In this document: positions 1-62,838 of the stretch, piece by piece | How the letters are laid out: each line of letters begins with the position of its first letter | Position numbering within the stretch: the stretch's first letter is position 1 | NCBI GenBank assembly: GCA_030602965.1 | Contig: JAUVYS010000001.1 | Span: 1-62,838, forward strand | Reading direction: 5' to 3' | From: Candidatus Bathyarchaeota archaeon | GTDB taxonomy: Archaea; Thermoproteota; Bathyarchaeia; RBG-16-48-13; JAGMEO01 | Length of the DNA: 62,838 nucleotides | Position numbers and translations under genes: made by a program | Notes under the pieces: model-generated | Database searches by the model: none | What the model was told of the DNA's origin: nothing | What the model saw: the letters and a program-made list of their open reading frames with translations, nothing else

Positions 1-313
1 GACGGATCTAGGTGGGAACTAGGGGTTCCCTGACCACAAATCCCCTCCATGGTGGACCGAAGACAAGGTGAGGCTTCTAGGCTCATTGTGTCTCTCAATC
101 CATCTGGCGTTGAGTACTCGTCCCTTGGGGTTGACGGTTTAGGTATGGCCTTCGTAGGAATGTCGTATCCGTATTCGTCGGGTGAACTTGGCTAGGCTCG
201 GGAGAGAGCAACCTAATCTCGAACGTTTAACGCTCAAGGGGTTGCGGGTATGAGCACAGGGATCGAGCAGCGCAATGAAAACCGGATGTCGATCCTCGAT
301 GATCCGTCGCCAC
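1..313 (+). ncRNA. Signal recognition particle (7S/SRP) RNA, 5' end cut by the window edge
   Basis: GC-rich block in an otherwise AT-rich window with no long ORF. Contains AGGCTCGGGAGAGAGCAACC, resembling the conserved helix-8 motif (GGUCCGGAAGGAAGCAGCC in E. coli 4.5S). 5' GACGGATC (1-8) pairs with GATCCGTC (301-308) like the terminal helix. An Alu-domain-like GGTGGGAACTAGGGGTTCCC lies near the 5' end. Confidence 0.7.
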
Positions 314-1246
314 TTAATTATTATTCAGTAAATTAAGCTCCATCAATATCTGGCAAGCTTTACATGTTTCTCTAGCCGTTGGCTCACTACAGATATCGCA
401 TTCTTGAAAATCGACTTTTTCAGTGAATTTTTCGATTGAACTCTGAATTCTCTGGAAAGACTTGTAAACAGTGAATTTAGTACCAGAATGCATTATTTCT
501 AGTCTATTAATGAAGGTCCTAACTTCGTTTCTACTTGAAGATCTAGCATAAGGACAAGCTGCCACTTGAAATCTAATATTCTTAAGGAAAGCATAGAACG
601 CTACTTCTTTCTCAGGGACTCCACAAAACGGCTTAACTCGCTTAACGAACTTTTTACACAAAAAAGTTGATTCTGTCCTAAAGATGCGTGCCACATCTCC
701 TCGAAGCACATTTAAGAATATAGTCTGTATCTCGTCATCTAAAGTATGCGCTGTTACTAGCTTATCTACTCCTGCATTTCTCGCTGTAACATTCAAGATC
801 TTTCTCCGTAACACACCACAATACGTACAAGCTGTGAGACCATGCTTTTTCTCTGCAACTTCAACTATCTCATCCATACCATAGCCATAAAACTCTTTGA
901 AAGATGTAATCATGTGTCTGAGGTTTAGAATTTTACATGTATCTGAAGCAATGTCAACTGCTTCATCTCTGTATCCAGCAATTCCCTCATCTACCGTGAT
1001 TGCTAGAAGTTTTGACTTTGGAAACCTTGCTTCGATCTTATGTAGTATATGAAGGAGTGAAACACTGTCTTTTCCGCCTGATAGTGCAACTGCGATTGTG
1101 TCTGAAGGAGTGAACATATTGTACTTTGAAACAGCTTTTTGCACTCTTTCCTCAGTGGATTTTACGAAGCATTGTCCACAGAGTTTTTTACCAGAATATC
1201 TTTGGAAGAAGACAGCTACATCATCGCAAGTTGAACATTTAATCAT
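314..1246 (-). CDS. tRNA 2-thiolation PP-loop ATPase (Ncs6/Ctu1/TtuA family)
   Basis: N-terminal CxxC...CxxC zinc finger (CSTCDD...CGQCF), PP-loop SGGKDS, C-terminal CDIC...CKAC cluster. The track ORF extends to 1279; MIKCSTC at 1246 is the more likely start. Confidence 0.8.
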   Translation of the reverse strand: MIKCSTCDDVAVFFQRYSGKKLCGQCFVKSTEERVQKAVSKYNMFTPSDTIAVALSGGKDSVSLLHILHKIEARFPKSKLLAITVDEGIAGYRDEAVDIASDTCKILNLRHMITSFKEFYGYGMDEIVEVAEKKHGLTACTYCGVLRRKILNVTARNAGVDKLVTAHTLDDEIQTIFLNVLRGDVARIFRTESTFLCKKFVKRVKPFCGVPEKEVAFYAFLKNIRFQVAACPYARSSSRNEVRTFINRLEIMHSGTKFTVYKSFQRIQSSIEKFTEKVDFQECDICSEPTARETCKACQILMELNLLNNN

Positions 1247-1259
1247 GGTCTTATACCAC

Positions 1260-2393
1260 CTAGATCGGGGTGTGACCATATCTCATGAAGGTTAATCCCA
1301 CGTTTGAAACCAATAACATCAAAGAAGTCAGACTCAAAAGGATTCGCGCCGTTTTTGCTGCTCTCTTGGAATGTTTCTCAACAATTGCCCAAACATAGGC
1401 GTCGCCGTCCAAAGGGTAGAGTGGTAACATATTGAATATAGAGACGTTAATAAGCACAAGCAAGATCCATTCGAAGAAAAGTCTAGTATGATAGCCTAAG
1501 AAAGCTCCTCCTCCAAAACGTAAAGGATAATAGTTGACCCATTGTACACCAAGGCTTCCCATACTACTATTATGAACACTTGGTTCTGCAACCACAACTA
1601 AAATACCCCGAGAACTATTAAATTTGATCGTATCTCCTGGTTGACGGCTTCTTAATAACCAGCTAATTTCGTAAACATCGTTAATTGTTGTGTCATTTAT
1701 CGCATATACGATGTCCCATTGTTTTAAACCAGCCTCATAGGCTGGTCCATCGGTACGTACACCTTGTATCACGACTCCTGAAGAAGAAAGAATAAGACCG
1801 TTCATCAAAAGTATGACAAGAAAGCCTACAATGAGGTTAATGAACGATCCTGATGAGACAACTCTCAATTTTGCAGATGTACTTAATTTCTGAAATTGTT
1901 CTTCATCTGGCTCAACAAATCCTCCAATTGTAACTAAAGCTAAAATAATCCCTGCTGATTTTATCTTGATTTTCTCTCCACATGCTGCAATTCCATGAGC
2001 AAATTCATGGGTTATTAATGTAAGAGCAATAGCAGTCATTAGGTAAGGAACCCATGTTAAACTAATCGTAACTCCTGGTAAAAGAAGAAAAACTGGTTGA
2101 GCTGTTTGAGGCATTGATAAGAACCTGTAAAGATTACTCGCAAGAGAATAGACTGCAAAGATTATCTGTCCAAAAGCCACTAAGATGCCAAAATTCCACA
2201 CTCCTCTCAAGAAGGAAGGATGACGTCCAGCCGTTCTTTGAAGAAAGTTATTTAAACGCTGAGTTCTACGCATTACATAAAGTGGCCCTACTTCCAAACC
2301 ATATTTCTTTAAAGGCCACCGTTTATCCGCCAAGTATAGCAATAACCAGAATACAGCAGCACCCGTAATTATTTCTAAAGGACCTAAATCCAC
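1260..2393 (-). CDS. Site-2 protease family (M50) membrane metalloprotease with PDZ-like insert
   Basis: HEFAHG (HExxH) in a TM segment, downstream NMLPLYPLDGD motif, several hydrophobic helices. Confidence 0.8.
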   Translation of the reverse strand: MDLGPLEIITGAAVFWLLLYLADKRWPLKKYGLEVGPLYVMRRTQRLNNFLQRTAGRHPSFLRGVWNFGILVAFGQIIFAVYSLASNLYRFLSMPQTAQPVFLLLPGVTISLTWVPYLMTAIALTLITHEFAHGIAACGEKIKIKSAGIILALVTIGGFVEPDEEQFQKLSTSAKLRVVSSGSFINLIVGFLVILLMNGLILSSSGVVIQGVRTDGPAYEAGLKQWDIVYAINDTTINDVYEISWLLRSRQPGDTIKFNSSRGILVVVAEPSVHNSSMGSLGVQWVNYYPLRFGGGAFLGYHTRLFFEWILLVLINVSIFNMLPLYPLDGDAYVWAIVEKHSKRAAKTARILLSLTSLMLLVSNVGLTFMRYGHTPI

Positions 2394-2536
2394 CTTAAAT
2401 TCAACTCATACTTTCTAACAACTGAAGAAATGCTTTGCTTTATATTTTCTGTCTCAAAAATACTCTTTTAACATAAGATAGGTCTAAAAAAACACTTAGT
2501 TAAGACAGGTCTTAATAAGACAATTATACAAAAAAT

Positions 2537-3388
2537 ATGGTGATATTATTGATAAACACAATTGGTATTGTTACACGTCTTGATCTTAAAGAGGTGTTCT
2601 CTCTAGTTAAGAGTGTAGAAGCTCATCTTCAAGAGAGGGGAATTAAAATTATATTGGAATCTACTTTAGCCAAACTTGGAAAATTATCATCACCAGCAAC
2701 CCATTTAAACAAATTGAAAGCCGACATCATGGTCAGTATTGGTGGTGATGGCACTCTGCTTAAGACTTGTCTTTATATTCCAAGACCTGAAACTCCGATC
2801 TTAGCAGTGAATATGGGAAGAAGAGGATTCTTGACTGAGGTTGACCCTCAGGAAGTACTGCCAGCAATCGATAGATGTATAAAAGGTGACTACATCTTAG
2901 AGAGATACATTAAGCTTTCATCAGTTGCTGGTAGAAAAAGATTACCTGACGCTCTTAATGAACTTTTAATCGCCTCAATATCTCCATCGAAAGTTATAGG
3001 TCTCAGGATCAGCAAAGATGGGCTACCAGTTACTGAATGTTATTGCGATGGACTTATTATTGCCACTCCAACCGGTTCAACGGCACATTCCCTATCGGCT
3101 GGAGGCTCTGTTTTAGATCCAAAGCTAGAAGCATTCATCTTGACCCCTATTTGCCCCGTTGTGCCTACTCCACCAATTGTATTTTCTTCTATGAACAAAA
3201 TTCAGATACAGCTTATAAAAATTAAAAATAAAGCAAGAGTTTCAATTGATGGACAATACCAAACATCAATTTCTAGAAGCAAAACAATTGCTATCAATAA
3301 ATCTAAACACTATGCAAGTATAATCCGTTTTAGTAAAAATTTTTATAACCGTTTAAGACGCCGCTTTCCCTTAGCCATTACTGAGTAA
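2537..3388 (+). CDS. nadK: NAD kinase
   Basis: GGDGTLL and ATPTGSTAHSLSAGG motifs typical of NAD kinases. Confidence 0.9.
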   Translation: MVILLINTIGIVTRLDLKEVFSLVKSVEAHLQERGIKIILESTLAKLGKLSSPATHLNKLKADIMVSIGGDGTLLKTCLYIPRPETPILAVNMGRRGFLTEVDPQEVLPAIDRCIKGDYILERYIKLSSVAGRKRLPDALNELLIASISPSKVIGLRISKDGLPVTECYCDGLIIATPTGSTAHSLSAGGSVLDPKLEAFILTPICPVVPTPPIVFSSMNKIQIQLIKIKNKARVSIDGQYQTSISRSKTIAINKSKHYASIIRFSKNFYNRLRRRFPLAITE

Positions 3389-3390
3389 TA

Positions 3391-3949
3391 ATGATTTTAA
3401 AAAAGCTAGGATAATCGTTCTCGACACGACGGCTCTCGTTATGGGATACAATCCATTATCTGTAGATAAGGATCATTATACTGTTCCAGGTATTCTGAAA
3501 GAACTCGTTCCTGAGACTTTAACATGGTTCCGTTTTAATACCGCCTTAAAAACTGGGAAAATACAGCTTAAAACTCCGACAGCAAAATTTTTGAAAATTA
3601 TTGCTGAGTGTTCTAATGTAACTGGAGACTCAAGTGTCTTGTCAAATGTTGACAAACAGATTCTTGCTCTTGCACTGGAATTAAAGATGCAAGGCGCCCC
3701 GCCATTAATTGTGTCAAATGATTATGCTGTACAGATACAGCTAATCAGCTTGGTCTAGAATACACATCTCTTTCAACCTTTGGAATACGCTATCGTTTTA
3801 AGTGGATTCTATATTGCCCTGCTTGCTTCAGAAGGTATCGATTGAAGTTAGCTGGGGAGAAGTGTAGAGTGTGTGGTACACCACTTAGAAGACGAGTGTT
3901 AAAAAAGATTTCAATAAGTAAGAACCGTTTCAAATCGTTTGTAGTTTAG
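3391..3949 (+). pseudogene. Nob1-like PIN-domain endonuclease with C-terminal zinc ribbon, interrupted by two single-base frameshifts
   Basis: ATG at 3391 runs into a stop after 7 codons. Adding one A to the A6 run at 3399-3404 gives MILKKARIIVLDTTALVMGYNPL, continuous with the 3441 ORF (PIN acidic-residue context). That ORF stops at 3758. One missing base near 3735 joins it to ...TANQLGLEYTSL...YCPACFRRY...CRVCGTPLRRR, ending at 3949. Confidence 0.7.
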
Positions 3950-4008
3950 CTATAAAGAACCCCGGACAGTCATGTAAATCAGGATAAAAACATTGCGTAA
4001 ACTCAGTA

Positions 4009-5179
4009 TCAGGAAGAAAAGGTGAATTTTCCCGTGAACCAAAAATAATAAGCTTGGTCTATCAATTCTAACCCTTGCTCTTTAATCATATTATCTATAA
4101 CTGCTTTGTTTTCTCCCACTGTCATAGTACAAGTGCTATAAACAATTATGCCTTTAGGTTTAACAATCTTAGAAGCTGCTCTTAAAAACTGTCTCTGATA
4201 GGTAGCTAAAGCATTTACCTCTTCGTTTGTTGTGTAGTCAAAGAGTTTAGGTCGAACTACAACTGATGAACATGGAGGATCTACACTTACTCGGTCGGCC
4301 CTAATATCAGGGAAAGCCACATCCAGATATCTCGCATCATAAGAGATGAATTTAACATTTTCAACATCTAATCAGGTTATTGTTTCACGCAGTCTTTTCA
4401 CTTTCTCAGCATTCCAATCAACCGCTATAATTTTACCCTTGTTCTCCATTAATTGAGCAATATGTCCTGTTTTTCCTCCAGAAGTAGCACATAGATCCAC
4501 AACAATCTCACCTGGTTGAGGATCTAAAACCAAACCTGTAACGATCGAAGGAAAAGATTGATTATAAATATAGCTATCTTTGAACTCTGGAGTTTCTCTA
4601 AAACTCGGAACGTGATATATGGGGTGTGTAACTCTAACTGCTAATCCATGTCTATATGTCAGAATTTCTGTCTCATCCATCTCTACAGTTCCAACGGCAA
4701 CCGCTTGATCATATTTGTCAACCACCGTTACCAAGGCGCCTTTTCTCAGTCCTGTGCATTTAACAATTCCTGAAGCTTAGAGATGTGCTCCTTGAAGAAC
4801 CCGTTCAGCTGAAAACTTGTCAGCTATAACTCTCTTCTTTATTTCTGGGATTTTAAATGGACCATTAACTTTCACAAATAATACTTCATGAATTTCTGGA
4901 TGCTGTTCAATTTTTAATCCCTTTTTTCTCAAAACTAGTAATAATGTCCTCAGGTTCTGTTTTGATTGTGTTTACCCTGATTGGATAATGCCTACTAGGA
5001 TGCTTTAATGCTTGAAGACCGCTTTCAACTTTATCACCATATAGAACCATCAATTGGCTGATAATATCCTCGGAGAAAAGATAATACTCAGAAAGAGTCT
5101 CTATTTTTTTCTCAATGTTTTTATTTAAAGACAAAAAAATGCTTTGGTTACTTGGATATCTCACATACTTTTTCTCCAA
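4009..5179 (-). pseudogene. NOL1/NOP2/Sun-family RNA (cytosine-C5) methyltransferase with PUA domain, disrupted
   Basis: Three collinear ORF fragments. SAM-binding DLCATSGGKTGH, catalytic DRVSVDPPCSS and YSTCT motifs. Disrupted by an extra base in the T5 run at 4911-4915, an in-frame TAA (4777-4779) and an in-frame TGA (4372-4374). Confidence 0.75.
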
Positions 5180-5330
5180 AAATAGAACAAAAAATATTAC
5201 TGAATTATAGACTTCAAAACCAACAAAGAATAATAAAGTTTAGTATGATTTTGAGATTTTCATTATTCAAAATATTGACTAGTTCTAATTATGAGAAAAA
5301 GAAAATCCAAAAAGTTCGATTAATATACGA

Positions 5331-6176
5331 TTAAGGGATTATTACTTGATCTTTTCTCCATAGTCTTGAAAGGTATATTGCAGGTACAGCTACTAAAGCA
5401 AGGACAGTTAAAGTTAAAGCATTATTGGAAAAGAATCTTAGAATCATATTGAACGGATTATTATATTCGGCTTGTTCTACTCTTAAAGCTTCTAGTGCAA
5501 CATAAGCTGTTACTAAAGCATTATTATAATCTTCGTTCTGATAGTAGAGCTTTGCTTTGTATAATTGCGATTCATAATATGTTTTTCTGTGTGTAGGAAG
5601 ATTGGATCCTGTAAGTTCTATCTCTAATTCTTGAATTGTTACAGCTGCTTCTACCTTAGGACCTTCTACTGGTTCTTCTGACTCTGGTGTGATACTAAAG
5701 GTGAATATAGGGATAAAATTTTCTCCATCGGCCGAATAGCTGAGATCTGCAAGGATCATTGTTGTACCTTGTTGTAGATTATTCCAGTTTATAGTGCCCA
5801 TTATTGTTATTATGATCCTGTTTGCCTTTGTTTCGGCGGTCCAACTATTTTCACCAGATTGTTCTCCTATAAAGCCTAAATCACTTTGACCCATGATTGC
5901 AGTATTTAATAGTCCAGACCAGAGACGCCATGTTAATTCAATTTCATCTGAGTTTACAACCGTGATCACTATTTCTGCTTCTCCTTGTCCAAAGTACTCA
6001 GAATCCAAGGCTACTATCATAGATTGGGGAGGAGATGGCGTGACATGAACAGATGATCCTTCTAAGTAAAAGGTCACTAGAGTAACTTGAATATTGTATG
6101 ATGCAAAGGATGCTGGTAATCCTATTGAAATAAGAGTTATCAATAGAACCGTTTTCCATCGTTTCATGAATACCAC
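5331..6176 (-). CDS. Hypothetical bitopic membrane/secreted protein
   Basis: N-terminal hydrophobic signal/anchor (KTVLLITLISIGLPASFA) and C-terminal TM (LTLTVLALVAVPAIYL). Overlaps the upstream gene by 13 nt, suggesting an operon. Confidence 0.5.
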   Translation of the reverse strand: MVFMKRWKTVLLITLISIGLPASFASYNIQVTLVTFYLEGSSVHVTPSPPQSMIVALDSEYFGQGEAEIVITVVNSDEIELTWRLWSGLLNTAIMGQSDLGFIGEQSGENSWTAETKANRIIITIMGTINWNNLQQGTTMILADLSYSADGENFIPIFTFSITPESEEPVEGPKVEAAVTIQELEIELTGSNLPTHRKTYYESQLYKAKLYYQNEDYNNALVTAYVALEALRVEQAEYNNPFNMILRFFSNNALTLTVLALVAVPAIYLSRLWRKDQVIIP

Positions 6177-7498
6177 CTCTCACCAAGCAACTCATCTATA
6201 TTTAAATCGGCATTCCTCGACAGCATCTGGTAATCCTGAAATCCTTCAAAAACTAATTTGTCAAATTCCTTCCTTCCAACTGGAACAAGATCACTAATCT
6301 CTTCAATATCCTTTGGTTCACGTTTAACTCCATAAATCCAATCAATCTCTGGCGTTGTTGTAATTAATGGGGTAAATCGTGTAACATAGATTTGTTTCAA
6401 TTTTTTATTACCGAGAAGTAATGTAGTCGCTGTTCTTGGGATTGCCGCCAATTCTTCAGCTTCCATAAGTTCTTGTTCAGTTATGTTTCCAATAACTGTT
6501 ACAACTTCAAACACTTTTTCATCCTCCAATTCATTCTTATTTTTACAAACATGAAGTAGGGAAGTTCTTGGATCACGCCACACACCATGTAGCATAGATG
6601 TCAATATTGAAACGGTTGCTTTGTGATCCTTTCGCTCTCTAAGCCTTTTACGAAAAACGGGTAAATGTCTACGGTCAATAGAAACAGCAATAATTGGACT
6701 GCTTCTCATGAGATTATACCAAATATCACCTACACTAAGGCTGCTGCGATACCATAACGCAGATGAGGCTGTAGTTATTATTGCATATGCAATTTGATAA
6801 TCAATTTCTTTACTTGTTAAAGAGAGTGGATTCCGCCAATTTGCATACAATACCATGACGTTGTTGTTGAATCCTCTTTCTAATAACAGTGGAAGATATT
6901 TCTTGAAATTATGTTGAGTTGGAAGATCTTTGCCAATGACCCCTATACATATGTACATGTTAAGTGCCTTTAATAAATTCCGTGATAATGCACGGAAATA
7001 CATGCCTTGAGAAAGACTTGTAGCACCGAACCCTTCCTCTGTTACTGCTATCCTTGTTTTTAGACCGAGTGTTTCAAAATGTTTTTTCAGAACATCAATT
7101 ATTTTGTGTATATCTCTTCTCCAATATCCTAAATCCTCAAGTGCTTGTGTAACATTCTTACCGTAACCTGGATGTCCCCATGTTGGAAAGAAGAAATTTT
7201 TTCCACGCTTAATAGGTTTGATAACATCTTTAATTCGGTCAAAGACGTTTCCTTTTATAGATTGAAGTGCTTTGTTGTTTGCCTCAACATTTACCAGCTC
7301 TGAGTCTGAAATAAGCCAACTTCCGAACATTCTCATACATCCAAGGGCTTGAGCACTATAGCAAAGTCTGGCAGACATATTACTGGCGTAGGTACCAATA
7401 CTTCCAACGTGAATTAAGCAAGGCTTAGTTGGAATTGTTATTCCCTCAGATGCTCCTGGTTCTGGTTCTCCTCTTGGGACACTTGTTATTTCAGACAA
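6164..7498 (-). CDS. Hypothetical protein, possibly a very divergent FtsZ/tubulin-superfamily fold
   Basis: Long ORF with TTG start. Weak pattern resemblance only: LIHVGSIGTYASN (T1-like), WGHPGYGKNV (T3-like), SVGDIWYNLMRSSPIIAVSI (T7/H8-like). Confidence 0.5.
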   Translation of the reverse strand: MSEITSVPRGEPEPGASEGITIPTKPCLIHVGSIGTYASNMSARLCYSAQALGCMRMFGSWLISDSELVNVEANNKALQSIKGNVFDRIKDVIKPIKRGKNFFFPTWGHPGYGKNVTQALEDLGYWRRDIHKIIDVLKKHFETLGLKTRIAVTEEGFGATSLSQGMYFRALSRNLLKALNMYICIGVIGKDLPTQHNFKKYLPLLLERGFNNNVMVLYANWRNPLSLTSKEIDYQIAYAIITTASSALWYRSSLSVGDIWYNLMRSSPIIAVSIDRRHLPVFRKRLRERKDHKATVSILTSMLHGVWRDPRTSLLHVCKNKNELEDEKVFEVVTVIGNITEQELMEAEELAAIPRTATTLLLGNKKLKQIYVTRFTPLITTTPEIDWIYGVKREPKDIEEISDLVPVGRKEFDKLVFEGFQDYQMLSRNADLNIDELLGERWYS

Positions 7499-7683
7499 TA
7501 TGACTACCTGATTCTTTGAGTTCTTTGTTTCTATGATTTAAACCATCAAAATAGTTGACATCAATACTTTAGTTCAATATTAAATTGTGGTTTAGTATTT
7601 AAGCTTTCCCACCGTCAACTGTATAAAAACCAAAATTCGCATAAACACATAAAACCATAATTAGTTTTAAAGAGGTTAAGCAT

Positions 7684-7782
7684 GGGCCGGTGGTCTAGTA
7701 GCTAGGATACATCAAACCTTCGTTTGAGTTCAATACCCTTACAAGGTAGTGATCGTGGGTGCAAATCCCACCCGGCCCACCA
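7684..7782 (+). tRNA. tRNA-Val (anticodon TAC) with a 23-nt intron at a non-canonical position; CCA encoded
   Basis: Acceptor GGGCCGG/CCGGCCC, discriminator A. D-arm GTCT-AGTAGCTA-GGAT, T-arm GTGGG-TGCAAAT-CCCAC. Removing 7711-7733 gives anticodon arm CTACC-CTTACAA-GGTAG and a 73-nt mature body. Confidence 0.8.
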
Positions 7783-7792
7783 GAAATAGTGG

Positions 7793-7799
7793 TTTTTTT
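7793..7799 (+). terminator. Oligo-T tract downstream of tRNA-Val
   Basis: T7 run 11 nt after the encoded CCA. Archaeal RNA polymerase terminates at oligo-T. Confidence 0.35.
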
Positions 7800-7814
7800 A
7801 ATAGATTAAAATGA

Positions 7815-8420
7815 TTAGAAAAACCATAATTTAGCTAAATATATCGCGGTCAAATGAAGAGGGTAATATACGTAGAAGATGTACTTTCTCCATGCCGGAT
7901 ATACTTCATTTCTATAAGCCTCTCTTTCAATTTTCAAAAAACCATGCTTGTGAAGAAGAAGAAATGGTAAAGCAAAAAGTGAAAAAGCTTGGATTGGGGA
8001 AATTAACATAGAAAAAGCACTTAGTAACACAAACAGAACAATACCCTCCTTTGTGTTTTCTTTAATAACTTTCATACAATAAATCATTGCAATACCATAG
8101 AGGCCATAATCAAAGTAAATAAAGAAAGAAAGACAAACAGGAACTAAAATCATTAACTCATCAATAAGGAACAAAACACCAAAAGACAAAGTGAAAAAGA
8201 TGTTTAAATACTCAAAGGGTTCATGACCCAGAGCAAGATGAAACGGTATCTGAGAAATCAGAGCAAAAAGAAGAAGCCTAAATAAGTAATTCTTCACATT
8301 CCTAGTACTTTCAACTCCAAGGACTATTAGATAGCTGAATATTGGGAAGGATGTTCTTCCTATTATGCGAAAAACAGTATCATCAGTAAATAAAATTGCT
8401 CCCAAATGGTCTATTGTCAT
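7815..8420 (-). CDS. TraX-family membrane protein (N-terminus probably extends upstream)
   Basis: ITMTIDHLGAILF...RIIGRTSFPIFSYLIVLG matches the TraX pattern. The same frame stays open upstream (REVLKLIAVIT). An out-of-frame ATG at 8493 is separated by the A6T6 tract at 8463-8474. Confidence 0.7.
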   Translation of the reverse strand: MTIDHLGAILFTDDTVFRIIGRTSFPIFSYLIVLGVESTRNVKNYLFRLLLFALISQIPFHLALGHEPFEYLNIFFTLSFGVLFLIDELMILVPVCLSFFIYFDYGLYGIAMIYCMKVIKENTKEGIVLFVLLSAFSMLISPIQAFSLFALPFLLLHKHGFLKIEREAYRNEVYPAWRKYIFYVYYPLHLTAIYLAKLWFF

Positions 8421-8568
8421 CGTTATTACAGCAATTAGCTTCAGTACTTCTCTTCCTATATCAAAAAATTTTTTCAGAGAACAGACACCCCATAAATGTG
8501 TATTAGAGATTATATAATCAACTATGATGGGAATAGTATTAAGGACGTCAAATTATCTTAACAGTTTT

Positions 8569-8970
8569 TTATGAAATAATGATTTTAAATATGAAAACTT
8601 GTTCGTTTCTTAATTTTGCATAAACATGAATGTCAATAGCGTCCATATCTAAATATGCTACTTGTTCTAAGCCATGTTCTTTAATCATATTACTAAAAAC
8701 ATAGCAATCTGGTTTCCAGTTGTTTTGTTCAGCAACAATTTGATGTTTAGTTCCATCTGGAATAGATTCCAGTTGTAAAACAGTTATACCTTGCCATTCA
8801 ATGACGCTTTTAACCTCCTCTTTCAGTTGGTTACTAGTCTCAATTCGTCCATAATGCCAGGGTATAAAAGAAAAGAGAATGTATGTTACAATGATTCCAG
8901 TTGTAGCAATCAAGTATTTTAAGTTCTTTTTTAAAAATGATTTACGAGGTTTTTTTCTTCTTTTTTTCAT
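8569..8970 (-). CDS. Hypothetical protein with N-terminal membrane anchor
   Basis: Basic N-terminus (MKKRRKKPRK) followed by one hydrophobic helix. No recognisable motif. Confidence 0.4.
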   Translation of the reverse strand: MKKRRKKPRKSFLKKNLKYLIATTGIIVTYILFSFIPWHYGRIETSNQLKEEVKSVIEWQGITVLQLESIPDGTKHQIVAEQNNWKPDCYVFSNMIKEHGLEQVAYLDMDAIDIHVYAKLRNEQVFIFKIIIS

Positions 8971-9111
8971 TACTCTTGTTCCTCATTTTATTCAATGTTG
9001 ATTGTTGTTATACATCATTCCAAATCGATCATAGACAACAATCAGAGACGTTAAACTTCATCAACGGTTTATTTACTAATTAATCTAATCATAGAAATTA
9101 ATGATTAAAAT

Positions 9112-9876
9112 CTAACTTTTTCTTAATTTTTTGGGGGAGAAAGCACATAATGGAACTCCAAAAAGGAAACGTCCGATTTTAGCAATTATGCCAGGGGCGT
9201 CTACACCAAGTTTACAGATTATTGAGTGTTCTAAGAATCCCAACTCATCTATCTTAATTATAAAATGTCCCATCTTCGATCTTCGAATAGCATGTTCGAC
9301 TTGTTTTAATGTACTACCGAGTATTACAATTCTTTCAAAATCGAAGTTTACCCATTCAATAAATATTTTGCGTTGGCTTTCTGAGAGCTCTGCTTCTATT
9401 TGGTTTTTTTTAGAATCTACTTTTGTTAGTAGAATTTTTAATGGAAAGTGCTCATGAAGGCAATAATGATTTATTATGTGATCAATGGAATGTTTCATTC
9501 CGTTTGCCAGTTGAGCACGCAACTTGTTGCGTGGAATTAAAGCATCAATCATTTCAGGGGAAGAAACACCAATGTCAACGCATATACCATTACTAACTTT
9601 ATGTGGACTAATAATTCTGCCACATATAGTTGAAGGAACACATAACCCATCTAATGTCGTATGGGCTTTGCCAAATTTACTTTTAAGATAATTTACTGCT
9701 GCTATTTCATCTTCTCCTATTATCTCGACTTGAATCCAATCTCGACGATTCATTGTAATGTTTTTTACTTTAACTTTTATGTTTGATAATTCTTTTTGTA
9801 AAATTGTTTGAAATTGTTGGAAAGCTTCGATTTTCTTCGAACCGTAGAACTTCTGTGAAAGCGTGATTTTTACCAA
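9112..9876 (-). CDS. Conserved-looking archaeal hypothetical protein (possibly DUF2110-like)
   Basis: 254-aa ORF with TTG start, overlapping the end of the upstream HD gene by 7 nt. The family assignment is from memory only. Confidence 0.5.
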   Translation of the reverse strand: MVKITLSQKFYGSKKIEAFQQFQTILQKELSNIKVKVKNITMNRRDWIQVEIIGEDEIAAVNYLKSKFGKAHTTLDGLCVPSTICGRIISPHKVSNGICVDIGVSSPEMIDALIPRNKLRAQLANGMKHSIDHIINHYCLHEHFPLKILLTKVDSKKNQIEAELSESQRKIFIEWVNFDFERIVILGSTLKQVEHAIRRSKMGHFIIKIDELGFLEHSIICKLGVDAPGIIAKIGRFLFGVPLCAFSPKKLRKS

Positions 9877-10406
9877 GTTTTTTTCCCAACAACTGCCGAA
9901 ATTTCTTCATGAAGCTTTCTAAACCTTTTAATTGCTGAATGATTCCAGCCAACTTCCTTCGAAAAATCGTTTAACGCTTCTTCAAAACTGATGCATCTGC
10001 TTCCTTTTACTAACTTGTCCGCGTAAGTGATGATTTTTTCTTCTAAGCTTAAGGGAAGGTAGTCACGGTTTGGTAAACCAATTCTACGAGCTTCTTCACG
10101 TGGTATACCTGCACCAATATGTCTCTCAATAATTTTTATTAGTGGTTCAGGAAGATCTAATGAACTAGCAATTTTGGCCCCAATAATGCCATGTTGTATG
10201 CTGTGAGTTTTAGATCTTCCTATGTCATGAAGGAGACCGCCTATTTCAACCAGTTTTATATCAACCTGAACTCCTTTATCGCGAAATCTTTTAGCGATCT
10301 TGACAGCTAAGTGGGAAACAACTTTGCAGTGATGAATTACAGTTATTGAACCGCCTTCATCCTCTAGAATTTGAGTTGCTTCTTTACTTGAAGGGAGTCT
10401 TGGCAC
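9870..10406 (-). CDS. HDIG-domain metal-dependent phosphohydrolase
   Basis: H...HD signature (GGLLHDIGRSKT), second His cluster (IIERHIGAGI). Confidence 0.8.
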   Translation of the reverse strand: MPRLPSSKEATQILEDEGGSITVIHHCKVVSHLAVKIAKRFRDKGVQVDIKLVEIGGLLHDIGRSKTHSIQHGIIGAKIASSLDLPEPLIKIIERHIGAGIPREEARRIGLPNRDYLPLSLEEKIITYADKLVKGSRCISFEEALNDFSKEVGWNHSAIKRFRKLHEEISAVVGKKTW

Positions 10407-10423
10407 TCCAAACCCTCCCGTTG

Positions 10424-10933
10424 CTATTCACCTGATTCGTTTTTCAATTCTTCGATTCTTTTTTTAAGTATTTCAACTGTTTTTCTTTTATCAAAATGTT
10501 TAAGCGATTGTCCACATTCCGGACAGCGGAACATAAGCTCCATAGCATCTTCGAAGACCACTCGTTTACAACTTGGGTTAGAGCAGGAGTAAAATTCATG
10601 ATCCTCTTCGTGTTTTAGACGCGTTTTTAGTTTGTCTAGGATTCTCTTTTTTATGTTTTGAACGTAACCTTCAATTTGATCTGGTTGTAGTCTCCATTTG
10701 AAAATAAACCAGCCTGATTCAGGATCCCTTGACCTAGTAGAACTAACTATAGAATAATTACTTAGTCTATAGAGAATTTTACGAACATCGTTAAGCCTCA
10801 TTCCTGTCTCTATAGCAATCTTATCGTCTGTAGTCTCACCTAATGACATTATAGCTTCCACTAATTTAACAGCATCTTCTCCACCAATTATTTCCGTGGC
10901 TTTTGACAATAACTCCTTGTTAAATGGCATCAT
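10424..10933 (-). CDS. tfe: Transcription factor E (TFE alpha)
   Basis: N-terminal winged helix (DDKIAIETGMRLNDVRKILYRL) plus zinc ribbon (CSNPSCKR...CPECG). Confidence 0.85.
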   Translation of the reverse strand: MMPFNKELLSKATEIIGGEDAVKLVEAIMSLGETTDDKIAIETGMRLNDVRKILYRLSNYSIVSSTRSRDPESGWFIFKWRLQPDQIEGYVQNIKKRILDKLKTRLKHEEDHEFYSCSNPSCKRVVFEDAMELMFRCPECGQSLKHFDKRKTVEILKKRIEELKNESGE

Positions 10934-11024
10934 TGAAACGTCGAACCTTACAAGAAAAAATCTTCATTAATAATAGACATTTTACAAACTTAAATATTAA
11001 CAAATGTGAAAAATAGATGTTAAT

Positions 11025-11564
11025 ATGCCAAAGGTCACTGTGCTCAGACATGGGCATCGATACAATCGTGATTATAGATTATCTACTCACATCTGTTTAA
11101 TTGCTAGGGCTTTTGGAGCTAACGCTCTAATTTTAACTGATATAATGGATAACCGATTAAGAGAGACCGTTGATAAAGTAGTTGATAAATGGGGAGGAGG
11201 CTTCAGATTAATTATGGGAGTTCCCTGGAAGAAAGCGATAAATGAATGGAAAGAAAAGAGCAACATTATCTGTCATCTAACAATGTATGGCGAAAATATT
11301 GATGAAAGCAATGTCATCAAGCGTATTAAAGAAACGAATAAAGACGTATTAGTAGTTGTTGGCTCCCAAAAGATTCCTGGTGAAATCTTTCAACTTGCGG
11401 ATTTTAACATTGCCATAGGAAGCCAGCCTCACAGTGAATGTGCGGCATTGGCTGTTTTTTTGGATAGATACTTTACTGGAAAAGAATTATCAAGGAAGTT
11501 TGATAACGCAAAAATTCGAATAGCCCCACAAAAACATGGAAAGAAAGTTTTTGAGGAATCATAA
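11025..11564 (+). CDS. trm56: tRNA (cytidine56-2'-O)-methyltransferase aTrm56 (SPOUT)
   Basis: VLRHGHRYNRDYRLSTHICLIARAFGA...HLTMYGE...IAIGSQPHSECAALAV closely follows the Pyrococcus aTrm56 pattern as I recall it. Confidence 0.9.
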   Translation: MPKVTVLRHGHRYNRDYRLSTHICLIARAFGANALILTDIMDNRLRETVDKVVDKWGGGFRLIMGVPWKKAINEWKEKSNIICHLTMYGENIDESNVIKRIKETNKDVLVVVGSQKIPGEIFQLADFNIAIGSQPHSECAALAVFLDRYFTGKELSRKFDNAKIRIAPQKHGKKVFEES

Positions 11565-12806
11565 TTCCTTTTCTAAAATACTAAATTCTGTTATTTTTCC
11601 ATTTAGCTTTTCTATTTGACTTTTTATTCGATTAACAATCCAAGCTTTTCCATTAACCCTAATATTAGCCGTTTTCTCATCATATTTCACTTCGGTCACA
11701 TTATCTTGGTCAAATAATCTAGATATTAAAGCCATCGTCTCTTCACTTAGTGGAACTATGAAGGTAGCTTCAATAAGAGGTTCTAAATGGTTATTGACTG
11801 TTTTTATTAATTTATCCAAGTTTATTTTCTTTGAGGCAGAGATTGGTATTAAATTGGTCGCTTCTTTTTTTATTTGAGAGGTTTTCTTGTTTAATTCTGT
11901 TTGGGTGAGTAAATCTATTTTATTCAGAGCTGTAATTATTGGGACACTCCCAGCATCTAACTCCTTTATCGTTTTAAGGCAAACAGATAGTTTTCTTTTA
12001 ATTTCATGAATGGGTTCATTTGCATCTAATAAGAGTATAATTACATCAGAGACCATGGTTTCTTCAAGAGTTGAATGAAATGCCTCTATGAGGGCTAAAG
12101 GTAAATGGTCTATGAAGCCAACAGTATCTGTAAGTAATACTTTTCTTTTCTTTAAGTTGATGGCTCTTGTCTTTGTTGATAGCGTTGTGAAAAGGCTGCG
12201 GCTGATAGGTACTGGTTCTTCTGCTAGAGCTTTAAATAATGTGCTTTTTCCAGAGTTTGTGTAACCTGCTAATGAGACAAGAGAGAAGCCAAGCTCCAAC
12301 CTGTGAAGCCTATGTATTTTTCTTTTTTTGCGAACCCTTTCTAATTTACGTCTTACATGAGCCATCTGACGTTTTATAGCCTCATAATGTACTTCAACCT
12401 CATATCTACCAAGGCCTCGAAAACCTGGTTGTTCGCCTTGTCTGGCGAGTCTTACGCTCTCTTTTGCTCTTGGAAGTTGATGATGAAGATTAGCTAATTT
12501 AATTTGAAGATTGGCTTCTCTTGTAGACGCCCTTTTAGAAAAAATTTCAAGTATTAATTGAAATCGATCTATAGCTTCCACTTTAGTGAGTTTTGCAATA
12601 TTATATGATTGAGTTGATGTTAAATCGTTCTCGAAAATGATCTTGTCTGCATTAAGGTCAATAACAAGCTTGGCTAATTCTTTTGCCTTACCTCGACCTA
12701 TTTGGTAGTTTGAATCACGTTCACGAATTTGTTCGATAGCGTGAACCACCTTATATTCTGCAGCTTCCGCTAAATTCTTAAGTTCTTCAAGATTCGAGGA
12801 ATCCAA
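11559..12806 (-). CDS. hflX: GTPase HflX
   Basis: GYTNSGKSTLFKAL (G1), DTVGFI (G3), NKID (G4), HflX-type N-terminal domain. The frame stays open upstream of the TTG start, so the start is uncertain. Confidence 0.9.
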   Translation of the reverse strand: MDSSNLEELKNLAEAAEYKVVHAIEQIRERDSNYQIGRGKAKELAKLVIDLNADKIIFENDLTSTQSYNIAKLTKVEAIDRFQLILEIFSKRASTREANLQIKLANLHHQLPRAKESVRLARQGEQPGFRGLGRYEVEVHYEAIKRQMAHVRRKLERVRKKRKIHRLHRLELGFSLVSLAGYTNSGKSTLFKALAEEPVPISRSLFTTLSTKTRAINLKKRKVLLTDTVGFIDHLPLALIEAFHSTLEETMVSDVIILLLDANEPIHEIKRKLSVCLKTIKELDAGSVPIITALNKIDLLTQTELNKKTSQIKKEATNLIPISASKKINLDKLIKTVNNHLEPLIEATFIVPLSEETMALISRLFDQDNVTEVKYDEKTANIRVNGKAWIVNRIKSQIEKLNGKITEFSILEKEL

Positions 12807-12829
12807 AGAGCGATGTCTATGTACAATTA

Positions 12830-13357
12830 TTACTCGCGTGAGACCTCAGCCTCCGATGATACCCCTTTCTTTTTAAAGCGAACAATATCACCTAAAGTTA
12901 AATCAAAAGGTTTCTGAGTCAAAAGACCTTTTGCAACTATAGGAGAGGAAGGGGGACCCAATAAGTTAATCTTTAGGCTCTTTTCTAATTTCTTGGCAAG
13001 TTTATCATCTGGAACCATCTTACCTATTTCAAGTTTTTGTAGGACAGAGGCTTTTTCTTGAATCATTTTTCCAAGATCTTTTTGGCTAAGATTCATTTTT
13101 TCCCTTACTTTCCTAATTCTCTGGCCATAATCTTCTACAAGTTCAAGCTTTTCATTCACCCCTCCATGCACGGGTTTAGAACGACGTATAGATGTCTTTG
13201 AACTAACTTTTTTCGTTGCCAATTGTGATTTTTTATTTATGTTCCAATTTGAAGATGAAAAACATGCACATTTAGGGCAGACAATAAGCTTTGCACCGTC
13301 AATTATGATTCTATTCGAGAGCCCAGAAATTTTTTTTCCACAGATTTCACATGCCAT
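12830..13357 (-). CDS. Multiprotein-bridging factor 1 (archaeal MBF1: zinc ribbon + XRE-type HTH)
   Basis: CEICGK...CPKC zinc ribbon. C-terminal HTH MNLSQKDLGKMIQEKASVLQKLEIG. Confidence 0.85.
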   Translation of the reverse strand: MACEICGKKISGLSNRIIIDGAKLIVCPKCACFSSSNWNINKKSQLATKKVSSKTSIRRSKPVHGGVNEKLELVEDYGQRIRKVREKMNLSQKDLGKMIQEKASVLQKLEIGKMVPDDKLAKKLEKSLKINLLGPPSSPIVAKGLLTQKPFDLTLGDIVRFKKKGVSSEAEVSRE

Positions 13358-13568
13358 GTTTAAGCAGTCCTTCGAATTGAAATAGTGGTTATATACATAA
13401 AATCTTTATACTTTACCTAATTAGTTGTTTCAAAAAAGGCATTTTATTAGAACGTATATTGATGCACAAGAGTGAAAAAATATTGTGCTGTATTCATATT
13501 ATTGTACAATCTTGAAAAGCAGCCCGAAAGTATCTAAATAAAAAGATGCCCGAAAGGTGGAACTATGT

Positions 13569-13925
13569 ATGAGAAGAACAAATCCTAGACAAACTAAAAG
13601 AATGATGCAGCGCTTAGGAATGAAGGTTGACGAGATTCCTAATGCAAAACAAGTCATTATACGCACTGAAAATAAAGATATCTTAATTGATAATCCTGAT
13701 GTTGCAGTTATAGAAGTGCAGGGTCAGAGAATGTTTCAGATAGTTGGTGGCAACGTTTCTGAAAAAAGTGTCACCAAAGAGGTTATAGAAGAAGAAATAC
13801 CTAACGAAGATGTACAACTTGTTGTTAATCAGACTGGAAAATCATTAAATGAAGTAAAGACTGCTCTAAAGGAGACAAACGGCGATCTTGCAAAAGCAAT
13901 CCTCATTCTTCAATCAAAGAGTTAA
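13569..13925 (+). CDS. nac: Nascent polypeptide-associated complex protein (NAC domain + UBA)
   Basis: MMQRLGMKVDEIP...VIIRT...IEVQGQRMFQIVG (NAC) and C-terminal NGDLAKAILIL (UBA-like). The track ORF starts at GTG 13557; ATG 13569 is preferred. Confidence 0.85.
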   Translation: MRRTNPRQTKRMMQRLGMKVDEIPNAKQVIIRTENKDILIDNPDVAVIEVQGQRMFQIVGGNVSEKSVTKEVIEEEIPNEDVQLVVNQTGKSLNEVKTALKETNGDLAKAILILQSKS

Positions 13926-13931
13926 ATTCAC

Positions 13932-14429
13932 CTAAATATCATCTCCAAATTTGTTCCGTTTTTTCCCAAACTGCTTTAATGCATCTCCTCTCTCCATAAT
14001 TCTACTACAGTAATGACATCTTAGTACAAGAGGGGTTTCTGTTTCAATGATAAACGTTGGTTGGATAGGTTCATGGCTATTAGAAACACACGCCGGATTT
14101 GTACATTTTAACATGCCGTGAATAACTTTTGGTAATTTTGCCTTCTGTTTCTCGATAACCGTGAAGTCTCGTATTATGTTAATTGTTGCATGTGGCGCTA
14201 TTAGAGCTATCTTGTTCACTTCGTCAGAATTTAGTTCTCTTCCTTCAATTTTCACAATGTCCTTTAATCCAATTTTACTACTAGGCACATTAATTGCAAT
14301 ACTTACTATGTGTCTGGTTTGACTTGTTATTCCTAAAATATTTAGAACCGTCAAACTGTTACCTGCACTTATATGATCAATAACGGTTCCTTCCCTAATC
14401 TTTTTTATTCGAAGTTCTTCATCAGACAA
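13932..14429 (-). CDS. pyrI: Aspartate carbamoyltransferase regulatory subunit
   Basis: [10 protein letters not shown] allosteric-domain motif and C-terminal zinc domain CTNPAC...CHYC. Confidence 0.9.
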
Positions 14430-14604
14430 AAGTTCACTACCAATTCATAAAATTCAATATTTTTAAAATAGTTTAATATCATCTGAAAAAGGTTTGGCTT
14501 TAATTTGAACCCTTTCTTACCAGAATGCATTGAAGGCAATTTGTCTTATAAATGAGCGAAAATAAACCATCTAAATATCATGTTCTCTAAAGGATTTGGA
14601 GTAA

Positions 14605-15522
14605 ATGCGTTTTGAAGGAAGAGACATTGTCTCCATCAAAGATTTTACTCGTGAAGAAGTTGAACATATCCTTAAAATTGCTAAACTGATGGAGCCTCTC
14701 ACCCGAAAAGGTTCAGACCTTTTAAACGGAAAAATATTGGCAAATTTATTCTTTGAACCTAGTACTAGGACAAAGCTTAGTTTCGAAGCTGCAATGCGTA
14801 GACTTGGCGGTGAATGTATAGGATTCTCTGACCCAACAACAAGCTCAATAAAAAAAGGAGAAAATTTAGCAGACACTATCCGTGTAGTTGAAAATTACTC
14901 AGACATAATAGTATTGAGACACCGCCTAGAGGGAGTTGCTAGAATGGCTGCTGAATTCTCAACTGTACCAATAATAAATGCTGGTTCAGGTAGCGAAGAA
15001 CACCCAACCCAAGCATTGCTTGACCTCTACACCATTAATAGAGAACTGGGAAGAATTGATGGGTTAAACATCGTTTTCGTTGGTGATCTAAGATATGGTA
15101 GAACGGTGCATTCTTTAGCATACGCTCTTGCTCTCTATGATGTTAATCTGTATCTAGTTTCTCCAGAGATTTTGCGGATGCGTAAAGAAGTTTTGAAAGA
15201 TGTCAAGAAGAGGATAAAAATCTTTGAAGTAGAAAACATTGAGAGCATTATTCACAAAGCAGATGTTCTTTATGTTACTAGAATTCAAAAGGAAAGGTTT
15301 CCTGATCCAGAGGAATATGAAAAAGTCAAAGGCTCTTATAGAATAACTTTAGATACTATCCGTCACGCAAAGAGCAGTCTTAATATATTGCATCCTCTCC
15401 CAAGAATCGACGAAATATCACCAGAAATAGATTCGACTCCATACGCTAAATATTTTAAGGAAGTTTGGTATGGTTTAGTGTTGAGAATGGGGTTGCTTGC
15501 TTTAGTTTTAGGTGCTGTTTAG
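14605..15522 (+). CDS. pyrB: Aspartate carbamoyltransferase catalytic subunit
   Basis: FFEPSTRT, HPTQ and HPLPR motifs. Confidence 0.95.
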   Translation: MRFEGRDIVSIKDFTREEVEHILKIAKLMEPLTRKGSDLLNGKILANLFFEPSTRTKLSFEAAMRRLGGECIGFSDPTTSSIKKGENLADTIRVVENYSDIIVLRHRLEGVARMAAEFSTVPIINAGSGSEEHPTQALLDLYTINRELGRIDGLNIVFVGDLRYGRTVHSLAYALALYDVNLYLVSPEILRMRKEVLKDVKKRIKIFEVENIESIIHKADVLYVTRIQKERFPDPEEYEKVKGSYRITLDTIRHAKSSLNILHPLPRIDEISPEIDSTPYAKYFKEVWYGLVLRMGLLALVLGAV

Positions 15523-15579
15523 AAAAACGTAGCTAAATAGTTTTATTTCTATTAAAAATTTCAGAAAAAGGATGTGCAA

Positions 15580-16266
15580 TCAAACACGTAGAATTACTTC
15601 ATCAGAATATTTTTTCAATTTGTCAGCAAAGAGTTTAATTGTACTTAAGCTATATGGTTTAACTTTATTGAAGGCTATGTCTAAGGTGTCTCCTGTAACG
15701 AATTGTTGGATTGCATATCGTTTTGCTCCATTTACAATTTCTCCTATCTTAGAAATCGTTTCCTCTTCAATAAAGCCTGGAACAACTGTGCTCCTAAACT
15801 CATAATCTACATCTCCTCTTTTCACAATTTCAATGGTACGTAAAAAGTCGGTTATGTCTTTAGCTCCTAGCATAAAATATTTTTCAGGAGAAGTTTTCAC
15901 GTCTACCGCAACATAGTCTATGTAATTCAAACATTTCTCAAGTACTCCCGGGTAAAATCCATTTGTATCTAATTTTATTGTAAATTGTTGTTCCTTAAGC
16001 TTTTTTAAAAAGTGTGGAAGAGCGGTTTGAATTGTTGGTTCTCCTCCTGTAACTACTACGGTGTCTATGTATTTTTTTCTAGATTCAAGAATTTCTAGAA
16101 CTGTACTTTCTGAAAGAATTGGTTCTTTCAGTTTTATAACCAATCTCCAGTTATGACAGAAGGGACAGCGTAAATTACAGCCCTGAGTAAATAATACTGT
16201 AGAGGGCCGATCTGGGAAGTCAACAAGACTGGTTTTTTGAAGACCTCCAAACTTCATCTTTTTCAT
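15580..16266 (-). CDS. nrdG: Anaerobic ribonucleotide reductase activating protein (radical SAM)
   Basis: CNLRCPFCHN radical-SAM cluster motif. 4-nt overlap with nrdD. Confidence 0.85.
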   Translation of the reverse strand: MKKMKFGGLQKTSLVDFPDRPSTVLFTQGCNLRCPFCHNWRLVIKLKEPILSESTVLEILESRKKYIDTVVVTGGEPTIQTALPHFLKKLKEQQFTIKLDTNGFYPGVLEKCLNYIDYVAVDVKTSPEKYFMLGAKDITDFLRTIEIVKRGDVDYEFRSTVVPGFIEEETISKIGEIVNGAKRYAIQQFVTGDTLDIAFNKVKPYSLSTIKLFADKLKKYSDEVILRV

Positions 16267-18383
16267 TGGACAGAAGTCACGGTATATTCTAATGGTTTAT
16301 CAAATGTTTTCCTAATCTTAAACTCAGACTGTTTTCCATCATTCCACTGATCGACTGGTCGAAGGTAGCCTACAACCCTTGAGTATACTTCACACTTTGA
16401 TCCACACGTTGGACATTTTGCATATTCTCCAGATATGTAGTTATGTGTTGGACATACACTGAATACCGGGGTCAACGTAAAGTATGGTAACTGTGAATTT
16501 TCTGCAATTTTTTTAACTAATTCAGCTGCTGCTTTCCATGAGTGAACGCATTCACCTTGATAAACATGGAAAACTGTGCCGCCGGTGTACAAGGTTTGCA
16601 GGTTATCTTGATGTTCTAATGCTTCAAAAAGGTCACCTTGAAAATCAACTGGTAGTTGAGAAGAGTTAGTATAAAACGGTTCGGCGCCTTCCAATAGGTA
16701 TTTTTCATTGGCAACAATTATATTTGGATATTTTCTTTTATCTATGCGTGCTAGTCTATATGATGCCCCTTCAGCTGGGGTTGCTTCAAGATTATATATG
16801 TTTCCTGTTTCTTCTTGATAATTTGAAAGGTTTTTTTTCATGAATTTTAATACTCTAATGGCGAAAGAGAGTCCCTCACGACCAGTTATATCGTATCCGA
16901 AGAGATTGAGAATAGCTTCATTCATACCTAAAATACCAATAGTCGAAAAATGATTTTGCCAATATCTTCTAAATGCTTCTTTAACTTTCTTTAAATAATG
17001 TTTAGAATAGGGGTACAATCCGTTTTCAGAAAATCTTTCAAGCAATTTTCGTTTTATTTCTAATGTATCCTTTGCAAGATCCATTAATTCAGCGAGTCTC
17101 TCAAAGAATTTTTCTTCACTATTATGGAGGTAACCAATTCGAGGAAGATTTATTGTAACTACTCCTATAGATCCTGTTAAAGGATTAGCTCCGAAGAGCC
17201 CGCCACCACGCTTTCGCAATTCTCGATTATCTATTCTAAGGTGACAACACATACTTCGTACATCTTCGGGTTTCATATCACTATTAATAAAATTAGAGAA
17301 ATACGGTGCGCCATATTTAGCAGTCACACTAAATATTTTCTTTGCAACCGGCGAGTCCCAATCAAAGTTTCTTGTTATACTATATGTTGGTATTGGAAAA
17401 GTGAAAACTCTACCCTTTGCATCCCCTTCATTCATAACTTCTGCAAATGCCATATTAAAGATGTCCAATTCATCCTGAAACTCGCTGTAAGTATCGTTCG
17501 AAATTTGTCCTTTAATTATTACTGGCTCATTTGAAATGAAATTTGGAACCGTTAAATCAAATGTTACATTTGTGAATGGTGTTTGGAATCCTACCCGAGT
17601 TGGAATGTTTATGTTGAAAAAGAATTCTTGAATTGACTGCTTAACCTCGCGATAGTTTAATCCATCACTCCGAATGAATGGTGCAAGATAAGTATCAAAA
17701 TTACTAAATGCTTGAGCTCCTGCTGATTCTCCTTGTAATGTATAAAAAAAGTTAACTATTTGACCTAAAGCAGTTCTAAAGTGTTTGGCAGGTTTACTTT
17801 CAATCTTTCCAGAAACACCACCAAAACCTGAGAGCAGTAATTCTCTCAAATCCCAGCCAACACAATAGGCGCCAAGAACACCTAGGTTATGGATGTGCAC
17901 ATCTCCATGTAAATGCGCATTTCCAATAACGGGCGGATATAGCCGTGAAATCCAATATTTTGCTATTAAAGTTGAAGAGAGATAATTATTCAATCCTTGA
18001 AGCGAGTAACTCATGTTTGAATTCTCACGGATGCGCCAGTCCTCGATATCAAGATATTTGTCTATTAAATCCCCGTTGCTTAAAAGAGAAGCCGTCTCTC
18101 GTAAATCTTGATGTTGCTTTCTGTATAAGATGTATGCTTTTACCGTTCTAACATGACCTTTTTCAATAAGTTTTTTTTCAATAGTATCTTGGATTTCCTC
18201 CACTGTAGGAATTCCTTGCGAACCAAGACGTTCATTAAGTTCATTTACAACCTCATCGCTTAAGGCACTGGCAATTTCTTTATCTTTCCCACCAACAGCT
18301 TTGATGGCTTTCCATATGGCGTTGGTTATTTTGTCTTTATCAAATTTAGCAAGCACCCTGTCTCTTTTTCTAATGTATTTCAT
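16263..18383 (-). CDS. nrdD: Anaerobic (class III) ribonucleoside-triphosphate reductase
   Basis: N-terminal ATP-cone, SMCCHLRID active-site cysteines, C-terminal CPTCGSKC zinc site followed by the glycyl-radical motif RVVGYL. Confidence 0.95.
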   Translation of the reverse strand: MKYIRKRDRVLAKFDKDKITNAIWKAIKAVGGKDKEIASALSDEVVNELNERLGSQGIPTVEEIQDTIEKKLIEKGHVRTVKAYILYRKQHQDLRETASLLSNGDLIDKYLDIEDWRIRENSNMSYSLQGLNNYLSSTLIAKYWISRLYPPVIGNAHLHGDVHIHNLGVLGAYCVGWDLRELLLSGFGGVSGKIESKPAKHFRTALGQIVNFFYTLQGESAGAQAFSNFDTYLAPFIRSDGLNYREVKQSIQEFFFNINIPTRVGFQTPFTNVTFDLTVPNFISNEPVIIKGQISNDTYSEFQDELDIFNMAFAEVMNEGDAKGRVFTFPIPTYSITRNFDWDSPVAKKIFSVTAKYGAPYFSNFINSDMKPEDVRSMCCHLRIDNRELRKRGGGLFGANPLTGSIGVVTINLPRIGYLHNSEEKFFERLAELMDLAKDTLEIKRKLLERFSENGLYPYSKHYLKKVKEAFRRYWQNHFSTIGILGMNEAILNLFGYDITGREGLSFAIRVLKFMKKNLSNYQEETGNIYNLEATPAEGASYRLARIDKRKYPNIIVANEKYLLEGAEPFYTNSSQLPVDFQGDLFEALEHQDNLQTLYTGGTVFHVYQGECVHSWKAAAELVKKIAENSQLPYFTLTPVFSVCPTHNYISGEYAKCPTCGSKCEVYSRVVGYLRPVDQWNDGKQSEFKIRKTFDKPLEYTVTSVQ

Positions 18384-18573
18384 TTCGATCCTACTGCTTT
18401 TTTATAAATTTGGCATATGCTTATAATGAAATAGAATAATTGAAGAGAATTAATTCTATGGCTTTGTTTTTGTGAGTTAGCAACCAAATAGCCCCTTTCA
18501 CTAACTTTAATATTTTGTACAGAATAGTTTAAAAAATTAAAGTAATAGTTAATCCTTTTTCCCATGTTTTTTT

Positions 18574-20901
18574 CTAAAGAAAGTAACGAACTCTTTTGTT
18601 AAGCCTTTTTCGTTTTGAAGCTGACCAAAGATCTAATGGCAAATATCTAGCTGATGATCGCCCATATGTTGTTATGGTCTCAACAGATTCACATTTAGGA
18701 CATTTAACAAGATGCGTAGTAAAAACTTTTTTACAATTATTACAATAACTGAGTTGTCTAGAATAAGTGAAAGCACCAACAGTTGTGGATTGACATATTT
18801 CTTTTGACATATTAAATAATTTTTCAGCATTCTGTTTCTGTTCATGAAGCTCAATGATAGCTAGATGGCCGCCCGTAAACAAGGCATGAAAATCGCCTTC
18901 AATTTGCAAGCGTTCTTTAAGAGGTATTTGAGTTTCTAGTGGAACTATTACAAGATCAGTGTAATAAGGAGCTGTTTTTGTTCCTTGCGCGTATATTGAA
19001 GCCCAGCCATATCTATCTTTATCCAGCTCTGCAAGTCTTTGAGAAGCTTCATCACTTGGTGTCTGCGCAAGAACTGCTCTCTGATTAGTATTTTTAGAAT
19101 GTATATTGATGATTTTTCTTGCATGCTCAACAATTTCTTTAGCAAATTTTAACGCATCTTGAGACCCATGAAGTTCAAGGCCTCTATGAAATTTAACTGC
19201 TTCATACAAACCAATAAGCCCTACAACCTGTAAAGAAGAAGCCACCCGAAAATATGCGTCCTTTAAAACAGAATGAGATAAAATAGGCAACAAAAACTGG
19301 TTCATACGTTCTTCAATAATTTTGTACTTTATTTTTAATGTCCTAAGTGCCATGCTAACATATTTATCAAATAATTCAAAAAACTTATCATCATTTCTGT
19401 CAGCTTCATAAGCTAATCTTGGCAAATTTACCAAAACCTTGTCTAAACTGCCCGTTCTTAGTGTATCTAAATTCCAATCTGTGGTCCAATCTGACGATAA
19501 TTTTGTCCCTGAAGTAAAATATGTAGAACTCACTTGTCCTTCAGAAATTAAATTTGAAAAGAATGGCGTTCCATGTTTTGCTACGAGTTCATGAACTTTA
19601 ATTAATAAAGACTCATTATCTTTTCCAAAATCTTCTGGTCTTAAATTGAATATTAAAAATGGATGAAAAACAGGCATATTATAATCGTTTTCAAACATCA
19701 CATCTAGAAGAGCCTTTAAAACTGTGTGCGCTTCATCTAAGAAATCACCATAATTGCCAATTTCCTTTCCTTTAACAGAAGCCTTAATCTTTTCAAGATG
19801 ACTAGGTATCGTTGCATCAACTGACAACGCTACTTCAGCAGGGTAAATGCCATAACCTGTGATTTGGTTTAAATTGTAAATGAACATACGAATAGCTTCT
19901 TTTATTTTATCGAAAGAAAGGCCGCTCACATAAGGAGCTAGAAAAGTATTGAAGTAACTTATCATCTGTTCTCCTGTTAATTCTCTAGCAGTAGCACTCA
20001 TTATTACATTAATAACAGAAAGTGCAGCATTGAATGTTTTCGGAGGATTTAAAAATAAAGAAAAAGGTCTTCTCTGATCTAATTTAAAGCCATGTTTCAA
20101 GAAAAATCTTAGATCGTGTTGAAACTCGCAGGGTTTTAGTATCCAACTACCCAAATTTTCTATATGAATAAATCCTGATAGATGGGCGTTTGCTATATCT
20201 TGAGGAAGCGTGTTAATTAGAACATATTCTCTTATTATGCTGTCGCTTGTTGAATTACGAATCGTTTCGACGTTTAAACCAGTTTTACCAGCCGTTTGTA
20301 TAAGTTGTGACACATCGTAGACAGGAAGCCCAAGTCTAGTTAACTTATCTCTGTACTCTTTTAAACCCTTCTCAATAAGAACAGCATTGACAAATTCTCT
20401 GATTAAAGGCGCAGTTAAATAAAGAGCTCCTAGATTGAGTAATCTCTCCTCTACTTCACTAACAATCTTTTGAGCTAGAATAGCTGGAATATTTGCTTCC
20501 TTAATCAGGGATTTGGCAATTTTATTTCGATCAAACTCTTCCAGTGTTAGCCGCGAAGTTCTTACAAGACGCTTTTCACGTTTTCTTAGCAGCCGTTCTT
20601 CAAGACTTCTGGAGAATTCAACTACATCTCCTCCCAAAAGAGTGAGCACGTATTTTTTATTCTTTTTATCTACTTTTACTAAACCAGATTGTCGAAGCCG
20701 ACGAAGATGATAAGCAAATTTTCCAGCATCACGATTTGGATGAAGTTTGATACTATTCATAATATCGCTGTAGCTTAAAGCCCCCTGTGTATAAAGCAAC
20801 TTCAATGTTTTAAGACGAAGCGGATCTGAAGAAGCATCCAAAATCCGTGAACTGAGTCTATTAGAACGAATGGACAAGATGATCCTTAGAATTTTAGTCA
20901 A
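18574..20901 (-). CDS. wHTH + ATP-cone + NrdD-like domain protein lacking the catalytic Cys pair and radical Gly
   Basis: N-terminus is ArsR-like (LKTLKLLYTQGALSYSDIM...FAYHLRRLRQSGLV), then an ATP-cone, then a body collinear with NrdD (LGSWILKPCEFQHDL vs LGVLGAYCVGWDL). SMCCHL is replaced by TYFTSG, and YSRVVGYL by YGRSSARYL. TTG start. Confidence 0.8.
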   Translation of the reverse strand: MTKILRIILSIRSNRLSSRILDASSDPLRLKTLKLLYTQGALSYSDIMNSIKLHPNRDAGKFAYHLRRLRQSGLVKVDKKNKKYVLTLLGGDVVEFSRSLEERLLRKREKRLVRTSRLTLEEFDRNKIAKSLIKEANIPAILAQKIVSEVEERLLNLGALYLTAPLIREFVNAVLIEKGLKEYRDKLTRLGLPVYDVSQLIQTAGKTGLNVETIRNSTSDSIIREYVLINTLPQDIANAHLSGFIHIENLGSWILKPCEFQHDLRFFLKHGFKLDQRRPFSLFLNPPKTFNAALSVINVIMSATARELTGEQMISYFNTFLAPYVSGLSFDKIKEAIRMFIYNLNQITGYGIYPAEVALSVDATIPSHLEKIKASVKGKEIGNYGDFLDEAHTVLKALLDVMFENDYNMPVFHPFLIFNLRPEDFGKDNESLLIKVHELVAKHGTPFFSNLISEGQVSSTYFTSGTKLSSDWTTDWNLDTLRTGSLDKVLVNLPRLAYEADRNDDKFFELFDKYVSMALRTLKIKYKIIEERMNQFLLPILSHSVLKDAYFRVASSLQVVGLIGLYEAVKFHRGLELHGSQDALKFAKEIVEHARKIINIHSKNTNQRAVLAQTPSDEASQRLAELDKDRYGWASIYAQGTKTAPYYTDLVIVPLETQIPLKERLQIEGDFHALFTGGHLAIIELHEQKQNAEKLFNMSKEICQSTTVGAFTYSRQLSYCNNCKKVFTTHLVKCPKCESVETITTYGRSSARYLPLDLWSASKRKRLNKRVRYFL

Positions 20902-21051
20902 ACCTTAGTGTTATAGTTTTTGATGAACAACATGGCTTGATAAGAAAAGATTTTAAAAGAAGTGTTTTTAGCCCACCGTTTTTTTCTTAATTCAAATCTC
21001 AAACTTTAACAAACTAAATTAAGAACAAAATACTTTTACAATAAATCTGAG

Positions 21052-21172
21052 GGGGCCGTCGGCTAGCTTGGTCTAGGCTTGGAGGCTCGGGAACTCAAGT
21101 CGAGATTCCTTCAGACCCCGGTTCAAAAACCTGTTTACCTCTTTAAACAGGCTGAAAATCCGGGCGGCCCCA
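21052..21172 (+). tRNA. tRNA-Pro (anticodon CGG) with two introns (anticodon loop and T-loop)
   Basis: Acceptor GGGGCCG/CGGCCCC, discriminator A. Anticodon arm GGAGG-CTCGGGA...CCTTC with about 15 extra nt. T-arm CCCGG-TTCAAA[about 31 nt with hairpin CCTGTTTA/TAAACAGG]T-CCGGG. No encoded CCA. The D-arm is slightly irregular. Confidence 0.7.
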
Positions 21173-21212
21173 TAACCACACCAACTTATCTATTTATGAA
21201 TCTGTCTCTAAT

Positions 21213-22109
21213 TTGGAGGGAAAAAGGTTCGAAAAAAGAACATTAATGTTAAAAAAACGTAAACGAAGTAATGGTCTAAAACCGCTTTTCCCTTACCCAG
21301 CTCTTCTTATCAAGGATAATGAAAAAAAAAGAACATTAATAGTTGCAGATTTACACATTGGATTTGAATATTCTCTAGCTCAAGAAGGTATATACCTACC
21401 ATCTCAAACATCAAAAATTACTGACAAGTTACTAAAAATTCTGAATGAATATGAGCTAGATGAGTTGATTATACTTGGTGACGTAAAACAGACTATTCCT
21501 AAAATAAGTTTAGGGGAGTGGCGGGATGTACCTGAGTTTTTTGATAAAATATCAACAGCAATTAAAAAAGTATCAATAATTTTAGGTAATCACGATGGAA
21601 ATTTAGAACCATTAATTCCTCCAACAATTAAAATTTTACCTTCAACCGGAATTATAATAGGAAAAAATATAAAGATTGGCCTTTTCCATGGACACGCATG
21701 GCCAAAACCAGAAGTGCTTGCTTCAGATATTTTAGTAATGGGACATATACATCCTATTGTAAAATTTTTTGATGGCTTTGGTTTTACCATTTTACGACAA
21801 GTATGGATGAAGGCGAAATGTAAAGGAGACATGCTCGCTAAGGCTTACTTGAAATATTCTAAAATTAAAGACGCGTATGAACCAAATAAGCAATTCTATA
21901 GAAAATTTGGTGTAAAAATGAAAGACCCAATTTTGATCACCATGCCAGCGTTTAATGAAGCTTTAGGAGGCATGACAGTTAATAAAAGGAAAAAGAAATG
22001 GCTGGGTCCAGTTCTTAGTAACTGTGAAGCGGACATTAATAATGCTGACCTCTATCTTTTAGATGGAACATACTTAAGTACTATCGCCTCTCTACCTACT
22101 CGTTTTTAA
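21213..22109 (+). CDS. Calcineurin-like metallophosphoesterase (MJ0037-like family)
   Basis: ADLHIG, LGDVKQ, GNHDG, GHAWP and GHIHP motif series. Confidence 0.8.
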   Translation: MEGKRFEKRTLMLKKRKRSNGLKPLFPYPALLIKDNEKKRTLIVADLHIGFEYSLAQEGIYLPSQTSKITDKLLKILNEYELDELIILGDVKQTIPKISLGEWRDVPEFFDKISTAIKKVSIILGNHDGNLEPLIPPTIKILPSTGIIIGKNIKIGLFHGHAWPKPEVLASDILVMGHIHPIVKFFDGFGFTILRQVWMKAKCKGDMLAKAYLKYSKIKDAYEPNKQFYRKFGVKMKDPILITMPAFNEALGGMTVNKRKKKWLGPVLSNCEADINNADLYLLDGTYLSTIASLPTRF

Positions 22110-22165
22110 ATTTGAATTTGAAGAAGCCTATCGTAGAGTAATAATGAAATTTATTGTGAAACAGA

Positions 22166-22816
22166 TTGGAAAATAACTATTCAGAGCAGGAGTTACTTCA
22201 TAAATTAATTGAAGAAATATGTATTAAAAGAGACTATAGACCAGCCTATTCAGAAACATTGTCTCGAGCATTAAGAAAACGGTTTAAAAGAGCTTATGAT
22301 GCTGTAAAGAAAGGACTAGTAAAAAAGTATGTTTTTACACCAAGCGGAAAAATAATATGGATAGTTACAGGTAAAGAACAAGACTATCAAATCATTCCTC
22401 TTGCTGATTTTTGTACTTGTGATGATTTTTACTTTCGTGTCATTAACCACGAGGTAGCTTTATGTTATCATGTAATAGCCCAAAAAATTGCTGATTCCTT
22501 GGTTGAATACAAAAAAATTGAAAAATCAGATGAATTTTATGAGCGCCAAATGATGAAATGGCGAAAAGTTAAGAAGAAGAAACGCTGCCTCCCAACAGCA
22601 GAGATAAAAAATATTAGAGAAACTGTAGAAACAATTTTATCAAAAAATGAAGACTTAACTATTCATCAACTTCTAAAAGATCTTAAAAATATTGGATTTG
22701 ATGTCTTAACCACCCACCATTTAGCATCTATTTTGTCAACAGATAGGACAAAAAGATTTGTATGCAAAGATGGAAAATGGAGATTAGCCAATAAAATCGT
22801 TTTAGTTTTTATTTAA
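22166..22816 (+). CDS. SWIM zinc-finger domain protein
   Basis: CTCDDFYFRVINHEVALCYH fits CxCx(n)CxH. Confidence 0.6.
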   Translation: MENNYSEQELLHKLIEEICIKRDYRPAYSETLSRALRKRFKRAYDAVKKGLVKKYVFTPSGKIIWIVTGKEQDYQIIPLADFCTCDDFYFRVINHEVALCYHVIAQKIADSLVEYKKIEKSDEFYERQMMKWRKVKKKKRCLPTAEIKNIRETVETILSKNEDLTIHQLLKDLKNIGFDVLTTHHLASILSTDRTKRFVCKDGKWRLANKIVLVFI

Positions 22817-22839
22817 TGAATAATTATAATTGGTTTTTA

Positions 22840-23235
22840 TTAGCTTTTAAAGAGACGGATTAGTGTGTTGGTGTCTATCACTCCTTTACTTTTACGGATT
22901 TCATCAATTTTGTAATTGAGTTCATCCATATCATCTACTTCAACTAGAGCTGCTATATCATATTCTCCTGAAACTTCAAATATTTTATTAAAAATAGTCG
23001 TTAATTGTCGTGTGATACTTTTTGTCTTTAACGGATCGGTCTTTATCAGCACTATTGCATCTATAGTTATTCCCAAATCTACGGTGAATCTTTTAATAAT
23101 ATCTCGACTTATCATCTTATTCACTCGTTGTCTAACAGCGCCTTCTGTCAAATTTACTTCTTTAGCAATTCTTACATATTTTTCACGAGCGTTTTTCTTC
23201 AGGATTTCTATAATTTTTTTGTTGATTTTGTCCAT
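22840..23235 (-). CDS. Lrp/AsnC-family transcriptional regulator
   Basis: N-terminal HTH (DKINKKIIEILKKNAREKYVRIAKEVNLTEGAVRQRVNKM) plus a small ligand-binding domain. Divergent from dapA. Confidence 0.85.
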   Translation of the reverse strand: MDKINKKIIEILKKNAREKYVRIAKEVNLTEGAVRQRVNKMISRDIIKRFTVDLGITIDAIVLIKTDPLKTKSITRQLTTIFNKIFEVSGEYDIAALVEVDDMDELNYKIDEIRKSKGVIDTNTLIRLFKS

Positions 23236-23355
23236 ATCGCTTTTTTAGAACCCGTCAATATATTAATATTACGAAAAACGTAGAAGAAAATACTAAAATC
23301 TTATATAGTGCCTGTTTAAAGAAAGTTTTCGTTCATAATTAAAGGAGCGGAAAAA

Positions 23356-24387
23356 TTGTTCACGGGTTGCTTTACTGCCAGCATAACTCCAATGAAGAAT
23401 AATAAAAACGTTGATTATGAGGGGGTTCAACAGCTGACTGAGTTCCAAGCCGAAAATGGTGTAAGCGGCATATTAGCTTGTGGAACAACGGGGGAAAGCC
23501 CCACCCTACCATGGAAAGAGCATGACCTTGTCACACAAAGAATCTATGAATATTTAGGTGACAAGGGAGTAACGATAGCAGGAACTGGCAGCAACTCTAC
23601 AAAAGAGATGGTATACGCCACTAAAAGAGTGTGTGATCTTGGTATTAAGACAGTATTACTTGTAGACCCATATTACAACGGTCCAAGCTCTTTAGAAATT
23701 AGGAAGGAATACATAGCGCCTGTAGCAAAAAGATTCCCTGAAATTCAAATCGTTCCTTATATTATTCCAGGTAGAACCGGAACACAGCTTCTTCCACAAG
23801 ATGTAGCAATACTACATGCTCAATTTGAAAATGTACGCGCTGTTAAAGAAGCAACGGGCAACTTTGAAAATATGAAGTTAACTAGAAAATTCTGCGGAAC
23901 CGATCTTGACATTCTATCTGGAGATGATGACAAAACTTATGAAATGATGGTTTCTCCTGATATTTTAGCCAATGGCTCAATCTCAGTAACCTCAAATATT
24001 TTTCCTCATGCAGTACAAAAAATGACACAATACATCAACGATAAAAGAGAAAGCAAAGCTAAGGAAGTTTACAAAACAATCAAACCTATGTTTGAACTAG
24101 TTACAGTAAAGACCTACGAAGAAACTCCTTATGGTCCAACACTTTGTAAAGCCAGAAACCCTCTTGCATATAAAACATTAATGAATATTCTTGGAATGGC
24201 TTCAGGACCTTGTAGACAGCCTCTAGGTAAGATGACAAAAAAGGGCATAAAAATCGTCTTAGAGAAAACTCGGACTGTGTACAATAAGAATCCGGAATTA
24301 TTTGACCCTGTTAAGAATTTCTTTGATGTTAATGTGAGTGAAAGATTATATAATAAAAAATATTGGGAGCGTTTGATCTATGATTAA
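23356..24387 (+). CDS. dapA: 4-hydroxy-tetrahydrodipicolinate synthase
   Basis: ITPM...VDYEG, GTTGES motif. TTG start 8 nt after GGAGCGG. C-terminal extension relative to typical DapA. Confidence 0.9.
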   Translation: MFTGCFTASITPMKNNKNVDYEGVQQLTEFQAENGVSGILACGTTGESPTLPWKEHDLVTQRIYEYLGDKGVTIAGTGSNSTKEMVYATKRVCDLGIKTVLLVDPYYNGPSSLEIRKEYIAPVAKRFPEIQIVPYIIPGRTGTQLLPQDVAILHAQFENVRAVKEATGNFENMKLTRKFCGTDLDILSGDDDKTYEMMVSPDILANGSISVTSNIFPHAVQKMTQYINDKRESKAKEVYKTIKPMFELVTVKTYEETPYGPTLCKARNPLAYKTLMNILGMASGPCRQPLGKMTKKGIKIVLEKTRTVYNKNPELFDPVKNFFDVNVSERLYNKKYWERLIYD

Positions 24388-25168
24388 GCTTTGTATAGCT
24401 GGCGCAACAGGTAGAATGGGTAGTACACTGATAAAAGATGCTTATTTAAAAGGTCACAAAATCGTTGGCGCTGTCGCTGCATCAACAGACCCAAAAATAG
24501 GAAAAACATTAAGAGAAATAGGATTATGCAATTCAAGTGTAAAAATAATTCCCCCTACAAATCTGATAGCTGCTGCAAAAAACGCTGATGTTTACATGTC
24601 ATTTACAACGCCCAAAGCCGAAGTATATAATATTCCGCAGATAGCAAAAATGGGAAAAAGAATCATTATGGGAACAACCGGTCTTACAAAAACTCAGAAG
24701 AAGAAAATATGTGCAGCTGTTACAGGCAAAGTTCCAGCAGTTTTTGCACCAAATTTTGCACTAGGTGTGAATCTCTTATTCAAGATAATTAGCATATGCA
24801 ACGATTTACCAACCGATTATCACTTCAGCATTGTTGAAGCACATCACATTGGTAAAAAAGATGCGCCCAGTGGCACAGCTAAAGAGTTGATTAGAAGAAT
24901 ATCAAAAATGAGAGGGTATAACAAAATCGTTTACGGACGAGAAGGATTCTCGCCAAGAACACCTAATGAAGTTGAAGTGTATTCAATTAGAGGCGGCGGG
25001 GTACCAGGAATTCATGAAGTTATAATCACTGGCCCATGTGAGATTATTAAAATTGAACATTCTACTTTTTCACGAAGCGTTTTTGCTCAAGGTGCCTTAT
25101 TTGCGGCAGAGTGGTTGATGCGCCAACAAGACCCAAAAATATACACTATGGATGATGTTCTTATTTAA
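24380..25168 (+). CDS. dapB: 4-hydroxy-tetrahydrodipicolinate reductase
   Basis: GATGRMG Rossmann start and EAHHIGKKDAPSGTA motif. Confidence 0.9.
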   Translation: MIKLCIAGATGRMGSTLIKDAYLKGHKIVGAVAASTDPKIGKTLREIGLCNSSVKIIPPTNLIAAAKNADVYMSFTTPKAEVYNIPQIAKMGKRIIMGTTGLTKTQKKKICAAVTGKVPAVFAPNFALGVNLLFKIISICNDLPTDYHFSIVEAHHIGKKDAPSGTAKELIRRISKMRGYNKIVYGREGFSPRTPNEVEVYSIRGGGVPGIHEVIITGPCEIIKIEHSTFSRSVFAQGALFAAEWLMRQQDPKIYTMDDVLI

Positions 25169-25169
25169 A

Positions 25170-26465
25170 ATGATGAACGGGAAGTTGGATATGACTCAAC
25201 TCATTAAAAAAACAAATCAATACCTAAGATTTGCTGGATTTTCAATCTCAAAACTGGCTGAAAAATATGATACCCCATTATATGTGATTAGTGAACAGAA
25301 AATAATTGATAATTATAATAGAATGTATGAAGCTCTAACTAAAGAGTATGATAAGATTAGAATTTATTATTCCGCGAAAGCTAACACAAACCTTTCAGTA
25401 CTTAAAACCTTGGAGAGAGAAGGAGCATATCTTGATGCTGTAAGTCCAGGAGAAGTTTTTCTAGCTAAAAAAGCAGGATTTTTATCAAATAGAATTTTAT
25501 TTACCGGTACAAGCGTTAGAAACGATGAATTACAATATCTTTTGGAGTCTAATGTTACCATTAACATTGATTCATTATCCCAATTAAATTGGCTTCTCAA
25601 GATAACTGTCCCTAATCAATTATCCTTCAGAATTAATCCTGAATTAGGAGCTGGCCACCATGAATCTTGCATAACTGCTGGTAAAGAAGCAAAATTTGGT
25701 CTGTGGGAAGATGAAGTAGTGAAGGGTTACCAAAAAGCAAAGAACACTGGAGTAAAAAACTTTGGTATGCACATGCACATAGGATCTGGGATAATGTCTG
25801 TTGAGCCATATCTTATCGCAATTCAAAGATTACTAAAATTAGCAAAAAAAGTCCAAGAGAAAACTAAGATAAAATTTCAATTCATCAATATTGGAGGAGG
25901 TATGGGAATCCCGTATAAGCCCGGTGAAGCACCATTTGACACAGAACGTTTTGCGCATGAAGTTTGTAGTCTCTTTAAACGCAAGATAAAAGAGTACCAA
26001 TTAAATACTCCTGTTCTTTGCGTTGAACCCGGGAGATATATTGTTGGTGAAGCATGTGTGCTCATAACCAGAGTAAATACAATTAAACAAACACCATACA
26101 AGATGTTTATAGGTGTAGACGCAGGATTTAACACACTTATTCGACCTGTAATGTATGATGCTTATCATCATATTCTTGTATCAACTACTAATACTTCTAA
26201 AGAAAGAGTGTATGATGTAGCTGGACCTATTTGTGAATCTGGAGATTTATTAGCAAAAAACAGAAAGCTCCCTCATGTAAAAGAAGGTGACCTACTGGTT
26301 GTATTGAATACTGGTGCCTATGGATACTCAATGAGCTCTCAATATAATTCTAGACCAAGAGCTGCAGAAGTTCTTGTTAAAGAACACGACCATGTGTTGG
26401 TTAGGAAACGAGAAACCTTTAAGGATTTGATAAGGGGCCAGAGGATTGCGAAATGGTTGAAATAA
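25170..26465 (+). CDS. lysA: Diaminopimelate decarboxylase
   Basis: YSAKAN (PLP lysine region), GGGMGIPY, EPGRYIVG and CESGD motifs. The track ORF starts at 25152 inside dapB; ATG 25170 is preferred. Confidence 0.9.
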   Translation: MMNGKLDMTQLIKKTNQYLRFAGFSISKLAEKYDTPLYVISEQKIIDNYNRMYEALTKEYDKIRIYYSAKANTNLSVLKTLEREGAYLDAVSPGEVFLAKKAGFLSNRILFTGTSVRNDELQYLLESNVTINIDSLSQLNWLLKITVPNQLSFRINPELGAGHHESCITAGKEAKFGLWEDEVVKGYQKAKNTGVKNFGMHMHIGSGIMSVEPYLIAIQRLLKLAKKVQEKTKIKFQFINIGGGMGIPYKPGEAPFDTERFAHEVCSLFKRKIKEYQLNTPVLCVEPGRYIVGEACVLITRVNTIKQTPYKMFIGVDAGFNTLIRPVMYDAYHHILVSTTNTSKERVYDVAGPICESGDLLAKNRKLPHVKEGDLLVVLNTGAYGYSMSSQYNSRPRAAEVLVKEHDHVLVRKRETFKDLIRGQRIAKWLK

Positions 26466-27289
26466 CTTTTTGGAAGATGCACGGTCTTGGTAATGATTAT
26501 ATAGTAATAGATAATCGCGACGGCTTGTTACAAGAAAACGAATTCAGTAAAATAGCAAAAAAAATGTGCCTAAGAAGGTACTCAATTGGTGCTGATGGGC
26601 TTCTATTAATTTTAGATTCAAATTCAGCAGACACTAAAATGCGAATCTTCAACGCTGATGGCAGTGAAGCGGAAATGTGTGGAAATGGAATTAGATGCTT
26701 CGTTAAATATTGTTATGAAAATGAATTACTAAATACGAAAATAATAAGAGTTGAGACTATTGCAGGTGTCAAAGAAGCGATCTTAGATGTTAAAAATGAT
26801 GTGGTCAAAAGTGTTAAAGTAAATTTAGGCAAGCCAAGTCTTTTAAGACATGATATACCTATGCGTGGAGTAGATAAATGCATAAATGAAGAAATAACCG
26901 CTGGACCACAAAAGTATAAAATTACTTGCCTATCAATAGGAAACCCTCATTGTGTTCTATTTGTAAACGATGTTAATGTATTCCCAGTTCTAGATGTTGG
27001 ACCAAAGATAGAGAACCATCATCTTTTTTTTAATAGAACAAACGTTGAGTTTGTACAAATTTTGAATAGAAATGAAATTAAAGCACGAGTGTGGGAAAGG
27101 GGTTGTGGTGAGACTTTAGCATGCGGAACTGGAGCTTGTGCTAGCGCAGTAGCTGGTAATATATTAGGATTATTAGAGAAGAAATGTGTTGTTCATCTAT
27201 TAGGTGGAGATTTAAACATAGAATATAATGTGTCCGTTATGATGGAAGGCCCTGCTGAGAAAGTTTATGAAGGAACCATAATATTCTAA
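26453..27289 (+). CDS. dapF: Diaminopimelate epimerase
   Basis: HGLGNDY, MCGNGIRC and ACGTGACA catalytic-cysteine motifs. Confidence 0.9.
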   Translation: MVEITFWKMHGLGNDYIVIDNRDGLLQENEFSKIAKKMCLRRYSIGADGLLLILDSNSADTKMRIFNADGSEAEMCGNGIRCFVKYCYENELLNTKIIRVETIAGVKEAILDVKNDVVKSVKVNLGKPSLLRHDIPMRGVDKCINEEITAGPQKYKITCLSIGNPHCVLFVNDVNVFPVLDVGPKIENHHLFFNRTNVEFVQILNRNEIKARVWERGCGETLACGTGACASAVAGNILGLLEKKCVVHLLGGDLNIEYNVSVMMEGPAEKVYEGTIIF

Positions 27290-27300
27290 AGTGAAAGTGG

Positions 27301-28473
27301 ATGACTGAAATCAAACTTGACTTTTCAAAAAGAGTGAAAAAATTACCAACATATGTTTTTGCTGAATTAGAAAAAATCATACTTGAAAAAAAGAAGCAAG
27401 GAATAAAAATTATTTCTTTAAGTATCGGTGATCCTGATCTACCACCACCAAAAATTGTTCTAGATGCTTTCAGGGAGGAAGTTGTTGATTCTGAGAATCA
27501 TAAATATTCTTTTAGTCAAGGAGAACCGGAATTTAGACAGGCTATAGCGACTTGGTACAAACGCCGATTCAATGTTAAACTTAACCCACAAGACGAAGTT
27601 ATTGGACTGATAGGATCAAAAGAAGGTTTAGCTAACATCACGAGAGCCTTTGCTAATCCAGGGGATAAGATCCTTGTTCCAGATCCAGCATATCCAGTAT
27701 ATGCAAATGGAAGTAGTGTTCTATGTGATTGTAATCCCATTCGTATACCACTCAAAGAAGAAAATGATTTTAAACCAGATTTTGAGGCAATTGAAAGCTT
27801 AAAAGCGAAAATGATGTTTTTGAATTATCCGAATAACCCAACTGGAGCAGTCGCCGATCTCTCCTTTTTAAAAGAAGCTGTTGAGTATGCAAAAGATAAT
27901 AATTTAATTTTCTGTTACGATAATGCTTACTCCGAAATCACATTCAATGGATATAACGCTCCCAGTATTCTTCAAATTGATGAAGCATTTGAAATTGCTA
28001 TCGAATTCCATTCTTGCTCTAAGACTTTCAATATGACAGGTGATCGCGTGGGCTTCGCTGTTGGAAATAAAAAACTTATCGAAGGATTAACCAAAGTTAA
28101 AACACAAATTGACTCAGGACCTCCAGTATATGTACAGAAAGTCGCCACAAGAGCACTTATGACATACAAGGATAGTAAAAAACCAAAATTTTTACAAAAA
28201 AATTTAAAAATTTATGAAGAAAGGCAAAATGCCTTAGTTCAAGGTCTAAAAGCTGCAGGTTTGGATTGTAAAAAACCGAAAGCTACTTTCTACATTTGGT
28301 TAAAATGTTATGAAAAATCTATTAATTTCACAAAAAAACTACTTGACATAGGAGTTGCAGTAACCCCTGGAGCAGCGTTAGGTAAATATGGAGAAGGCTT
28401 TATCAGAATTGCTTTAACTAGACCAAAAGCTGAGATTGAAGAAGCTTGTAGAAGAATAGCAAAAATAAATTAA
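27301..28473 (+). CDS. dapL: LL-diaminopimelate aminotransferase (class I/II aminotransferase)
   Basis: Fold-type I aminotransferase with SCSKTFNMTGDR (PLP lysine). The DapL call rests on operon context and the absence of dapD/dapE here. Confidence 0.7.
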   Translation: MTEIKLDFSKRVKKLPTYVFAELEKIILEKKKQGIKIISLSIGDPDLPPPKIVLDAFREEVVDSENHKYSFSQGEPEFRQAIATWYKRRFNVKLNPQDEVIGLIGSKEGLANITRAFANPGDKILVPDPAYPVYANGSSVLCDCNPIRIPLKEENDFKPDFEAIESLKAKMMFLNYPNNPTGAVADLSFLKEAVEYAKDNNLIFCYDNAYSEITFNGYNAPSILQIDEAFEIAIEFHSCSKTFNMTGDRVGFAVGNKKLIEGLTKVKTQIDSGPPVYVQKVATRALMTYKDSKKPKFLQKNLKIYEERQNALVQGLKAAGLDCKKPKATFYIWLKCYEKSINFTKKLLDIGVAVTPGAALGKYGEGFIRIALTRPKAEIEEACRRIAKIN

Positions 28474-28589
28474 TACTTTAAAACTGTTACAACTAACATG
28501 TAATTTTCTTACAAAAACATATTTAATATTATATTTCTATTTTATAGGAAGACTGCAAACTGAAACAAAACGGAAAACTTGTTATCAAT

Positions 28590-29600
28590 ATGATAACAGA
28601 AATTCCATATCTAAAAAAAATATTCATCGGTTCAAATTTCTGGGGGGGAACAGAGACAAGTTTTGACGTGATCAGAAGGCAATTGACATTAGAAGGAAAT
28701 AAAATATTAATTAACGATAAAAGTAATGCGTTTGATGTACTACATGTTTACACATATTTTTTATTAGCGTTTTATTTGATGAGGCGATTTAAAGGGAAAA
28801 AGCCGATTGTAATACATTCCAATACAACACCAGCAGATGTTAGGAAGAGTGTTCCCTTTGATAAAGCGGTATTATCTTTAGCAAAACCCTACTTGAAGCA
28901 ATGTTATAACTTAGCTGATTTAGTCATTTGCGTTTCAAGCTTTGCAAAAGATTCTCTGAAGAAATTAGGGGTTAAGACAAGAATGGAAGTTTTACCACAT
29001 GGCGTGAATCTTAGTGTAATGAAGTATTCGAGAGAGAAAAGAAAGCATTTTAGAGAAAAATTTTGTCTAACCGATGATGACTATGTTGTCTTAAGTGTTG
29101 GTCATTTGATTCAAAGAAAAGGTATCAGTACCTTTTTTAATCTCGCAAAAAAGCTTCCTGATATAAAATTTTTTTGGGTTGGACCATTTTTAATTTCGCT
29201 GGATCATAAAATTGCTTGGATGATCAAAAATAAGCCACAAAACTTAGTTTTCACTGGCTATCTTGATGATGTAGTCTCTGCTTATTCTGCATGTGATGTT
29301 TTTGTTTTCCCATCTTATAGTGAAAATTTCGGGATACCAATAATTGAAGCCGCAGCTTGCAAAAAACCTGTAATTGTTAGAGATATACCATCATATTCAT
29401 GGTTGAAACATAATGTTGAGTGTCTGAAGGCAAAAAAAGATAAAGATTTTTTTGTTTACACAAAAATGCTATTAGAAAACAAAGAATTGAGAAGAAATCT
29501 AATTAAAGAAGGTTTCAAAAACGCAAAAAACCATGACATTAAAAACATCGTTAAAAGACTAACAGATTATTACAACCAAATTATACAAAACCATAACTAA
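28590..29600 (+). CDS. Glycosyltransferase (GT-B fold, GT4-like)
   Basis: C-terminal ENFGIPIIEAAACKKPVI motif typical of GT4 enzymes. Confidence 0.8.
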   Translation: MITEIPYLKKIFIGSNFWGGTETSFDVIRRQLTLEGNKILINDKSNAFDVLHVYTYFLLAFYLMRRFKGKKPIVIHSNTTPADVRKSVPFDKAVLSLAKPYLKQCYNLADLVICVSSFAKDSLKKLGVKTRMEVLPHGVNLSVMKYSREKRKHFREKFCLTDDDYVVLSVGHLIQRKGISTFFNLAKKLPDIKFFWVGPFLISLDHKIAWMIKNKPQNLVFTGYLDDVVSAYSACDVFVFPSYSENFGIPIIEAAACKKPVIVRDIPSYSWLKHNVECLKAKKDKDFFVYTKMLLENKELRRNLIKEGFKNAKNHDIKNIVKRLTDYYNQIIQNHN

Positions 29601-29616
29601 TACCTTAAGAAAAAAG

Positions 29617-30306
29617 TCATTTTCTTTTATGTATTTTATTTAATGTTGCTAATACTCCATCGCACCCATAGCTTTGCTTTGCTGAGATAATATCGAATGC
29701 TTCTTTAGCAGTGGTGAGCTGAAAAATCTTCACCAGTACATGTTTGAATTAAAAAATTAGCCGCACGTAGTATTTCTCCATTTAAAGTAGCGTCTGCTAC
29801 ATCAGCCATCTGGAGGATTAAAGCTTCGATTGTTTTTGGAGCTATTGGTCCAGCTATATCGTGATGAGCTGCAATTACGTGAAGAAGCTTGAGAGACGCA
29901 TTTCTTTTATAAAGTTCACAAAGAATAAGTGTTAAATGATCAAGTTTTTCACCTATATATGAAAATTGATAACCTCTTTCTTCTTTAACATAAGTTATTG
30001 GCTTATAAATATCATGAAGTAATGCTCCAGCTAAAACTAGATCACGATTTACCTTTCCTCCATAAATATTCTCTGCAACGTCGGATAACGTAAAACAAGA
30101 TTAGCTACAACAACTGTATGGTCTATTAATCCTTTTGTATAACTATGATGCCGTTTTTTACTTGCTGGACTACTCTCTAAAGGCAATCCTAGATTTTTTA
30201 GATTTTCATTTTCATGTGTCAGTTTTGGATTGTTCAATATGTTTTGAACAGTATTTCGAAGGTTAGTATCTTGAATCATGTTAAGAAGTTTTTTAAGGGC
30301 TTTCAT
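29617..30306 (-). pseudogene. HD-domain phosphohydrolase interrupted by two single-base frameshifts
   Basis: HHSYTKGLIDHT (30306 frame) continues as DVAENIYGGKVNRDLVLAGALLHDIYK in another frame (one base missing near 30083-30084). The C-terminus QLTTAKEAFDIISAKQSYGCDGVLATLNKIHKRK lies in a third frame, restored by removing one base from the A5 run at 29722-29726. Confidence 0.7.
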
Positions 30307-30344
30307 TACAGCCTCTCTCTAATTTTTCAATAAAAGGTAATTTA

Positions 30345-31622
30345 TTATCGTTTTAAATAATTCATGAGTATAGGCATTAATTCAGAACCTTTTTTTAAAA
30401 GCCCTATACTACCTTTAAGGCACTCTCTTTCTCCAAACTTTAGGATACCGTCACTAGATATTTTGCTGCCTGATATAAGAAGAGGAACCGGATCGTCACT
30501 ATGTCTTTTTAATTTACACGGTGTTGAATGATCAGAAGTAATACAAATAACCCATTTTTTGATATTGATACGTTGTAACAGATTACCCAGAAAATGTTTA
30601 TCGATAACTTCGATCAAATGTTTCTTAAGAGTTGCATTCCCATCATGACCTGGCTCATCTGGCCCCTTTATATGAATATAAAAGCAATTATATAAGTCAG
30701 TAATCTCTAAAATTTTTTTTACTCTTATAATACTGTCTTTTTTTAGATCTTTTGATGGAGGAGGAAGTAAAATTAAAGACATTCCAGCTAATTTGCTAAT
30801 CCCTCGCTCAACCGGCATATCTAGTAAACAAGCAAATTTCACGTCATATCTTTCATTTATATTAAACAATTTTGGCAATAAATTAGAAGGGCTTCTAGAA
30901 AGAATGAGGTTTGCTTTTAATTTTCCTTCAGCATCTCGTTTTTTATTTACTTCATGTTCTTCAAGTACCTGATGACTTTTTCTTGTAAATTCATTAACTA
31001 ATGCAGCGGAAATTTTTGATTCTTCCGTATTAGTGGTTGGTTCACTAACATTCAGAATCATTTTAAACTCTTTTTTAGCTATGCTGATACCATCAATTAT
31101 CTCGTAGGCTGGATCAGTTATTGTAATGTTAGATGAAAGAGGATGCCCTTGACTTTTCATAACTAGAACACCCCTATATGACATTGTTCCTTTGAACTCA
31201 AAGTCTGCAGGATATGATTCCAACTTTACTTGATGGTTTATGGCTTCGCTTAACTTACTAGTTTCTTCTTCAGTTAAATCGCGTCCAGCTCTTCTATCTA
31301 AGATTCCATTATCCTTGTCCAAAGTAGCAAAATTACATCTTAGAGCTAGATCGCCATCTTTCATCTTAATGTTTGCTCCAATCGCCTCCAATGGTCCCCT
31401 ACCAGTGTAATATTTGTAAGGGTCATAACCCAATATAGAAATAACCGCAGCATCACTTTCAGGTGCTACTCCCTTACCTACCGTATACATTCGCCCAAGT
31501 TTTCCTTTGCTAGCTAAATAATCCATATTAGGAGTCTTGGCAGCTTCTAAAGGCGTCCTATTTTCGAGTTCCTCTAATGGAATATCGCCCATACCATCTA
31601 TAACTAAAAAAAGCAGTTTCAA
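30345..31622 (-). CDS. apgM: 2,3-bisphosphoglycerate-independent phosphoglycerate mutase, archaeal type
   Basis: LLFLVIDGMGD...TPLEAAKTPNMDYLA and SDHSTP motifs. TTG start. Confidence 0.9.
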   Translation of the reverse strand: MKLLFLVIDGMGDIPLEELENRTPLEAAKTPNMDYLASKGKLGRMYTVGKGVAPESDAAVISILGYDPYKYYTGRGPLEAIGANIKMKDGDLALRCNFATLDKDNGILDRRAGRDLTEEETSKLSEAINHQVKLESYPADFEFKGTMSYRGVLVMKSQGHPLSSNITITDPAYEIIDGISIAKKEFKMILNVSEPTTNTEESKISAALVNEFTRKSHQVLEEHEVNKKRDAEGKLKANLILSRSPSNLLPKLFNINERYDVKFACLLDMPVERGISKLAGMSLILLPPPSKDLKKDSIIRVKKILEITDLYNCFYIHIKGPDEPGHDGNATLKKHLIEVIDKHFLGNLLQRINIKKWVICITSDHSTPCKLKRHSDDPVPLLISGSKISSDGILKFGERECLKGSIGLLKKGSELMPILMNYLKR

Positions 31623-31685
31623 ATCTACTAAACCAATTTATGGGTTTTTTACTTAATTTCTTTAATTACAAACAAATCAAACATA

Positions 31686-32105
31686 TTAACGTCTATCTTG
31701 ACTTTTACCTAGAGGTACTTTTCTTTTTATTCTGTAAGAAATTTTTGCTGGAGAACCACTTTTTATTAAAAACTCACGATATGTAAGACGAGCAAGATAT
31801 GTAGATACAGTACTCAATCCAATTAGTTCATTAAAAATGTCTTCATAGACATTCTGAATATCTTGAGATTTAAATGAACCAATAGGAAAGGATTCCATAA
31901 TTATTTGTTTAACTTTATCAAATTTCGACATAAGAAATGGTTCAGGTTTATCTAAACTATGAACCCCACTCATAATTTCAATAAGATCAAGTAATTGTAT
32001 AACCTTATTTTTTGTAACTACCCCTTCAAATGAAACAGTTATTTTATTGCCTTCATCATCATAAACATCTATTTTTATTCGTTTAGGAGGCAATTTAACA
32101 ATCAC
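31686..32105 (-). CDS. Hypothetical small protein, same architecture as the 59587-61528 paralog array
   Basis: IKIDVYDDEGNKITVSFEGVV N-terminal strand pattern and a C-terminal winged-helix-like segment (LSTVSTYLARLTYREFLIKSGSPAKISYRI). GTG start abuts the origin region. Confidence 0.55.
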   Translation of the reverse strand: MIVKLPPKRIKIDVYDDEGNKITVSFEGVVTKNKVIQLLDLIEIMSGVHSLDKPEPFLMSKFDKVKQIIMESFPIGSFKSQDIQNVYEDIFNELIGLSTVSTYLARLTYREFLIKSGSPAKISYRIKRKVPLGKSQDRR

Positions 32106-32300
32106 ATCAATAAATTAACAACAATAACAATTTCACATGTTAAATGTTTATCGGTGAATTTCACTATAGAAACTTCTAAAAAAAGGGCTAAAAAAAGCTT
32201 AATAATGAAAAATACGTCTATTTTGCAAATGTTTTATAAATTCACACTTTCACAACTACTTAATCATTAAAACCAAATCAAATTTGTAATAATTAGGTTT

Positions 32301-32321
32301 TTCCAGTGGAAACATAGGGGT
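32301..32321 (+). repeat. ORB element 1 (TTCCAGTGGAAACATAGGGGT)
   Basis: Matches the archaeal origin recognition box dyad TTCCA-N-TGGAA followed by a G-string. Confidence 0.75.
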
Positions 32322-32451
32322 ATATGTTTATTCACAGAAAAAGGGATCAAAAAAAGATCAAATTTTTAAAATAAACTAAAAATATCGAGAAACGATAAAT
32401 TAAGTTCACAAATATTCACATTTGAGTAAAATTATTATATTAGAATCCTGT

Positions 32452-32476
32452 CCCCCCCAAAGGTTCAAGTGGAAAA
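32452..32476 (-). repeat. ORB element 2, inverted (minus strand TTTTCCACTTGAACCTTTGGGGGGG)
   Basis: Dyad-like TTCCACTTGAA followed by G7 on the minus strand. Opposite orientation to ORB1, across about 130 nt of AT-rich DNA. Confidence 0.65.
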
Positions 32477-32632
32477 TATTAAAATCAATTATTTATTAAT
32501 GTGTAATCAAATAAAAAAATTCGTTAAAAACTATAAAAAAATAAACTGGAAATAATATATATCCAACTATATAATAACAATTGGACTCTATATTTTATAA
32601 TATTTATTACTTCTAATCATTTTGAATATCTA

Positions 32633-32654
32633 TTCTACTGGAAACTAAGGGGTA
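32633..32654 (+). repeat. ORB element 3 (TTCTACTGGAAACTAAGGGGTA)
   Basis: Half-dyad ACTGGAAAC plus GGGG string. Mini-ORB-like copies at 32544-32555 (AACTGGAAATAA) and 32729-32742 (TGGAGTGGAAATTA). Confidence 0.65.
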
Positions 32655-32775
32655 GGAGAGTAATACTTATCTAAATTTATTTTTTTGTAGTTGATGTTTG
32701 TTTTTTTGTATAAATTGGTTTTTATTTTTGGAGTGGAAATTAACCTATTACCTTTGCAGTTTAGGATCTTTTGAA

Positions 32776-34023
32776 ATGACCATTGAAAGTGATGTTTTAG
32801 AAAATATATTTAATAATTTCTTACAAGGACCAAGTATCTTTAAAAATCGTGAGACTTTACGTCCGGATTATATACCCAAAAAACTTCCTCATAGAAACCA
32901 ACAGATCAGGAGAATAGGTTCTATTTTAGCTCCATTTTTACATGGGTCACGTGGATCAAATATATTAATCTATGGTAAAACTGGAACCGGAAAAACAGCA
33001 GTTGTAAAATATGTTCTAAAAAAACTTTTAGAAAAAGCTCATGAAGCAGGTACAGCAATTAAAACTTGCTATATTAATTGTCGTTTGGCAGGTACTGATT
33101 ATCGTGTTCTAGCAAAACTTTGTGCAAGTATCGGGATTAAAATACCATTTACTGGTTTAGCAACTGGAGAAGTTTTTGATCGATTTAAAAACGGACTTGA
33201 CATAAATAACTTTTTTTTAATAATAGTACTAGATGAAATAGATTCATTAGTAAAAGTTATGGGTGACACTTTATTATATGAACTTACGCGTATAAATGAA
33301 AATTTGACTTATGGACGAACATCATTAATTGGCATTTCTAATGATCTTTTGTTCAAAGAGTTTCTTGATGCTCGTGTATTGAGCAGTCTAAGTGAAGAAG
33401 AAGTAGTTTTTCGACCATACATTGCCCCCGAATTGAATGATATCTTGTATGAAAGAGCTAAGATCTCTTTTGTTGATAATGTGCTTACAGAAGGAGCTTT
33501 AAACCTCTGTTCTGCATTAGCTGCAGCTGAACATGGAGATGCACGAAGAGCTCTTGATCTTTTAAGAGTTTCAGGTGAACTTTCAGAAAGACAAGGTAGC
33601 AATAAAATAACTGAAGATCATATTAGACAGGCTCAAGATAAAATTGAAAAAGATCGAGTAGTTGAAGTTTTAACAACCCTCCCGCTTCATTCAAAGGTCG
33701 TTTTATGTGGTACATACCTTATAAAACAAATAATGATGAAACCAGCTATTACTGGTGATGTATTTGAAGTCTATAAAGAGCTATGTGAAATTATAAATAT
33801 AGAACCATTAACGCAACGAAGAGTCAGCAGTCTTATTAATGAATTAGATACCATTGGAATATTAAACACGAAATTACTTAGTTTAGGAAGATATGGCAGA
33901 ACAAAAAAAATCAAATTAAACAGCAATCTTTCAGTAATTAAAAACATTTATTCACAAGATGCTTGGGTTAGTAAATTGATTAATTATAAACCTAAATATC
34001 TACTTAATCTCAAATTAAAATAA
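32776..34023 (+). CDS. cdc6: Orc1/Cdc6 replication initiator
   Basis: LRPDYIPKKLPHRNQQI, Walker A GKTGTGKT, Walker B VLDEID, C-terminal winged helix. The track ORF starts at TTG 32698; ATG 32776 (MTIESDV) is preferred. Confidence 0.9.
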   Translation: MTIESDVLENIFNNFLQGPSIFKNRETLRPDYIPKKLPHRNQQIRRIGSILAPFLHGSRGSNILIYGKTGTGKTAVVKYVLKKLLEKAHEAGTAIKTCYINCRLAGTDYRVLAKLCASIGIKIPFTGLATGEVFDRFKNGLDINNFFLIIVLDEIDSLVKVMGDTLLYELTRINENLTYGRTSLIGISNDLLFKEFLDARVLSSLSEEEVVFRPYIAPELNDILYERAKISFVDNVLTEGALNLCSALAAAEHGDARRALDLLRVSGELSERQGSNKITEDHIRQAQDKIEKDRVVEVLTTLPLHSKVVLCGTYLIKQIMMKPAITGDVFEVYKELCEIINIEPLTQRRVSSLINELDTIGILNTKLLSLGRYGRTKKIKLNSNLSVIKNIYSQDAWVSKLINYKPKYLLNLKLK

Positions 34024-34177
34024 AAAATTTTATCTTAGGACTAATATACCCTAAAATTTTATTACAAAACGATTTTTGGTTTAATTTTCTCTCTAAACAA
34101 ACGTAATTGCTTTTCATTATTTGCTGAGCGAAGAATGAAATAGATTACTCCTGCTTTATAATATTCTAAAATCCTTT

Positions 34178-35078
34178 TTACGCAACTTTTGGTGTACTAT
34201 AAATTGCTGTACCTCGAACTGCCTGAATTGGGATCATTTTAGAAAATTGGTGAATGTAATTTTCAGTTTTTTCATCTGGAATAATATTGGAATAATTATA
34301 TTCATTTCGAGAATTATAACCAAGCCGTCTTAAATTCTTAGGCCATACCGCTAAATCACATCGTGCATTAGATTTCACCATATTTTCAGCTTCTTCATAA
34401 TCCTCAGCTACAAAAAACTCTACAAAAAACACAGCTTCAAAGTTCGAAATATCTTTATCTCTTTTTTTAGCTATATTTTGAATTTTTACTAGGTCTTCTT
34501 TAATTATTTTTGGTGAAGCTGCCAACGATATCCGCCCATTGCCTTCGGAAGCAGCAATTATTCTACTATTTGGAGATAAAGCTGAAATAAAAATTGGTGG
34601 AAATGGTTTTTGAACTGGAATTCTTTGAAGATGACCAGAAGATAATTTGAAATATTGACCTTGATAATCAAATCATTCATATGTCCGTAATCCTTTCATT
34701 ACTTGAATGCTTTCTTTTAATCGTGTAACTCTATTATCATGTGGTATTCTATATGGTTTTTAAATTCGTTGCTTCTCTAGCATCAATTCCTAAAATTATT
34801 CGGCCATTAAATATTTTGTCTATTGTAATAACGGTTTGTGCTGACATTGTGGGATGCATTCTACAAGGATCTGTTACTAATGTTCCAAGATGAACTTTCT
34901 CAGTAACCATCGCGTACGCAGTAAGACAACTCCATACATTCAAATATTCTCTCTTCAAATTAGCTGATACGGGGTGATCTGAAGTCCAAATAGAATCAAA
35001 TCCTGCGTCTTCAACAGATTTTGCAATGTTAAGTAATTATTGAAAATCGGTACCAGAAAGATAGAAACCAATTTTGAT
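34178..35078 (-). pseudogene. Luciferase-like (LLM-class, F420/flavin-dependent) oxidoreductase, disrupted
   Basis: (I)KIGFYLSGTDFQ*LLNIAKSVEDAGFDSIWTSDH... Defects: ATC where Met is expected (35076-35078), in-frame TAA (35037-35039), extra base in the T5 run at 34757-34761, in-frame TGA (34673-34675). Confidence 0.7.
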
Positions 35079-35136
35079 TTTTAAAAAATCAAAAACGTTA
35101 CATCAATTGTTTGATGTTTATCATATATTTATTATA

Positions 35137-36555
35137 TCAAAAAAACATTTTTGGAAATAGTTTAAAAGTTTTTAAATTAATTATTGGTGCTATAGCCGGT
35201 GTTGGTGTGACATCTTTTTTTCTTTGATAATCTGTTTGCGTTTGCCAAGTTCCAGAGTTTATTATTAATGTCCCCCTGTAATTTTCATAGCCAAATACAT
35301 GTACATGACCCATATGTAAAATGTCAGGAACATTTTCAATAATCAATTGGTCTTTAGATTCAGGAGCTAATGAAGTTTTATTACCATAAACTGGAGCCAA
35401 ATGACGACTTCTAAGAAGAAGTTTCATCGCTTTTGAAATTGATCTATCTAAATTTTGATAATTAATTTTTGGAACAGAACCAATAATATCATCTAAACTT
35501 TGTCCATGATAGACTAATATAGAAACACCATGTAATTGAATTCTAGCTGGATTCCCTAGTAAAATTAAATTATCCAAATCGGTAAGTGGCTCTATGTATT
35601 TTTTTGGAATAGCAGGTTGTGGTAATGCTTGCCTTGTAGCATCATGGTTTCCTGGTATCACAATTATATCAATATACGCAGGAATCTGTTCAAGAAACCT
35701 AGCAACAATTTCGTATTGTTCATAAATATTATTAATAGATAATTCTCTTTCTTGATTCGGATACACTCCTATTCCATCTACCATATCACCTGCTATTATT
35801 ACATATTTTACTCTTCCCGCAAGCATTCTTTGGTTATTATTCCCTATCTCTCCGTTGATCCAAGAAATGAATCTTGAAAATTCCTTTTTTAGAAACGTTT
35901 TACTTCCAACATGTAAATCAGAAATAAGAACAGCACATATGTTTTCAGAAGATCTTTGAGTTACTCTCTTCGGAATATCAGGCACTATAAGTTTCTGAGC
36001 TATAAAAAGATCATTTTTACTTTTTTTTACAAGAACGCAGATAACTTGATCACATAGAATGTTTTCAGCTTCATCAATAACACTTCTGTTTGTTTTTGGA
36101 GATATAAAAACAGTTGCGGTTGAAGTTAAATCTTCAATTTGTAGTAATATTGCATTCTTTCGCTCCCGCTTTTGAGTTACAATTCCAATGATTTTTACTT
36201 CTTCATTTATTGAAGCCTTAAGCGCATCACTAATTGATATAACATCTCGTACATCTGCACGTTCTTTAAGAATCCGCTCAATTCTCTTGTAACGATTACG
36301 AAAATATTTTAAAAAATCATCTGTTTTGCCTTTCATATCAATTTGTGCTTTTGGATCCGCAATTATTTTAATCTCAGATTTGACATCTCTAGCATAGGGT
36401 TGAAAACTTTTTTTCCCGGTTTTAAAGGGGGTTGATCTAACGAAATCCTCTTCTAATTCTTTAAAATTATCTAATTCTTCAATTAACAATTGTTTCGTTA
36501 TAACTATTGGTTTAGTTGAAAGTTGATCTAATTTATTTGCTAGACGTTTTACCAA
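35137..36555 (-). CDS. DNA polymerase II (PolD) small subunit DP1
   Basis: OB-fold region plus calcineurin-like phosphoesterase motifs (GDMVDGIGVYP, IPGNHD, GHVH). The frame is open upstream to 36693. An ATG at 36659 joins it if the T6 run at 36649-36654 is one base longer. Confidence 0.9.
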   Translation of the reverse strand: MVKRLANKLDQLSTKPIVITKQLLIEELDNFKELEEDFVRSTPFKTGKKSFQPYARDVKSEIKIIADPKAQIDMKGKTDDFLKYFRNRYKRIERILKERADVRDVISISDALKASINEEVKIIGIVTQKRERKNAILLQIEDLTSTATVFISPKTNRSVIDEAENILCDQVICVLVKKSKNDLFIAQKLIVPDIPKRVTQRSSENICAVLISDLHVGSKTFLKKEFSRFISWINGEIGNNNQRMLAGRVKYVIIAGDMVDGIGVYPNQERELSINNIYEQYEIVARFLEQIPAYIDIIVIPGNHDATRQALPQPAIPKKYIEPLTDLDNLILLGNPARIQLHGVSILVYHGQSLDDIIGSVPKINYQNLDRSISKAMKLLLRSRHLAPVYGNKTSLAPESKDQLIIENVPDILHMGHVHVFGYENYRGTLIINSGTWQTQTDYQRKKDVTPTPAIAPIINLKTFKLFPKMFF

Positions 36556-36889
36556 TTCTTCTATATCAGTTGTTTCTTGATGACTTTGTAAAAGAATAAA
36601 AGCTTCATTATCAACTTGATAACCAGATTCAATTAAAAAGCATAAAGCTTTTTTGACATTTTCGATCAGAGTTAAATTCTTCCTCTTAAAACCTTAATCT
36701 AACATCTTATTATAAAAACTAAATCTAAACTCCTTTATTTTCAGACATTTAAATAAAAGAAAATTGTATAAATTTTAGAATACTAGTTTATTATGAATCA
36801 TATTTAGTTAAATTATTTGCTATCACCTAACAACTAAGTTCAACATCATCTTATTGTGATAACGAAACAATTGAACTATGGGATGAAAA

Positions 36890-37117
36890 ATGCCGATAGT
36901 AAAGAAAAAGGTAAGAGGGCAATCGTATATTTATTATACATATTGGAATAAAGGAAAGCTTCGAGAAGAATATATTGGACGAGCAGACGATGATCAAGCG
37001 ATGATAATCGCTTTGAGAAAACGTTTAGTTTGGCTTAAAAAAAAGAAAGATAAAATTCAACAAGAAATCAATAAAAATCAATCTGAATTATGGCGTCTTT
37101 CAAGATCATGGGTTTAA
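36890..37117 (+). CDS. Hypothetical small basic protein
   Basis: 75-aa ORF with an ATG start. Lys/Arg-rich with a coiled-coil-like C-terminus. No recognised motif. Confidence 0.35.
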   Translation: MPIVKKKVRGQSYIYYTYWNKGKLREEYIGRADDDQAMIIALRKRLVWLKKKKDKIQQEINKNQSELWRLSRSWV

Positions 37118-37197
37118 ACTTTAAGATTATACCTTTTTTATAAAGACATGTTATCATATCACTAATATAAACTTTAAAATAAATATGGGCAATCAAT

Positions 37198-38457
37198 ATG
37201 GTAATAAATATAGAAACTGTTTTTTCTAATATTGGTCTAGTTTTTGATAATGAACTAGGAACTTACGTTCATCAAAAGACTAGAATACCAATAACTGTTA
37301 GATTTGATAACGATAAACAAAAACTCACACTCTTAGATCAAACAAAATTACCATTTGATACCTTAACATGGATGACAGCAGATTGGAAAGAGGCAGCTTT
37401 TTCGGGTATTAGAAACATGATAGTTCGAGGATCACAAGCAATAGGCATTGCAGCTGCATATAGTATGCTATTAGCAGCCAAATCCTTGGCTTCTAATAGT
37501 AAAATGTTTTTATCAGAATTAAAAAAGGCAGGTGAAATTATAAAATCGGTAAGACAGACAGCGTCTCCTCTTATGTGGGCTGTTGATAAAACATTTAAGG
37601 CAGCAGAACACAAATTTAAATACACAAATAATGTTGACGATGCAGTTCAAGCTGTTAAAGATAAAGCAGATTTTATTCTAGCAAGCGATTTAATATTATG
37701 TTCATTTCTTAGAAAGGAAGGTCGAAAGTATCTAGAGGATGGCGATGTTATATTAACACATTGTAATGCAGGCTCACTTTCATCGTCTTATGGTGGACAT
37801 GCTTTAGGAATGCTTGAAGAAGCAGTTGCTGAAGGGATTGATCTTTTAGTAATCTCAAAGGAGACGCGTCCAAGATCGCAAGGATTTAAACTAACGACGT
37901 GGGAGCTTCTTAAAGCAAATGTCCCAGTAATTATTATTACTGATAATATGATAAGTAGCGCAATTAAACGTTATAATATTACTAAGATAATAGTTGGTGC
38001 TGATAGAGTCTCAAAAGATGGATCATTAGCAAATAAAATTGGAACGCATGATGTGGCAATAATTTCTTCAGCTTATAAAATACCTTTTTATGTTGCTACA
38101 ACTGTTTCCACAGTTGATCTAAAAACAGAGAAAGGCGACAACATTCCAATCGAGGAAAGAAACAAAGAAGAAATATTATATTATTATCGTTTAGAAGCAA
38201 AAGATAAAAAAGATCATAGGATATTATCAGAAAAGGCATTAATGCAATGGCCTCTTGAAAAGAACATTTCAAATAAAGTTGTTCCTAAAAAAGGAAATAC
38301 AACAATCTACAATCCAGCTTTCGATATTACACCACCAAAATTGATTAATTATTATATAACAGATATCGGTACATTCAAACCTACAGAAATAAAAAAATTG
38401 ACAATAAAAGAAATAGAACAAAAGGTAAATAATAGATTAAAAAAATGGGGGTTCTAA
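37198..38457 (+). CDS. mtnA: eIF-2B alpha/beta/delta-family isomerase (methylthioribose-1-phosphate isomerase-like)
   Basis: LDQTKLP...IRNMIVRGSQAIGIAAA, THCNAGSL and GADRVSKDGSLANKIGT motifs. Confidence 0.75.
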   Translation: MVINIETVFSNIGLVFDNELGTYVHQKTRIPITVRFDNDKQKLTLLDQTKLPFDTLTWMTADWKEAAFSGIRNMIVRGSQAIGIAAAYSMLLAAKSLASNSKMFLSELKKAGEIIKSVRQTASPLMWAVDKTFKAAEHKFKYTNNVDDAVQAVKDKADFILASDLILCSFLRKEGRKYLEDGDVILTHCNAGSLSSSYGGHALGMLEEAVAEGIDLLVISKETRPRSQGFKLTTWELLKANVPVIIITDNMISSAIKRYNITKIIVGADRVSKDGSLANKIGTHDVAIISSAYKIPFYVATTVSTVDLKTEKGDNIPIEERNKEEILYYYRLEAKDKKDHRILSEKALMQWPLEKNISNKVVPKKGNTTIYNPAFDITPPKLINYYITDIGTFKPTEIKKLTIKEIEQKVNNRLKKWGF

Positions 38458-38565
38458 AACAACAAATTATTCAATCGTTATACTAACTCTAAGATTAACA
38501 GCGTATCTACCTAATTTCTATTAAGAAAGATATTAAAGACAAATTAATTCTAATACAACTAATTA

Positions 38566-38694
38566 GCCGGGGTGGCTGAGCGGTTTAAAGCGCTGGACAC
38601 AATTTAAAAGACCAGAATCGAAATCCAGTTCTCCCTTTGACTTAATAATTAAGAAGGACCGAGAGCATGGGTTCAAATCCCATCCCCGGCGCCA
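38566..38694 (+). tRNA. tRNA-Ser (anticodon CGA) with two introns (anticodon loop 32/33 and variable arm); CCA encoded
   Basis: Acceptor GCCGGGG/CCCCGGC, discriminator G, D-arm TGGCTGAGCGGTTTAAAGCGC. Anticodon stem CTGGA/TCCAG encloses C[19 nt]TCGAAA. Long variable region TCTC...GAGA has about 22 extra nt including CTTAAT/ATTAAG. T-arm ATGGG-TTCAAAT-CCCAT. Confidence 0.75.
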
Positions 38695-38704
38695 ATTTAT
38701 CTTT

Positions 38705-39340
38705 TTAATGAATCGTTGAAGAAAGAACATCAATTTTTGTAATAATTCCAACCAATTTATCTTTATCCATAACGAGAACAGCAGGGTAGCCTCTTGATAA
38801 AATTACTAAAACACCTTCAAAATTTGATGATGGGTTGACAATCATGAAACGGTCTTCCATGATATTTTGGACAGGTTCATATACAATATTTTTTTTTCTC
38901 GATGTAAATATAATTTTATCAATTAATGTAGACTCTTGAATGCTTCCAACAATTTTTCCCTTTTTTGTAACAGGTATTTGAGAAATTCCATGTTTTCTCA
39001 TAAGTCTTACTACTTTATAAACGGGCTCCATTACGTCGATTGTGATAACAGGGCTATGCATGACATCTTTAGCTGAACGTTTTTCGAATACAGTGACAAC
39101 TGCATCAATAATTCTTTTTAAAGTAGAAAGACGGGGGTCAACAGTACCATTTTCAATACGAGCTATAAGTGACTGACTAACTCCAGCCTTTTTCGCCAGT
39201 TCTTTTTGAGTTAAATCTGCAATTTTTCTTAAATGCTTTATATCTTTTGGTGTTGGCAACTTTAAACTTACCAAATAATACAACTCCAAATTTAAGCGGA
39301 GAGTCAATAAAGATAACTTTTTTGGGTCCTTATATGTCAT
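38705..39340 (-). CDS. XRE-type HTH + CBS-pair domain regulator
   Basis: LTQKELAKKAGVSQSLIARIENG HTH followed by two CBS-like repeats (ISQIPVTKKGKIVGSI; PAVLVMDKDKLVGIITKIDV). Confidence 0.8.
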   Translation of the reverse strand: MTYKDPKKLSLLTLRLNLELYYLVSLKLPTPKDIKHLRKIADLTQKELAKKAGVSQSLIARIENGTVDPRLSTLKRIIDAVVTVFEKRSAKDVMHSPVITIDVMEPVYKVVRLMRKHGISQIPVTKKGKIVGSIQESTLIDKIIFTSRKKNIVYEPVQNIMEDRFMIVNPSSNFEGVLVILSRGYPAVLVMDKDKLVGIITKIDVLSSTIH

Positions 39341-39849
39341 TTTGACGATTCTTTTTTAGAAAGCATCTTTGACATAGCAAGTTCTTCAAGAGAAGAAATT
39401 AATTTTTTTCGTAAAAAGGTAAGGTTTTTAATATTTTCTTCTTTAGAATCGCCATTGTTAAGGGGTTTCCAAATTTTACGATAAGTCTCAACATACTCTT
39501 CTAAATGTTTTGAGATTTCTAAATATCTGTTTAACCGAGGCGTCTCTAAAATACCTAAATGCCCTAATAGAAGAATTGTATATATTGAACGGATAACATT
39601 CCTTTGAGCTTGACGTAAAGTTCTATTAAAAGCGCCACGACTTACACCCTTCCCAATTAATCGCAGTTGAGATTTATACTCATAAACTACGGGTTGTCCG
39701 ATTATTTCTTCAGCTAGAACGTCAATTAGAAACGTCTCTAGTTGCGTCTGTGTTAAATGGCTATTTTCAGCTAACGTTTTTACTAAGGGATCTTCTAAAG
39801 TAGTAACTAACCAACTCTTTACCTCTTCTCTAATATCAACAAAATCCAA
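39337..39849 (-). CDS. Hypothetical protein
   Basis: 170-aa ORF with a TTG start, 4-nt overlap with the downstream HTH-CBS gene. No clear motif. Confidence 0.45.
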   Translation of the reverse strand: MDFVDIREEVKSWLVTTLEDPLVKTLAENSHLTQTQLETFLIDVLAEEIIGQPVVYEYKSQLRLIGKGVSRGAFNRTLRQAQRNVIRSIYTILLLGHLGILETPRLNRYLEISKHLEEYVETYRKIWKPLNNGDSKEENIKNLTFLRKKLISSLEELAMSKMLSKKESSK

Positions 39850-40150
39850 ACTAAACCAACCTTTAAAATGGATACCGTTTTATATACATATAAAAACAGT
39901 GATGTCATCCTTTTTATTAGTTAAAAAATTGCTCAAAACTCTTTCTACTTGTTCTGTAGAACGACCAGTTTCTGAAAGCGGATGTTCTACAGACCCCTTC
40001 TTTTTTCTGAAATTACTCAACTATCTTTAATATTTGATGTATTCATCACGATGAATGGTATTTTAAAGTTGGAATAGTATCTACAAATAATCAAATAATT
40101 AAATAATAACCACAGAAAAAATTAATCTTGGATTATAGGAGGAATCAAGC

Positions 40151-40387
40151 ATCGGCAGACGTAAACGGAAGGTCATAAAAATAATAAGAAAAACCATTCC
40201 AAAAATTTTTCAATGCCCAAAATGTGGTAATAAGGCAATAGGAATCACTATAATAAAGAACAAGGCCTTAATTCAATGTGGAAATTGTGAATTAAAAGAA
40301 GAGCTCACATCAACAGCATCGGATGAGCCGGTTGACGTGTATTGTAAATTTATTGATCATTTCTACGGAGGATCTTCAAAATCATAA
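40151..40387 (+). CDS. Transcription elongation factor Elf1 homolog (zinc ribbon); ATC at the initiator position
   Basis: (I)GRRKRKVIKIIRKTIPKIFQCPKCGNK...CGNCELKEE...DEPVDVYCKFIDHF parallels eukaryotic Elf1 (MGKRK..., CxxC...CxxC, PVDVY). No ATG/GTG/TTG lies between the upstream stop (40136-40138) and the conserved core. AGGAGG sits 8 nt upstream of ATC. Confidence 0.7.
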   Translation: MGRRKRKVIKIIRKTIPKIFQCPKCGNKAIGITIIKNKALIQCGNCELKEELTSTASDEPVDVYCKFIDHFYGGSSKS

Positions 40388-40419
40388 TTATTTTAACTCT
40401 GTTCTAAATAGATAGATAT

Positions 40420-41172
40420 GTGATTTTGATGCGTCAAATAGAAAAATACATTCTACAAAAAATTCAAAAAAGCCCTATTCATATGACCCTTTTAGATCCT
40501 GAGAAAACACAGCCAAAACAAGCGTTAGAAATTGCTAAGGCAGCTGAAGTCGCAGGGACTTCAGCGATTATGATTGGGGGGTCAACTCTTATCACTCCTT
40601 ATGCTCTAGATGAAATTACCAAAGCAATAAAAGAGAAAGTAAAAATTCCAATTATTCTTTTTCCAGGAAATATATCTGGAGTATGTAAGTATGCTGATGC
40701 CATCTGGTTCATGTCTTTATTAAACTCTACCAATAGCTATTTCATAACTGGAGCACAAATCTTAGCAGCCCCATTAGTTAAAAAATATAGCCTTGAACCT
40801 ATCCCGATGGGATATATTATTGTAGGTGAGGGAGGTACAGCAGCGATAATAGGTCAAGTTAGACCAATACCCTATAATAAACCAGAAATTTCTGCGCTTT
40901 ATGCTTTAGCAGCACAATATCTCGGAATGCATTTTATTTATCTTGAGGCTGGATCAGGAGCTACAAAACCAGTACCTTCAAACATGATCAAGTTAGTAAG
41001 AAGTTACATAGATATTCCTATAATCGTTGGAGGAGGCATAAGGACAGGTATAGATGTCCAAAACGCTGTAAAAGCAGGAGCAAACATAATTATCACAGGT
41101 ACTATAGTAGAAGAGGAACCATTAATTAAAGAAAAAATTGCTGATTTAGTAAATAATTTACACAGTAAATAA
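40420..41172 (+). CDS. Geranylgeranylglyceryl phosphate synthase (PcrB/GGGPS family)
   Basis: MIGGS, YLEAGSGA and VGGGIRT motifs. Start could be GTG 40420, TTG 40426 or ATG 40429. Confidence 0.9.
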   Translation: MILMRQIEKYILQKIQKSPIHMTLLDPEKTQPKQALEIAKAAEVAGTSAIMIGGSTLITPYALDEITKAIKEKVKIPIILFPGNISGVCKYADAIWFMSLLNSTNSYFITGAQILAAPLVKKYSLEPIPMGYIIVGEGGTAAIIGQVRPIPYNKPEISALYALAAQYLGMHFIYLEAGSGATKPVPSNMIKLVRSYIDIPIIVGGGIRTGIDVQNAVKAGANIIITGTIVEEEPLIKEKIADLVNNLHSK

Positions 41173-41322
41173 ACATTGTAAATATTAATTCTTATAATAA
41201 TTAAAAGAACATTTTTCGCAAATTTTTGTAAATAATATTAAAGATTATAATTGTGTTTGATCATTCTAACCAATAGTGTCTTTATTAGTGCGTTAATACT
41301 TTGACTTTTTAGGTACTGTTTC

Positions 41323-44300
41323 TTGGACTTAGTTGCAACTGAAGAATATCAACGATACTTCATTCATATAGAACAAAGATTGCAAGAACTCTATAAAATC
41401 GCAAAAAAAGCAAAACAAACTGGGATTGATCCTTTATTAGAGCCTGAACCAAAGATTGCTAAAGATCTTGCCGAGATGGTTGAAGGACTAGTTGGTCCTC
41501 CTAGAGTTGCAAAAAGAATACGTGAACTAAGTGGCAAAATAAGTCTTGAAAAAATCGCGTTAAAAATAGCTGAAGAGATTGTCCATGCTAAATTTGGTCA
41601 CATGGAAGAACAAGTGGTCCTTGAACAAGCAATAAAAACAGCTCTTGCTATTCTCACAGGGGGAATTACTGCAGCACCACTTCAGGGAATATCTAGTGTT
41701 AAAATTAAACAGAATTTGGATCAAACTCGTTACCTCGCTATATATTTTGCAGGTCCAATTCGGTCGGCTGGAGGCACTGAACAGGCTTTAATTCTTGTAA
41801 TAGGCGACTTTATACGTCGAAGGTTAGGTCTTGATCGGTATAAACCAATTGACTTTGAGATCCGTCGTTTTATTGAAGAAATTCGTATTTATGAGAGAGA
41901 AGTGTCGCGCTTCCAGTATCATGTTTCCGATAAAGATCTTAAAATTATTATCCGAAATCTCCCAGTTGAAGTAACGGGAATTAAAACAGACAACATTGAA
42001 GTTGTCTCTTTTAGAAACCTTCCTAGAATAGAAACAAATAGTGTAAGAGGTGGTGCACTTCGTGTAATAAACGATGGTGTATTTGGAAGGTCAAGAAAGA
42101 TATGGAAAATAGTGGATGAATTTGGAATAGAAGGGTGGGACTGGTTAAAAAAACTAGAAATAAAAGAAACGCAAAGTGAAAAGCCTGAATCCCAGTATAT
42201 GGAAGATGTAATTGCTGGACGTCCTATTTTCTCTTTTCCTTCAAGAATAGAAGGTTTTAGACTAAGATATGGCAGAGCAAGAAATACAGGATTAGCTGCT
42301 TTAGGTATTCATCCAGCTACAATGATTATTTTACAAAACTTTCTAGCGGCTGGGACCCAAATTCGCATCGAGATGCCTGGAAAAGCAGGTATAGTGCTTC
42401 CGGTTGAAACAATAATGCCGCCAATTGTCAGGCTTAAAGACGGGTCAGTTATTCGCATCGAATCTTTATCAATAGCATCCTCTGTAAAAAATGATGTCGA
42501 AAAAATTTTGTTTTTAGGGGACCTCCTCGTAGGCTTTGGTGAATTTATAGAAAATAATAAAGCCTTGGTTCCCAGTGGTTATGTAGAAGAATGGTGGACT
42601 CAAGATTTATTATTAAAAATAAAGACAATCTACCAAGGTTCTTTTAAAGAAGCTGGAAAAGTATCTGCTATTGATCATGCTCGTTTAAAGGAATTGGTAG
42701 AAAAGCCGTTTGAAACGAAACCAACCTTTAAAGAAGCACTTAACATTTCCAAGCAACTGAATGTGCCGCTTCACCCTTGTTATACTTACTTGTGGAAAGT
42801 TATCGATGTAAATGAACTTTTGAAACTTAGAAATAGTTTAATTAAATCAGATAAAACAACAAAGAACAGTGTTATTGAAACCTTTAAGCTTCCATTGGAT
42901 GTTAAATTAAAGTCTATTTTAGAACGTATACGTCTTCCACATCGAATATCCAATGGTAATATCATAATTGACGCAAACGCTGAGGCTTTAGCTTTTTGCC
43001 TTAAAATCGACGATAAAAAAATCAGGATAAAAAAGGAAAAGACTACTCTAGAGACCATTAAAAAAATATCTGGAATAAATTTCCGTGATGTTGGTGGAAC
43101 CCCTATAGGTGCGAGAATGGGGCGACCTGAAAAAGCAAAACCCAGGGTAATGTCTCCCCCAGTTCATGCACTCTTTCCAGTAAGCTTGGCTGGAGGACCA
43201 TATAGAAACGTATTAGAAGCCGTAAAAAAGGGAGAAATCCAAGTCGAAGTTTCGAGAAGAAGATGCCCCAAATGTAACGCCATAACCTTCAGGCGTTATT
43301 GTTTAATGTGCGAAGAAAAAACAGTTGAAGAGAACACATGCCCTAAGTGTAATCATATAATTACCGAAGCAATTTGTCCCGTCTGTAATGTTAGTGTTGT
43401 AAGTTACAATCTTCGTTCTCTAAATGTCAAGGCTATCTACAATGAAGCGTGTAAAAAGCTGGGTGTTCGTTCTATAGGACTAGTTAAAGGAGTTAGAGGT
43501 CTGACAAGTGAAACAAAAACGCCTGAACCCCTAGAGAAAGGAATCTTAAGAGCTAATCATGGTCTTTTTGTCTATAAAGATGGGACCATACGCTTCGACG
43601 CAACAGATGCACCATTAACACATTTTAAACCATTAGAGATAAACACTTCAATAAAACAACTAAAAAAACTTGGATACACTCATGATAAAGACGGAAAACC
43701 ACTTCAGAACCCTAATCAAATATGTGAGCTCAAAGTACAAGATGTCCTTTTGAATAAAAAGGGTGTTGATTATCTAATTAAAACAGCCCATTTCATAGAT
43801 GATCTTCTCCAGAGAGTGTATGGACTGCCATCATATTACAATGTAAATAATGTAAAAGACATCTTTGGACATCTAATAATAGGGCTAGCACCACACACAT
43901 TAGCTGGAGTAATAGGAAGGATAATAGGCTTCACTGAGGCGCGAGTCTGCTTTGCACACCCCTTATGGCATAATATGAAAAGAAGAGATTGTGATGGTGA
44001 TGAAGACACAGTTATGTTAGCTCTTGATCCGCTAATTAACTTTTCAAAAGCATATCTTCCAGCCCAAATAGGAGGAATAATGGATACACCCCTTCTTATA
44101 CTTTCAATAATTAATCCCTTAGAGGTAGATGAAGCACATAACATTGACGTAACTAGTAACTATCCCTTAAATTTCTATGAGAGCACCCTTATTAACTCAG
44201 ATCCAAAAAAGGCAGCACAATATATAGACACCATCGCTAACAGGCTTGGTTTACCAGCCCAGTTCCAAGGCTATAGTTACACTCATCATATCACAAATAT

Positions 44301-44736
44301 AAACAATGGAAATCATGAAAGTGCATATATGCAGCTGGGGACGATGTCAAATAAAGTAGCAAGCCAACTACTCCTAGCCGATAAAATCGAAGCAGTTGAA
44401 GTAATTGAAGTAGCAGAACGTGTTCTAACAACCCACTTTATACGAGACATCGTTGGAAACCTCAGAGCCTTTACAACTCAAAAATTTAGATGTAAAATAT
44501 GTAACGCAAAATTTAGAAGGATGCCGCTATCTGGAAAATGTCCTTACTGTAAGAACGAAATTGTTTTAACTGTTCATAGAGGAGGCATAGAAAAATATCT
44601 AAACATATCTAGTTATCTAGTAAAAAAATACAATATCAGACAGTATTACAAACAGAGAATTGACCTTGTGAAAGACGAGATAGACCTATTATTTAGATCA
44701 AGAGAGAAACAAATTCACATTTCAGATTTCATGTGA
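41323..44736 (+). CDS. DNA polymerase II (PolD) large subunit DP2
   Basis: 1137-aa ORF with the characteristic cysteine clusters (CPKCN...CLMCEE...CPKCN...CPVCN; CKICNAKF...CPYCK) and the catalytic-core segment NMKRRDCDGDED. No intein-like insertion seen. Confidence 0.95.
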   Translation: MDLVATEEYQRYFIHIEQRLQELYKIAKKAKQTGIDPLLEPEPKIAKDLAEMVEGLVGPPRVAKRIRELSGKISLEKIALKIAEEIVHAKFGHMEEQVVLEQAIKTALAILTGGITAAPLQGISSVKIKQNLDQTRYLAIYFAGPIRSAGGTEQALILVIGDFIRRRLGLDRYKPIDFEIRRFIEEIRIYEREVSRFQYHVSDKDLKIIIRNLPVEVTGIKTDNIEVVSFRNLPRIETNSVRGGALRVINDGVFGRSRKIWKIVDEFGIEGWDWLKKLEIKETQSEKPESQYMEDVIAGRPIFSFPSRIEGFRLRYGRARNTGLAALGIHPATMIILQNFLAAGTQIRIEMPGKAGIVLPVETIMPPIVRLKDGSVIRIESLSIASSVKNDVEKILFLGDLLVGFGEFIENNKALVPSGYVEEWWTQDLLLKIKTIYQGSFKEAGKVSAIDHARLKELVEKPFETKPTFKEALNISKQLNVPLHPCYTYLWKVIDVNELLKLRNSLIKSDKTTKNSVIETFKLPLDVKLKSILERIRLPHRISNGNIIIDANAEALAFCLKIDDKKIRIKKEKTTLETIKKISGINFRDVGGTPIGARMGRPEKAKPRVMSPPVHALFPVSLAGGPYRNVLEAVKKGEIQVEVSRRRCPKCNAITFRRYCLMCEEKTVEENTCPKCNHIITEAICPVCNVSVVSYNLRSLNVKAIYNEACKKLGVRSIGLVKGVRGLTSETKTPEPLEKGILRANHGLFVYKDGTIRFDATDAPLTHFKPLEINTSIKQLKKLGYTHDKDGKPLQNPNQICELKVQDVLLNKKGVDYLIKTAHFIDDLLQRVYGLPSYYNVNNVKDIFGHLIIGLAPHTLAGVIGRIIGFTEARVCFAHPLWHNMKRRDCDGDEDTVMLALDPLINFSKAYLPAQIGGIMDTPLLILSIINPLEVDEAHNIDVTSNYPLNFYESTLINSDPKKAAQYIDTIANRLGLPAQFQGYSYTHHITNINNGNHESAYMQLGTMSNKVASQLLLADKIEAVEVIEVAERVLTTHFIRDIVGNLRAFTTQKFRCKICNAKFRRMPLSGKCPYCKNEIVLTVHRGGIEKYLNISSYLVKKYNIRQYYKQRIDLVKDEIDLLFRSREKQIHISDFM

Positions 44737-44773
44737 GGACAGGTAATTCTGGCTATAGTTGGCTGTTGCGTTT

Positions 44774-45040
44774 ATGACCTATAATCCAAATGCATACTTG
44801 TATAAAATCAGAAATGTAAAAACAGGCTTGGAGCTACGTACAAAAATTTTGACAATTTTAGAAGCTGCTCCACAGACGGCTAAAGAAACCGCATCTAAAC
44901 TCAAAAAAACATACTCAAGCATTATGCGGCAACTTCATCATCTTAGAAATGAGAAACTTATTGATAGGGAAAGACAGAAAGCGTCTTACGTGTGGTATAC
45001 GACAGGAATAGGACAGAAAAAATTAAACGAGCTGATTTGA
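44774..45040 (+). CDS. Small winged-helix (ArsR-like) DNA-binding protein
   Basis: RTKILTILEAAPQTAKETASKLKKTYSSIMRQLHHLRNEKLIDRE...YVWYTT pattern. The track ORF starts at TTG 44759. Confidence 0.55.
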   Translation: MTYNPNAYLYKIRNVKTGLELRTKILTILEAAPQTAKETASKLKKTYSSIMRQLHHLRNEKLIDRERQKASYVWYTTGIGQKKLNELI

Positions 45041-45335
45041 TGAGACAAACTCAAAAACATTGAACCGCGGCAAGAATAAAATTGGAATGGGTTTTTATTG
45101 ACACATCAGTGAATTTGAAAGGATGATAAAAAAGATTTTATGAACAGCTGATTCAGAAAGAGTAATTCTTAAAACTAGAAAAAGTCATCTTGGCTCGACA
45201 CAAGAATTTTTGTCCTAAATATCAAGACCTCACAGGTGCTTTAGAATTCTAACTAATGTTGCTAATCATTACTTTGAATGTCAATATTTAATTAGTACCT
45301 GTGTTAATTTTAAACGGAACTTCGGAGGATGAAAT

Positions 45336-45509
45336 ATGAGTTCAAGAAGAAAAAAACGTGGTGACGCTCCTCTTCCGACCGCATCTGCTGGCTTGCTCAG
45401 ATTTTACGAAGCAGAAACGACATCTGTTATTAAACTTCGACCGGAAATCGTCATTATTCTTTCAATAGTTTTAATCGTTGGCGTAATTATTGCTCGTATG
45501 ATTCTATAG
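45336..45509 (+). CDS. Preprotein translocase subunit Sec61-beta
   Basis: 57-aa ORF below the track cutoff: MSSRRKKRGDAPLPTASAGLLRFYEAETTSVIKLRPEIVIILSIVLIVGVIIARMIL (AGL.R.Y motif plus one C-terminal TM). GGAGG lies 7 nt upstream of the ATG. Confidence 0.75.
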   Translation: MSSRRKKRGDAPLPTASAGLLRFYEAETTSVIKLRPEIVIILSIVLIVGVIIARMIL

Positions 45510-46454
45510 ATAATCAGCCAATCGCCTTTGATGTAAAGGGGTAAGTGGCTTTGCGTTTATACCAAGTTTTTCATGAATAAATTTTGCGAATTCTTCCTTG
45601 TAACCGTGAACAGTATACACTTTTCTAGGCGAAGCTTCTTCAACATAGTTCTTGAGTTGTATAAAATCTGCGTGTGAGCTAAGAGGAAAAGCTGTTTTAA
45701 TTCCATATGTGGCTGTTTTAAATTTTAATGCCCATCCTGTTACAATTGCCCAACATGCGTTTTCAATTTGCATTGAGGATCGAGATGTAGGAATAACATA
45801 TACACATTGATGTTTACGAATAAGTTCCTTTCCTTCTTCATTTTTAGAATTGATGAAATCCAATGAGATCCCATATTTCATATAGACCTTGTTTACTTTA
45901 GCTATCGTTGGATGAGTAACTACAGGTATCTCCGTAAAAGTGTTTAGAAGTTTTACAATTTCTTGAGCTTTACCAGCGGAATATGCTTGAAAAACTGGGC
46001 TTCTTTTATTTTGAACCTGTTTTAAAACCCATTTGACTATATCTAAATACAAGTCTTCTCTTTCAGGAAAGACATAAAATGGATGTCCATAAGTAGCTTC
46101 TAGAATTAAAACATCACAGGATGAGGCTTTTGCTGCTTTAGTGGTCAAAGTATCAACACAGTTTATGTCCCCTGAATACAGAATGCTTGTTTCAGGCGTT
46201 TGAATTTTGTATTGTGTAGACCCGAGTATGTGTCCTGCATTATAAGCAGACACTTCGATATCATCTAGATACACGGTATCGCCAAATTTGAGAGCCTTAA
46301 AATCTAGGACATTTCCTCCTCGTGCTAAGTAAATTTCCTTTGTTTCTATTGTGGAATAATTAACTGTTTTTGATTCAAAGCCTGCGACGTGATCGCTATG
46401 TGCGTGAGAAATAAAATTTCTTGTAGTTAGAGATTTACCTTCTCTTGAATCCAA
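45504..46454 (-). CDS. Metallo-beta-lactamase-fold (beta-CASP-like) hydrolase, probable RNA-processing nuclease
   Basis: ISHAHSDH (HxHxDH), GHILGS, later His/Asp motifs (SSHAD, HG). The frame stays open upstream to about 46517 (TDTNIGWAEGTVISTRKAVIRLD) with no canonical start, so the true start is unresolved. Confidence 0.7.
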   Translation of the reverse strand: MDSREGKSLTTRNFISHAHSDHVAGFESKTVNYSTIETKEIYLARGGNVLDFKALKFGDTVYLDDIEVSAYNAGHILGSTQYKIQTPETSILYSGDINCVDTLTTKAAKASSCDVLILEATYGHPFYVFPEREDLYLDIVKWVLKQVQNKRSPVFQAYSAGKAQEIVKLLNTFTEIPVVTHPTIAKVNKVYMKYGISLDFINSKNEEGKELIRKHQCVYVIPTSRSSMQIENACWAIVTGWALKFKTATYGIKTAFPLSSHADFIQLKNYVEEASPRKVYTVHGYKEEFAKFIHEKLGINAKPLTPLHQRRLADYL

Positions 46455-46541
46455 GCGAATAACGGCTTTTCGTGTTGAGATTACAGTGCCTTCTGCCCAC
46501 CCGATGTTAGTATCCGTCGTTTAGCCCCCCTTATGTCAGTG

Positions 46542-46799
46542 TTAGTGGAGGACTTCTATTCTTAAGACAGCGTTTAGATTGATAAAGACCTCACTTCTAT
46601 CTTCCCGGCTTACAATTTGAGGTAAAGGTTGAGCAAGAGTAGATCTAAATGTTACAGCATCAGCATTAGACAGCCATATTCCAGGGGGGTCATCAGAAAC
46701 AGCTACAAGAATCCCCTCGTAACCAAAATCACGATCAAACACTACTCGAATTCGCTTGTCTATTTTTTTTTCAATTAATTGAAAAACCGTGGGGTTCAT
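46542..46799 (-). CDS. Sm-like (LSm) fold protein
   Basis: IDKRIRVVFDRDFGYEGILVAVSD...IWLSNA (Sm1-like) and VFINLNAVLRIEVL (Sm2-like). Pattern-level only. Confidence 0.45.
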   Translation of the reverse strand: MNPTVFQLIEKKIDKRIRVVFDRDFGYEGILVAVSDDPPGIWLSNADAVTFRSTLAQPLPQIVSREDRSEVFINLNAVLRIEVLH

Positions 46800-46887
46800 T
46801 GAGAAGTGCTTCTCCTATAGAAACGAATCTTTATTGCAACAAATAAAGGTTTCATTATTTAGGCATATTTTATTATTTTATTTGTTC

Positions 46888-47427
46888 TCATTTTTTGGTT
46901 CGTTTAATTTTCCTTCTTTTCACCTTACCTGGGCGATCAGATATTATGGCACTATTCCCCAAAGGATCTGTAATAATAATTGTAAACACAAGTTCAGCTC
47001 TTTTTGCTGCTTCCAACTTTATGTTAAATTCTTTAGACTTCATTTGATTACGTATAATCTTTGTTTTATCTAAAATCCGTTCAAGCACTCCTTCGACGTT
47101 AGAAATAAATCCTTCAGCCTTAGGTCCAGGAGATATTTTTATTCCTAACTCAGGAATTTTAATTGTGGCGGTACTTGATCTGAGAACTCTTGTTAGAAGA
47201 TCTTGAGGTTTTTCAATCCTCATTTCATACTGGCATGGCTCATGAAATTCTAAGGACATGACATCACTTCGTCGAAAACCACATCTTTTACAAAGCGTCA
47301 TTGTTAACAACATTTTTCCAAAATTTGGTATAACATAATTTGTTTCGGTTACAACCACTGGACATTTATTGCAAACAGGGCATACTGCCTCTTCTAAAAC
47401 GTATTTTTTTATTGATAGTTCTTTCAT
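46888..47427 (-). CDS. ZPR1-type zinc-finger protein
   Basis: CPVCNK...(23 aa)...CKRCG zinc-finger spacing followed by a ZPR1-like beta domain. Confidence 0.75.
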   Translation of the reverse strand: MKELSIKKYVLEEAVCPVCNKCPVVVTETNYVIPNFGKMLLTMTLCKRCGFRRSDVMSLEFHEPCQYEMRIEKPQDLLTRVLRSSTATIKIPELGIKISPGPKAEGFISNVEGVLERILDKTKIIRNQMKSKEFNIKLEAAKRAELVFTIIITDPLGNSAIISDRPGKVKRRKIKRTKK

Positions 47428-47482
47428 ATCTTTTTCCTGTAATTTTTAAGTGCACTAATTAAATTAATTACACACTTAAAAA

Positions 47483-49366
47483 ATGGGGCCTCAAAGGCGT
47501 TGTTATTTTATGTCAAACGATAATCTGCACATTCGTAAGGCGGTTAGGCATTATGCTTCACTATTTACATTTCCGAGTCATAAAGTCTTGTTACTTTTTC
47601 TACTTCTTTTGAACACGATCAGCGCTATGTTTGCGTTTGGAATATTTTTTCCCTCATACGAAGGTCTTAGTATTGGTCTTTTATATGGTCTTTTAGTGTT
47701 GACACTTCCAACGTTAATAAGTGATTTATTTGTCAAATTTGTCATTGCAAAAAACGAAATCGTATTGAATCTTCGAAGATGCACCGCTCTGTCTCTAGTT
47801 TCTTGCATCTTTTGGGAAAGCTCATTAATTGCTGGAAGTCTCATTCAAAACTTATTTCATAATTATTTGATTATAATTTATGCTTCAATTTTTGGTATGA
47901 GTGGAATGATTGCTCTGCGCCTTCTGGTGTTTAGCAGCGTTTCTTTCCTTGATGAAAGTAAAGCAATCTTGTCAACAATAATCCAACCTCTATTATGTTT
48001 TACTTCAGGAATCCTCTTTTTTAAAACAGATTATGTGCCCTTGCTTTTAGTTAATCTAGAATTCCAAGATGTACGTTTCCTATTAATTGCGTTTTTTTCA
48101 AGCTTGTTAATTCTAGTATCAACAAGACTCTTCATTCATCTTGTTGATAGACATGGAAAAAAATCGGTAGGAATCGGGGCAATAGTACTCTTAAAAAGTT
48201 TCATAGCTAATTGGACTGAAGGGACAACTTCATTTATAGAGTCACATTTCGAAAAACTTGGCATCGAAACTACAATCCCTGTAACCATGCTAGCTTTTAG
48301 AAAAAAAGACCAGTCAAAAGCTGTTATGGTGATCCCTCTTTTTCATCCAGGACCATTTAAAAACATAGGAAGCAGTAATTTACCGTTTCATATTCAAAAA
48401 ATGTTGGAGAAAAAACTAGGCGCTATAGTAGTTGTACCTCATGGCACATCAGGTCACGATTTTAATCTGGCTTCACAAAAACAATGTGATAAAGTACTTC
48501 AAGGAATAAACAACTTGGCCACTTTTAAAGACTTTAATTCTAAGGCAACGAAACTATTTCGTGGAAAGAGTGGTTCTGCAAAAGCAACGTGTCAATTCTT
48601 TGGAGATGTTGGCTTAGTTACCGTAACCCGTGCACCTAATAATGTGGAGGATGTTCCATTCGAGGTCGGGATAAATATCGCTTCCAAAGGAGTAAATTCA
48701 GGAGCTAAACACATCGCAGTGATAGATGCACACAATAGTATTAAACCAGGTCACAAAATACCCATATTAACTGATATCGAATTATGTGAAATTCAAAAAG
48801 CAGCTGAATCCGCGATAAATTTAGCTTTGAAAGGAAAAAGATCTGTTTTTAAAACAGGGGCTTCAAGAGTAGTGCCATCTAAATGGGGTTTGGAACAAGG
48901 ATTAGGCCCTGGTGGTATAGCTACCTTTGTTTTTCAAGTTGAAGAACAAAAAGCTGTATACATAGTTCTTGATGGAAATAATGTAGTAAGTGGCCTACGA
49001 GAAAAAATTCTGGATGGCCTTAGAGATTTAAACATAGATGACGGGGAGGTTTTAACAACCGACTGTCACGCCGTAAATGCAATTGAGCTAGTTAAGAAAG
49101 GATACAACGCAATAGGCGAAGTTATTGATCATAAAGAAATTGTTCTCAAAATAAAAGAAACAGTATCTAAGGCACTACAGAATTTGCAAAGATCTGACGT
49201 AGCATATAAGATAGGAGAGATAAATAAAGTAAAAACGTTAGGAAAAGCCAATCTAATCAAACTTAGCCTACTGATTGACTTTGCCTTCAACAGAGCAAAG
49301 ATGTACGCACTAATAATTTTTCCATCTGCCATTTTAGCAATTATATTACTCTTCTTTTTATTCTAA
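47483..49366 (+). CDS. Polytopic membrane protein with large C-terminal soluble domain (DUF2070-like)
   Basis: About 6 N-terminal TM helices, PLFHPGPFKNIGSSNLP...VVPHGTSGHDFNL segment, terminal TM. Family name from memory. Confidence 0.55.
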   Translation: MGPQRRCYFMSNDNLHIRKAVRHYASLFTFPSHKVLLLFLLLLNTISAMFAFGIFFPSYEGLSIGLLYGLLVLTLPTLISDLFVKFVIAKNEIVLNLRRCTALSLVSCIFWESSLIAGSLIQNLFHNYLIIIYASIFGMSGMIALRLLVFSSVSFLDESKAILSTIIQPLLCFTSGILFFKTDYVPLLLVNLEFQDVRFLLIAFFSSLLILVSTRLFIHLVDRHGKKSVGIGAIVLLKSFIANWTEGTTSFIESHFEKLGIETTIPVTMLAFRKKDQSKAVMVIPLFHPGPFKNIGSSNLPFHIQKMLEKKLGAIVVVPHGTSGHDFNLASQKQCDKVLQGINNLATFKDFNSKATKLFRGKSGSAKATCQFFGDVGLVTVTRAPNNVEDVPFEVGINIASKGVNSGAKHIAVIDAHNSIKPGHKIPILTDIELCEIQKAAESAINLALKGKRSVFKTGASRVVPSKWGLEQGLGPGGIATFVFQVEEQKAVYIVLDGNNVVSGLREKILDGLRDLNIDDGEVLTTDCHAVNAIELVKKGYNAIGEVIDHKEIVLKIKETVSKALQNLQRSDVAYKIGEINKVKTLGKANLIKLSLLIDFAFNRAKMYALIIFPSAILAIILLFFLF

Positions 49367-49509
49367 TTACTGCTCTAACACTATGAGACATACTTATTTC
49401 GATTAAATAAGAAGAGTTAAAAGAAACAAAAATGATAAAAGCTACAAAATTCTAGGAAGTTAATCTCAAAAAGTACTAAAAAAAATAAAATATCTTGTGA
49501 GGCCAAAAC

Positions 49510-49797
49510 ATGACTGAAAAAGCTCAAGAAAACATTGTCTTAATTGGAACAAAGCCAGTTATGAATTATATTGTAGCATGCATGACATACTTTAACGCAG
49601 GATCGAACAACGTAATCTTAAAGGCAAGAGGACGTGCTACAAGCCTCGCGGTTGATGTAGTTGAAGTTTTACGGCGTTCTTTCATAAAGGATTTGGAGAT
49701 AAAGAAAATTAACATAGGAACTGAAGAATTGAAAAGGTATGAAGGTCAAACCACTAATGTTTCAACTCTCGAAATAGTAATATCAAAACCAAAATAA
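49510..49797 (+). CDS. albA: DNA/RNA-binding protein Alba
   Basis: NIVLIGTKPVMNYIVACMTYFNAGSNNVILKARGRATSLAVDVVEVLRR is the Alba signature. Confidence 0.9.
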   Translation: MTEKAQENIVLIGTKPVMNYIVACMTYFNAGSNNVILKARGRATSLAVDVVEVLRRSFIKDLEIKKINIGTEELKRYEGQTTNVSTLEIVISKPK

Positions 49798-49914
49798 AAG
49801 ACAAGTAACAAACATCTCACTGAAATCCTTCAAACCTTTCCCAATAACTTTGGAAAATAGATTTTTTATAAAATGTTTATGTCAATATAAACGCTACGAA
49901 TATGAGGATTAATC

Positions 49915-51255
49915 ATGAGTAAGTTTCCAAAAATAGTTGTTTCTCCTCCCGGGCCAAAGGCCAGAGAATTTCTACGGGAAGACGAGAAATTAATTTCCGC
50001 TTCGTATGTAAAGGGATACCCCCTAGTAGTAAAATCAGCAAGTGGATGCATCGTAAAGGATGTTGATGATAATGAATATATCGATTTTAACTCTGGCGTG
50101 GCAGTTATGAATGTCGGGCACTGCCACCCCAGAGTCATCGAAGCGATTAAAACACAATCAGAAAGGCTAATTCATTACTCTACAGATTTTTATTACGATG
50201 TGTTGTTAGAGCTTGCAAAAAAAATGAACAGGTTAACACCTGGTGGGTTCTTAAAAAAAGTTTTTTATGCGAATAGTGGAACAGAATCTGTTGAAACAGC
50301 AATTAAACTAGTCAAATGGCACACAAGAAAACATCGATTTCTTGCTTTCATTGGAGCTTTTCATGGAAGAACTCTTGGTGCTCTGAGTTTTACGGCAAGT
50401 AAACCAGTTCAACAAAGATACTTTTTCCCACTTTTACCTGGAGTCACACATGTACCATATCCTTATTGTTATAGGTGCTCGTTTAAACAAACATATCCAG
50501 AATGCAATTATTATTGTATTGATTTTATTGATGAATTTGTTCTTCAAAAATATGTCCCTCCAGAAGAAACAGCAGCTATAATATTCGAGCCAATTCTGGG
50601 CGAAGGAGGCTATGTTGTTCCCCCTCAAGAATATTTTAAACGCTTGAAGAAGCTTGCAGACAGGTATGATATACTTCTAATAGATGATGAAATTCAAGCA
50701 GGAATTGGGAGAACGGGACGCTGGTTTGCTATCGAACACTGGGGAGTAAAACCAGACATACTTTGTATAGCTAAAGCTATAGCATCAGGGCTTCCATTAA
50801 GTGTGACTGTTGCCAACGAGAAACTCATGGACTGGGAGGCAGGTTCTCATGCAAACACGTTTGGTGGAAATCCAGTTGCGTGTGCAGCAGCTTTAGCTGT
50901 AATCGAGATAATAAAAACAGAGAATCTTCTTGATAACGCACTGAAGCAGGGCGACTATATAATTAAACGACTGAAGGAGATGCAAGACAAATATTCGATT
51001 ATTGGTGATGTTAGAGGTAAAGGTCTCATGATAGGGCTAGAAATAGTCAAAGATTTGGACACTAAAGAACCTGGAAAAAAAGAAGCTAGAGAGATAATAC
51101 TTAGAAGTTGGAGAAGAGGAGTAACTGTACTTACATGTGGCGTTTCTACTATTCGAATCTTCCCTCCTTTAACAATTACACGGGATCTCATCGATAGCGG
51201 GTTGGAAATAATCGAGGCATCAATAAAAGACGTAGAAAAAGAAGTTAAATTATAA
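49915..51255 (+). CDS. Class III PLP aminotransferase (GabT/ArgD-like)
   Basis: GVAVMNVGHCHP, ANSGTESVE, DEIQAGIGRTGRWFA and AKAIASGLPLS (PLP Lys). Substrate not determinable. Confidence 0.85.
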   Translation: MSKFPKIVVSPPGPKAREFLREDEKLISASYVKGYPLVVKSASGCIVKDVDDNEYIDFNSGVAVMNVGHCHPRVIEAIKTQSERLIHYSTDFYYDVLLELAKKMNRLTPGGFLKKVFYANSGTESVETAIKLVKWHTRKHRFLAFIGAFHGRTLGALSFTASKPVQQRYFFPLLPGVTHVPYPYCYRCSFKQTYPECNYYCIDFIDEFVLQKYVPPEETAAIIFEPILGEGGYVVPPQEYFKRLKKLADRYDILLIDDEIQAGIGRTGRWFAIEHWGVKPDILCIAKAIASGLPLSVTVANEKLMDWEAGSHANTFGGNPVACAAALAVIEIIKTENLLDNALKQGDYIIKRLKEMQDKYSIIGDVRGKGLMIGLEIVKDLDTKEPGKKEAREIILRSWRRGVTVLTCGVSTIRIFPPLTITRDLIDSGLEIIEASIKDVEKEVKL

Positions 51256-52824
51256 TCTTAAGTTTATTTGTCTATTTGATTCTTTGATCGGTTTATGTAA
51301 CAATTCAATTCGAGAAGAGGAATTAGAAGAAATCTCTAAGCCACCATTAAAGCTTGTTTTTACATAAGCATTTATTATACGTAACCATGTCTTATCAGTA
51401 AGATTTTGCACTTCATTAGCTAAAGCTCTCCAAAGCGTTACTCTTATTTCTCCAGTTGAGTCACGTATCTTGGTAAACGCAACATTTACTTTCTCGCCTT
51501 TCTTTGTTGTTACTTCCTTAAATTCTACAGGTTCAATAACAGACCCCTCAACTGTTACATTGCTTAATCCTAGTTTTAGGCGATTAATTGGTGTTATCTG
51601 CACTGTTTTTTCCTTGAGTGCTTGTAATTCTTTTACTCCAGGCATTTTAGGGTTTTTTATTATTGCACCGGTTTTTCCTAGGTTAAGGTTAATGCCTTGT
51701 ATGCTCTCTCGGGTGTATGCGCCTTCAATAAGTATCACATCGTTTTTAGATACATGTTCTAAGGAGTCAACTTGGTCGTTCCACATAGCGAGTCTGATTA
51801 ATCCGGTTTCATCCATTAATGTTAAGTCCTTGATCTGTCCATTCTCACCAGACTGGAGATTAAATTTTCTCAATTGACCAACTTGAACAACTCTTGCTAG
51901 TACATTAATGTTTGACATGTTTGATTTCAATTTGCTAATCTTTGTTAGAATTAATAGAGGTTCTTTGATCTCAAATTGTGCCTCTGATAGAATATTAACT
52001 TGGCAATTTGTTCCGGCATGAAGTTCTTTTTCTTCATATAATCCTTTTCTAGCTTGTGCTCCAATAACATGTACCCAATCACCTCTTTTAACACTGTTAA
52101 CAGAATCTACTTTTTCATTCCAAAGAACTAATCTAATTCTACCAGAATCATCAACAATTTCAACACGTCGTAATCTTCCTCTTCTATTTTCTCCCTTCTC
52201 AAATCTTGACTCTGGAAAAATTTGAGAAACAGCCCCAATCACGTTAACATACTTTTCATTCCCTTCTAATTCACTAATTTTACGGAAGAAATCCTTTTTC
52301 ATAGGAAAATTGTCAGGGTCAATATCAAATGGAGAAACACTTATTGTTCCTCTTGATCCTACATTTAACTCTAAAGTATTACCTAACCCCTCTCTAACAT
52401 ATCCATGATATATTCTAACTATCTGATTTCCAGAGATTCTTTTTTGAGCCAGAGTGTTGGCGTTTTTATCCCATAAAGCAACACCTATGACTCCAGTCTT
52501 ATCAGCTACAATTATCTTCACAATCTTCCCCTCTGTTCCGTCAGAACGAGAAAAGGTTTTTATGGGAGAAATAGAGAGTACTCGACCCGTAATCGTTACA
52601 TCGTTTGCGCCATTGATTAAGTCTTTAATCATAACTTTTGTTTTTAACTCGCCTTCTTGTATACGAACTGCTAACTCAGAGGCAACAATATATGCAGCTC
52701 CTTCATCTGTCAACAATCCATCAGAAGCTTGCTTTTTTTCTTTAATCATCTTATTGACAGTTTCATGTGTAAGCTCACGGCGTGAAGATAGAATTCGATT
52801 AATAATTTCAGCGAGAGTTAACAT
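51250..52824 (-). CDS. Replication protein A (ssDNA-binding, four tandem OB folds)
   Basis: Four repeats of the pattern V.I.GRV..I...R.F....G..G....L.L.DETG.IR..LW. Confidence 0.8.
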   Translation of the reverse strand: MLTLAEIINRILSSRRELTHETVNKMIKEKKQASDGLLTDEGAAYIVASELAVRIQEGELKTKVMIKDLINGANDVTITGRVLSISPIKTFSRSDGTEGKIVKIIVADKTGVIGVALWDKNANTLAQKRISGNQIVRIYHGYVREGLGNTLELNVGSRGTISVSPFDIDPDNFPMKKDFFRKISELEGNEKYVNVIGAVSQIFPESRFEKGENRRGRLRRVEIVDDSGRIRLVLWNEKVDSVNSVKRGDWVHVIGAQARKGLYEEKELHAGTNCQVNILSEAQFEIKEPLLILTKISKLKSNMSNINVLARVVQVGQLRKFNLQSGENGQIKDLTLMDETGLIRLAMWNDQVDSLEHVSKNDVILIEGAYTRESIQGINLNLGKTGAIIKNPKMPGVKELQALKEKTVQITPINRLKLGLSNVTVEGSVIEPVEFKEVTTKKGEKVNVAFTKIRDSTGEIRVTLWRALANEVQNLTDKTWLRIINAYVKTSFNGGLEISSNSSSRIELLHKPIKESNRQINLRL

Positions 52825-52869
52825 TCCAGTTTATACGCCTCTTGTAGTGAAAGATTAAAATATAATCTA

Positions 52870-53307
52870 TTGAAGATAACTTTTATTGAGGATTTCAGTT
52901 TGTCCAAGAAAGTTACTAAAAAAGAGAAAGATAAGCCAAATTACGTCTCAAGAGAGAATATGGTTGGAAAACAAGTTATCGATGCAGAAGGCATGATCGT
53001 TGGAAGTGTAAGTGACATATCAGTGGATATTGAAGCTAAAAAGATCGCGTTTAACGTAAATACAAGGTCTGGAGCCAAAATTGACATTGCAAGTGAAGAT
53101 GTAGGTCAAGTTGGTGATGTTATTCTTTTAAAGAAAACAGTAGAAGCTGAAGTTATAATGCCAAAAGATGAGAAAACACAAGTTGCAGCATCGAAGGAAG
53201 GAGTAACATCTACAGCTCCTTCTGCGCCTGGTAAATGTAAGACCTGTGGATATGTAAACGATCCTACTGCGAAGTTCTGTATTAAATGTGGTACAAAACT
53301 AAAATAA
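52870..53307 (+). CDS. PRC-barrel domain protein with C-terminal zinc ribbon
   Basis: MVGKQVIDAEGMIVGSVSDISVDIEAKKIAF (PRC barrel) and CKTCGYVNDPTAKFCIKCG. TTG start at 52870 or ATG at 52960. Confidence 0.7.
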   Translation: MKITFIEDFSLSKKVTKKEKDKPNYVSRENMVGKQVIDAEGMIVGSVSDISVDIEAKKIAFNVNTRSGAKIDIASEDVGQVGDVILLKKTVEAEVIMPKDEKTQVAASKEGVTSTAPSAPGKCKTCGYVNDPTAKFCIKCGTKLK

Positions 53308-53430
53308 CTACCTAAACCTTTTCTGATTTATCAGATTCAAAAAAGTGTTCAATTTAGTTATCCCAGAAAAGGTGTGTTCTAGAGTATTCTCTTTCAGCTC
53401 AGAATTTCTAAGATAAATTCATCATCATTT

Positions 53431-54317
53431 CTAAAGGGTTTTCTGAGTATTCATGTTGCAGTATAGGGTCCAACACCTCTTCCAGCCATGGCAATAATAG
53501 CTGGACGGTCGTAGGTTTATATTAAACTTGCAGCTTCTCCATGCTGTTACCCACTTTTTCTCCTCCTCTTTTGATAACTTTCGTCCAACGCTCCGCCTTT
53601 TAGCAATCTTTGTGTCATCAGCAGTAGTTATTGGGCTTTCAACTTGAACCTCAAAATCTTTTAACTCAACTGATTTGACGATTTTGACTGTTCTTTTCTC
53701 TCCGTCTAGAAACTTAGCAATCAAGTCAGGACTTCCAACCGTTGCTGAAATTCCTATTCTTTGAAAATCGCTTACAGTTATCTCGCGAAGTCTTTCAAGC
53801 CAATTAGAAAGTTGGGCTCCGCGTTTATTAGTTGATATCTCATGTATCTCATCAACAATTACCCATTTTATTGTTCTAAGGGGTTCTCGCACTCTTCGCC
53901 CAGGAAGGATGGCTTGCAGTGTTTCTGGCGTCGTTATTAGCGTGTTTGGTGGTTTCAAAGCTGGCTTTCTTCTTGCACTGGTTGATACGTCTCCATGTCT
54001 AACTTGTACATTTATATCGAGCTGGTGTCAATCTCTATCATTCATCTTAAAACGTCTCGATTCAAAGCACGAAGAGGCATAATATATATTATTTAAATTC
54101 AGAGACGTCCCCTTTGAAGCATAACTGCATAAACTATTCTAATATTGGGAATACAGTAGCTTCAGTTTTTCCTGTGCCAGTTGGAGCAATGAATAGTGTA
54201 TTTTTACCACTTAATTCTTGGTATCGCAAGTTTCTGAGCTTCAGTTGGTTCTTTCCAACCCAGCCTTTCTATCTCTTTTTTTAAGGGGTTAGAAAGAAGA
54301 GAGAAGACATTACTCAT
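53431..54317 (-). pseudogene. Lhr-like DEAD/DEAH-box helicase remnant (heavily degraded and truncated)
   Basis: MSNVFSLLSNPLKKEIERLGWKEPTEAQKLAIPRIK, then APTGTGKTEATVFPIL, YIMPLRALNRDV, RHGD and KPPNTLITTPETLQAIL...VIVDEIHE...ISATVG are spread over all three frames with several stops. The usual C-terminal two-thirds of Lhr is absent. Confidence 0.75.
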
Positions 54318-54404
54318 AAGAATGTTTTACTCATCAGTATTTAATGACAAATACTAAAACTTACCGAAAAAACGGAGCCTTGTTGGGATATAAGTTATCT
54401 GTAA

Positions 54405-54524
54405 TTATTCGCGTTCTTTTCTGTAAATCATGTAGAGGAAAGCTAAGGCTAAGGTCACTATCACCATCACTATAATGATGTCATAAAGAAGACCAAAAAA
54501 TTCCTCTGACAACTTTTCCACCAT
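54405..54524 (-). CDS. Possible 39-aa single-TM micro-protein
   Basis: ATG ORF MVEKLSEEFFGLLYDIIIVMVIVTLALAFLYMIYRKERE. Only hydrophobicity supports it. Confidence 0.2.
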   Translation of the reverse strand: MVEKLSEEFFGLLYDIIIVMVIVTLALAFLYMIYRKERE

Positions 54525-54577
54525 TTCTGAAGAAGTAATATTTTATTGGTATTTAAGATGCTTCTTTTTCTTCTATT

Positions 54578-55123
54578 TTATGAAAGGTTTTCCCCTTGAA
54601 ATATGCCATTATAAGCCTTGTTGTTTGGATTAGATAGTCTTAAAAAAATGATCTGGGTAATTCTCGCATTTCTTTTAATTTTTAGTCCAAAAGGGTTGTG
54701 AACATTTAGCAACGCTTCACTCCGTCCTCTATATCCTGCATCCCAAATAGCAGTTTCTAGCGAAGCGCCACTTCGAAGTAAACTTGATCTTGGTCTTGCG
54801 AAAGCCACAAGGTCACACGGCATACTGATTACTTCGTTGAAAACAATTTTGTAAGCTCCTTTGATAACATGGATCCATCCTTCATTATCAAAAACCAATT
54901 TCTGTGTCTTTGAAACCACTCTTTTGTTGTTGGTTAAATCGAGTGCTCCTTCAGATACAAATTTTTCGATTTTTTTTACTGTGAGGTCGATGCCGTTCGT
55001 ACCAATTTGCTTTTTCTCATCGATAAGTCCATCAATCAAAGGAGGGTTTGTTCTTAATCTCTTCAAAAGATCTTTTCTTCCAAGAACGGTACCGCTCTGC
55101 TCAAACCTTTCTCTTCTTGCCAT
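54578..55123 (-). CDS. dCTP deaminase/dUTPase-family protein
   Basis: GTNGIDLTV and RPRSSLLRSGASLETAIWDAGYRGRSEALLNVHN...ARITQIIFLRL follow the archaeal dUTPase/dCTP deaminase pattern. The track ORF starts at GTG 55135; ATG 55123 is preferred. Confidence 0.8.
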   Translation of the reverse strand: MARRERFEQSGTVLGRKDLLKRLRTNPPLIDGLIDEKKQIGTNGIDLTVKKIEKFVSEGALDLTNNKRVVSKTQKLVFDNEGWIHVIKGAYKIVFNEVISMPCDLVAFARPRSSLLRSGASLETAIWDAGYRGRSEALLNVHNPFGLKIKRNARITQIIFLRLSNPNNKAYNGIFQGENLS

Positions 55124-55412
55124 GTTTGACTTCACAGTTTTTGGTTATTTTGGGACATATTCTTCCAATTTCTGAAGCATCCTTCTCTTTTCCTTTTTCT
55201 CTGTATTGGGCATTCTCTTTTCTTAGTATTAGAAACCAAATAGCTGATGCAATGATAGTCATAACGATGAATCCATAGAAAGCGATGTTTATGAGAAAGA
55301 TCCCTAAATAAACACTGCCAAGCTGTGTCAAGTTTATTAAAACACATCCATAAAGTAATAAGCCTATAGGAATTAACCATAGCCCAATTAAAATAATGTA
55401 AACAAGCCTCAT
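55101..55412 (-). CDS. Hypothetical small membrane protein
   Basis: Three hydrophobic helices followed by a Lys-rich tail. Overlaps the start of the dUTPase-family gene. Confidence 0.4.
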   Translation of the reverse strand: MRLVYIILIGLWLIPIGLLLYGCVLINLTQLGSVYLGIFLINIAFYGFIVMTIIASAIWFLILRKENAQYREKGKEKDASEIGRICPKITKNCEVKHGKKRKV

Positions 55413-55515
55413 GTCTTTTCAACCGAAATGTTACAGAGCACTCATTATGATCTAGCGTGTTTTGGTTTTTATTGTTTAGGCGGACTCGTATAATTGTCTT
55501 TGATTGTAGAAATAG

Positions 55516-55588
55516 AGCCGGGGACCGGATTTGAACCGGTGTGAAGCCGGTCTGCAGCCGACCGCCTCAACCACTCAGCCACCCCGGC
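55516..55588 (-). tRNA. tRNA-Cys (anticodon GCA), intron-less
   Basis: Minus strand GCCGGGG-TG-GCTGAGTGGTTGAGGC-GGTCGG CTGCAGA CCGGC-TTCAC-ACCGG TTCAAAT CCGGT-CCCCGGC-T. Discriminator U is typical of Cys. Confidence 0.9.
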
Positions 55589-55635
55589 TTTTATATCAGC
55601 AAAATATGGTTTTTGTTTTAATGAGCTTTAATTTT

Positions 55636-55893
55636 TCATAATATAATTAACTCAGTTCCTAACGCTTCTCCAGGGAGACCTTTTCTAAACCTCGCTTTAA
55701 GAGTGCCTTTTCTACCGTGAATGCCAACAATTTTACCTATAAGACGATTGCCATTTGGACTGTTCCAAATTATTTTTCTTCCAATATACATTGCCGCCTT
55801 GTTTCTATCATTTGCACCTTCCACTTTTACCAAAGCATACTTATTTTGTTGAGTGCATTGTCCGCCTTGGTAGTTAACAAACAGTGCTCTCAT
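55636..55893 (-). CDS. rpl35ae: Ribosomal protein L35Ae (eL33)
   Basis: GKIVGIHGRKGTLKARFRKGLPGEALG is the L35Ae signature. Confidence 0.9.
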   Translation of the reverse strand: MRALFVNYQGGQCTQQNKYALVKVEGANDRNKAAMYIGRKIIWNSPNGNRLIGKIVGIHGRKGTLKARFRKGLPGEALGTELIIL

Positions 55894-55968
55894 GATTATT
55901 TTGCTCCTTTGAAAACAGGTTGCTAGGGTCTAAAGCGTCATTCAATCCTTTATAATGGTTTCTCACAT

Positions 55969-56838
55969 TCACATCAACATTTGTTTTACTGCAAGTTCTC
56001 TTACTTTAGCAAGGTTTACATAATCGTCTCCACGTGAATCGATTGGAGTTTCCAATATGAGGGGCAGCTGTTTGATAGCTTCATTTTTAAGGATTATTTT
56101 AAACCCGTTCTCTCCTATGAAACCTAATCCTATATGTTCATGTCTATCGGTGTGGCTTCCCAGATCGCCTTTTGAGTCATTTAAATGAACGACTTTAAGA
56201 AGATTCAAGCCAATTACTTCATCCAAATGTTTTAGTGTATTAACAAGAGCTTTTCTCTCTCTAAGTTCATAGCCAGCAGAAAAAGCATGGCATGTATCAA
56301 AGCATATAGCAACTCTGCTTTTCTGTTCAACTCTGCTGATAATGTGTTGAAGATCTTCGAAGGCGCCACCTACACTGTTCTTTGTTCCTGCAGTGTTTTC
56401 TAACAAAATAATTACATCATTATCAATTGTTGAGAGAGCCTTATTACATGCTTCAGCCACTCGGTTATATCCAGCTTCTATTCCTGTTCCAAGATGACTT
56501 CCCAGATGAATTACACAGTAAGGAATGTTAAGTAATCCGCATCGATGAACTTCGGCAATAAGGCTGTCAACTGACTTCTTATAGATGTGTTTTTTTGGAG
56601 AGGCAAGATTTGGTAGATATGGCATATGCGCCACAACTGGTGCTATTTCTAAATCACTTAACTTTGAAGTGAACTTCTTTATGTTTTCTTCAGATAGATC
56701 TTTGAACGCCCATCCTCTTGGATTTCGAGTAAATATTTGAAAAGTGTCACATCCGCGTTCTAACGCTCTATCATTCGCAAGATCAATTGAACCTGAAATA
56801 GATACATGAACGCCAATTTTCAAGAAAGAAATCTCCAA
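55969..56838 (-). CDS. nfo: Endonuclease IV (deoxyribonuclease IV)
   Basis: TIM-barrel AP endonuclease motifs: HMPYLPNLASP, HLGSH, LENTAG, CFDTCHAFSAGY, HLNDSK...GSHTDRHEHIG. Confidence 0.9.
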   Translation of the reverse strand: MEISFLKIGVHVSISGSIDLANDRALERGCDTFQIFTRNPRGWAFKDLSEENIKKFTSKLSDLEIAPVVAHMPYLPNLASPKKHIYKKSVDSLIAEVHRCGLLNIPYCVIHLGSHLGTGIEAGYNRVAEACNKALSTIDNDVIILLENTAGTKNSVGGAFEDLQHIISRVEQKSRVAICFDTCHAFSAGYELRERKALVNTLKHLDEVIGLNLLKVVHLNDSKGDLGSHTDRHEHIGLGFIGENGFKIILKNEAIKQLPLILETPIDSRGDDYVNLAKVRELAVKQMLM

Positions 56839-56850
56839 AAATAAAAAAAA

Positions 56851-58314
56851 TCAGCTTTTCTTTATTTTCAAATCACTAAAGAAAAGGCGGGTCTCCCCCA
56901 TAGTTTTTTCTTTTAAAGAATTAATTCGTACTATCAAAGGAAAGTTGTTTAAAACCTTTCCAAGCATGAGACAGTAATGTGGTGGAAGCTGTCTAGCAAT
57001 TATGTTGACCGTCTCAACATCAATCATTGCAGCTCTTGAAACTATTTCTAGATCATGTTCGTTTGTGAAGTTAAAAAGAAATATGTTGTCTGCTTGTCTG
57101 TAAACACTTTTTCGAATGCTGTCCGGCTGGTTAGTAATGAATGTTGTGAACATTCCAAGATGTCGCATTCTTGTCACAATGTCATTCCAATATGTCTCCC
57201 GAAGATAGAGGTGTGCTTCCTCAGCGAAAAGGAAAACAGCCTTGAGACCCCAATTTTCAAGTAACTGAGATAATTTGCTTAACAAAAATTCTACAACGAT
57301 TTGCCGAAATTTTGAATTTATGTTTCGAAGATTGATGATGAGAGCACCACCTTTATCCATTTTGTCCATCACTGCTTCCAATACAGTGGCTTCTCCCCAA
57401 TCATCTGTAAAAAATTTTGTATTTATTAAACTCTCAAACCTTCTTAACAACGCATCTTGAATATAATTATTTGACACAGCGCGAATAGCTGAGTTCAAAT
57501 TATTAAGTGTGAGAGCACCCCGCTCTTTAAGATCCTTCCAAATCCTTCGAAACTCCCATGCAGATGTTGCTGGTAGATCCAAAATATTCTCCATTACTCT
57601 TAAGAAAACTCCAAGTCCAGCATACTGCAGAGTGACCTTAAAATCGCTGCCAGGAGTAAGTGAAATAAAACGGTCATAGAGAGAAGTCCTTCCTTCACTC
57701 TTTGTGTATCCAAGATTAATGTATTCTCCATTTATGTCAAAAACTATACAAATGCCACCTTTTGATACCAGCTGGATGAGAAGAAGCTTTGAAAGATGAG
57801 ACTTCCCTGTTCCTTTTTTACCTGTTATAATGTTGAGTTTTCCATCAATAGAATTTATGTTTATTGAGATACGTCCACCACCTTTCAAAGTACCAATGTC
57901 TAAACCATTTTGCGGCTCATTTTCTAGTAATTTAATTAAGTCTGCGTCTGGGAGCTTTCTAAGCCTTGATGTAGAGCGAGGTGGAATCCAAGACACATCG
58001 TTACTAACCTTTCCTTTATTTAACGCTCCTCGAATTTTACAAGTAAAAAGCTCAGCATCTTTGATAATATTCACGAAAGACTTCATTTCAAGCGGGTCTA
58101 AGTCTACACCCTCAAGTTTTTCTGTTGATGATGATCGGAGAATGTCTTCAAGAATTCCTGGAACATTTACGTAGCCTGAGTTTATAACTTGTATTATGAG
58201 GGATTTTTCTGAATTTACGTCCTCAACAAGCAGATAATCACCTCTATTAACATCTTCTGGAGGACAGCATATGACCTGAACAGTATTGGCATCAATCTTG
58301 TAGATTTGCATCAT
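56851..58314 (-). CDS. herA: HerA-like (DUF87/FtsK-HerA superfamily) ATPase
   Basis: N-terminal barrel-like domain, Walker A ITGKKGTGKSHL, Walker B VFLFAEEAH. 4-nt overlap with the nurA-like gene. Confidence 0.8.
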   Translation of the reverse strand: MMQIYKIDANTVQVICCPPEDVNRGDYLLVEDVNSEKSLIIQVINSGYVNVPGILEDILRSSSTEKLEGVDLDPLEMKSFVNIIKDAELFTCKIRGALNKGKVSNDVSWIPPRSTSRLRKLPDADLIKLLENEPQNGLDIGTLKGGGRISININSIDGKLNIITGKKGTGKSHLSKLLLIQLVSKGGICIVFDINGEYINLGYTKSEGRTSLYDRFISLTPGSDFKVTLQYAGLGVFLRVMENILDLPATSAWEFRRIWKDLKERGALTLNNLNSAIRAVSNNYIQDALLRRFESLINTKFFTDDWGEATVLEAVMDKMDKGGALIINLRNINSKFRQIVVEFLLSKLSQLLENWGLKAVFLFAEEAHLYLRETYWNDIVTRMRHLGMFTTFITNQPDSIRKSVYRQADNIFLFNFTNEHDLEIVSRAAMIDVETVNIIARQLPPHYCLMLGKVLNNFPLIVRINSLKEKTMGETRLFFSDLKIKKS

Positions 58315-59387
58315 GAAATCACCTTGTTATTGATCAACCCTCCCCCATATGGGCCAAAAAGAATCTGACGAATATTGGGTCGAAACACGGTTCTTATTCC
58401 AAAATTCTCAGCGATTAAGCGTTGCATCCCAATTATTTCGCTTGCAGAGAACCTTGACAATATGTGAGCAAGTCTTAATGTCTCAGGGTAACTTTCGACG
58501 ACAATATCATTGCTTATAAGCTTTTGAACTGCGTTAATTCCTGTCTCTCTTTCTATTTCGCGGTCAACATCTAGACGGAATGAAAATTGACTGGGAGTAA
58601 GCTTTGCAGCATACACTCTGCCAAAGAAACAGAGATAATTACCATACTGCCGGCGAATAATTTCATCTAAGTCAAGCAAACATGGAGCATTACGATTGTT
58701 AATTAAATCTGCGATTCTACGACCAAATATAGTAAATTTTGTTTTTTTTGAAAAAGCCAACACCACGTTTCCTCGGCTTCTCGCCATTCGGAGCATATCA
58801 TCTATTAAGGTAACAGGACTATCAATGGTCCATGCAGTAAGTGAACCATCCCAAAGTATAACGGAGTCTTCACAAGATTGTGAAAGTTGAGCTTGGAGCC
58901 ACCGTTCAAGAATATTTCGAATACGTCCAGGCATGCACCAAACATCAGGTGTTGGTGCTGCTCTACTAGCACCAAAGTACATTTGACGAAGTTTATTGTA
59001 AAGAAATTGTTTATTATTCTCTGTTACATGGAAGATGAATGGTCCGTAACGAGTATAATTATACTTAACCTCATCTTTCCAGACAATTGTACCTCGGACA
59101 GCACAAAGCAAACCATTGCTAGTTTCACCTAATTCAATACTAGATGTATCCAAACCAAAAATGTGTGCTTTCTCATCGATATATGCCAGTTTTATCATAT
59201 CCAAATTTTCTCCATCAAAATTGGCAATAAATTCATGTTCGTTAAGTTTGTTAAAGTCTCCAACGTAGTTTGTCGGCAAATCGATGTTTCTTAGACGATG
59301 ACTTGATTCAATAGTGTTCTTTAGAGAAGCATTGCCCAGTTCTACGAAGTTATATGGAGACTTCTGACTAAAATCAAGAACTTGCAT
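58311..59387 (-). CDS. nurA: NurA-like nuclease
   Basis: IFGLDTSSIE and VILWDGSL acidic motifs with NurA-like spacing. GGAGG lies 7 nt before the ATG. Confidence 0.7.
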   Translation of the reverse strand: MQVLDFSQKSPYNFVELGNASLKNTIESSHRLRNIDLPTNYVGDFNKLNEHEFIANFDGENLDMIKLAYIDEKAHIFGLDTSSIELGETSNGLLCAVRGTIVWKDEVKYNYTRYGPFIFHVTENNKQFLYNKLRQMYFGASRAAPTPDVWCMPGRIRNILERWLQAQLSQSCEDSVILWDGSLTAWTIDSPVTLIDDMLRMARSRGNVVLAFSKKTKFTIFGRRIADLINNRNAPCLLDLDEIIRRQYGNYLCFFGRVYAAKLTPSQFSFRLDVDREIERETGINAVQKLISNDIVVESYPETLRLAHILSRFSASEIIGMQRLIAENFGIRTVFRPNIRQILFGPYGGGLINNKVIS

Positions 59388-59475
59388 AACACTTCCTCCA
59401 GAAAATTTTCAACTCAGAAGTTAAGACTTCTTTTTTTAACCTAAGTAAACTAAATATAGAAACGCGTATAGTCTT

Positions 59476-59569
59476 TATAGTGGTGTAGTGGGTTAGCGTC
59501 AACCATAATTACCCCCTTTTTCGGTTTGTCGCCTAAAGTCCTTGGTGGGCTTTAGCACGACCCGCTATA
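59476..59569. ncRNA. Candidate structured RNA element (function and strand unknown)
   Basis: Locally GC-rich intergenic block. TATAGTGG (59476-59483) can pair with CCGCTATA (59562-59569). Internal hairpins GTCG-C-CTAAAG/CTTTAG-CA-CGAC (59528-59561) and GGTT/AACC (59491-59504). Confidence 0.25.
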
Positions 59570-59586
59570 CCTTCATATTTGAAGTT

Positions 59587-60036
59587 TCATTCTAGCGACT
59601 TTATGAGTATGTAACCATATCCCTTATTGGTATGAATTCGCCTGAGGGCACCCTTCTTTGTTAAATCTGTTAATCTTCCCTTAATTGTTCCAATTGGGTA
59701 ATGTATTGCATTAATTTTCATTACTTCTAATAGGTTACTAAGTGTTCGCGGTTTCTTTTTTCCCCATTTGGTAGCGAGGATCTTTGTAATGACTTCAGGA
59801 CATGACGCACCTGAGGAAACAGTGACTGTAGGTAATACGTCCGCTTCGACTGTTTTTTCTCCTAATTTATGCACATGTGATCTTGCTGTTGTAGAAGTTA
59901 AGGTGAAAGCTTCAGAAACTTTACTTACAATAATCGAAAGGTCATCTAACGCTTTCATTACTTCGTCTTGAGAACCACTTAATTCAATTTCTTTATCATT
60001 TATTCGAATTCTAAGTCTGAAGGGGTGAGAACTCAT
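59587..60036 (-). CDS. Paralog array member 4 (N-terminal beta-strand module + C-terminal winged helix)
   Basis: FRLRIRINDKEIELSGSQDEVMKAL; C-terminal TLSNLLEVMK...IGTIKGRLTDLTKKGALRRIHTNKGYGYILI. Confidence 0.6.
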   Translation of the reverse strand: MSSHPFRLRIRINDKEIELSGSQDEVMKALDDLSIIVSKVSEAFTLTSTTARSHVHKLGEKTVEADVLPTVTVSSGASCPEVITKILATKWGKKKPRTLSNLLEVMKINAIHYPIGTIKGRLTDLTKKGALRRIHTNKGYGYILIKSLE

Positions 60037-60039
60037 GTT

Positions 60040-60561
60040 TTATTCTCCTTTTTTATTTTTTAGTTGTTTTAGAATCTCTTCAGTCTTCTTGATTCCCCTG
60101 CTTGTAATTCGGTATTCACCTCTACCCACTCTATCGACGATACCGTCGTTGACCATCCACGCCAACTGATTGAACATTGTCTTCATTGCTTTTCCAGTGA
60201 TTTTTGATAGTTCATTGGCTGAAAGAGATTCTTTAGGTTGTTTTTGGAATTTGTTACTGATGTATGAGCCCATGAGTGCTAAGCAAACGGCGTCTTCTGC
60301 TGAAATATCCTTTGGACTTGTAAGTATGATGCCTTCTGGCGCGATCTGTAAAATTCCTTTTAAATCGTTTACAACCGCTCTTAAATCTGGAGTGAAAATT
60401 ATGTCTCGAAGTATTTCATATTCAGGATATATTTTGTTTAAAAAGTCAATGAAAACTGAAAACACTGCTTCAGGAGTTCCTTCGAAGTCAAGTTTGTTAT
60501 CACCAAATTCAACATGAACTTTCAAATTTTTTGATTCACTCATCTTATACTTCCTCTGCAA
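60040..60561 (-). CDS. Paralog array member 3
   Basis: LKVHVEFGDNKLDFEGTPEAVFSVFIDFLNKIYPEY, ILQIAPEGIILTSPKD, LSANELSKITGK...MVNDGIVDRVGRGEYRITSRG. ATG at 60543 would abut the stop of member 2. Confidence 0.65.
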   Translation of the reverse strand: MQRKYKMSESKNLKVHVEFGDNKLDFEGTPEAVFSVFIDFLNKIYPEYEILRDIIFTPDLRAVVNDLKGILQIAPEGIILTSPKDISAEDAVCLALMGSYISNKFQKQPKESLSANELSKITGKAMKTMFNQLAWMVNDGIVDRVGRGEYRITSRGIKKTEEILKQLKNKKGE

Positions 60562-61069
60562 TAGCTCTTATACGAGGTAAGTCTTTCTTTCGGAAGCCTT
60601 CGATACCATAGGTTGTAATTTTGTATTCTCCTCTTCCCACCCTTTCTACCCATCCAATGTCTACCATCTCACTTAATCTGGCTGCTACAGAACCTGGTTT
60701 TCCCCCAGTTGTTGTTATTATTTCAGCAATAGATAGGGAGTCCTTGCCAAGTCTTCCTAAACGAAAGCCAACTTTAGCTTTAAGTAGATGAAGAAGAATA
60801 TGTTCTCTTTCACCTGTTTGTTCCCTGGGGACCGTTATAACTAATCCCTCGGGAGTAATCAGTAATACCTTTTCTAATTCTTTCAATAAATCTTCAAAAC
60901 TCACGGTTAAAGTTAATTTTGATATCAAATTGTAATTTGGATAGATTTTAGTTAAAAAGTTAAGGAAACCACTAATCACTTCATCAACAGAACCGGAGAA
61001 TTTAGCTTCCAACTTATTAACTTTTACAGTGACCTCGAGCTTTTTCTCTATAGTGCGCAATTTTTTCAC
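60545..61069 (-). CDS. Paralog array member 2
   Basis: LEVTVKVNKLEAKFSGSVDEVISGFLNFLTKIYPNY, VLLITPEGLVITVPRE, LSIAEIITTTGGKPGSVAARLSEMVDIGWVERVGRGEYKITTYG. Confidence 0.65.
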   Translation of the reverse strand: MKKLRTIEKKLEVTVKVNKLEAKFSGSVDEVISGFLNFLTKIYPNYNLISKLTLTVSFEDLLKELEKVLLITPEGLVITVPREQTGEREHILLHLLKAKVGFRLGRLGKDSLSIAEIITTTGGKPGSVAARLSEMVDIGWVERVGRGEYKITTYGIEGFRKKDLPRIRAIAEEV

Positions 61070-61528
61070 CTATTTAGTAATTTTTGAAATTAGATCATCC
61101 ACCCATTTTTTTCCTAAGATGGTTAGTCTGTAGCCCCCGCCGTTTTTAAGAGCTAATCCTTCTCTTCTCATTTCGCTAAGCCTAGAACCAAAGCCAGTTG
61201 CGGGGCGCCCACTTAAACTCAATAAATGGCCAACTTCTTTAGGTTCAATAGAATTTGGATCGTAGGAATACAAAATTAGCCCAATAGCTTCTTTATTGGT
61301 TAATTTATCTTTTGGAACGATGATTAATGGTCCTTCAGGTGAAAATTCTATCAAACCTGAAAGCATCATTTTTGTTTCTGAAGGAACAATGTCTGGACCA
61401 ATAACTAATCCATCTATTGTTGCTAACCACTCTGGAAAAGTTTCGAGGGAAGATATGATCTCGTCTAGACTTTCACCTTCTATTTCCACATTCCCAAATG
61501 GTCTTTTTATTACAACTCTAATCTTCAA
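61070..61528 (-). CDS. Paralog array member 1
   Basis: MKIRVVIKRPFGNVEIEGESLDEIISSL, LIEFSPEGPLIIVPKD, VGHLLSLSGRPATGFGSRLSEMRREGLALKNGGGYRLTILG. TTG start. Confidence 0.65.
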   Translation of the reverse strand: MKIRVVIKRPFGNVEIEGESLDEIISSLETFPEWLATIDGLVIGPDIVPSETKMMLSGLIEFSPEGPLIIVPKDKLTNKEAIGLILYSYDPNSIEPKEVGHLLSLSGRPATGFGSRLSEMRREGLALKNGGGYRLTILGKKWVDDLISKITK

Positions 61529-61708
61529 TGGAAAATCGTTTAGAAATAATTTTAACGTAAATTTAAACTTTTCTACTACATGTTAACATAACGTAATATA
61601 ACGTATATATTTCAATGTGAGTTGCATGTAATTCGTATTCCTAAAAAATATAATAAAATATATATCCATCACAAGAATGTTTTAATTCTAGCTAAACTCG
61701 ATAATATA

Positions 61709-62776
61709 TTATTTGATAATGCCTTTGTTTTTTAAATATTTGATCATCTCTTTTTCTGTCTTGAAAATTTTCGTAGCATGATATTCAAAGAAAGGACTTA
61801 ATTTTTTAGGGAAGTAAGCAAAGACATTTTTATTGTTAGTGAAGCCATAAACCATCTCGCTCAAGACACCAGGAGATAAAACTGGTACGGGATAGTAGAC
61901 TATTATCATGTCGCTTTGAGAAATAAGTTTGTAATCTCTATCAACAGTTTGGTCAATAATATCTTCTCTTGCTTCTTCAATTTCGCTAATATTGATTAAT
62001 CCTTGTTTACCATCTACTTTAAATTTTAGTTTATCTTTGCCTTTTCTCTTTGCTGCTTCAGCAAATCCAATCAAATCCATTTCTTCAATATCCTCAGGAT
62101 CGAAGATAATAAGATCACGTTTTCTAAGCTCATCTCGAAATCTATTCTTTGCTTTCATCTTCGATGGATCTTGCTTCATATAAGTCATAGGGTAGCTGAT
62201 GTAAGCTTTCTTAATATTTAGGTCAAATAAAAGATTGATAATTTCTTCTGGGGGATCCTTATTTGTAATGACATAATTTTTCACTCCTTGATAATTGGCA
62301 ATCATATTGGATATGAAAAGCTCCTCGTCTCGCCATACTAGGAGTTCTTTTAAACTAAATTTTCCTTTCCATCCAGGTTGTCTTTCAAGCCTAATCTTAA
62401 TGGTTTGAATATCATCAATTATCGTTAAAAACACATCTGGTGATAATTGATTAAGATAGTGAAAATCGAAAGCAGGTATGAGATTTTTTTTCCATCTAAA
62501 ACAGGCGTGGGTGCTTATTATCAGGTTTTCTTGGCTTTTTGCTTCTGTAATAATTTGTTCAAACACTGTGGCACGAAGATAGTTAAGAGTAGAAGATGAC
62601 ATATCTAAAATTTTGTGTTCAGGTATTTCTCTACCAAGTCTCTTTGCTGTTTCAAACATCATAGAACCTACATGAAGAACTTTCGTAGGTTTACTTGCTT
62701 TAGTGATAAGCTCTGCAAGGTTCTCTAAATATTCGTTCCTCTTGCTTCCACTAATTCCAGTCCCAACTATGATCAT
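61709..62776 (-). CDS. Fusion protein: archaeal adenylate-kinase (AdkA)-like domain with deviant P-loop + nucleoside 2-deoxyribosyltransferase-like C-terminal domain
   Basis: N-half: IVGTGISGSKR, VLHVGSMMFETAKRLG, LIISTHACFRWKKNLIPAF, SPDVFLTIIDD follow the AdkA layout. C-half: KKAYISYPMT and SDMIIVYYPVPVLSPGVLSEMVYGF resemble the YLAGP / S.G...E.G motifs of NDT/Rcl-like domains. Confidence 0.6.
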   Translation of the reverse strand: MIIVGTGISGSKRNEYLENLAELITKASKPTKVLHVGSMMFETAKRLGREIPEHKILDMSSSTLNYLRATVFEQIITEAKSQENLIISTHACFRWKKNLIPAFDFHYLNQLSPDVFLTIIDDIQTIKIRLERQPGWKGKFSLKELLVWRDEELFISNMIANYQGVKNYVITNKDPPEEIINLLFDLNIKKAYISYPMTYMKQDPSKMKAKNRFRDELRKRDLIIFDPEDIEEMDLIGFAEAAKRKGKDKLKFKVDGKQGLINISEIEEAREDIIDQTVDRDYKLISQSDMIIVYYPVPVLSPGVLSEMVYGFTNNKNVFAYFPKKLSPFFEYHATKIFKTEKEMIKYLKNKGIIK

Positions 62777-62838
62777 GTTTTAACCCTCCTTTACGGGGTT
62801 ATACACGTATATTGCAAAAAGAATAAAGTCAGTCTTTA

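Follow-up and report, generated by a model that had tools for sequence, protein, structure and literature searches.

A winged-helix NrdD paralog without catalytic residues, a candidate regulator of ribonucleotide reductase genes in Bathyarchaeia

Results and discussion

A large family of bathyarchaeal proteins joins an ArsR-like winged helix and an ATP-cone-like domain to a complete NrdD body that has lost its catalytic residues. On balance, we think that these proteins are transcription factors for the nrd genes, built from a dead NrdD and probably responsive to nucleotides, with DNA binding, dimerisation, repression and ligand all inferred. The observations behind this reading are the loss of the catalytic residues, the retained fold, the domain architecture, its conservation across the family, synteny with ribonucleotide reductase (RNR) genes, and the presence of two conserved, highly specific DNA boxes. 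The member described here, referred to as the paralog, is encoded in a contig of Candidatus Bathyarchaeota archaeon (JAUVYS010000001.1, assembly GCA_030602965.1), of which the whole 62,838 nt stretch analyzed is called the window (Table 1). A first-pass annotation of the window had already read the gene as an enzyme-derived nrd regulator, an interpretation that the present analysis supports, although DNA binding, the direction of regulation and the identity of the ligand remain matters of inference.

Table 1. Features of the paralog locus, in window coordinates
Feature	Position	Strand	Basis
Gene for protein with winged helix-turn-helix, ATP-cone-like domain and predicted dead NrdD	18574..20901	-	ORF, domains, >120 full-length homologs
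Winged helix-turn-helix, residues 23-95	20617..20835	-	Pfam DUF7347 and AF2
ATP-cone-like domain and linker, residues 111-190	20332..20571	-	Pfam ATP-cone, conservation
NrdD alpha/beta-barrel body, predicted catalytically dead, residues 208-715	18757..20280	-	Pfam NRDD, alignments, Foldseek
C-terminal Zn ribbon and former glycyl-radical loop	18577..18756	-	Cys columns, alignment, pLDDT 86-90
Candidate operator ATTACTTTAATTTTTTAAACTATTCTGTACAAAATATTAAAGTTA, gap between paralog and nrdD	18503..18546	-	P-box and near-palindrome; no binding data
TATA-like TTTATAAAA, 17-25 nt before nrdD ATG	18400..18408	-	Read from sequence
Degenerate remnant of P-box 3' part, CAAAAACTATAACACTAAGG	20903..20922	-	Comparison with other P-boxes; weak
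Live NrdD, a-type, 706 aa, canonical ATP-cone; presumed target	16263..18383	-	NF006126, Pfam NRDD
NrdG activase (radical SAM)	15580..16266	-	TIGR02495 NrdG2, 194 bits against a cut-off of 131

Gene start and N-terminal domains

The open reading frame encodes 775 residues from a TTG at 20901. An alternative TTG at 20877 (residue 9, giving 767 residues) lies 5 nt downstream of a Shine-Dalgarno-like AAGGA at 20883-20887; the corresponding start is used for P0001, a homolog 92% identical to the paralog, and judging from the sequence 20877 may be the true start. The helix-turn-helix is whole from either TTG, whereas the first ATG (M48) would truncate a domain conserved in hundreds of homologs. Its presence in every homolog also removes the concern, raised in the first-pass annotation, that a mis-called TTG had created it.

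Pfam DUF7347 matches the winged helix above its cut-off (E 2e-7; 31.4 versus 27.6 bits), is precomputed for most family members and reaches 37-47 bits in the divergent ones. The AF2 model shows the expected elements, with helices at 27-39, 44-50 and 59-71 and a wing formed by strands 75-78 and 83-86 (pLDDT 82-93); the recognition helix, RDAGKFAYHLRR, falls at approximately residues 57-68. ArsR-type models stay below their cut-offs (HTH_5, 16.5 versus 22; HTH_20, 15.1 versus 27; the ArsR/SmtB model NF033788, 27 versus 55), and the nearest solved sequences, ArsR, CadC and PagR, match only weakly, the best being ArsR at E 0.08. The ArsR-like winged helix first proposed for the N-terminus is thus upheld by DUF7347, with HTH_5 and HTH_20 contributing weakly. 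The likeness to ArsR/SmtB proteins is confined to the N-terminal 95 residues; ArsR-type regulators are homodimers of about 100-aa chains, whereas here the winged helix is fused to a putative sensor module of 680 aa.

The Pfam ATP-cone model matches residues 113-183 (E 3.9e-6; 27.8 bits, cut-off 25.8), with E-values of 1e-8 to 1e-10 in divergent family members. An ATP-cone had been claimed at the outset, and the match bears this out, but the domain is a divergent variant. The canonical Lys-Arg phosphate-binding pair (PcNrdD K7/R8) is replaced by T115/S116 in the paralog and in the entire family, bracketed by the conserved R114 and R117. The same Thr-Ser variant is found in live b-type NrdDs, to whose N-terminal domain the paralog cone is closely similar (VRTS[KR]...APLIRE...YTRLGLP in both). 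Alignment of the ligand residues of the cone C-terminal helix to the canonical ATP-cone is ambiguous, and AF2 confidence within the cone is only 50-88. Because the Lys-Arg pair is not conserved, ATP/dATP sensing is the weakest link of the regulator hypothesis.

A reductase body without its active site

Pfam NRDD covers residues 208-773 (E 3.7e-99), and the paralog aligns collinearly with the neighboring NrdD over about 700 residues, of which 27% are identical (E 4e-57). Its score against the NrdD equivalog model TIGR02487, 325.6 bits, falls just under the cut-off of 326.35, and the remaining NrdD equivalog models score it far under theirs. The AF2 model (mean pLDDT 86.4) retains the ten-stranded NrdD barrel fold and the C-terminal Zn ribbon, and the top 36 Foldseek matches in the PDB are all NrdD (E down to 3e-30, TM 0.72-0.76 on the target).

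Solved NrdDs and the PcNrdD paper served as anchors for locating the catalytic positions, which are numbered here as in the window's NrdD; that enzyme keeps Cys174, Cys380, Gly672 and Tyr673. The glycyl-radical Gly672 corresponds to A751 and the conserved Tyr673 that follows it to R752, the former radical loop reading Y-G-R-S-S-A751-R752-Y-L-P. The finger-loop thiyl Cys380 corresponds to T466 (finger loop YFTSGTKLSSDW), and the bottom-face Cys174 of the first barrel strand to E259. The HxH(D/N) triphosphate motif has become HIEN (HxE) in the paralog and H-x-N/S across the family, and the NxN substrate flap is missing. The Zn-ribbon residues C720, C723, C734 and C737 are kept and are invariant, or nearly so, family-wide. 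Careful alignment and structure prediction therefore sustain the initial description of a body collinear with the adjacent class III reductase, lacking the active-site Cys pair and the catalytic Gly but keeping a C-terminal CxxC...CxxC zinc site. One detail required correction: Ala does replace Gly, but the supposedly extra Arg has not been inserted; it takes the place of the conserved Tyr.

The loss extends through the family. Among 121 members, the radical Gly column holds Ala in 93, Ser in 19 and Gly in two, and the Tyr column is Lys or Arg. In a set of 231 full-length relatives, Gly occurs at the radical column in 14, never together with the catalytic Cys residues; the bottom Cys occurs in none (0/231), and 56 lack the radical loop entirely. 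The thiyl position is Cys in 67 of 128 members and otherwise Thr, Asn, Leu, Ser, Lys or Val. No complete catalytic set was found by alignment in any of the 231. The loss of catalytic residues is thus confirmed and, in the absence of activity data, it predicts that the paralog is dead as a reductase.

Distribution, origin and conservation

The survey of archaeal genomes proposed in the first-pass annotation places relatives in about 480 species-level genomes, and the N-terminal module is carried by 872 representative clusters. Hundreds of full-length homologs share the same architecture at 42-92% identity. For every one of the 231 full-length members the closest NrdD lineage is the b-type, regardless of which nrdD lies beside it. 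Identity of the paralog is 33-34% over approximately 680 residues to b-type NrdD, and only 25-34% to the adjacent NrdDs, which fall into three subtypes. The closer affinity to b-type NrdD rules out a copy of the neighboring nrdD. From cone through C-terminal Zn ribbon the fold is that of b-type NrdD; b-type enzymes have the finger loop NSQCCR and the C-terminal motif RITGYYQR, whereas the paralog lacks the Gly-Tyr pair, the thiyl and bottom-face Cys residues, the NxN flap and the full HxH, and has the additional N-terminal winged helix. An ancient duplicate of a bathyarchaeal b-type NrdD may have gained an ArsR-like winged helix at its N-terminus and would afterwards have lost the glycyl-radical site, the catalytic cysteines and the substrate flap.

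Conservation is distributed unevenly along the protein. The mean frequency of the top residue is 0.86 in the cone and linker, with 0.93 for residues 161-200, compared with 0.76 in the winged helix and about 0.66 in the NrdD body, the least conserved part. The cone and the recognition helix are under the strongest purifying selection, and the core of that helix, RDAG[KR]FAYHL, is invariant in 80 of 80 loci. Divergent members of 565-665 aa retain a strong winged helix and cone, while their NrdD body is decaying and has lost its Pfam signal.

Gene neighborhood

The window's NrdD is a confident family member (NCBIfam NF006126, 1066.9 bits; Pfam NRDD, 4e-192), and the nrdG start overlaps the nrdD stop by 4 nt. 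Of 65 informative loci, 35 have a live nrdD of one of the three subtypes directly downstream of the paralog; a gene for an NrdH-like glutaredoxin often stands between the two. The linkage of the fusion to nrd genes is therefore real, and a position directly upstream of nrdD-nrdG, as first described, is correct for the window; it does not hold for the family, as evidenced by the roughly 46% of informative loci that have no adjacent nrdD and by nrdG adjoining only in L001, the closest relative of the window. One divergent member stands tail-to-tail with a class I/II-type RNR, and some others have no nucleotide-metabolism neighbors. The presence of three NrdD subtypes and a class I/II-type RNR in the adjacent position implies that the reductase was replaced repeatedly while the pairing was retained. 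Downstream genes of 730 aa that resemble the paralog were considered as second dead copies and rejected, being live NrdDs of other subtypes.

The conserved order is tRNA-Pro, paralog, nrdD, pyrB, pyrI and NAC, and the pyrB/pyrI/NAC block also stays beside the paralog in loci that lack nrdD. Because this synteny is conserved, part of the linkage between paralog and nrdD could be inherited gene order. In the case of the window, a GC-rich island at 21048-21172, for which folding and an Rfam scan of the minus strand gave nothing, is tRNA-Pro with inserts on the plus strand.

Conserved boxes flanking the gene

Two highly specific conserved boxes flank the paralog gene, the P-box in its own promoter and the O-box on the nrdH/nrdD side. 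Both contain the 12-mer TTTAATTTTTTA, of which 37 of 38 occurrences in 1.05 Mb flank the paralog. The P-box, TACTyTAATTTTTTAAACTA, lies at about -43 of the paralog start at approximately 39 loci, with two weak matches elsewhere. The O-box, TTATACAGAATTTTATAC-N9-TAAAAAATTAAA, has 46 PWM matches in the same 1.05 Mb, 44 of them in the gap after the paralog. Its distance to the nrdH start is fixed at 90-96 nt, whereas that to the paralog stop ranges from 3 to about 900 nt. Where nrd or Cys85 genes follow, 25 of 41 loci have it, versus two of 35 where they do not, both exceptions lying at contig ends; an 85-aa Cys-rich ORF, in place of nrd genes, follows the box in four loci.

In the window, it is a P-type box that occurs on the nrdD side, about 140 nt from the nrdD ATG. 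Its 12-mer, at 18530-18541, is the sole occurrence in the window, and it is followed at 18512-18525 by a near-palindrome, ATTCTGTACAAAAT, matching the O-box half-site GTACAGAAT. Over the 62.8 kb scanned, this is the only strong P-box match (28.6 bits; next best, 12.9). Comparison with L001 and L002 shows the operator block conserved, with substitutions in L002, between diverging flanks. The TATA-like element nearer to nrdD is possibly a proximal, leaderless nrdD promoter, an inference only. The 12-mer is absent from the region upstream of the paralog itself, where the remnant CAAAAACTATAACACTAAGG stands some 45 nt ahead of the start at 20877 (compare TTTTTTAAACTAAATCGAACACTAATG in L017). This absence, together with the P type and distance of the nrdD-side box and the separate TATA-like element, counts against the regulator reading. 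The PWM scan found no box in front of pyrB in the window.

A scan of metagenome contigs for the 18-nt O core, in which loci were judged from sequence and flanking matches, returned no further regulon members: the genuine sites all precede nrdH or nrdD, and the others are chance matches. The three apparent cases of an O-box without a nearby paralog (L088, L158 and L192) do have the paralog upstream; whether the O-box is an element of the nrd promoter or of the paralog 3' end was instead decided by its spacing and by its frequency with and without nrd genes downstream. Comparison of the recognition helix with box variants gave no usable covariation, the helix core being invariant; a single Tyr/Thr difference cannot be used, as it tracks phylogeny. 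Binding of the paralog to the boxes is inferred, with neither an experiment nor a DNA-protein model behind the link, and the boxes may be bound by another factor or may in part be a TATA/BRE element.

Proposed mechanism and alternatives

As we envisage it, the NrdD body would dimerise as in NrdD and so offer two winged helices to the AT-rich boxes with their TTTAATTTTTTA core. The P-box would overlap the TATA region of the paralog's own promoter and the O-box would belong to the promoter that drives the nrdH/nrdD unit further down; in the window, the single box would serve the unit nrdD-nrdG that it precedes. The ATP-cone-like domain, which separates the winged helix from the body, would sense nucleotide status and alter the geometry or oligomeric state of the regulator. 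If NrdD and NrdR are a guide, its signal would be the balance of ATP and dATP, and binding to DNA, with repression the most likely effect, would track dNTP supply. Against this reading stand the loci without an adjacent nrdD, the divergent members without nucleotide-metabolism neighbors and the lack of further regulon members in the metagenome scan. A more tentative extension, possible but not something we would lean on, is that the whole RNR subunit acts as the sensor: if it kept both the cone, which is the overall activity site, and the specificity site at the dimer interface, it could use the allosteric apparatus of the enzyme to read the balance of several dNTP pools and relay it directly to nrd promoters. 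The alignment is poor here, and the specificity-site residues (PcNrdD E290, N298 and loop 2) could not be reliably mapped.

A DNA-binding regulator need not have nrd genes as its main target; it might act on pyrimidine synthesis or only on itself, with nrdD adjacency a matter of inherited order. The persistence of pyrB/pyrI/NAC at loci without nrdD, the near half of informative loci that lack it, the four boxes before the Cys-rich ORF and the unrelated neighbors of one divergent member all lend this some weight. We nevertheless consider it unlikely, given that the O-box keeps its spacing to nrdH/nrdD and nearly vanishes where no nrd gene follows, that three NrdD subtypes and one class I/II-type RNR fill the adjacent slot, and that pyrB in the window has no box. 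Less probable again is a subunit that has no catalysis of its own and regulates or scaffolds live NrdD in a heterodimer, formed through the conserved NrdD dimer interface; its winged helix would serve protein contacts or localisation instead of transcription. Class III RNRs are dimeric with allosteric sites at the interface, the fold and Zn ribbon are complete, and nrdD is adjacent in many genomes; against this, many other genomes have no adjacent nrdD, and the body is the part that varies and decays while the recognition helix is invariant and specific boxes flank the gene. A conserved heterodimer interface is in any case unlikely because the adjacent NrdDs belong to three subtypes, with such low identity to the paralog.

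We give little credence to a surviving enzyme, in which the barrel performs a different, non-glycyl-radical nucleotide reaction and the helix-turn-helix is secondary. The barrel motifs NLPR and the first His of HxH are conserved across the family along with the Zn ribbon, and about half of the members keep the finger-loop Cys, but all residue classes needed for RNR chemistry are gone, and the one Cys that is left varies between members. The substrate flap is lost along with part of the triphosphate-binding motif, the body shrinks and its Pfam signal disappears in divergent members, and no alternative catalytic constellation is conserved in the family. As for a decaying nrdD duplicate with a chance upstream extension, lost catalytic residues and an unusual TTG start are what one might cite for it. 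The reading frame is intact, however, the AF2 model is confident, the gene does not derive from its neighbor, and family-wide conservation of the architecture already refutes a pseudogene, leaving it virtually no chance.

Comparison with known systems

Bacterial ribonucleotide reductase genes are controlled by NrdR; for most archaea we know of no dedicated RNR regulator. The gene for NrdR often lies beside RNR genes, and NrdR boxes occur in the promoters of RNR genes and frequently in that of nrdR itself (PMC9110341). The paralog family resembles NrdR in fusing a DNA-binding domain to an ATP-cone-type domain, in its adjacency to RNR genes, in having boxes at nrd and own promoters, and in the nucleotide-dependent nrd repression expected of it. 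It differs in that an ArsR-like winged helix stands where NrdR has its Zn ribbon (no NrdR model matched the paralog in profile searches, and no Zn-ribbon model matched its N-terminus), that it has about 770 aa with an entire dead NrdD body as opposed to about 150 aa, that its cone descends from the NrdD cone without the canonical Lys-Arg pair, and that its AT-rich boxes are unrelated to the GC-containing palindromic NrdR boxes. By analogy, then, the paralog would at most be a functional analogue of NrdR, not a whole-protein homologue.

In enzyme-derived or trigger-enzyme regulators such as PutA, BirA and NadR, a metabolic enzyme scaffold is combined with a DNA-binding domain and ligand binding reports pathway status to transcription. 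Those enzymes are usually still active, whereas the present family appears catalytically dead and uses a radical-enzyme scaffold of about 680 residues. No example of an enzyme-type regulator derived from an RNR was found in the searchable literature, nor any prior description of this family under DUF7347, HTH plus ATP-cone, dead or pseudo NrdD, or Bathyarchaeota NrdD.

Bathyarchaeia are a very abundant uncultured sediment lineage. If the regulator hypothesis is true, the family would provide them with a dedicated RNR regulator and would be a clean case of a radical enzyme reused whole as a ligand-sensing transcription factor; were the specificity site also read, it would amount to an archaeal counterpart of NrdR, made from a fossil enzyme and with a richer logic of inputs. 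With candidate operators and protein both defined, the hypothesis is directly testable in vitro. Public databases label genes of the family 'anaerobic ribonucleoside-triphosphate reductase', an annotation that makes RNR counts too high and can lead metabolic reconstructions of Bathyarchaeia astray.

Domain structure and loss of catalytic residues

The paralog, the NrdD and the NrdG are co-oriented on the minus strand (see table). Pfam divides the paralog into a DUF7347 winged helix, for which matches to ArsR-type HTH models are weak, an ATP-cone and an NRDD domain (E-value 3.7e-99). Against the NCBIfam NrdD equivalog it scores 325.6 bits, under the cut-off of 326.35, and BLASTP aligns it collinearly with the neighboring NrdD, from cone to C-terminus, at 27% identity. 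That neighbor is an ordinary enzyme: it scores 1066.9 bits against NF006126, and its alignment to solved NrdDs shows the first-strand Cys, the Cys-Cys of the finger loop and the glycyl-radical motif RVVGYL in place.

Functional positions of PcNrdD known from cryo-EM (Gly711, Tyr712, Cys416, Cys171, the NxN flap and the HxHD motif; PMC11226230) were mapped onto the paralog through PDB alignments. The radical Gly falls on A751, the finger-loop initiator Cys on T466 and the first-strand Cys on E259, so that the by-eye alignment of the first-pass annotation, which had the catalytic residues gone, was essentially right. The 'extra Arg' that it placed in the former radical motif is no insertion, but rather a substitution of the conserved Tyr after the radical Gly (R752). 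HxH has become H-I-E, the NxN flap has no counterpart, and all four Zn-ribbon cysteines are retained. An AF2 model built with 115 family sequences has a mean pLDDT of 86.4, and its top 36 matches in the PDB are all NrdD structures.

The first ATG of the paralog, M48, lies within the winged helix, upstream of which all homologs start. The start of P0001, a family protein 92% identical to the paralog, matches a TTG at 20877 (residue 9), which AAGGA precedes with 5-nt spacing. Since either TTG retains the complete HTH, the objection that this domain is an artefact of a mis-called start fails.

Features of the window and of homologous loci (paralog domains in residues; all else in nucleotides)
Feature	Location	Strand	Remark
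Archaeal SRP RNA	1-308		very start of window
tRNA gene, 99 nt	7684-7782		longer than standard
pyrI	13932-14429	-	just past nrdG
pyrB	14605-15522	+	just past nrdG, convergent to it
NrdG, 228 aa	15580-16266	-
NrdD, 706 aa	16263-18383	-
P-box, only strong match	18521-18546	-	paralog-nrdD gap; 28.6 bits, next best 12.9
Paralog, 775-aa ORF	18574-20901	-	TTG start
DUF7347 winged helix	residues 23-95		Pfam
ATP-cone	residues 113-183		Pfam
NRDD domain	residues 208-773		Pfam
tRNA-Pro(CGG)	21052-21172	+	divergent to paralog
Lrp/AsnC-family regulator, 131 aa	22840-23235	-	2 kb upstream of paralog
tRNA gene, 126 nt	38566-38691		longer than standard
NrdH-type gene, 101 aa	L033 11483-11788		CxxC
85-aa Cys-rich ORF	L008 2902-3159; L010 5364-5621; L015 5201-5458; L024 11536-11793
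P0181/class I/II-type RNR pair	L201 6613-9102; L202 5149-7638		tail-to-tail, overlapping

A large family, with a proposed origin in b-type NrdD

The architecture is common to more than 120 proteins of ~770 aa, 45-92% identical, which databases name 'anaerobic ribonucleoside-triphosphate reductase' or 'HTH domain-containing protein'. When one genome per species was scanned, 480 stretches contained relatives. The 80 best of these are essentially all from Bathyarchaeia, Ca. Bathyarchaeum tardum among them; L001, which belongs to a Bathyarchaeota MAG, shows 93% identity and has the gene order of the window. As a query, the N-terminal 205 residues alone return 872 representative clusters, 119 of them at E <= 1e-30; the proteins are nearly all 560-800 aa long and carry the module N-terminally. 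The paralog is thus no local accident but a member of a large family.

The first-strand Cys occurs in none of the 231 full-length members. Gly stands at the radical column in 14; the Cys residues are absent from all of these, and the following Tyr is present in a single one (P0210). The former radical loop is wholly missing in 56. The finger-loop position has Cys in 67/128 motif-matching members and otherwise varies freely, as would be expected after loss of catalysis. Mean top-residue frequency is 0.86 in the cone, 0.93 in paralog residues 161-200 and 0.76 in the winged helix, with about 0.66 in the body and 0.51 in the former Gly loop. The core of the recognition helix (RDAG[KR]FAYHL[KR]) is invariant in 80/80 loci. 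Divergent members of 565-665 aa still match DUF7347 and the ATP-cone strongly, with only partial NRDD matches (E-values 1e-4 to 1e-13). This pattern is expected if function resides in the DNA-binding and sensor domains and the barrel serves mainly as scaffold.

For all 231 members, the closest NrdD lineage is the b-type, whose finger loop is NSQCCR and whose C-terminal motif is RITGYYQR; the median score against it is 343 bits, versus 238 against c-type and 141 against a-type, the type in the window. The paralog cone is also nearly superimposable, in sequence, on the N-terminal domain of b-type NrdD. We therefore take the paralog to be an old derivative of b-type NrdD plus a winged helix, and no duplicate of the present a-type neighbor.

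In one MAG, contigs CAZKBR010000011 (L002) and CAZKBR010000013 (L011) each encode a member, with 67% and 47% identity to the window protein, respectively. Each member lies downstream of the same pair of metallophosphoesterase genes. Either the MAG has a genuine second copy or its bin mixes two populations.

Genomic context

Of the 65 loci whose downstream sequence extends for 1 kb or more, 35 have a live NrdD with all catalytic residues directly after the paralog on the same strand. These enzymes comprise three subtypes, the a-type, as in the window, the b-type and the c-type, the last preceded by a glutaredoxin-like NrdH. Adjacency to nrdG is seen only in L001, the closest relative of the window. 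The NrdH-type gene lies between paralog and c-type nrdD, whose finger loop reads CYQCCAYC, in L033 and 23 other loci, an arrangement that suggests an nrdH-nrdD operon for a redoxin-dependent class III RNR, driven by the O-box promoter.

The divergent 634-aa member P0181, whose gene is divergent from that of PRPP synthase, overlaps tail-to-tail with an 829-aa class I/II-type RNR (ATP-cone plus Ribonuc_red_lgN/lgC), so the RNR association reaches beyond class III. Further divergent members adjoin pyrB/NAC or unrelated genes. PyrB, PyrI and NAC are conserved neighbors throughout, window included, so the linkage is partly old synteny; the order paralog-(nrdD)-pyrB-pyrI-NAC marks a nucleotide-metabolism neighborhood across Bathyarchaeia. 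The Lrp/AsnC-family gene of the window adjoins dapA/dapB/lysA-like genes and is probably unrelated to the nrd locus.

Conserved boxes at two promoters

The gap after the paralog carries a box, the O-box, with consensus TTATACAGAATTTTATAC-N9-TAAAAAATTAAA. A matrix built from 12 sites and scanned over both strands of 1.05 Mb gave 46 matches, 44 of them sense-oriented in this gap; about 25 loci outside the seed set are among these, at 28-42 bits. On metagenome contigs, nrdH/nrdD lies downstream of every genuine extended site. The box stands 90-96 nt from the nrdH start and 3 to about 900 nt from the paralog stop, and is present in 25/41 loci where nrd or Cys-rich ORF genes follow versus 2/35 where they do not; it therefore belongs to the downstream promoter.

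In L008, L010, L015 and L024, where nrdD is missing after the paralog, a conserved 85-aa ORF (…CxxKW…CExC…C…CETCG) without a match in Pfam is preceded by two copies of the box, of which one is the palindrome TATACAGAAATTTGTATA; this ORF may be a further target of the regulator. Two extra conserved blocks precede the O-box in the Bathyarchaeum-like clade (L032-L038, L029, L035, L047, L048): TTGACCCCTATATATAATAGAAAACACATCTTGGTCAA, which the inverted repeat TTGACC/GGTCAA flanks, and, roughly 12 nt ahead of the box, (A/G)TGTCAATTYG. Full O-boxes with atypical upstream context occur in L139 (motif at 7568; an HTH protein and a 341-aa ORF at the paralog's place), L127 and L175 (no more of the paralog than a 60-residue piece of its wHTH, adjoining a TFB-like gene), which may be rearrangements or assembly chimeras.

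A second box, the P-box (TACTyTAATTTTTTAAACTA, 13 positions almost invariant), lies about 43 nt upstream of the paralog start in about 39 loci, with only two weak matches elsewhere. The 12-mer TTTAATTTTTTA is common to both boxes, with inverted orientation in the O-box, and 37 of its 38 occurrences in the 1.05 Mb flank the paralog gene. No O-box half-site words were found upstream of the paralog.

The window is atypical of the family in its box arrangement. Its 62.8 kb contain the 12-mer once, and its P-box is followed by ATTCTGTACAAAAT, a near-palindrome matching the O half-site; this block is kept in L001 and L002 despite diverging flanks. Of the P-box, the window's own paralog promoter retains just the 3' part, in degenerate form, and autoregulation in this lineage may therefore have been weakened or lost.

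A proposed enzyme-derived transcription factor

The best-supported reading is that the paralog is an enzyme-derived transcription factor, although no mechanistic step has been shown experimentally. An NrdD-type dimer would set its pair of winged helices on AT-rich boxes overlapping or next to the TATA regions of its own and the nrd promoter, and the cone-like domain would tune DNA binding by nucleotide status, in analogy to NrdD allostery and NrdR. Repression is more likely than activation, because the P-box overlaps a TATA-like T-run. The ligand is the main weakness, since the family has T-S, between conserved R114 and R117, in place of the canonical K-R pair of the cone. Live b-type enzymes have the same T-S variant, which argues that the domain may still work, nucleotide binding being inferred.

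It remains possible that the paralog regulates other targets and merely inherited its nrd synteny, but the O-box geometry and the repeated pairing with different RNR types speak against this. A role as non-catalytic partner of NrdD is likewise disfavored, given three unrelated partner subtypes, a decaying body and an invariant recognition helix. That the protein is an alternative enzyme or a pseudogene is effectively excluded.

The closest known system to such a transcription factor is NrdR, although the two are not homologous: the paralog lacks the Zn ribbon of NrdR, has different boxes, and carries a 680-aa enzyme-derived module of its own. Full-text literature, subscription-only articles excluded, yielded nothing on DUF7347, HTH plus ATP-cone, dead NrdD or Bathyarchaeota NrdD. 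On the proposed reading, the paralog would rank among both nucleotide-cone RNR regulators and enzyme-derived transcription factors, and the hypothesis lends itself clearly to experiment.

RNA genes in the window

The tRNA-Pro(CGG) was missed by ARAGORN and by Rfam. In 15 other loci, this position has a 78-nt tRNA-Pro. Relative to that, the gene in the window is longer after the anticodon arm and, by about 30 nt, within the T-loop; the additions are probably non-canonical introns, and CCA is not encoded. The 99-nt and 126-nt tRNA genes presumably contain introns.

Follow-up and report, generated by a model that had tools for sequence, protein, structure and literature searches.

The hexameric ATPase HerA passes DNA into a NurA dimer, whose 5'→3' degradation of that DNA generates 3' tails for RadA; solved NurA structures show an RNase H-like fold. 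The archaeal HerA–NurA end-resection complex has been described in Sulfolobus, Pyrococcus and Thermococcus (PMC3326311, PMC5715905), and in Sulfolobus islandicus Csa3a, a protein with a CARF domain and a winged helix–turn–helix (wHTH), activates nurA-herA promoters by binding specific motifs (PMC5587795). HerA-superfamily ATPases are also found in the anti-phage systems SIR2-HerA and DUF4297-HerA (PMC11472057). The locus analyzed here, part of a 62.8-kb stretch of DNA (the window), is the NurA–HerA operon of an uncultured Bathyarchaeia archaeon, with lineage-restricted wHTH genes upstream. Its best reading, which we regard as probable, is a housekeeping end-resection operon with lineage-specific winged-helix regulators and an antisense small RNA (sRNA). 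It is not a new eight-gene defense module.

The nurA-herA core and its neighbors

An ORF listing reproduced all coordinates and spacings of the eight co-directional minus-strand genes reported in the original prediction, with junctions from the fusion gene to endonuclease IV of, in order, +180, 0, −17, +3, +199, −4 and +12 nt:

61709–62776, minus strand: fusion of an AdkA-like P-loop domain and an NDT-like domain (AAA_17, E 2.6e-10; NDT PF05014, E 0.002, under the gathering score)
61070–61528, minus strand: par1, small winged-helix protein of orthogroup C (grpC HMM, 183 bits)
60545–61069, minus strand: par2, small winged-helix protein of orthogroup B (grpB HMM, 210 bits)
60040–60561, minus strand: par3, small winged-helix protein, second orthogroup B copy (grpB HMM, 206 bits)
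59587–60036, minus strand: par4, small winged-helix protein of orthogroup D, the sister group of orthogroup A (grpD HMM, 184 bits versus 35 for grpA)
58311–59387, minus strand: NurA-type nuclease (PF09376, 26.7 bits versus a gathering score of 21), overlapping herA by 4 nt
56851–58314, minus strand: HerA-type hexameric ATPase/translocase of the 'type 1' Bathyarchaeia lineage (DUF87, E 2.3e-12)
55969–56838, minus strand: endonuclease IV, Nfo (TIGR00587, E 7e-84, 281 bits versus a cut-off of 130), 12 nt after herA

Profile searches upheld the predicted identities of the fusion, NurA, HerA and endonuclease IV, the NDT part at a sub-threshold score. These four map to well-characterized, unrelated families, but the four paralogs do not. 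NurA residues D80, E161, D180, K214 and Y300, each conserved in at least 93% of 86 orthologues, match D58/E116/D133/K202/Y298 of Sso NurA in their order (PMC3326311). The closest solved structure to the window HerA is S. solfataricus HerA (4D2I, E 3.2e-10), matched nearly end to end over residues 104–474, and the Walker motifs A (GKKGTGKS) and B (EEAH) are invariant. Both proteins fall far short of the NCBIfam equivalog cut-offs (24–48 bits versus 800–970); by E-value, the top NCBIfam match of HerA is HerA_antiphage (7.8e-13; 47.8 bits versus the 800-bit cut-off). HerA has 3,385 homologues at E ≤ 1e-5, the best 120 of which exceed 50% identity, and among the matches listed every taxon-named homologue is from a Bathyarchaeota/Bathyarchaeia MAG.

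The neighborhood survey covered the window's own locus (WIN) and the loci of relatives (labeled L001, L002 and so on), all from genomes of a single class, Bathyarchaeia. The conserved core of the locus is nurA-herA: 85 of 87 Bathyarchaeia loci have the two genes side by side, and the pair is common, 324 stretches that carry it having been confirmed in species genomes. The full eight-gene order was found again in a relative at 70% HerA identity, and the four small genes occur together with nurA-herA in L002/L003, L007–L010, L101 and L103; because these orders recur, the arrangement is more than chance. In L100, the four small genes lie beside a second NurA–HerA lineage. The lack of mre11-rad50, confirmed for the 62.8-kb window, had been read as a hint of a different system. 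Yet in eight surveyed loci the same herA orthologue is followed by genes for Mre11 of archaeal type (E 5e-35) and for Rad50 (E 3e-58), so the absence is no sign of a different system.

The proposal of one eight-gene module failed at both ends of the cluster. The paralog family recurs next to herA and nurA in relatives, but the fusion is linked to the small-gene array only in WIN, L002 and L003, and among the loci surveyed nfo adjoins herA only in WIN and L001–L003, the window and its closest relatives. The fusion is a neighbor in a separate transcription unit, outside the conserved unit. Its full-length family is spread over Thermoproteota (43–53% identity), has an atypical P-loop (consensus GISGSGR) and matches archaeal adenylate kinases among solved structures (E 1e-5); elsewhere it neighbors a T2SSE ATPase and DUF711 (Thermofilum) or ribonucleotide reductases. 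In the window nfo is probably co-transcribed with herA, and it is not a conserved partner of nurA-herA. The fusion belongs to nucleotide metabolism and endonuclease IV to base-excision repair, neither being a component of the unit. Housekeeping neighbors of the pair in the window and its closest relatives are nfo, tRNA-Cys, L35Ae and dUTPase.

A winged-helix family beside nurA-herA

The small proteins fall into a family of four orthogroups, A–D, and the window array reads C-B-B-D. The family appears to be Bathyarchaeia-specific. No Pfam or NCBIfam model scored above threshold in profile searches, a literature search returned no paper describing the family, and the approximately 53 par1 orthologues in the protein database are annotated 'hypothetical' throughout and come from Bathyarchaeota wherever named. 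The four had been called mutually similar, which BLAST bears out for par2–par3 (34% identity, E 3e-29), par1–par3 (E 1.5e-8) and par1–par2 (E 2e-4), but par4–par2 reached only E 0.04, the par4 group being joined to the other paralog groups by profile–profile comparison (76–89% probability). Orthogroups A and D are linked at 98% by hhalign.

The AF2 model of par2 (pLDDT 84) predicts an N-terminal β-hairpin and helix, a second β-hairpin and a C-terminal wHTH with a long helix; its best Foldseek match is AspA (4rs8, E 4e-4), followed by MarR and PadR. The par4 model (pLDDT 77, above 90 in the wHTH part) matches MecI, Fur and PadR. In PADLOC, par3 matches Csa3 and CARF proteins only at their wHTH ends, and A-type proteins match BlaI/MecI weakly in Pfam (E 8e-4).

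Surveys started from HerA and from the paralogs both showed that the array is kept beside nurA-herA. An A-type or D-type gene adjoins nurA in 81 surveyed loci, and all four paralog-started probes arrived beside a NurA–HerA pair. Only around one-third of species keep the D-C-B trio less than 10 kb from herA, sometimes 2–9 kb away with other genes intervening. The second NurA–HerA lineage, for which BLAST shows no similarity to the pair in the window, is flanked by the array in L100 and by an A gene in L102; that the same family, with the same A operator (see below), flanks this lineage argues for functional coupling.

Candidate operators, a candidate antisense RNA and the proposed role of the winged-helix proteins

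In most species the A-type gene is divergent from nurA over a conserved region, a spacer of 89 nt kept in 41 loci. It contains a perfect palindrome, TTGTGCAT-N6-ATGCACAA, that abuts the nurA BRE/TATA and is the candidate A operator. Within 1.48 Mb, the strict form of this palindrome is found at 26 loci, one copy at each, with no copies outside them. In L102 the same operator–TATA cassette stands ahead of a type-2 nurA dissimilar in sequence to that of the window. Phased TTAACGTTAA-type boxes occur at C-first array promoters in L007–L010, L100, L102, L103 and the window; the density of ACGT-core boxes is 11.1 per kb within 160 nt upstream of arrays versus 0.04 per kb elsewhere, approximately 280-fold higher. 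The corresponding window features, with those of the spacer ahead of nurA, are:

61553–61606, unstranded: promoter region of the paralog operon with its candidate operator, from sequence reading
61589–61596 and 61553–61560, unstranded: palindromic boxes TTACGTTA, with degenerate copies at about 61599–61606 and at 61579–61587
61561–61567, unstranded: TATA-like TTTAAAT of the paralog operon, 33 nt before the par1 start
59445–59458, plus strand: putative sRNA BRE/TATA, GTAAAC-TAAATATA
59482–59571, plus strand: candidate ~90-nt sRNA gene, antisense to the cluster, with fold, covariation and its own BRE/TATA
59571–59586, plus strand: hairpin at the sRNA end, then TT; relatives have a U-run inside the hairpin

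The foldable spacer element of the original prediction proved real and conserved, but it fits the plus strand (minimum free energy −38.4 kcal/mol, z −4.25, with 0 of 200 shuffles folding as well) better than the gene strand (z −1.93). Its structure comprises a 10-bp closing stem, a conserved single-stranded segment of ~36 nt with a short 2-bp hairpin and GGGKWAKCRTYAA and CCCCC/CCUCC motifs, and a 12–13-bp hairpin. Across an alignment of eight sequences, 93.7% of cells are paired and 13 pairs have changed on both sides; none of 500 shuffles matched this, and slid controls gave ~40%. The element is present in WIN, L001, L002, L007–L009, L100, L101 and L103, in each case lying between D and nurA. 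An Rfam search returned no match, and a tRNA check ruled out a tRNA. It is put forward as a candidate antisense sRNA gene, previously unnoticed.

The window's nurA-herA would serve as a housekeeping operon for end resection at DNA double-strand breaks. The C, B, B and D proteins most likely regulate transcription of this operon, and of their own genes, in a sequence-specific manner, as judged from gene position, predicted fold and conserved DNA motifs; the binding of nurA-herA promoters by the wHTH regulator Csa3a in Sulfolobus provides a precedent (PMC5587795). In most Bathyarchaeia, the A-type member divergent from nurA would bind TTGTGCAT-N6-ATGCACAA; the window's clade would have lost both the A gene and its operator. 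The phased TTAACGTTAA boxes around the array's own TATA suggest that the C-B-B-D operon is autoregulated. nurA-herA may be expressed by read-through from the array promoter, from a weak spacer promoter or both, and the oppositely transcribed ~90-nt sRNA could modulate read-through or translation. Regulation of nurA-herA in the window's clade is the weakest link of the regulator reading, no conserved operator being present immediately before nurA in the sequences compared.

It is possible, with clearly lower probability, that the winged-helix proteins form a DNA-binding accessory hetero-oligomer that recruits or loads HerA–NurA onto DNA ends or structures, autoregulation being secondary. Four packed, partly overlapping paralog genes exceed what a two-gene operon usually needs, and a hetero-oligomeric structural complex also fits. 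The fixed order of the four orthogroups and their junctions of 0 to −17 nt suggest co-translation and fixed stoichiometry, the extra N-terminal β-hairpin/helix domain common to the models could mediate hetero-oligomerization, the association outlasts a swap of the NurA–HerA lineage, and AspA, which heads the structural matches of par2, is a DNA-coating polymer rather than a simple repressor. However, specific palindromic sites exactly at promoters are a regulator trait, a divergent A gene is the usual layout of a local regulator, and the trio is often several kilobases away or missing from the 10-kb neighborhood.

That the linkage is inherited synteny without function, the small proteins regulating other targets, is unlikely. 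In a single-class survey shared ancestry alone could hold genes together, and the trio–herA distance is variable, but the linkage has been kept through at least three rearranged architectures and a NurA–HerA lineage exchange, in both lineages the A operator sits on the TATA box of nurA, and the genes flanking the unit are not conserved. Least credible of all, and already largely refuted by the neighborhood survey, is the proposed nucleotide-based conflict or defense module, with HerA–NurA as effector, the fusion modifying or depleting nucleotides and the wHTH proteins as sensors: the best NCBIfam and PADLOC matches of HerA do include anti-phage HerA and mad8 (far under the NCBIfam cut-offs), NDT-like and kinase domains are known from conflict systems and par2 and par3 weakly match AbiEi and Csa3 wHTH models, but the PADLOC matches are limited to generic HerA and wHTH domains, the best solved HerA relative is the repair HerA 4D2I rather than the SIR2-HerA type, no SIR2 or DUF4297 partner adjoins the pair, no mobile-element signatures lie in the cluster's region, the fusion is conserved over Thermoproteota in unrelated contexts and array-linked in three loci only, and the pair is class-wide, with housekeeping neighbors and, in eight loci, mre11-rad50.

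Comparison with known systems

The window shares a HerA-superfamily ATPase with the anti-phage systems, and HerA_antiphage is its top NCBIfam match, albeit at 47.8 bits against an 800-bit cut-off. The partner, however, is NurA instead of SIR2 or DUF4297, the structure–sequence match favors repair HerA and the distribution is housekeeping-like.

The C-terminal 70–90 residues of the par proteins share their predicted fold with the dimeric repressors BlaI/MecI, PadR and MarR and with AspA of pNOB8 (4rs8, 5k5q), and palindromic or phased sites over the promoter and a divergent regulator–target layout are common to these repressors and the par system. In contrast to them, the par family reaches no Pfam gathering score and contributes four co-operonic paralogs in the window rather than a single homodimeric regulator; relative to BlaI/MecI, the domain order is reversed, with the wHTH C-terminal. 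With Csa3a, the common element is a winged helix at nurA-herA promoters, and the best PADLOC matches of par3 are the wHTH end of Csa3/CARF proteins. The par proteins differ in having a small β-hairpin/helix domain as their N-terminal part and no CARF domain, in being encoded by four paralogs beside nurA-herA instead of within a CRISPR locus, and in that their DNA binding is predicted.

The closest counterpart is the archaeal HerA–NurA complex, with which the window shares adjacent, overlapping nurA-herA genes, a NurA domain with the D/E/D and K/Y residues and a HerA closest to Sso HerA 4D2I; the mre11-rad50 that follows herA in some relatives is a further likeness. The window lineage is very divergent (24–48 bits versus NCBIfam cut-offs of 800–970), and, unlike the classical operon, its 62.8 kb lack mre11-rad50. 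To the classical operon the window adds a lineage-specific wHTH array and a candidate antisense RNA, neither of which has been described for it.

The cluster and its neighbourhood

ORF calling recovered all eight minus-strand genes of the original prediction, each with exactly the predicted boundaries. They run head to tail as described, with junctions of +180, 0, −17, +3, +199, −4 and +12 nt, the −4 being the 4-nt overlap of nurA and herA. Profile searches upheld the domain calls for the fusion, NurA, HerA and endonuclease IV.

Features of the cluster and its surroundings
61709–62776, minus strand: AdkA-like/NDT-like fusion
61070–61528, minus strand: par1, small winged-helix protein, orthogroup C
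60545–61069, minus strand: par2, small winged-helix protein, orthogroup B
60040–60561, minus strand: par3, small winged-helix protein, orthogroup B
59587–60036, minus strand: par4, small winged-helix protein, orthogroup D
59482–59571, plus strand: spacer element, candidate RNA of ~90 nt
58311–59387, minus strand: nurA
56851–58314, minus strand: herA
55969–56838, minus strand: nfo, endonuclease IV
55636–55893, minus strand, downstream of nfo: ribosomal protein L35Ae
55515–55588, minus strand, downstream of nfo: tRNA-Cys
54578–55135, minus strand, downstream of nfo: archaeal dUTPase

The stretch with tRNA-Cys, L35Ae and dUTPase (54578–55893) is housekeeping context. In L002, a related locus, a dUTPase lies ~6 kb downstream, beside UvrD-like and Lhr-like helicases. 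The window is archaeal, with an SRP RNA of archaeal type at 1–308, intron-bearing tRNAs and L35Ae, and all taxon-named homologues of its HerA come from Bathyarchaeota/Bathyarchaeia MAGs. A 126-nt tRNA called by Rfam at 38566–38691 is absent from the ARAGORN output and presumably contains an intron.

Conservation was surveyed by ORF calling and iterated profile searches in 80 GTDB species loci around a HerA orthologue and six loci obtained by exact look-up. The small-protein family proved to recur beside nurA–herA, and of 87 loci 85 had nurA and herA side by side. The view of all eight genes as one module was rejected, because linkage of the fusion was confined to the window, L002 and L003, that of nfo to the window and L001–L003, and the fusion occurs elsewhere in unrelated contexts. 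As predicted, neither mre11 nor rad50 was found in the window, up to position 62838; their separation from herA is not general, since eight related loci keep the two genes 2–6 kb downstream of the herA start, with archaeal Mre11 (E = 5e-35) and Rad50 (E = 3e-58) as best matches. Two contigs on which a divergent A-type winged-helix gene, nurA and herA make up a typical Bathyarchaeia locus (L031 and L078) bear the titles Limnocylindrales bacterium and Krumholzibacteriaceae bacterium, probably because archaeal contigs were mis-binned into bacterial MAGs.

Endonuclease IV matched TIGR00587 at 281.4 bits (cut-off 129.65; E = 7e-84) and the TIM-barrel family PF01261 (AP_endonuc_2) at E = 3.6e-48. 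The fusion matched AAA_17 (AdkA-like) at E = 2.6e-10 and scored 35.8 bits as AdkA, under the equivalog cut-off of 155; its family has the P-loop consensus GISGSGR against the canonical GxxxxGK[ST], the Walker lysine not being conserved. Its NDT part reached 18.7 bits, under the PF05014 gathering score of 28.8, and some orthologues carry a precomputed PF05014 match. An S-P-G-x-x-S-E motif, which we take to resemble the catalytic motif of the NDT superfamily, is invariant in the family. Full-length members occur across Thermoproteota at 43–53% identity; in Thermofilum pendens the gene adjoins a T2SSE ATPase and DUF711, and in L088 two ribonucleotide reductase genes, the latter hinting at a role in nucleotide metabolism. 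The family, with members at 61709–62776 of the window and in loci L087 and L088, is uncharacterised.

A divergent NurA–HerA pair with a winged-helix family

HerA matched DUF87 at 47.9 bits (gathering score 23.2), and its best match among solved structures was Sso HerA (4D2I, E = 3.2e-10, residues 104–474), stronger than the match to the SIR2-HerA type (E = 2e-5). Walker A (GKKGTGKS) and Walker B (EEAH) are invariant among 12 orthologues. NurA matched PF09376 at 26.7 bits (gathering score 21), and a sequence search of solved structures with NurA gave no significant match. Residues D80, E161, D180, K214 and Y300 are each conserved in at least 93% of 86 sequences. Sso NurA uses catalytic D58, E116 and D133 together with K202 and Y298 (PMC3326311), and the D/E/D/K/Y residues of the window-type NurA follow the same order, the correspondence being one of order and spacing rather than of structural superposition. 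HerA scored 24.7 and 24.3 bits with the NCBIfam models HerA_Thermprot and helicase_HerA (cut-offs 800 and 970); since both proteins fall far under the equivalog cut-offs, the known system is represented here by a divergent lineage rather than by equivalogs of the curated models. Judged from sequence, the pair is a putative HerA–NurA end-resection system, in which a HerA hexamer and a NurA dimer would carry out ATP-dependent 5′–3′ resection.

The predicted mutual similarity of the four small proteins is firm for par1–par3 (E = 3e-29 to 2e-4) and marginal by BLAST for par4 (E = 0.04). None matched a curated family, the best wHTH matches being weak (13–20 bits, below Pfam gathering scores), and a sequence search of solved structures with the paralog profiles gave no significant match. 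Across the survey they sort into four orthogroups, A–D, with hhalign probabilities of 98% for A against D, 99% for B against C and 76–89% for B or C against D. In AF2 models (pLDDT 77 and 84) a linker joins an N-terminal beta-hairpin and helix to a winged helix at the C-terminus, the wHTH part at pLDDT above 90. Foldseek returned generic wHTH regulators only, at probability 1.0 (MecI, Fur, PadR, MarR and AspA; AspA at E = 4e-4). An exhaustive profile search of 1.84 billion proteins yielded 286 representatives of the D/A subfamily. Every named family match is a Bathyarchaeota 'hypothetical protein', and on the basis of taxon-named matches and GTDB titles the family appears to be Bathyarchaeia-restricted. 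When probes were seeded with the paralogs instead of HerA, 4/4 again lay beside a NurA–HerA pair.

Gene architectures (> co-directional with nurA, < divergent)
<A >nurA >herA: 39 loci
>D >C >B <A >nurA >herA: 16 loci, and 2 more with mre11-rad50 after herA
>C >B >B >D >nurA >herA: the window's clade

Two well-defined candidate operators accompany these genes. The spacer between A and nurA is strongly conserved across 41 aligned loci, most of which have it at 89–90 nt. It contains in order TATTG repeats, a perfect palindrome TTGTGCAT-N6-ATGCACAA and ACACTTAAATA, a TATA-like element ~25 nt before the nurA start, a position that fits a leaderless nurA. Counted in its strict form, a relaxed regex being too permissive, the palindrome is present as one copy per locus in 26 loci, always in the A–nurA spacer, with zero copies elsewhere in 1.48 Mb. 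Both an A-type gene and this palindrome are absent from the window, and no conserved operator directly before nurA was seen by eye in the window's clade. Every C-first array has 3–4 palindromic TTAACGTTAA-type boxes upstream, phased at ~11 bp around BRE/TATA; their density is 11.1/kb at the promoters of the arrays and 0.04/kb in other sequence.

Candidate operator of the window's array
61589–61596: TTAACGTTAA-type box, degenerate copies near
61561–61567: TTTAAAT, between the flanking boxes
61553–61560: TTAACGTTAA-type box, degenerate copies near

D-first arrays (for example those of loci L054, L016, L020 and L067) carry a different conserved block, ...GCATCTTAATATTTAATACAATATT...CGACATATATCA...ACGTAAATTCTAAAAGGAG, some 120 to 20 nt upstream of the start of D. 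In this block AATATTG/CAATATT forms an inverted repeat and ACGTAA a half-box, and it may represent a third kind of operator. Regulation of nurA–herA by a wHTH protein has a precedent in Csa3a, which binds the nurA–herA promoters in Sulfolobus (PMC5587795).

A candidate spacer RNA and a second NurA–HerA lineage

The GC-rich foldable element predicted in the par4–nurA spacer is conserved in its folding among relatives, with compensatory changes; the gene strand implied for it gave way to the plus strand, antisense to the cluster. The minimum free energy is −38.4 kcal/mol on the plus strand against −26.5 on the gene strand, the z-score −4.25 (0/200 shuffles) against −1.93, and the RNAalifold energy −34.9 against −25.7. 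In an alignment of 8 sequences, 93.7% of cells were paired against ~40% in slid controls, 13 pairs had both-sided changes, and 0/500 shuffles matched the observed pairing or covariation score. With the help of G·U pairs, 8/8 sequences form the 10-bp closing helix. A conserved BRE/TATA, GTAAAC-TAAATATA at 59445–59458, lies 24 nt before the RNA 5′ end, and a hairpin follows 3′ of the RNA, with a U-run in several relatives. The plus strand was preferred to an RNA on the gene strand on account of the energy z-score, the closing helix and the conserved BRE/TATA upstream. Position, conserved motifs and covariation mark the element as a candidate antisense sRNA. It matched no Rfam 15 family in a scan at gathering thresholds; with the limit relaxed to E ≤ 1, the two strands of 59300–59700 gave no match save a chance snoRNA outside the element. 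ARAGORN found no tRNA with introns allowed.

A covariance model located the RNA at every co-directional D-to-nurA junction but that of locus L010, and did not find it in five sampled <A >nurA loci with filters off. Depending on the clade, the same place before nurA, in the same orientation, is thus taken by the candidate sRNA gene or by the A gene. A metagenome pattern scan gave 11 matches, of which 4 were real, with covariance-model scores equal to those of the copies in loci L002 and L007–L009, and 7 were due to chance.

A second lineage of the pair (type 2) was found at L100 (10540–13328) and L102 (5573–8422). BLAST detects no significant similarity between its HerA (516–547 aa) and NurA (393–411 aa) and those of the window, and its NurA gives a stronger Pfam match (E = 2e-14). 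At L100 the pair is flanked by a C-B-B-D array 43–62% identical to the window's and by a spacer-type RNA; at L102 the flanking gene is a divergently transcribed A, again with the operator–TATA cassette, ATTGCGCAT-TTTCA-ATGCACAA-CAACATTTATATA. That a cassette was kept while the enzymes were exchanged speaks for a functional link and not for inherited synteny alone. L100 also encodes a 263-aa SIR2-family protein (14188–14979), ~0.9 kb downstream of herA and separated from it by an opposite-strand RraA-like gene; it recalls SIR2–HerA defence pairs, in a non-adjacent arrangement. On the L100 contig, an OrfB_IS605/Cas12f-like TnpB gene (797–2029) lies ~6.5 kb upstream of the type 2 locus.

Readings of the locus and comparison with known systems

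The locus is best read as an end-resection operon of housekeeping kind, accompanied by a layer of winged-helix proteins peculiar to the lineage and by the candidate antisense sRNA. From their position, fold and conserved motifs, the winged-helix proteins are most likely regulators, with putative DNA binding and a putative effect on transcription; the same features would possibly suit accessory DNA-binding subunits. More tentatively, and with some doubt on our part, the A–D array and the antisense sRNA might form a dedicated, lineage-specific layer that controls or targets double-strand break resection in Bathyarchaeia, either as a DNA-damage switch or as new DNA-recognition subunits of HerA–NurA. 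Such a layer would be modular and kept through exchange of the pair, with regulator A and the sRNA as alternative solutions upstream of nurA.

The control of homologous-recombination genes in archaea is poorly understood. To our knowledge archaea lack a LexA/SOS system, and the handful of regulators described so far (Orc1-2, TFB3 and Csa3a) all come from Sulfolobales. Bathyarchaeia are an uncultured and very abundant class of sediment archaea, and the locus provides a concrete, testable candidate regulatory cassette for their nurA–herA, comprising an uncharacterised four-member winged-helix family, the two candidate operators and a new candidate small RNA. Kept across two NurA–HerA lineages that lack detectable sequence similarity, this cassette is a natural experiment in regulator–enzyme coupling.

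The suggestion of a defence or conflict module was not borne out, as PADLOC returned generic single-domain HerA and wHTH matches and no system. Placing the fusion and endonuclease IV outside any defence module sets right an interpretation that is appealing but mistaken. The window's HerA scores 47.8 bits with the HerA_antiphage model, against a cut-off of 800. Anti-phage HerA systems have an effector, SIR2 or DUF4297, adjacent to HerA, whereas the partner of HerA in the window is NurA.

Follow-up and report, generated by a model that had tools for sequence, protein, structure and literature searches.

The stretch of Candidatus Bathyarchaeota DNA analysed here (62,838 nt; hereafter the window) carries four adjacent paralogous genes, m1 to m4, with the genes for a NurA-like nuclease and a HerA-like ATPase directly downstream, a context absent from the preliminary description of the array. 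The four genes belong to an undescribed family, known to date from Bathyarchaeia archaea alone, whose members share a winged helix-turn-helix (wHTH) fold, are conserved, are linked to NurA–HerA and in part to Mre11–Rad50, occur as natural fusions and are accompanied by operator-like promoter motifs. As such they are candidates for dedicated regulators of DNA-break repair in archaea, or for partners in it. The reading that we prefer, and to which we give an even chance of being correct, is that m1 to m4 are co-operating, probably heteromeric, wHTH regulators of end-resection genes. Little is known of how double-strand-break resection is controlled and targeted in archaea. The present family is carried by an entire class of sediment archaea, abundant and uncultured, at the head of NurA–HerA(–Mre11–Rad50) genes, with a conserved promoter motif. 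With defined proteins and defined sites, this is a directly testable system for repair-gene control or for new resection accessory subunits, and it adds for study a hitherto unmatched N-terminal module and perhaps a structured RNA of a new kind.

Four coupled paralogs with a C-terminal winged helix

The m genes occupy 61528 to 59587 on the minus strand (Table 1), and both the ORF calls and the letters at the junctions bear out that they abut or nearly so. The GTG start of m2 directly follows the TAG stop of m1, and 3 nt separate m3 from m4. For m3, the mechanical ORF begins at a TTG at 60561 (173 aa, 60561..60040), giving a 17-nt overlap with m2; judging from orthologs and the sequence itself, we favour the ATG at 60543, which would leave 1 nt after the m2 stop (60545). 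The tight tandem organisation is kept elsewhere among Bathyarchaeia loci, in gene order as well as in junction spacing, the median in other genomes being +4 nt for m1 to m2 (within ±20 in 35 of 37), 0 for m2 to m3 (64 of 73) and −4 for m3 to m4 (9 of 9).

Table 1. Coordinates of the m genes, their NurA–HerA neighbours and the associated non-coding features in the window
Feature	Position	Strand	Description	Basis
m1	61070..61528	−	152 aa, TTG start; N-terminal module acidic; PEG hairpin; wHTH basic, its recognition helix with an invariant R-L-S-E motif	ORF call
m2	60545..61069	−	174 aa, GTG start	ORF call
m3	60040..60543	−	167 aa from ATG at 60543 (favoured start)	Orthologs and sequence
m4	59587..60036	−	149 aa, distant paralog	ORF call
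NurA-like nuclease gene	58311..59387	−	358 aa	Pfam NurA, 26.7 bits (cut-off 21)
HerA-like ATPase gene	56851..58314	−	487 aa	Pfam DUF87/HerA, 47.9 bits (cut-off 23.2)
Operator-like array	61553..61605	−	At m1 promoter	Cross-species conserved sites and sequence
TACGTTA sites	61605-61599 and 61595-61589	−	10-bp phasing	
Degenerate third site			TTAACATGT, in m1 promoter array	
TATA-like box	61568-61561	−	GTTTAAAT, m1 promoter	
TACGTTA site	61559-61553	−	Between TATA box and m1 start codon	
Conserved structured element	59478..59596	−	Closing helix GGUAUAG...CUACACC spans 59571-59482	Covariance model
TATA-like box	59451..59460	−	TCTATATTTA, conserved ahead of nurA	Alignment and sequence

That the four products are paralogs with a common layout, as the preliminary description proposed, is clear for m1, m2 and m3, with BLASTP E-values of 2.8e-30 for m2–m3 (34% over 149 aa), 1.2e-9 for m1–m3 and 6e-5 for m1–m2, whereas m4 is distant (E 0.003 to m2). 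In profile comparisons with hhalign, the m2 family matched the m1 family at 99% (E 5e-18) and the m4 family at 86% (E 5e-6, collinear over 126 columns); m1 against m4 gave only 29% (E 6e-4). The match to the m2-family profile makes m4 a real but distant member. It is indeed the most diverged of the four and has no PEG motif, in place of which stand an invariant Pro and a Cys-Pro motif (invariant Cys79-Pro80), together with a His-Tyr-Pro motif and a basic wHTH of pI 10.3. An ORF at 31686-32105, which had been put forward for comparison with the array, was rejected as a fifth paralog and is unrelated, scoring 3.0 bits against the joint family HMM where its own shuffles reach 6.4, with pairwise E-values of at least 0.19.

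In the AF2 model of m2 (pLDDT 86.8), a beta-hairpin (residues 11–26) ending at an invariant Gly is followed by a long helix (28–52) and by a second beta-hairpin (69–78), of which the PEG motif, with E74 and G75 invariant, forms the turn. The C-terminal part is a wHTH, consisting of a three-helix bundle (87–103, 114–121 and 125–138) and a two-stranded wing (141–145 and 148–151), and the motif G(R/G)G(E/G)Y(K/R)(I/L)T corresponds to the hairpin of the wing (141–151); all three motifs picked out earlier from the sequence are real structural elements in this model. Only the wHTH part resembles known folds. Foldseek matched it to AspA, MarR and IclR with probability ~1.0 and a target TM of 0.68–0.75, and also to the CRP wHTH; the best match was AspA, the pNOB8 centromere-binding protein (4rs8, 5k5q; TM ~0.7 on target), although the E-values are only 1e-3 to 1e-2 and the match covers a generic wHTH. 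Modelled alone, the N-terminal module gave a low-confidence structure (pLDDT 67), as expected of an interaction module, and a fold search with it returned no match at E<1, which leaves its fold unassigned, not demonstrated as novel. In m1, m3 and m4 the N-terminal half is acidic; the wHTH halves are basic (pI 9.6–10.3). Recognition helices carry R-L-S-E in m1 and m2, N-Q-L in m3 and R-L-T-D in m4, and conservation within orthologous groups is strong, with a mean column identity of 54–64%.

The idea that these are not members of an ordinary regulator family such as MarR, TrmB or PadR also holds for the curated families searched, since the m proteins could be assigned to none in Pfam, NCBIfam, PADLOC or the PDB. 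Against MarR, PadR, TrmB, IclR, ArsR, BlaI/Penicillinase_R, AbiEi and HVO_A0261_N, judged by curated gathering scores, the best Pfam scores in the window were 11–16 bits, with cut-offs of 22–35 bits. NCBIfam gave no match, and Pfam scans of the m proteins gave none to the WYL domain. When 51 m2 and 28 m4 members were compared with the family HMMs, all matches were sub-threshold (best E 2e-6): those of m2 members were to HVO_A0261_N (29 of 51) and AbiEi_4 (21 of 51) and also to MarR_2 and HTH_IclR, and those of m4 members to Penicillinase_R (13 of 28). A PDB sequence search with three family profiles returned only the CooA wHTH (E 0.017), and nothing for m1 or m4. PADLOC-DB yielded no defined defence system, only generic HerA/mad8 ATPase matches and weak wHTH matches (Csa3, AbiEi), with NurA and m1/m4 unmatched. 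In the literature we found no paper on wHTH partners of NurA–HerA, on the m family or on HVO_A0261.

Distribution, fusions and linkage to NurA–HerA

The family comprises 454 representatives at 50% identity, with 143 m2 homologs and 54 proteins in the m1 orthologous group. All 80 of the 80 species-level genome matches are Bathyarchaeia-type MAGs, and no relatives were found among viral contigs and plasmids. Each locus holds two to four copies; single copies were never seen, and at least two paralogs are always adjacent. All four genes occur together in 7 of the 80 species, while the m2–m3 pair forms a constant core (71 of 80); of the four, m2 shows the strongest conservation and the widest distribution. 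The loci are syntenic with gatD/gatE and further housekeeping genes in a way that looks vertical. The paralogs are also found naturally fused to one another, as m2-like plus m3-like (P0208) and as m2/3-like plus m4-like (P0335). Tight coupling, the lack of single copies and these fusions fit proteins that would act jointly, possibly as hetero-oligomers. Fusions of m-like modules to enzymatic domains (PD-ExK-like, DUF488, protein kinase, TIR/NDT-like) fit a DNA-targeting adaptor as well as a regulator. A distant locus, L087, contains m-like modules together with XPB-like, PD-ExK-like and TIR/NDT-like domains.

Nuclease and ATPase are encoded together in the window, as in NurA–HerA pairs, herA overlapping the nurA stop by 4 nt; the HerA-like protein aligns with Sulfolobus HerA (4d2i) over nearly its full length (E 3e-10, 43 bits). 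The m genes adjoin nurA–herA in 47 of the 80 species, in at least eight arrangements and with two NurA/HerA types. In Hecatellales the order is m1-m2-(m4)-nurA-herA-mre11-rad50. Eight Hecatellales-type loci (L001/L002/L063, L058, L061, L064, L069 and L073) have mre11-rad50 just downstream of herA, directly abutting in five, and in L056 mre11 lies at the contig end; no mre11 or rad50 match was obtained in the 62.8-kb window or within 6 kb in the remaining loci. About 30 of the 80 species have m2–m3, with or without m1, and no nurA or herA within 6 kb. Besides NurA and HerA, the neighbours of the m genes in the window are an AP-endonuclease-family protein and an AAA_17 protein. The gene for the former, downstream of herA, is kept only in the near-identical relative L006 and in L004/L005, and the AAA_17/NDT-like gene upstream of m1 only in L006, which places both outside the module.

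Promoter motifs and the m4–nurA spacer

Upstream of m1, ACGT-core palindromes (TTAACGTTAA, TTTACGTAAA) form arrays of two to four sites phased at 9–12 bp, immediately on the 5′ side of a BRE/TATA-like box and in some cases on its 3′ side as well. Such arrays were found in 26 of 38 m1 promoters, where ~0.13 would be expected: 888 kb of background sequence contained 20 arrays, a rate of 0.0034 per 150 bp, and most of these were within ORFs and none had as many as three sites. Conservation of the m1 arrays is class-wide and extends to every architecture, that of Hecatellales among them, at protein identities of only 45–60%. Over the whole window TACGTTA is unenriched (5 found vs 5.5 expected); the signal lies in clustering, phasing and cross-species conservation, not in the whole-window count. 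No ACGT arrays were seen at m2 promoters in species with unlinked m2–m3, nor ahead of nurA in the window. Of the 11 listed loci that we call '23v'NH'-type, nine have a near-perfect palindrome of 14 bp (consensus TTGCGCATGCGCAA, exact in three loci) immediately next to the TATA box of nurA. It sits in the spacer common to nurA and a member of the m4 clade (hhalign 94%, E 1e-7) that is transcribed divergently. A further conserved wHTH-like gene, 'y', absent from the window, is present in 33 of the 80 loci, often sharing the ACGT-bearing spacer.

A spacer of 200–250 nt lies between the m genes and nurA at window-type loci; it has its own TATA-like box, followed by a conserved GGAGG Shine–Dalgarno-like motif ~9 nt before the nurA ATG. 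The box likely marks a separate nurA–herA promoter. The structured element of this spacer is probably an RNA: matches to its covariance model lie always directly 5′ of nurA, in 10–12 loci, and 92.6% of cells are paired vs ~40% in slid controls. Rfam and tRNA searches with the element gave no match, and C/D-box, H/ACA and tRNA-like readings, judged by eye, do not fit.

Possible functions and comparison with known systems

According to the reading that we prefer, m1 to m4 would be Bathyarchaeia-specific, small two-part DNA-binding proteins, with an N-terminal beta-hairpin/helix and PEG beta-hairpin followed by a basic wHTH, and their genes would be expressed jointly as a single, tightly coupled operon. 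The proteins would most likely act in concert, probably joined through their N-terminal modules as hetero-dimers or hetero-oligomers, and the complexes would be sequence-specific regulators. The m1/m2 pair, with its R-L-S-E helix, may bind the phased ACGT palindromes around the m1 TATA box and so regulate its own operon; where this operon runs on into nurA-herA-mre11-rad50, the same binding would control the whole set of end-resection genes, and the m4 clade would act at the nurA promoter. The module would thus be a transcriptional switch, local and specific to this lineage, for the end resection of double-strand breaks; its direction of action and the signal to which it would respond are presumptive. 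That the m proteins rather than another factor recognise the motifs is likewise presumed, and the 'y' protein could be the true ACGT binder where it is present. The preliminary description had favoured a hetero-oligomer rather than four independent regulators; the hetero-oligomer is kept here as the probable form of joint action, whereas its opposition to regulators is not supported, in view of the basic, transcription-factor-type wHTH, the ACGT arrays at m1 promoters and the nurA-side palindrome. The species in which m2–m3 stand apart from nurA–herA and arrays are absent imply that the m2–m3 core is not only a local nurA–herA regulator, and two to four paralogs are an unusually large number for one such regulator. 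The nurA spacer of the window, which has a structured element in place of an ACGT array, also counts against this reading.

Another possibility, unlikely in our view, places the m proteins within the HerA–NurA(–Mre11–Rad50) machine as its structural or targeting subunits, a hetero-oligomeric wHTH assembly on DNA ends or structures that recruits, loads or gates the helicase–nuclease, the promoter motifs being bound by another factor or serving secondary autoregulation. Linkage persists with both NurA/HerA types and with Mre11–Rad50, several paralogs that keep their order, are tightly coupled and undergo fusion are typical of multi-subunit complexes, and m-like modules are fused or adjacent to nuclease/helicase proteins (a PD-ExK-like fusion beside an XPB-type helicase; DUF488); the strong conservation of each orthologous group and an N-terminal module without match point the same way. 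However, the species with distant m2–m3 and the spacer with its own TATA-like box in window-type loci speak against it, the wHTH is like that of sequence-specific regulators, and conserved palindromic operator-like sites lie exactly at the relevant promoters. As far as the available portions of the reports describe them, characterised HerA–NurA complexes need no such subunits (PMC3326311, PMC5715905, PMC12977600). We consider it distinctly doubtful that the paralogs assemble through their N-terminal modules into an integral, so far unrecognised HerA–NurA–Mre11–Rad50 component, a break-recognition or loading factor in a niche of the Nbs1/CtIP/Ku type. Such a complex would in addition act back on the promoter of its own genes, and the structured RNA before nurA might belong to the same circuit.

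It is rather improbable that m1 to m4 are four ordinary, independent wHTH transcription factors, homodimers with regulons of their own that are adjacent only through tandem duplication, form no hetero-oligomer and have no special tie to repair. A regulator-like fold, palindromic sites that suit homodimers, recognition helices that differ between paralogs and copy numbers that differ among lineages would all agree with this, yet order and tight coupling are kept across a class-level clade, no locus is single-copy, the paralogs fuse naturally with each other, and the NurA–HerA linkage survives many rearrangements. Very improbable is a nucleoid- or segregation-type DNA-binding set, spreading like AspA from phased sites, with the HerA/FtsK-like ATPase acting on the nucleoprotein complex. 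AspA is the best Foldseek match and the sites are multiple and one helical turn apart, but that match is to a generic wHTH, the 80 loci have no conserved ParA/ParB partner and hence no AspA–ParB–ParA cassette, the arrays stand at a promoter, one per locus, the partners are the canonical end-resection set including Mre11–Rad50, and plasmid or viral-contig relatives are lacking. We give least credence to a module that is built on a HerA-type ATPase and serves in defence against viruses or belongs to a mobile element. HerA ATPases do occur in defence systems, PADLOC gave weak HerA/mad8 matches and L087 combines m-like modules with enzymatic domains, but no PADLOC system was recognised, the small proteins match only generic wHTH models, viral contigs and plasmids yielded no family members, synteny with housekeeping genes looks vertical, Mre11–Rad50 is directly adjacent in Hecatellales, and the module is present in most species sampled.

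To our knowledge, archaea have no LexA. The only archaeal damage-response regulator that we found described is Orc1-2 of Sulfolobales, which resembles the proposed switch as a case of non-LexA transcriptional control of damage genes by a winged-helix-containing protein (PMC12490963), but belongs to the unrelated Orc1/Cdc6 AAA+ family, regulates globally and has its gene elsewhere than at the start of a resection operon. A closer parallel is offered by PafB and PafC, close paralogs from one operon that form a heterodimeric wHTH regulator of actinobacterial DNA-damage genes and of which natural fusions are known (PMC6789036). The m genes share with them adjacency in one operon, a wHTH in each product and paralog fusions; heterodimer action and LexA-independent control of repair genes are features of PafBC (PMC6789036). 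The PafBC proteins are ~300 aa long, with an N-terminal wHTH followed by WYL and WCX domains, whereas the m proteins, at 150–175 aa, are half the size, have the reverse domain order, lack WYL and carry an unmatched beta-hairpin/helix module ahead of the wHTH. There are, moreover, up to four paralogs here, in archaeal hosts, and the motifs at m loci are palindromic, unlike the PafBC site. Our best reading is that the m module is functionally analogous to heterodimeric PafBC, with an m hetero-complex predicted on promoter DNA.

With MarR-, PadR-, IclR- and BlaI-type regulators and AspA, the m proteins have in common a winged-helix fold in the C-terminal ~90 residues, with a recognition helix and a GxGxY wing, along with weak HMM matches to these families and palindromic sites beside a promoter. 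They differ in reaching no gathering threshold and in occurring as two to four tandem paralogs instead of one gene, and where MarR and PadR proteins have dimerisation elements they have an N-terminal module without a PDB match. The HerA–NurA–Mre11–Rad50 operons and complexes described from Sulfolobus, Pyrococcus and Thermococcus include no small wHTH genes or proteins, nor did we find any in the literature, and NurA and HerA of the window are very divergent (26.7 bits to Pfam NurA; 43 bits to 4d2i). Those operons nevertheless share with the m loci the NurA- and HerA-family neighbours and, in Hecatellales, contiguous mre11 and rad50.

A family of coupled winged-helix paralogs

The preliminary description had recognized four consecutive related genes, m1 to m4, with near-contiguous junctions and a shared three-part layout in their products, and these features stood up to closer analysis. 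In pairwise BLASTP, E-values were 2.8e-30 for m2–m3, 1.2e-9 for m1–m3, 6e-5 for m1–m2 and 0.003 for m2–m4; comparison by hhalign of the ortholog alignments of m2 (A1), m4 (A2) and m1 (A3) gave 99% (E 5e-18) for m2 versus m1, 86% (E 5e-6, collinear across 126 columns) for m2 versus m4, and 29% (E 6e-4) for m1 versus m4. Judged by these statistics, paralogy is certain for m1–m3, with m4 as a distant member. The m2 start codon directly follows the m1 stop, m3 begins 1 nt beyond the end of m2 or, with the TTG start, overlaps it by 17 nt, and 3 nt lie between m3 and m4; the m3 start is likely the ATG at 60543 (167 aa), and orthologs open with MS..K.LKV. In all loci the small genes follow one another closely, with median junctions of +4 (m1 to m2), 0 (m2 to m3) and −4 nt (m3 to m4), the gap 5′ of nurA being longer (medians 58–91 nt). 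The ORF at 31686–32105, put forward as a possible relative, was discarded because its score against the joint family HMM (3.0 bits) lies below that of its shuffled sequences (up to 6.4 bits).

In an AlphaFold2 model of m2 (51 homologs as input, pLDDT 86.8), the N-terminal strand pair, the PEG motif and the wing motif each correspond to a structural element (Table). Foldseek searches of the PDB matched the C-terminal ~90 residues alone, to generic winged helix-turn-helix (wHTH) regulators at E ~1e-3 to 1e-2; AspA, the centromere-binding protein of pNOB8, ranked first, ahead of MarR, IclR and CRP types. Profile searches of PDB sequences returned only the wHTH of CooA (E 0.017), and nothing for the m1 and m4 profiles. 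Modelled by themselves, the N-terminal 84 residues were of low confidence (pLDDT 67), and every fold-search match of that model had E>1. As to membership in an ordinary regulator family, the small proteins reached no Pfam, NCBIfam or PADLOC model at threshold, and two to four coupled paralogs recur across loci; weak regulator-type wHTH matches were to HVO_A0261_N (29 of 51 members), AbiEi_4 (21 of 51), MarR_2 and IclR, and to Penicillinase_R in 13 of 28 m4 members. The DNA-binding half is of an ordinary fold. It is basic (pI 9.6–10.3), the N-terminal half being acidic in m1, m3 and m4, and its recognition helix carries an invariant R-L-S-E common to m1 and m2, R-L-T-D in m4 and N-Q-L in m3.

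The orthologous groups comprise 143 (m2), 54 (m1) and 33 (m4) proteins, every one 'hypothetical'; where a source is named it is Bathyarchaeota/Bathyarchaeia or Hecatellales, apart from single MAGs labelled 'Nitrososphaerota archaeon' and 'Thermoproteota archaeon'. Among 1.84 billion representatives, searched exhaustively by HMM, 454 proteins reached E<=1e-3 (178 of them E<=1e-10). Scanning one genome per GTDB species with an m2-specific peptide pattern, which distant members elsewhere could escape, gave 95 loci; the 80 kept have titles that are nearly all Bathyarchaeota, Bathyarchaeia or Hecatellales, three bearing generic archaeal labels only. No relatives were found on viral contigs or plasmids. 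Every one of the 80 loci has at least two small genes, with the m2–m3 pair as the core (71 loci) and a strong m1 in 35. The coupled organization is kept across loci, but the full four-gene tandem occurs in only seven species besides the window.

Table. Features of the window (unprefixed positions), of other loci carrying family members (L prefix) and of the m2 model
Feature	Position	Strand	Remarks
m1	61528..61070	minus	ORF call; 152 aa, TTG start
m2	61069..60545	minus	ORF call; 174 aa, GTG start
m3	60561..60040	minus	ORF as listed; TTG at 60561
m4	60036..59587	minus	ORF call; 149 aa
m2 model, first β-hairpin	residues 11–26		ends at invariant Gly
m2 model, long helix	residues 28–52		then short helix
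m2 model, second β-hairpin	residues 69–78		turn is PEG motif; E74 and G75 invariant
m2 model, wHTH	helices 87–103, 114–121, 125–138; wing 141–151		wing is GRGEY motif; two C-terminal helices follow
TACGTTA sites	61605–61599, 61595–61589, 61559–61553		around GTTTAAAT at 61568–61561
v′–nurA spacers	L014:3565–3655; L018:7716–7776; L025:7991–8101		also L026, L027, L030, L037, L039, L042, L062
Gene y, examples	L012:4692–5384; L017:4686–5378; L021:5092–5787; L023:5073–5807	minus
Structured element	59478–59596	minus	GC-richer stretch
Structured element, copies	L004:8479–8593; L006:7477–7595; L007:6260–6373; L008:7460–7576; L051:7451–7567; L054:7452–7565; L059:7424–7540; L080:1985–2076; L083:7060–7157
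Module-bearing cluster	L087:1094–5592		metagenome contig k141_4062102
Gene just 5′ of m1	61709–62776	minus	AAA_17/adenylate-kinase-like N-terminus; weak nucleoside 2-deoxyribosyltransferase-like C-terminus
AP_endonuc_2 TIM-barrel protein	55969–56838		directly after herA
dCTP deaminase-like protein	54578–55135
Helicase-like ORF	53431–53958	minus	175 aa
Multi-OB-fold RPA-like protein	51250–52824
PolD large subunit DP2	41323–44736
Repeat region	32301–32739		TTCCAGTGGAAA-like repeats at 32301, 32464, 32633, 32728
tRNA-Glu(TTC)	7684–7782		99 nt

Linkage to nurA–herA and operator-like palindromes

When the ORFs of the 80 species loci were classified by HMMs of m1–m4 and of the window NurA and HerA, NurA-like and HerA-like genes (N, H) were found to adjoin the small genes in 47, in many arrangements: 1-2-3-4-N-H, 1-2-3-N-H, 1-2-4-N-H and 1-2-N-H; 2-3-(gap)-v′-N-H, where v′ is an inverted weak m4-like gene; and H′-N′-v ... 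1-2-3, where v is likewise m4-like. Two clearly distinct NurA/HerA types occur (that of locus L004 versus that of the window); the window HerA aligns over nearly its full length with Sulfolobus HerA 4d2i (E 3e-10), and the window NurA scores above Pfam's cut-off (26.7 against 21 bits). In Hecatellales-type loci mre11 and rad50 come after herA, abutting in five and following a ~1.3-kb gap in Hecatella, and the small genes there head the canonical archaeal end-resection gene set. About 30 species carry m2–m3, with or without m1, and no nurA/herA within 6 kb. At six such loci inspected the small genes lie beside a pair of ~440 and ~640 aa, sized like gatD/gatE, which flank the cluster in Hecatella; this neighbouring pair indicates that the chromosomal position is vertically inherited rather than that of a mobile island.

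Alignment of m1 upstream regions revealed a conserved array of two to four ACGT-core palindromes (TTAACGTTAA, TTTACGTAAA and GACGTC variants) at 9–12 bp phasing, which directly precedes a BRE/TATA-like box (CGAAAGnTTTTAAAT); at some loci there are sites between TATA box and start codon as well. Two or more ACGT phased in this way lie within 150 nt upstream in 26 of the 38 strong m1 genes for which the upstream sequence was long enough, and several of the 12 'misses' hold variant forms (overlapping AACGTTACGT, or TCGTA). In the remaining 888 kb such pairs numbered 20 (0.0034 per 150 bp), mostly within ORFs and with GC-rich flanks, and no array had three ACGT sites; clusters of the exact hexamer AACGTT were confined to m1 promoters in the 917 kb searched. 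The array is kept from the window lineage to Hecatellales, a span over which the proteins have drifted to 45–60% identity, and is absent from m2 promoters in loci lacking a strong m1. Where v′ is divergent from nurA, the ~100-nt spacer holds a 14-bp palindrome that is near-perfect (consensus TTGCGCATGCGCAA) and can be recognised in 9 of the 11 listed loci; it abuts the nurA TATA-like box TTTATATA and has a TTGTGCA half-site on its 5′ side. The v′ proteins are full-length m4 relatives (hhalign 94%, E 1e-7), an invariant Cys at the wHTH start being kept in both clades, and the spacer has, as read from the DNA, the classical layout of a divergent regulator with its candidate operator.

A further unannotated gene, y (230–245 aa, wHTH-like N-terminus, no Pfam match), is present in 33 of the 80 loci, the window not among them; it is divergent from m1 or m2, and in many cases the spacer with the ACGT array lies between y and m1.

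Proposed regulators or possible subunits of the resection machinery

The analysis shows a conserved, co-expressed paralogous wHTH set that is evolutionarily tied to NurA–HerA(–Mre11–Rad50), and operator-like palindromes lie at the relevant promoters. The most parsimonious mechanism would be one in which m1 and m2, given their identical recognition helices, bind the ACGT arrays and the m4/v clade binds at nurA, the proteins probably acting as hetero-oligomers via their N-terminal modules, so that the small proteins would autoregulate and control the resection genes; palindrome binding, oligomeric state, sign of regulation and signal are what we infer here. Fusions between paralogs argue that these act jointly: P0335 joins an m2/3-like to an m4-like unit, and P0208 (535 aa; three cluster members on separate contigs) consists of a Ser/Thr protein kinase followed by m2-like and m3-like units, both without the first hairpin. 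In function, PafBC offers the nearest parallel: paralogs of one operon form this heterodimeric wHTH regulator of DNA-damage genes, and natural fusions of them are known (PMC6789036). Homology is limited to the wHTH, and the m proteins have no WYL domain.

The main rival is that the m proteins form a physical part of the helicase–nuclease machine, as subunits or adaptors. The number of paralogs and the fusion of m units to nucleases speak for it, but m2–m3 loci unlinked from nurA/herA, the distinct promoter that nurA probably has in window-type loci and the operator-like palindromes all speak against it. Subunit and regulator functions are mutually compatible. To the possibility that the m proteins are a truly novel part of the resection apparatus we give a minority chance. 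Roles in defence or in segregation find little support. For the favored regulator function, a local regulator beside its target is an ordinary arrangement; what is new is an unannotated class-wide family with an unmatched N-terminal module, organised as two to four coupled paralogs, placed at the head of archaeal end-resection genes and equipped with a well-defined conserved putative operator.

Fusions to enzymes show that the PEG-hairpin and wHTH form a portable DNA-binding unit accompanying nucleic-acid enzymes. In P0240 and P0271 an N-terminal domain with a PD...E-x-K-like motif precedes a complete m unit, and P0300 (326 aa) combines an m unit with DUF488. P0240 adjoins an XPB/Rad25-type helicase in a distinct cluster, at locus L087, with m-like modules spread over four genes: besides P0240, these encode an m2/3-like protein of 141 aa, one of 133 aa that carries an E-C-K motif, and one of 258 aa whose N-terminus is TIR/nucleoside-deoxyribosyltransferase-like and whose C-terminus is m1-like. 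This cluster may be a separate helicase–nuclease or conflict system using the same module.

A structured element 5′ of nurA and other features of the window

The 199-nt m4–nurA spacer of the window contains an element that is kept in every one of the seven species loci that have the full four-gene array. RNAalifold predicted 20 pairs, 7 of them with compensatory changes, and the covariance model matched L004, which has the other NurA/HerA type (36 bits, E 3e-6), L080 (25 bits) and L083 (23 bits), and more weakly L065 and L076, in every match directly 5′ of nurA. In a 10-sequence alignment, 92.6% of cells were paired, as compared with 38–51% with slid partners, with double changes in eight pairs; the consensus is GGUGC(A/G)GCGG...GUCGC-hairpin-GCGAC...UGA(C/U)G...CCCAC(U/C)GCACC. 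Folded as a single sequence, the element shows no more than modest stability (z = −2.2), and neither an Rfam match nor a tRNA was found in the element. It is probably an RNA of ~90–115 nt, with possible roles as a structure in a 3′ UTR or leader, as a small RNA or as a site for protein binding.

The gene just 5′ of m1 is kept only in L006, a near-identical relative (94%), and was for that reason placed outside the module. Many DNA-metabolism genes lie downstream of the small genes (41323–56838). Also in this stretch, the match of the 175-aa ORF to the DEAD/DEAH helicase domain is confined to the C-terminal third (profile 95–161 of 167); this ORF may represent a helicase gene that is truncated or split. 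Four repeats, partly in inverted orientation, lie between ORF 31686–32105 and ORF 32698–34023, which is Orc1/Cdc6-like by eye, where the GC content of the window is at its lowest (28.7%); they resemble archaeal origin-recognition boxes, and the region is probably the replication origin. Finally, the tRNA-Glu(TTC) gene, to judge from its length, probably contains an intron.
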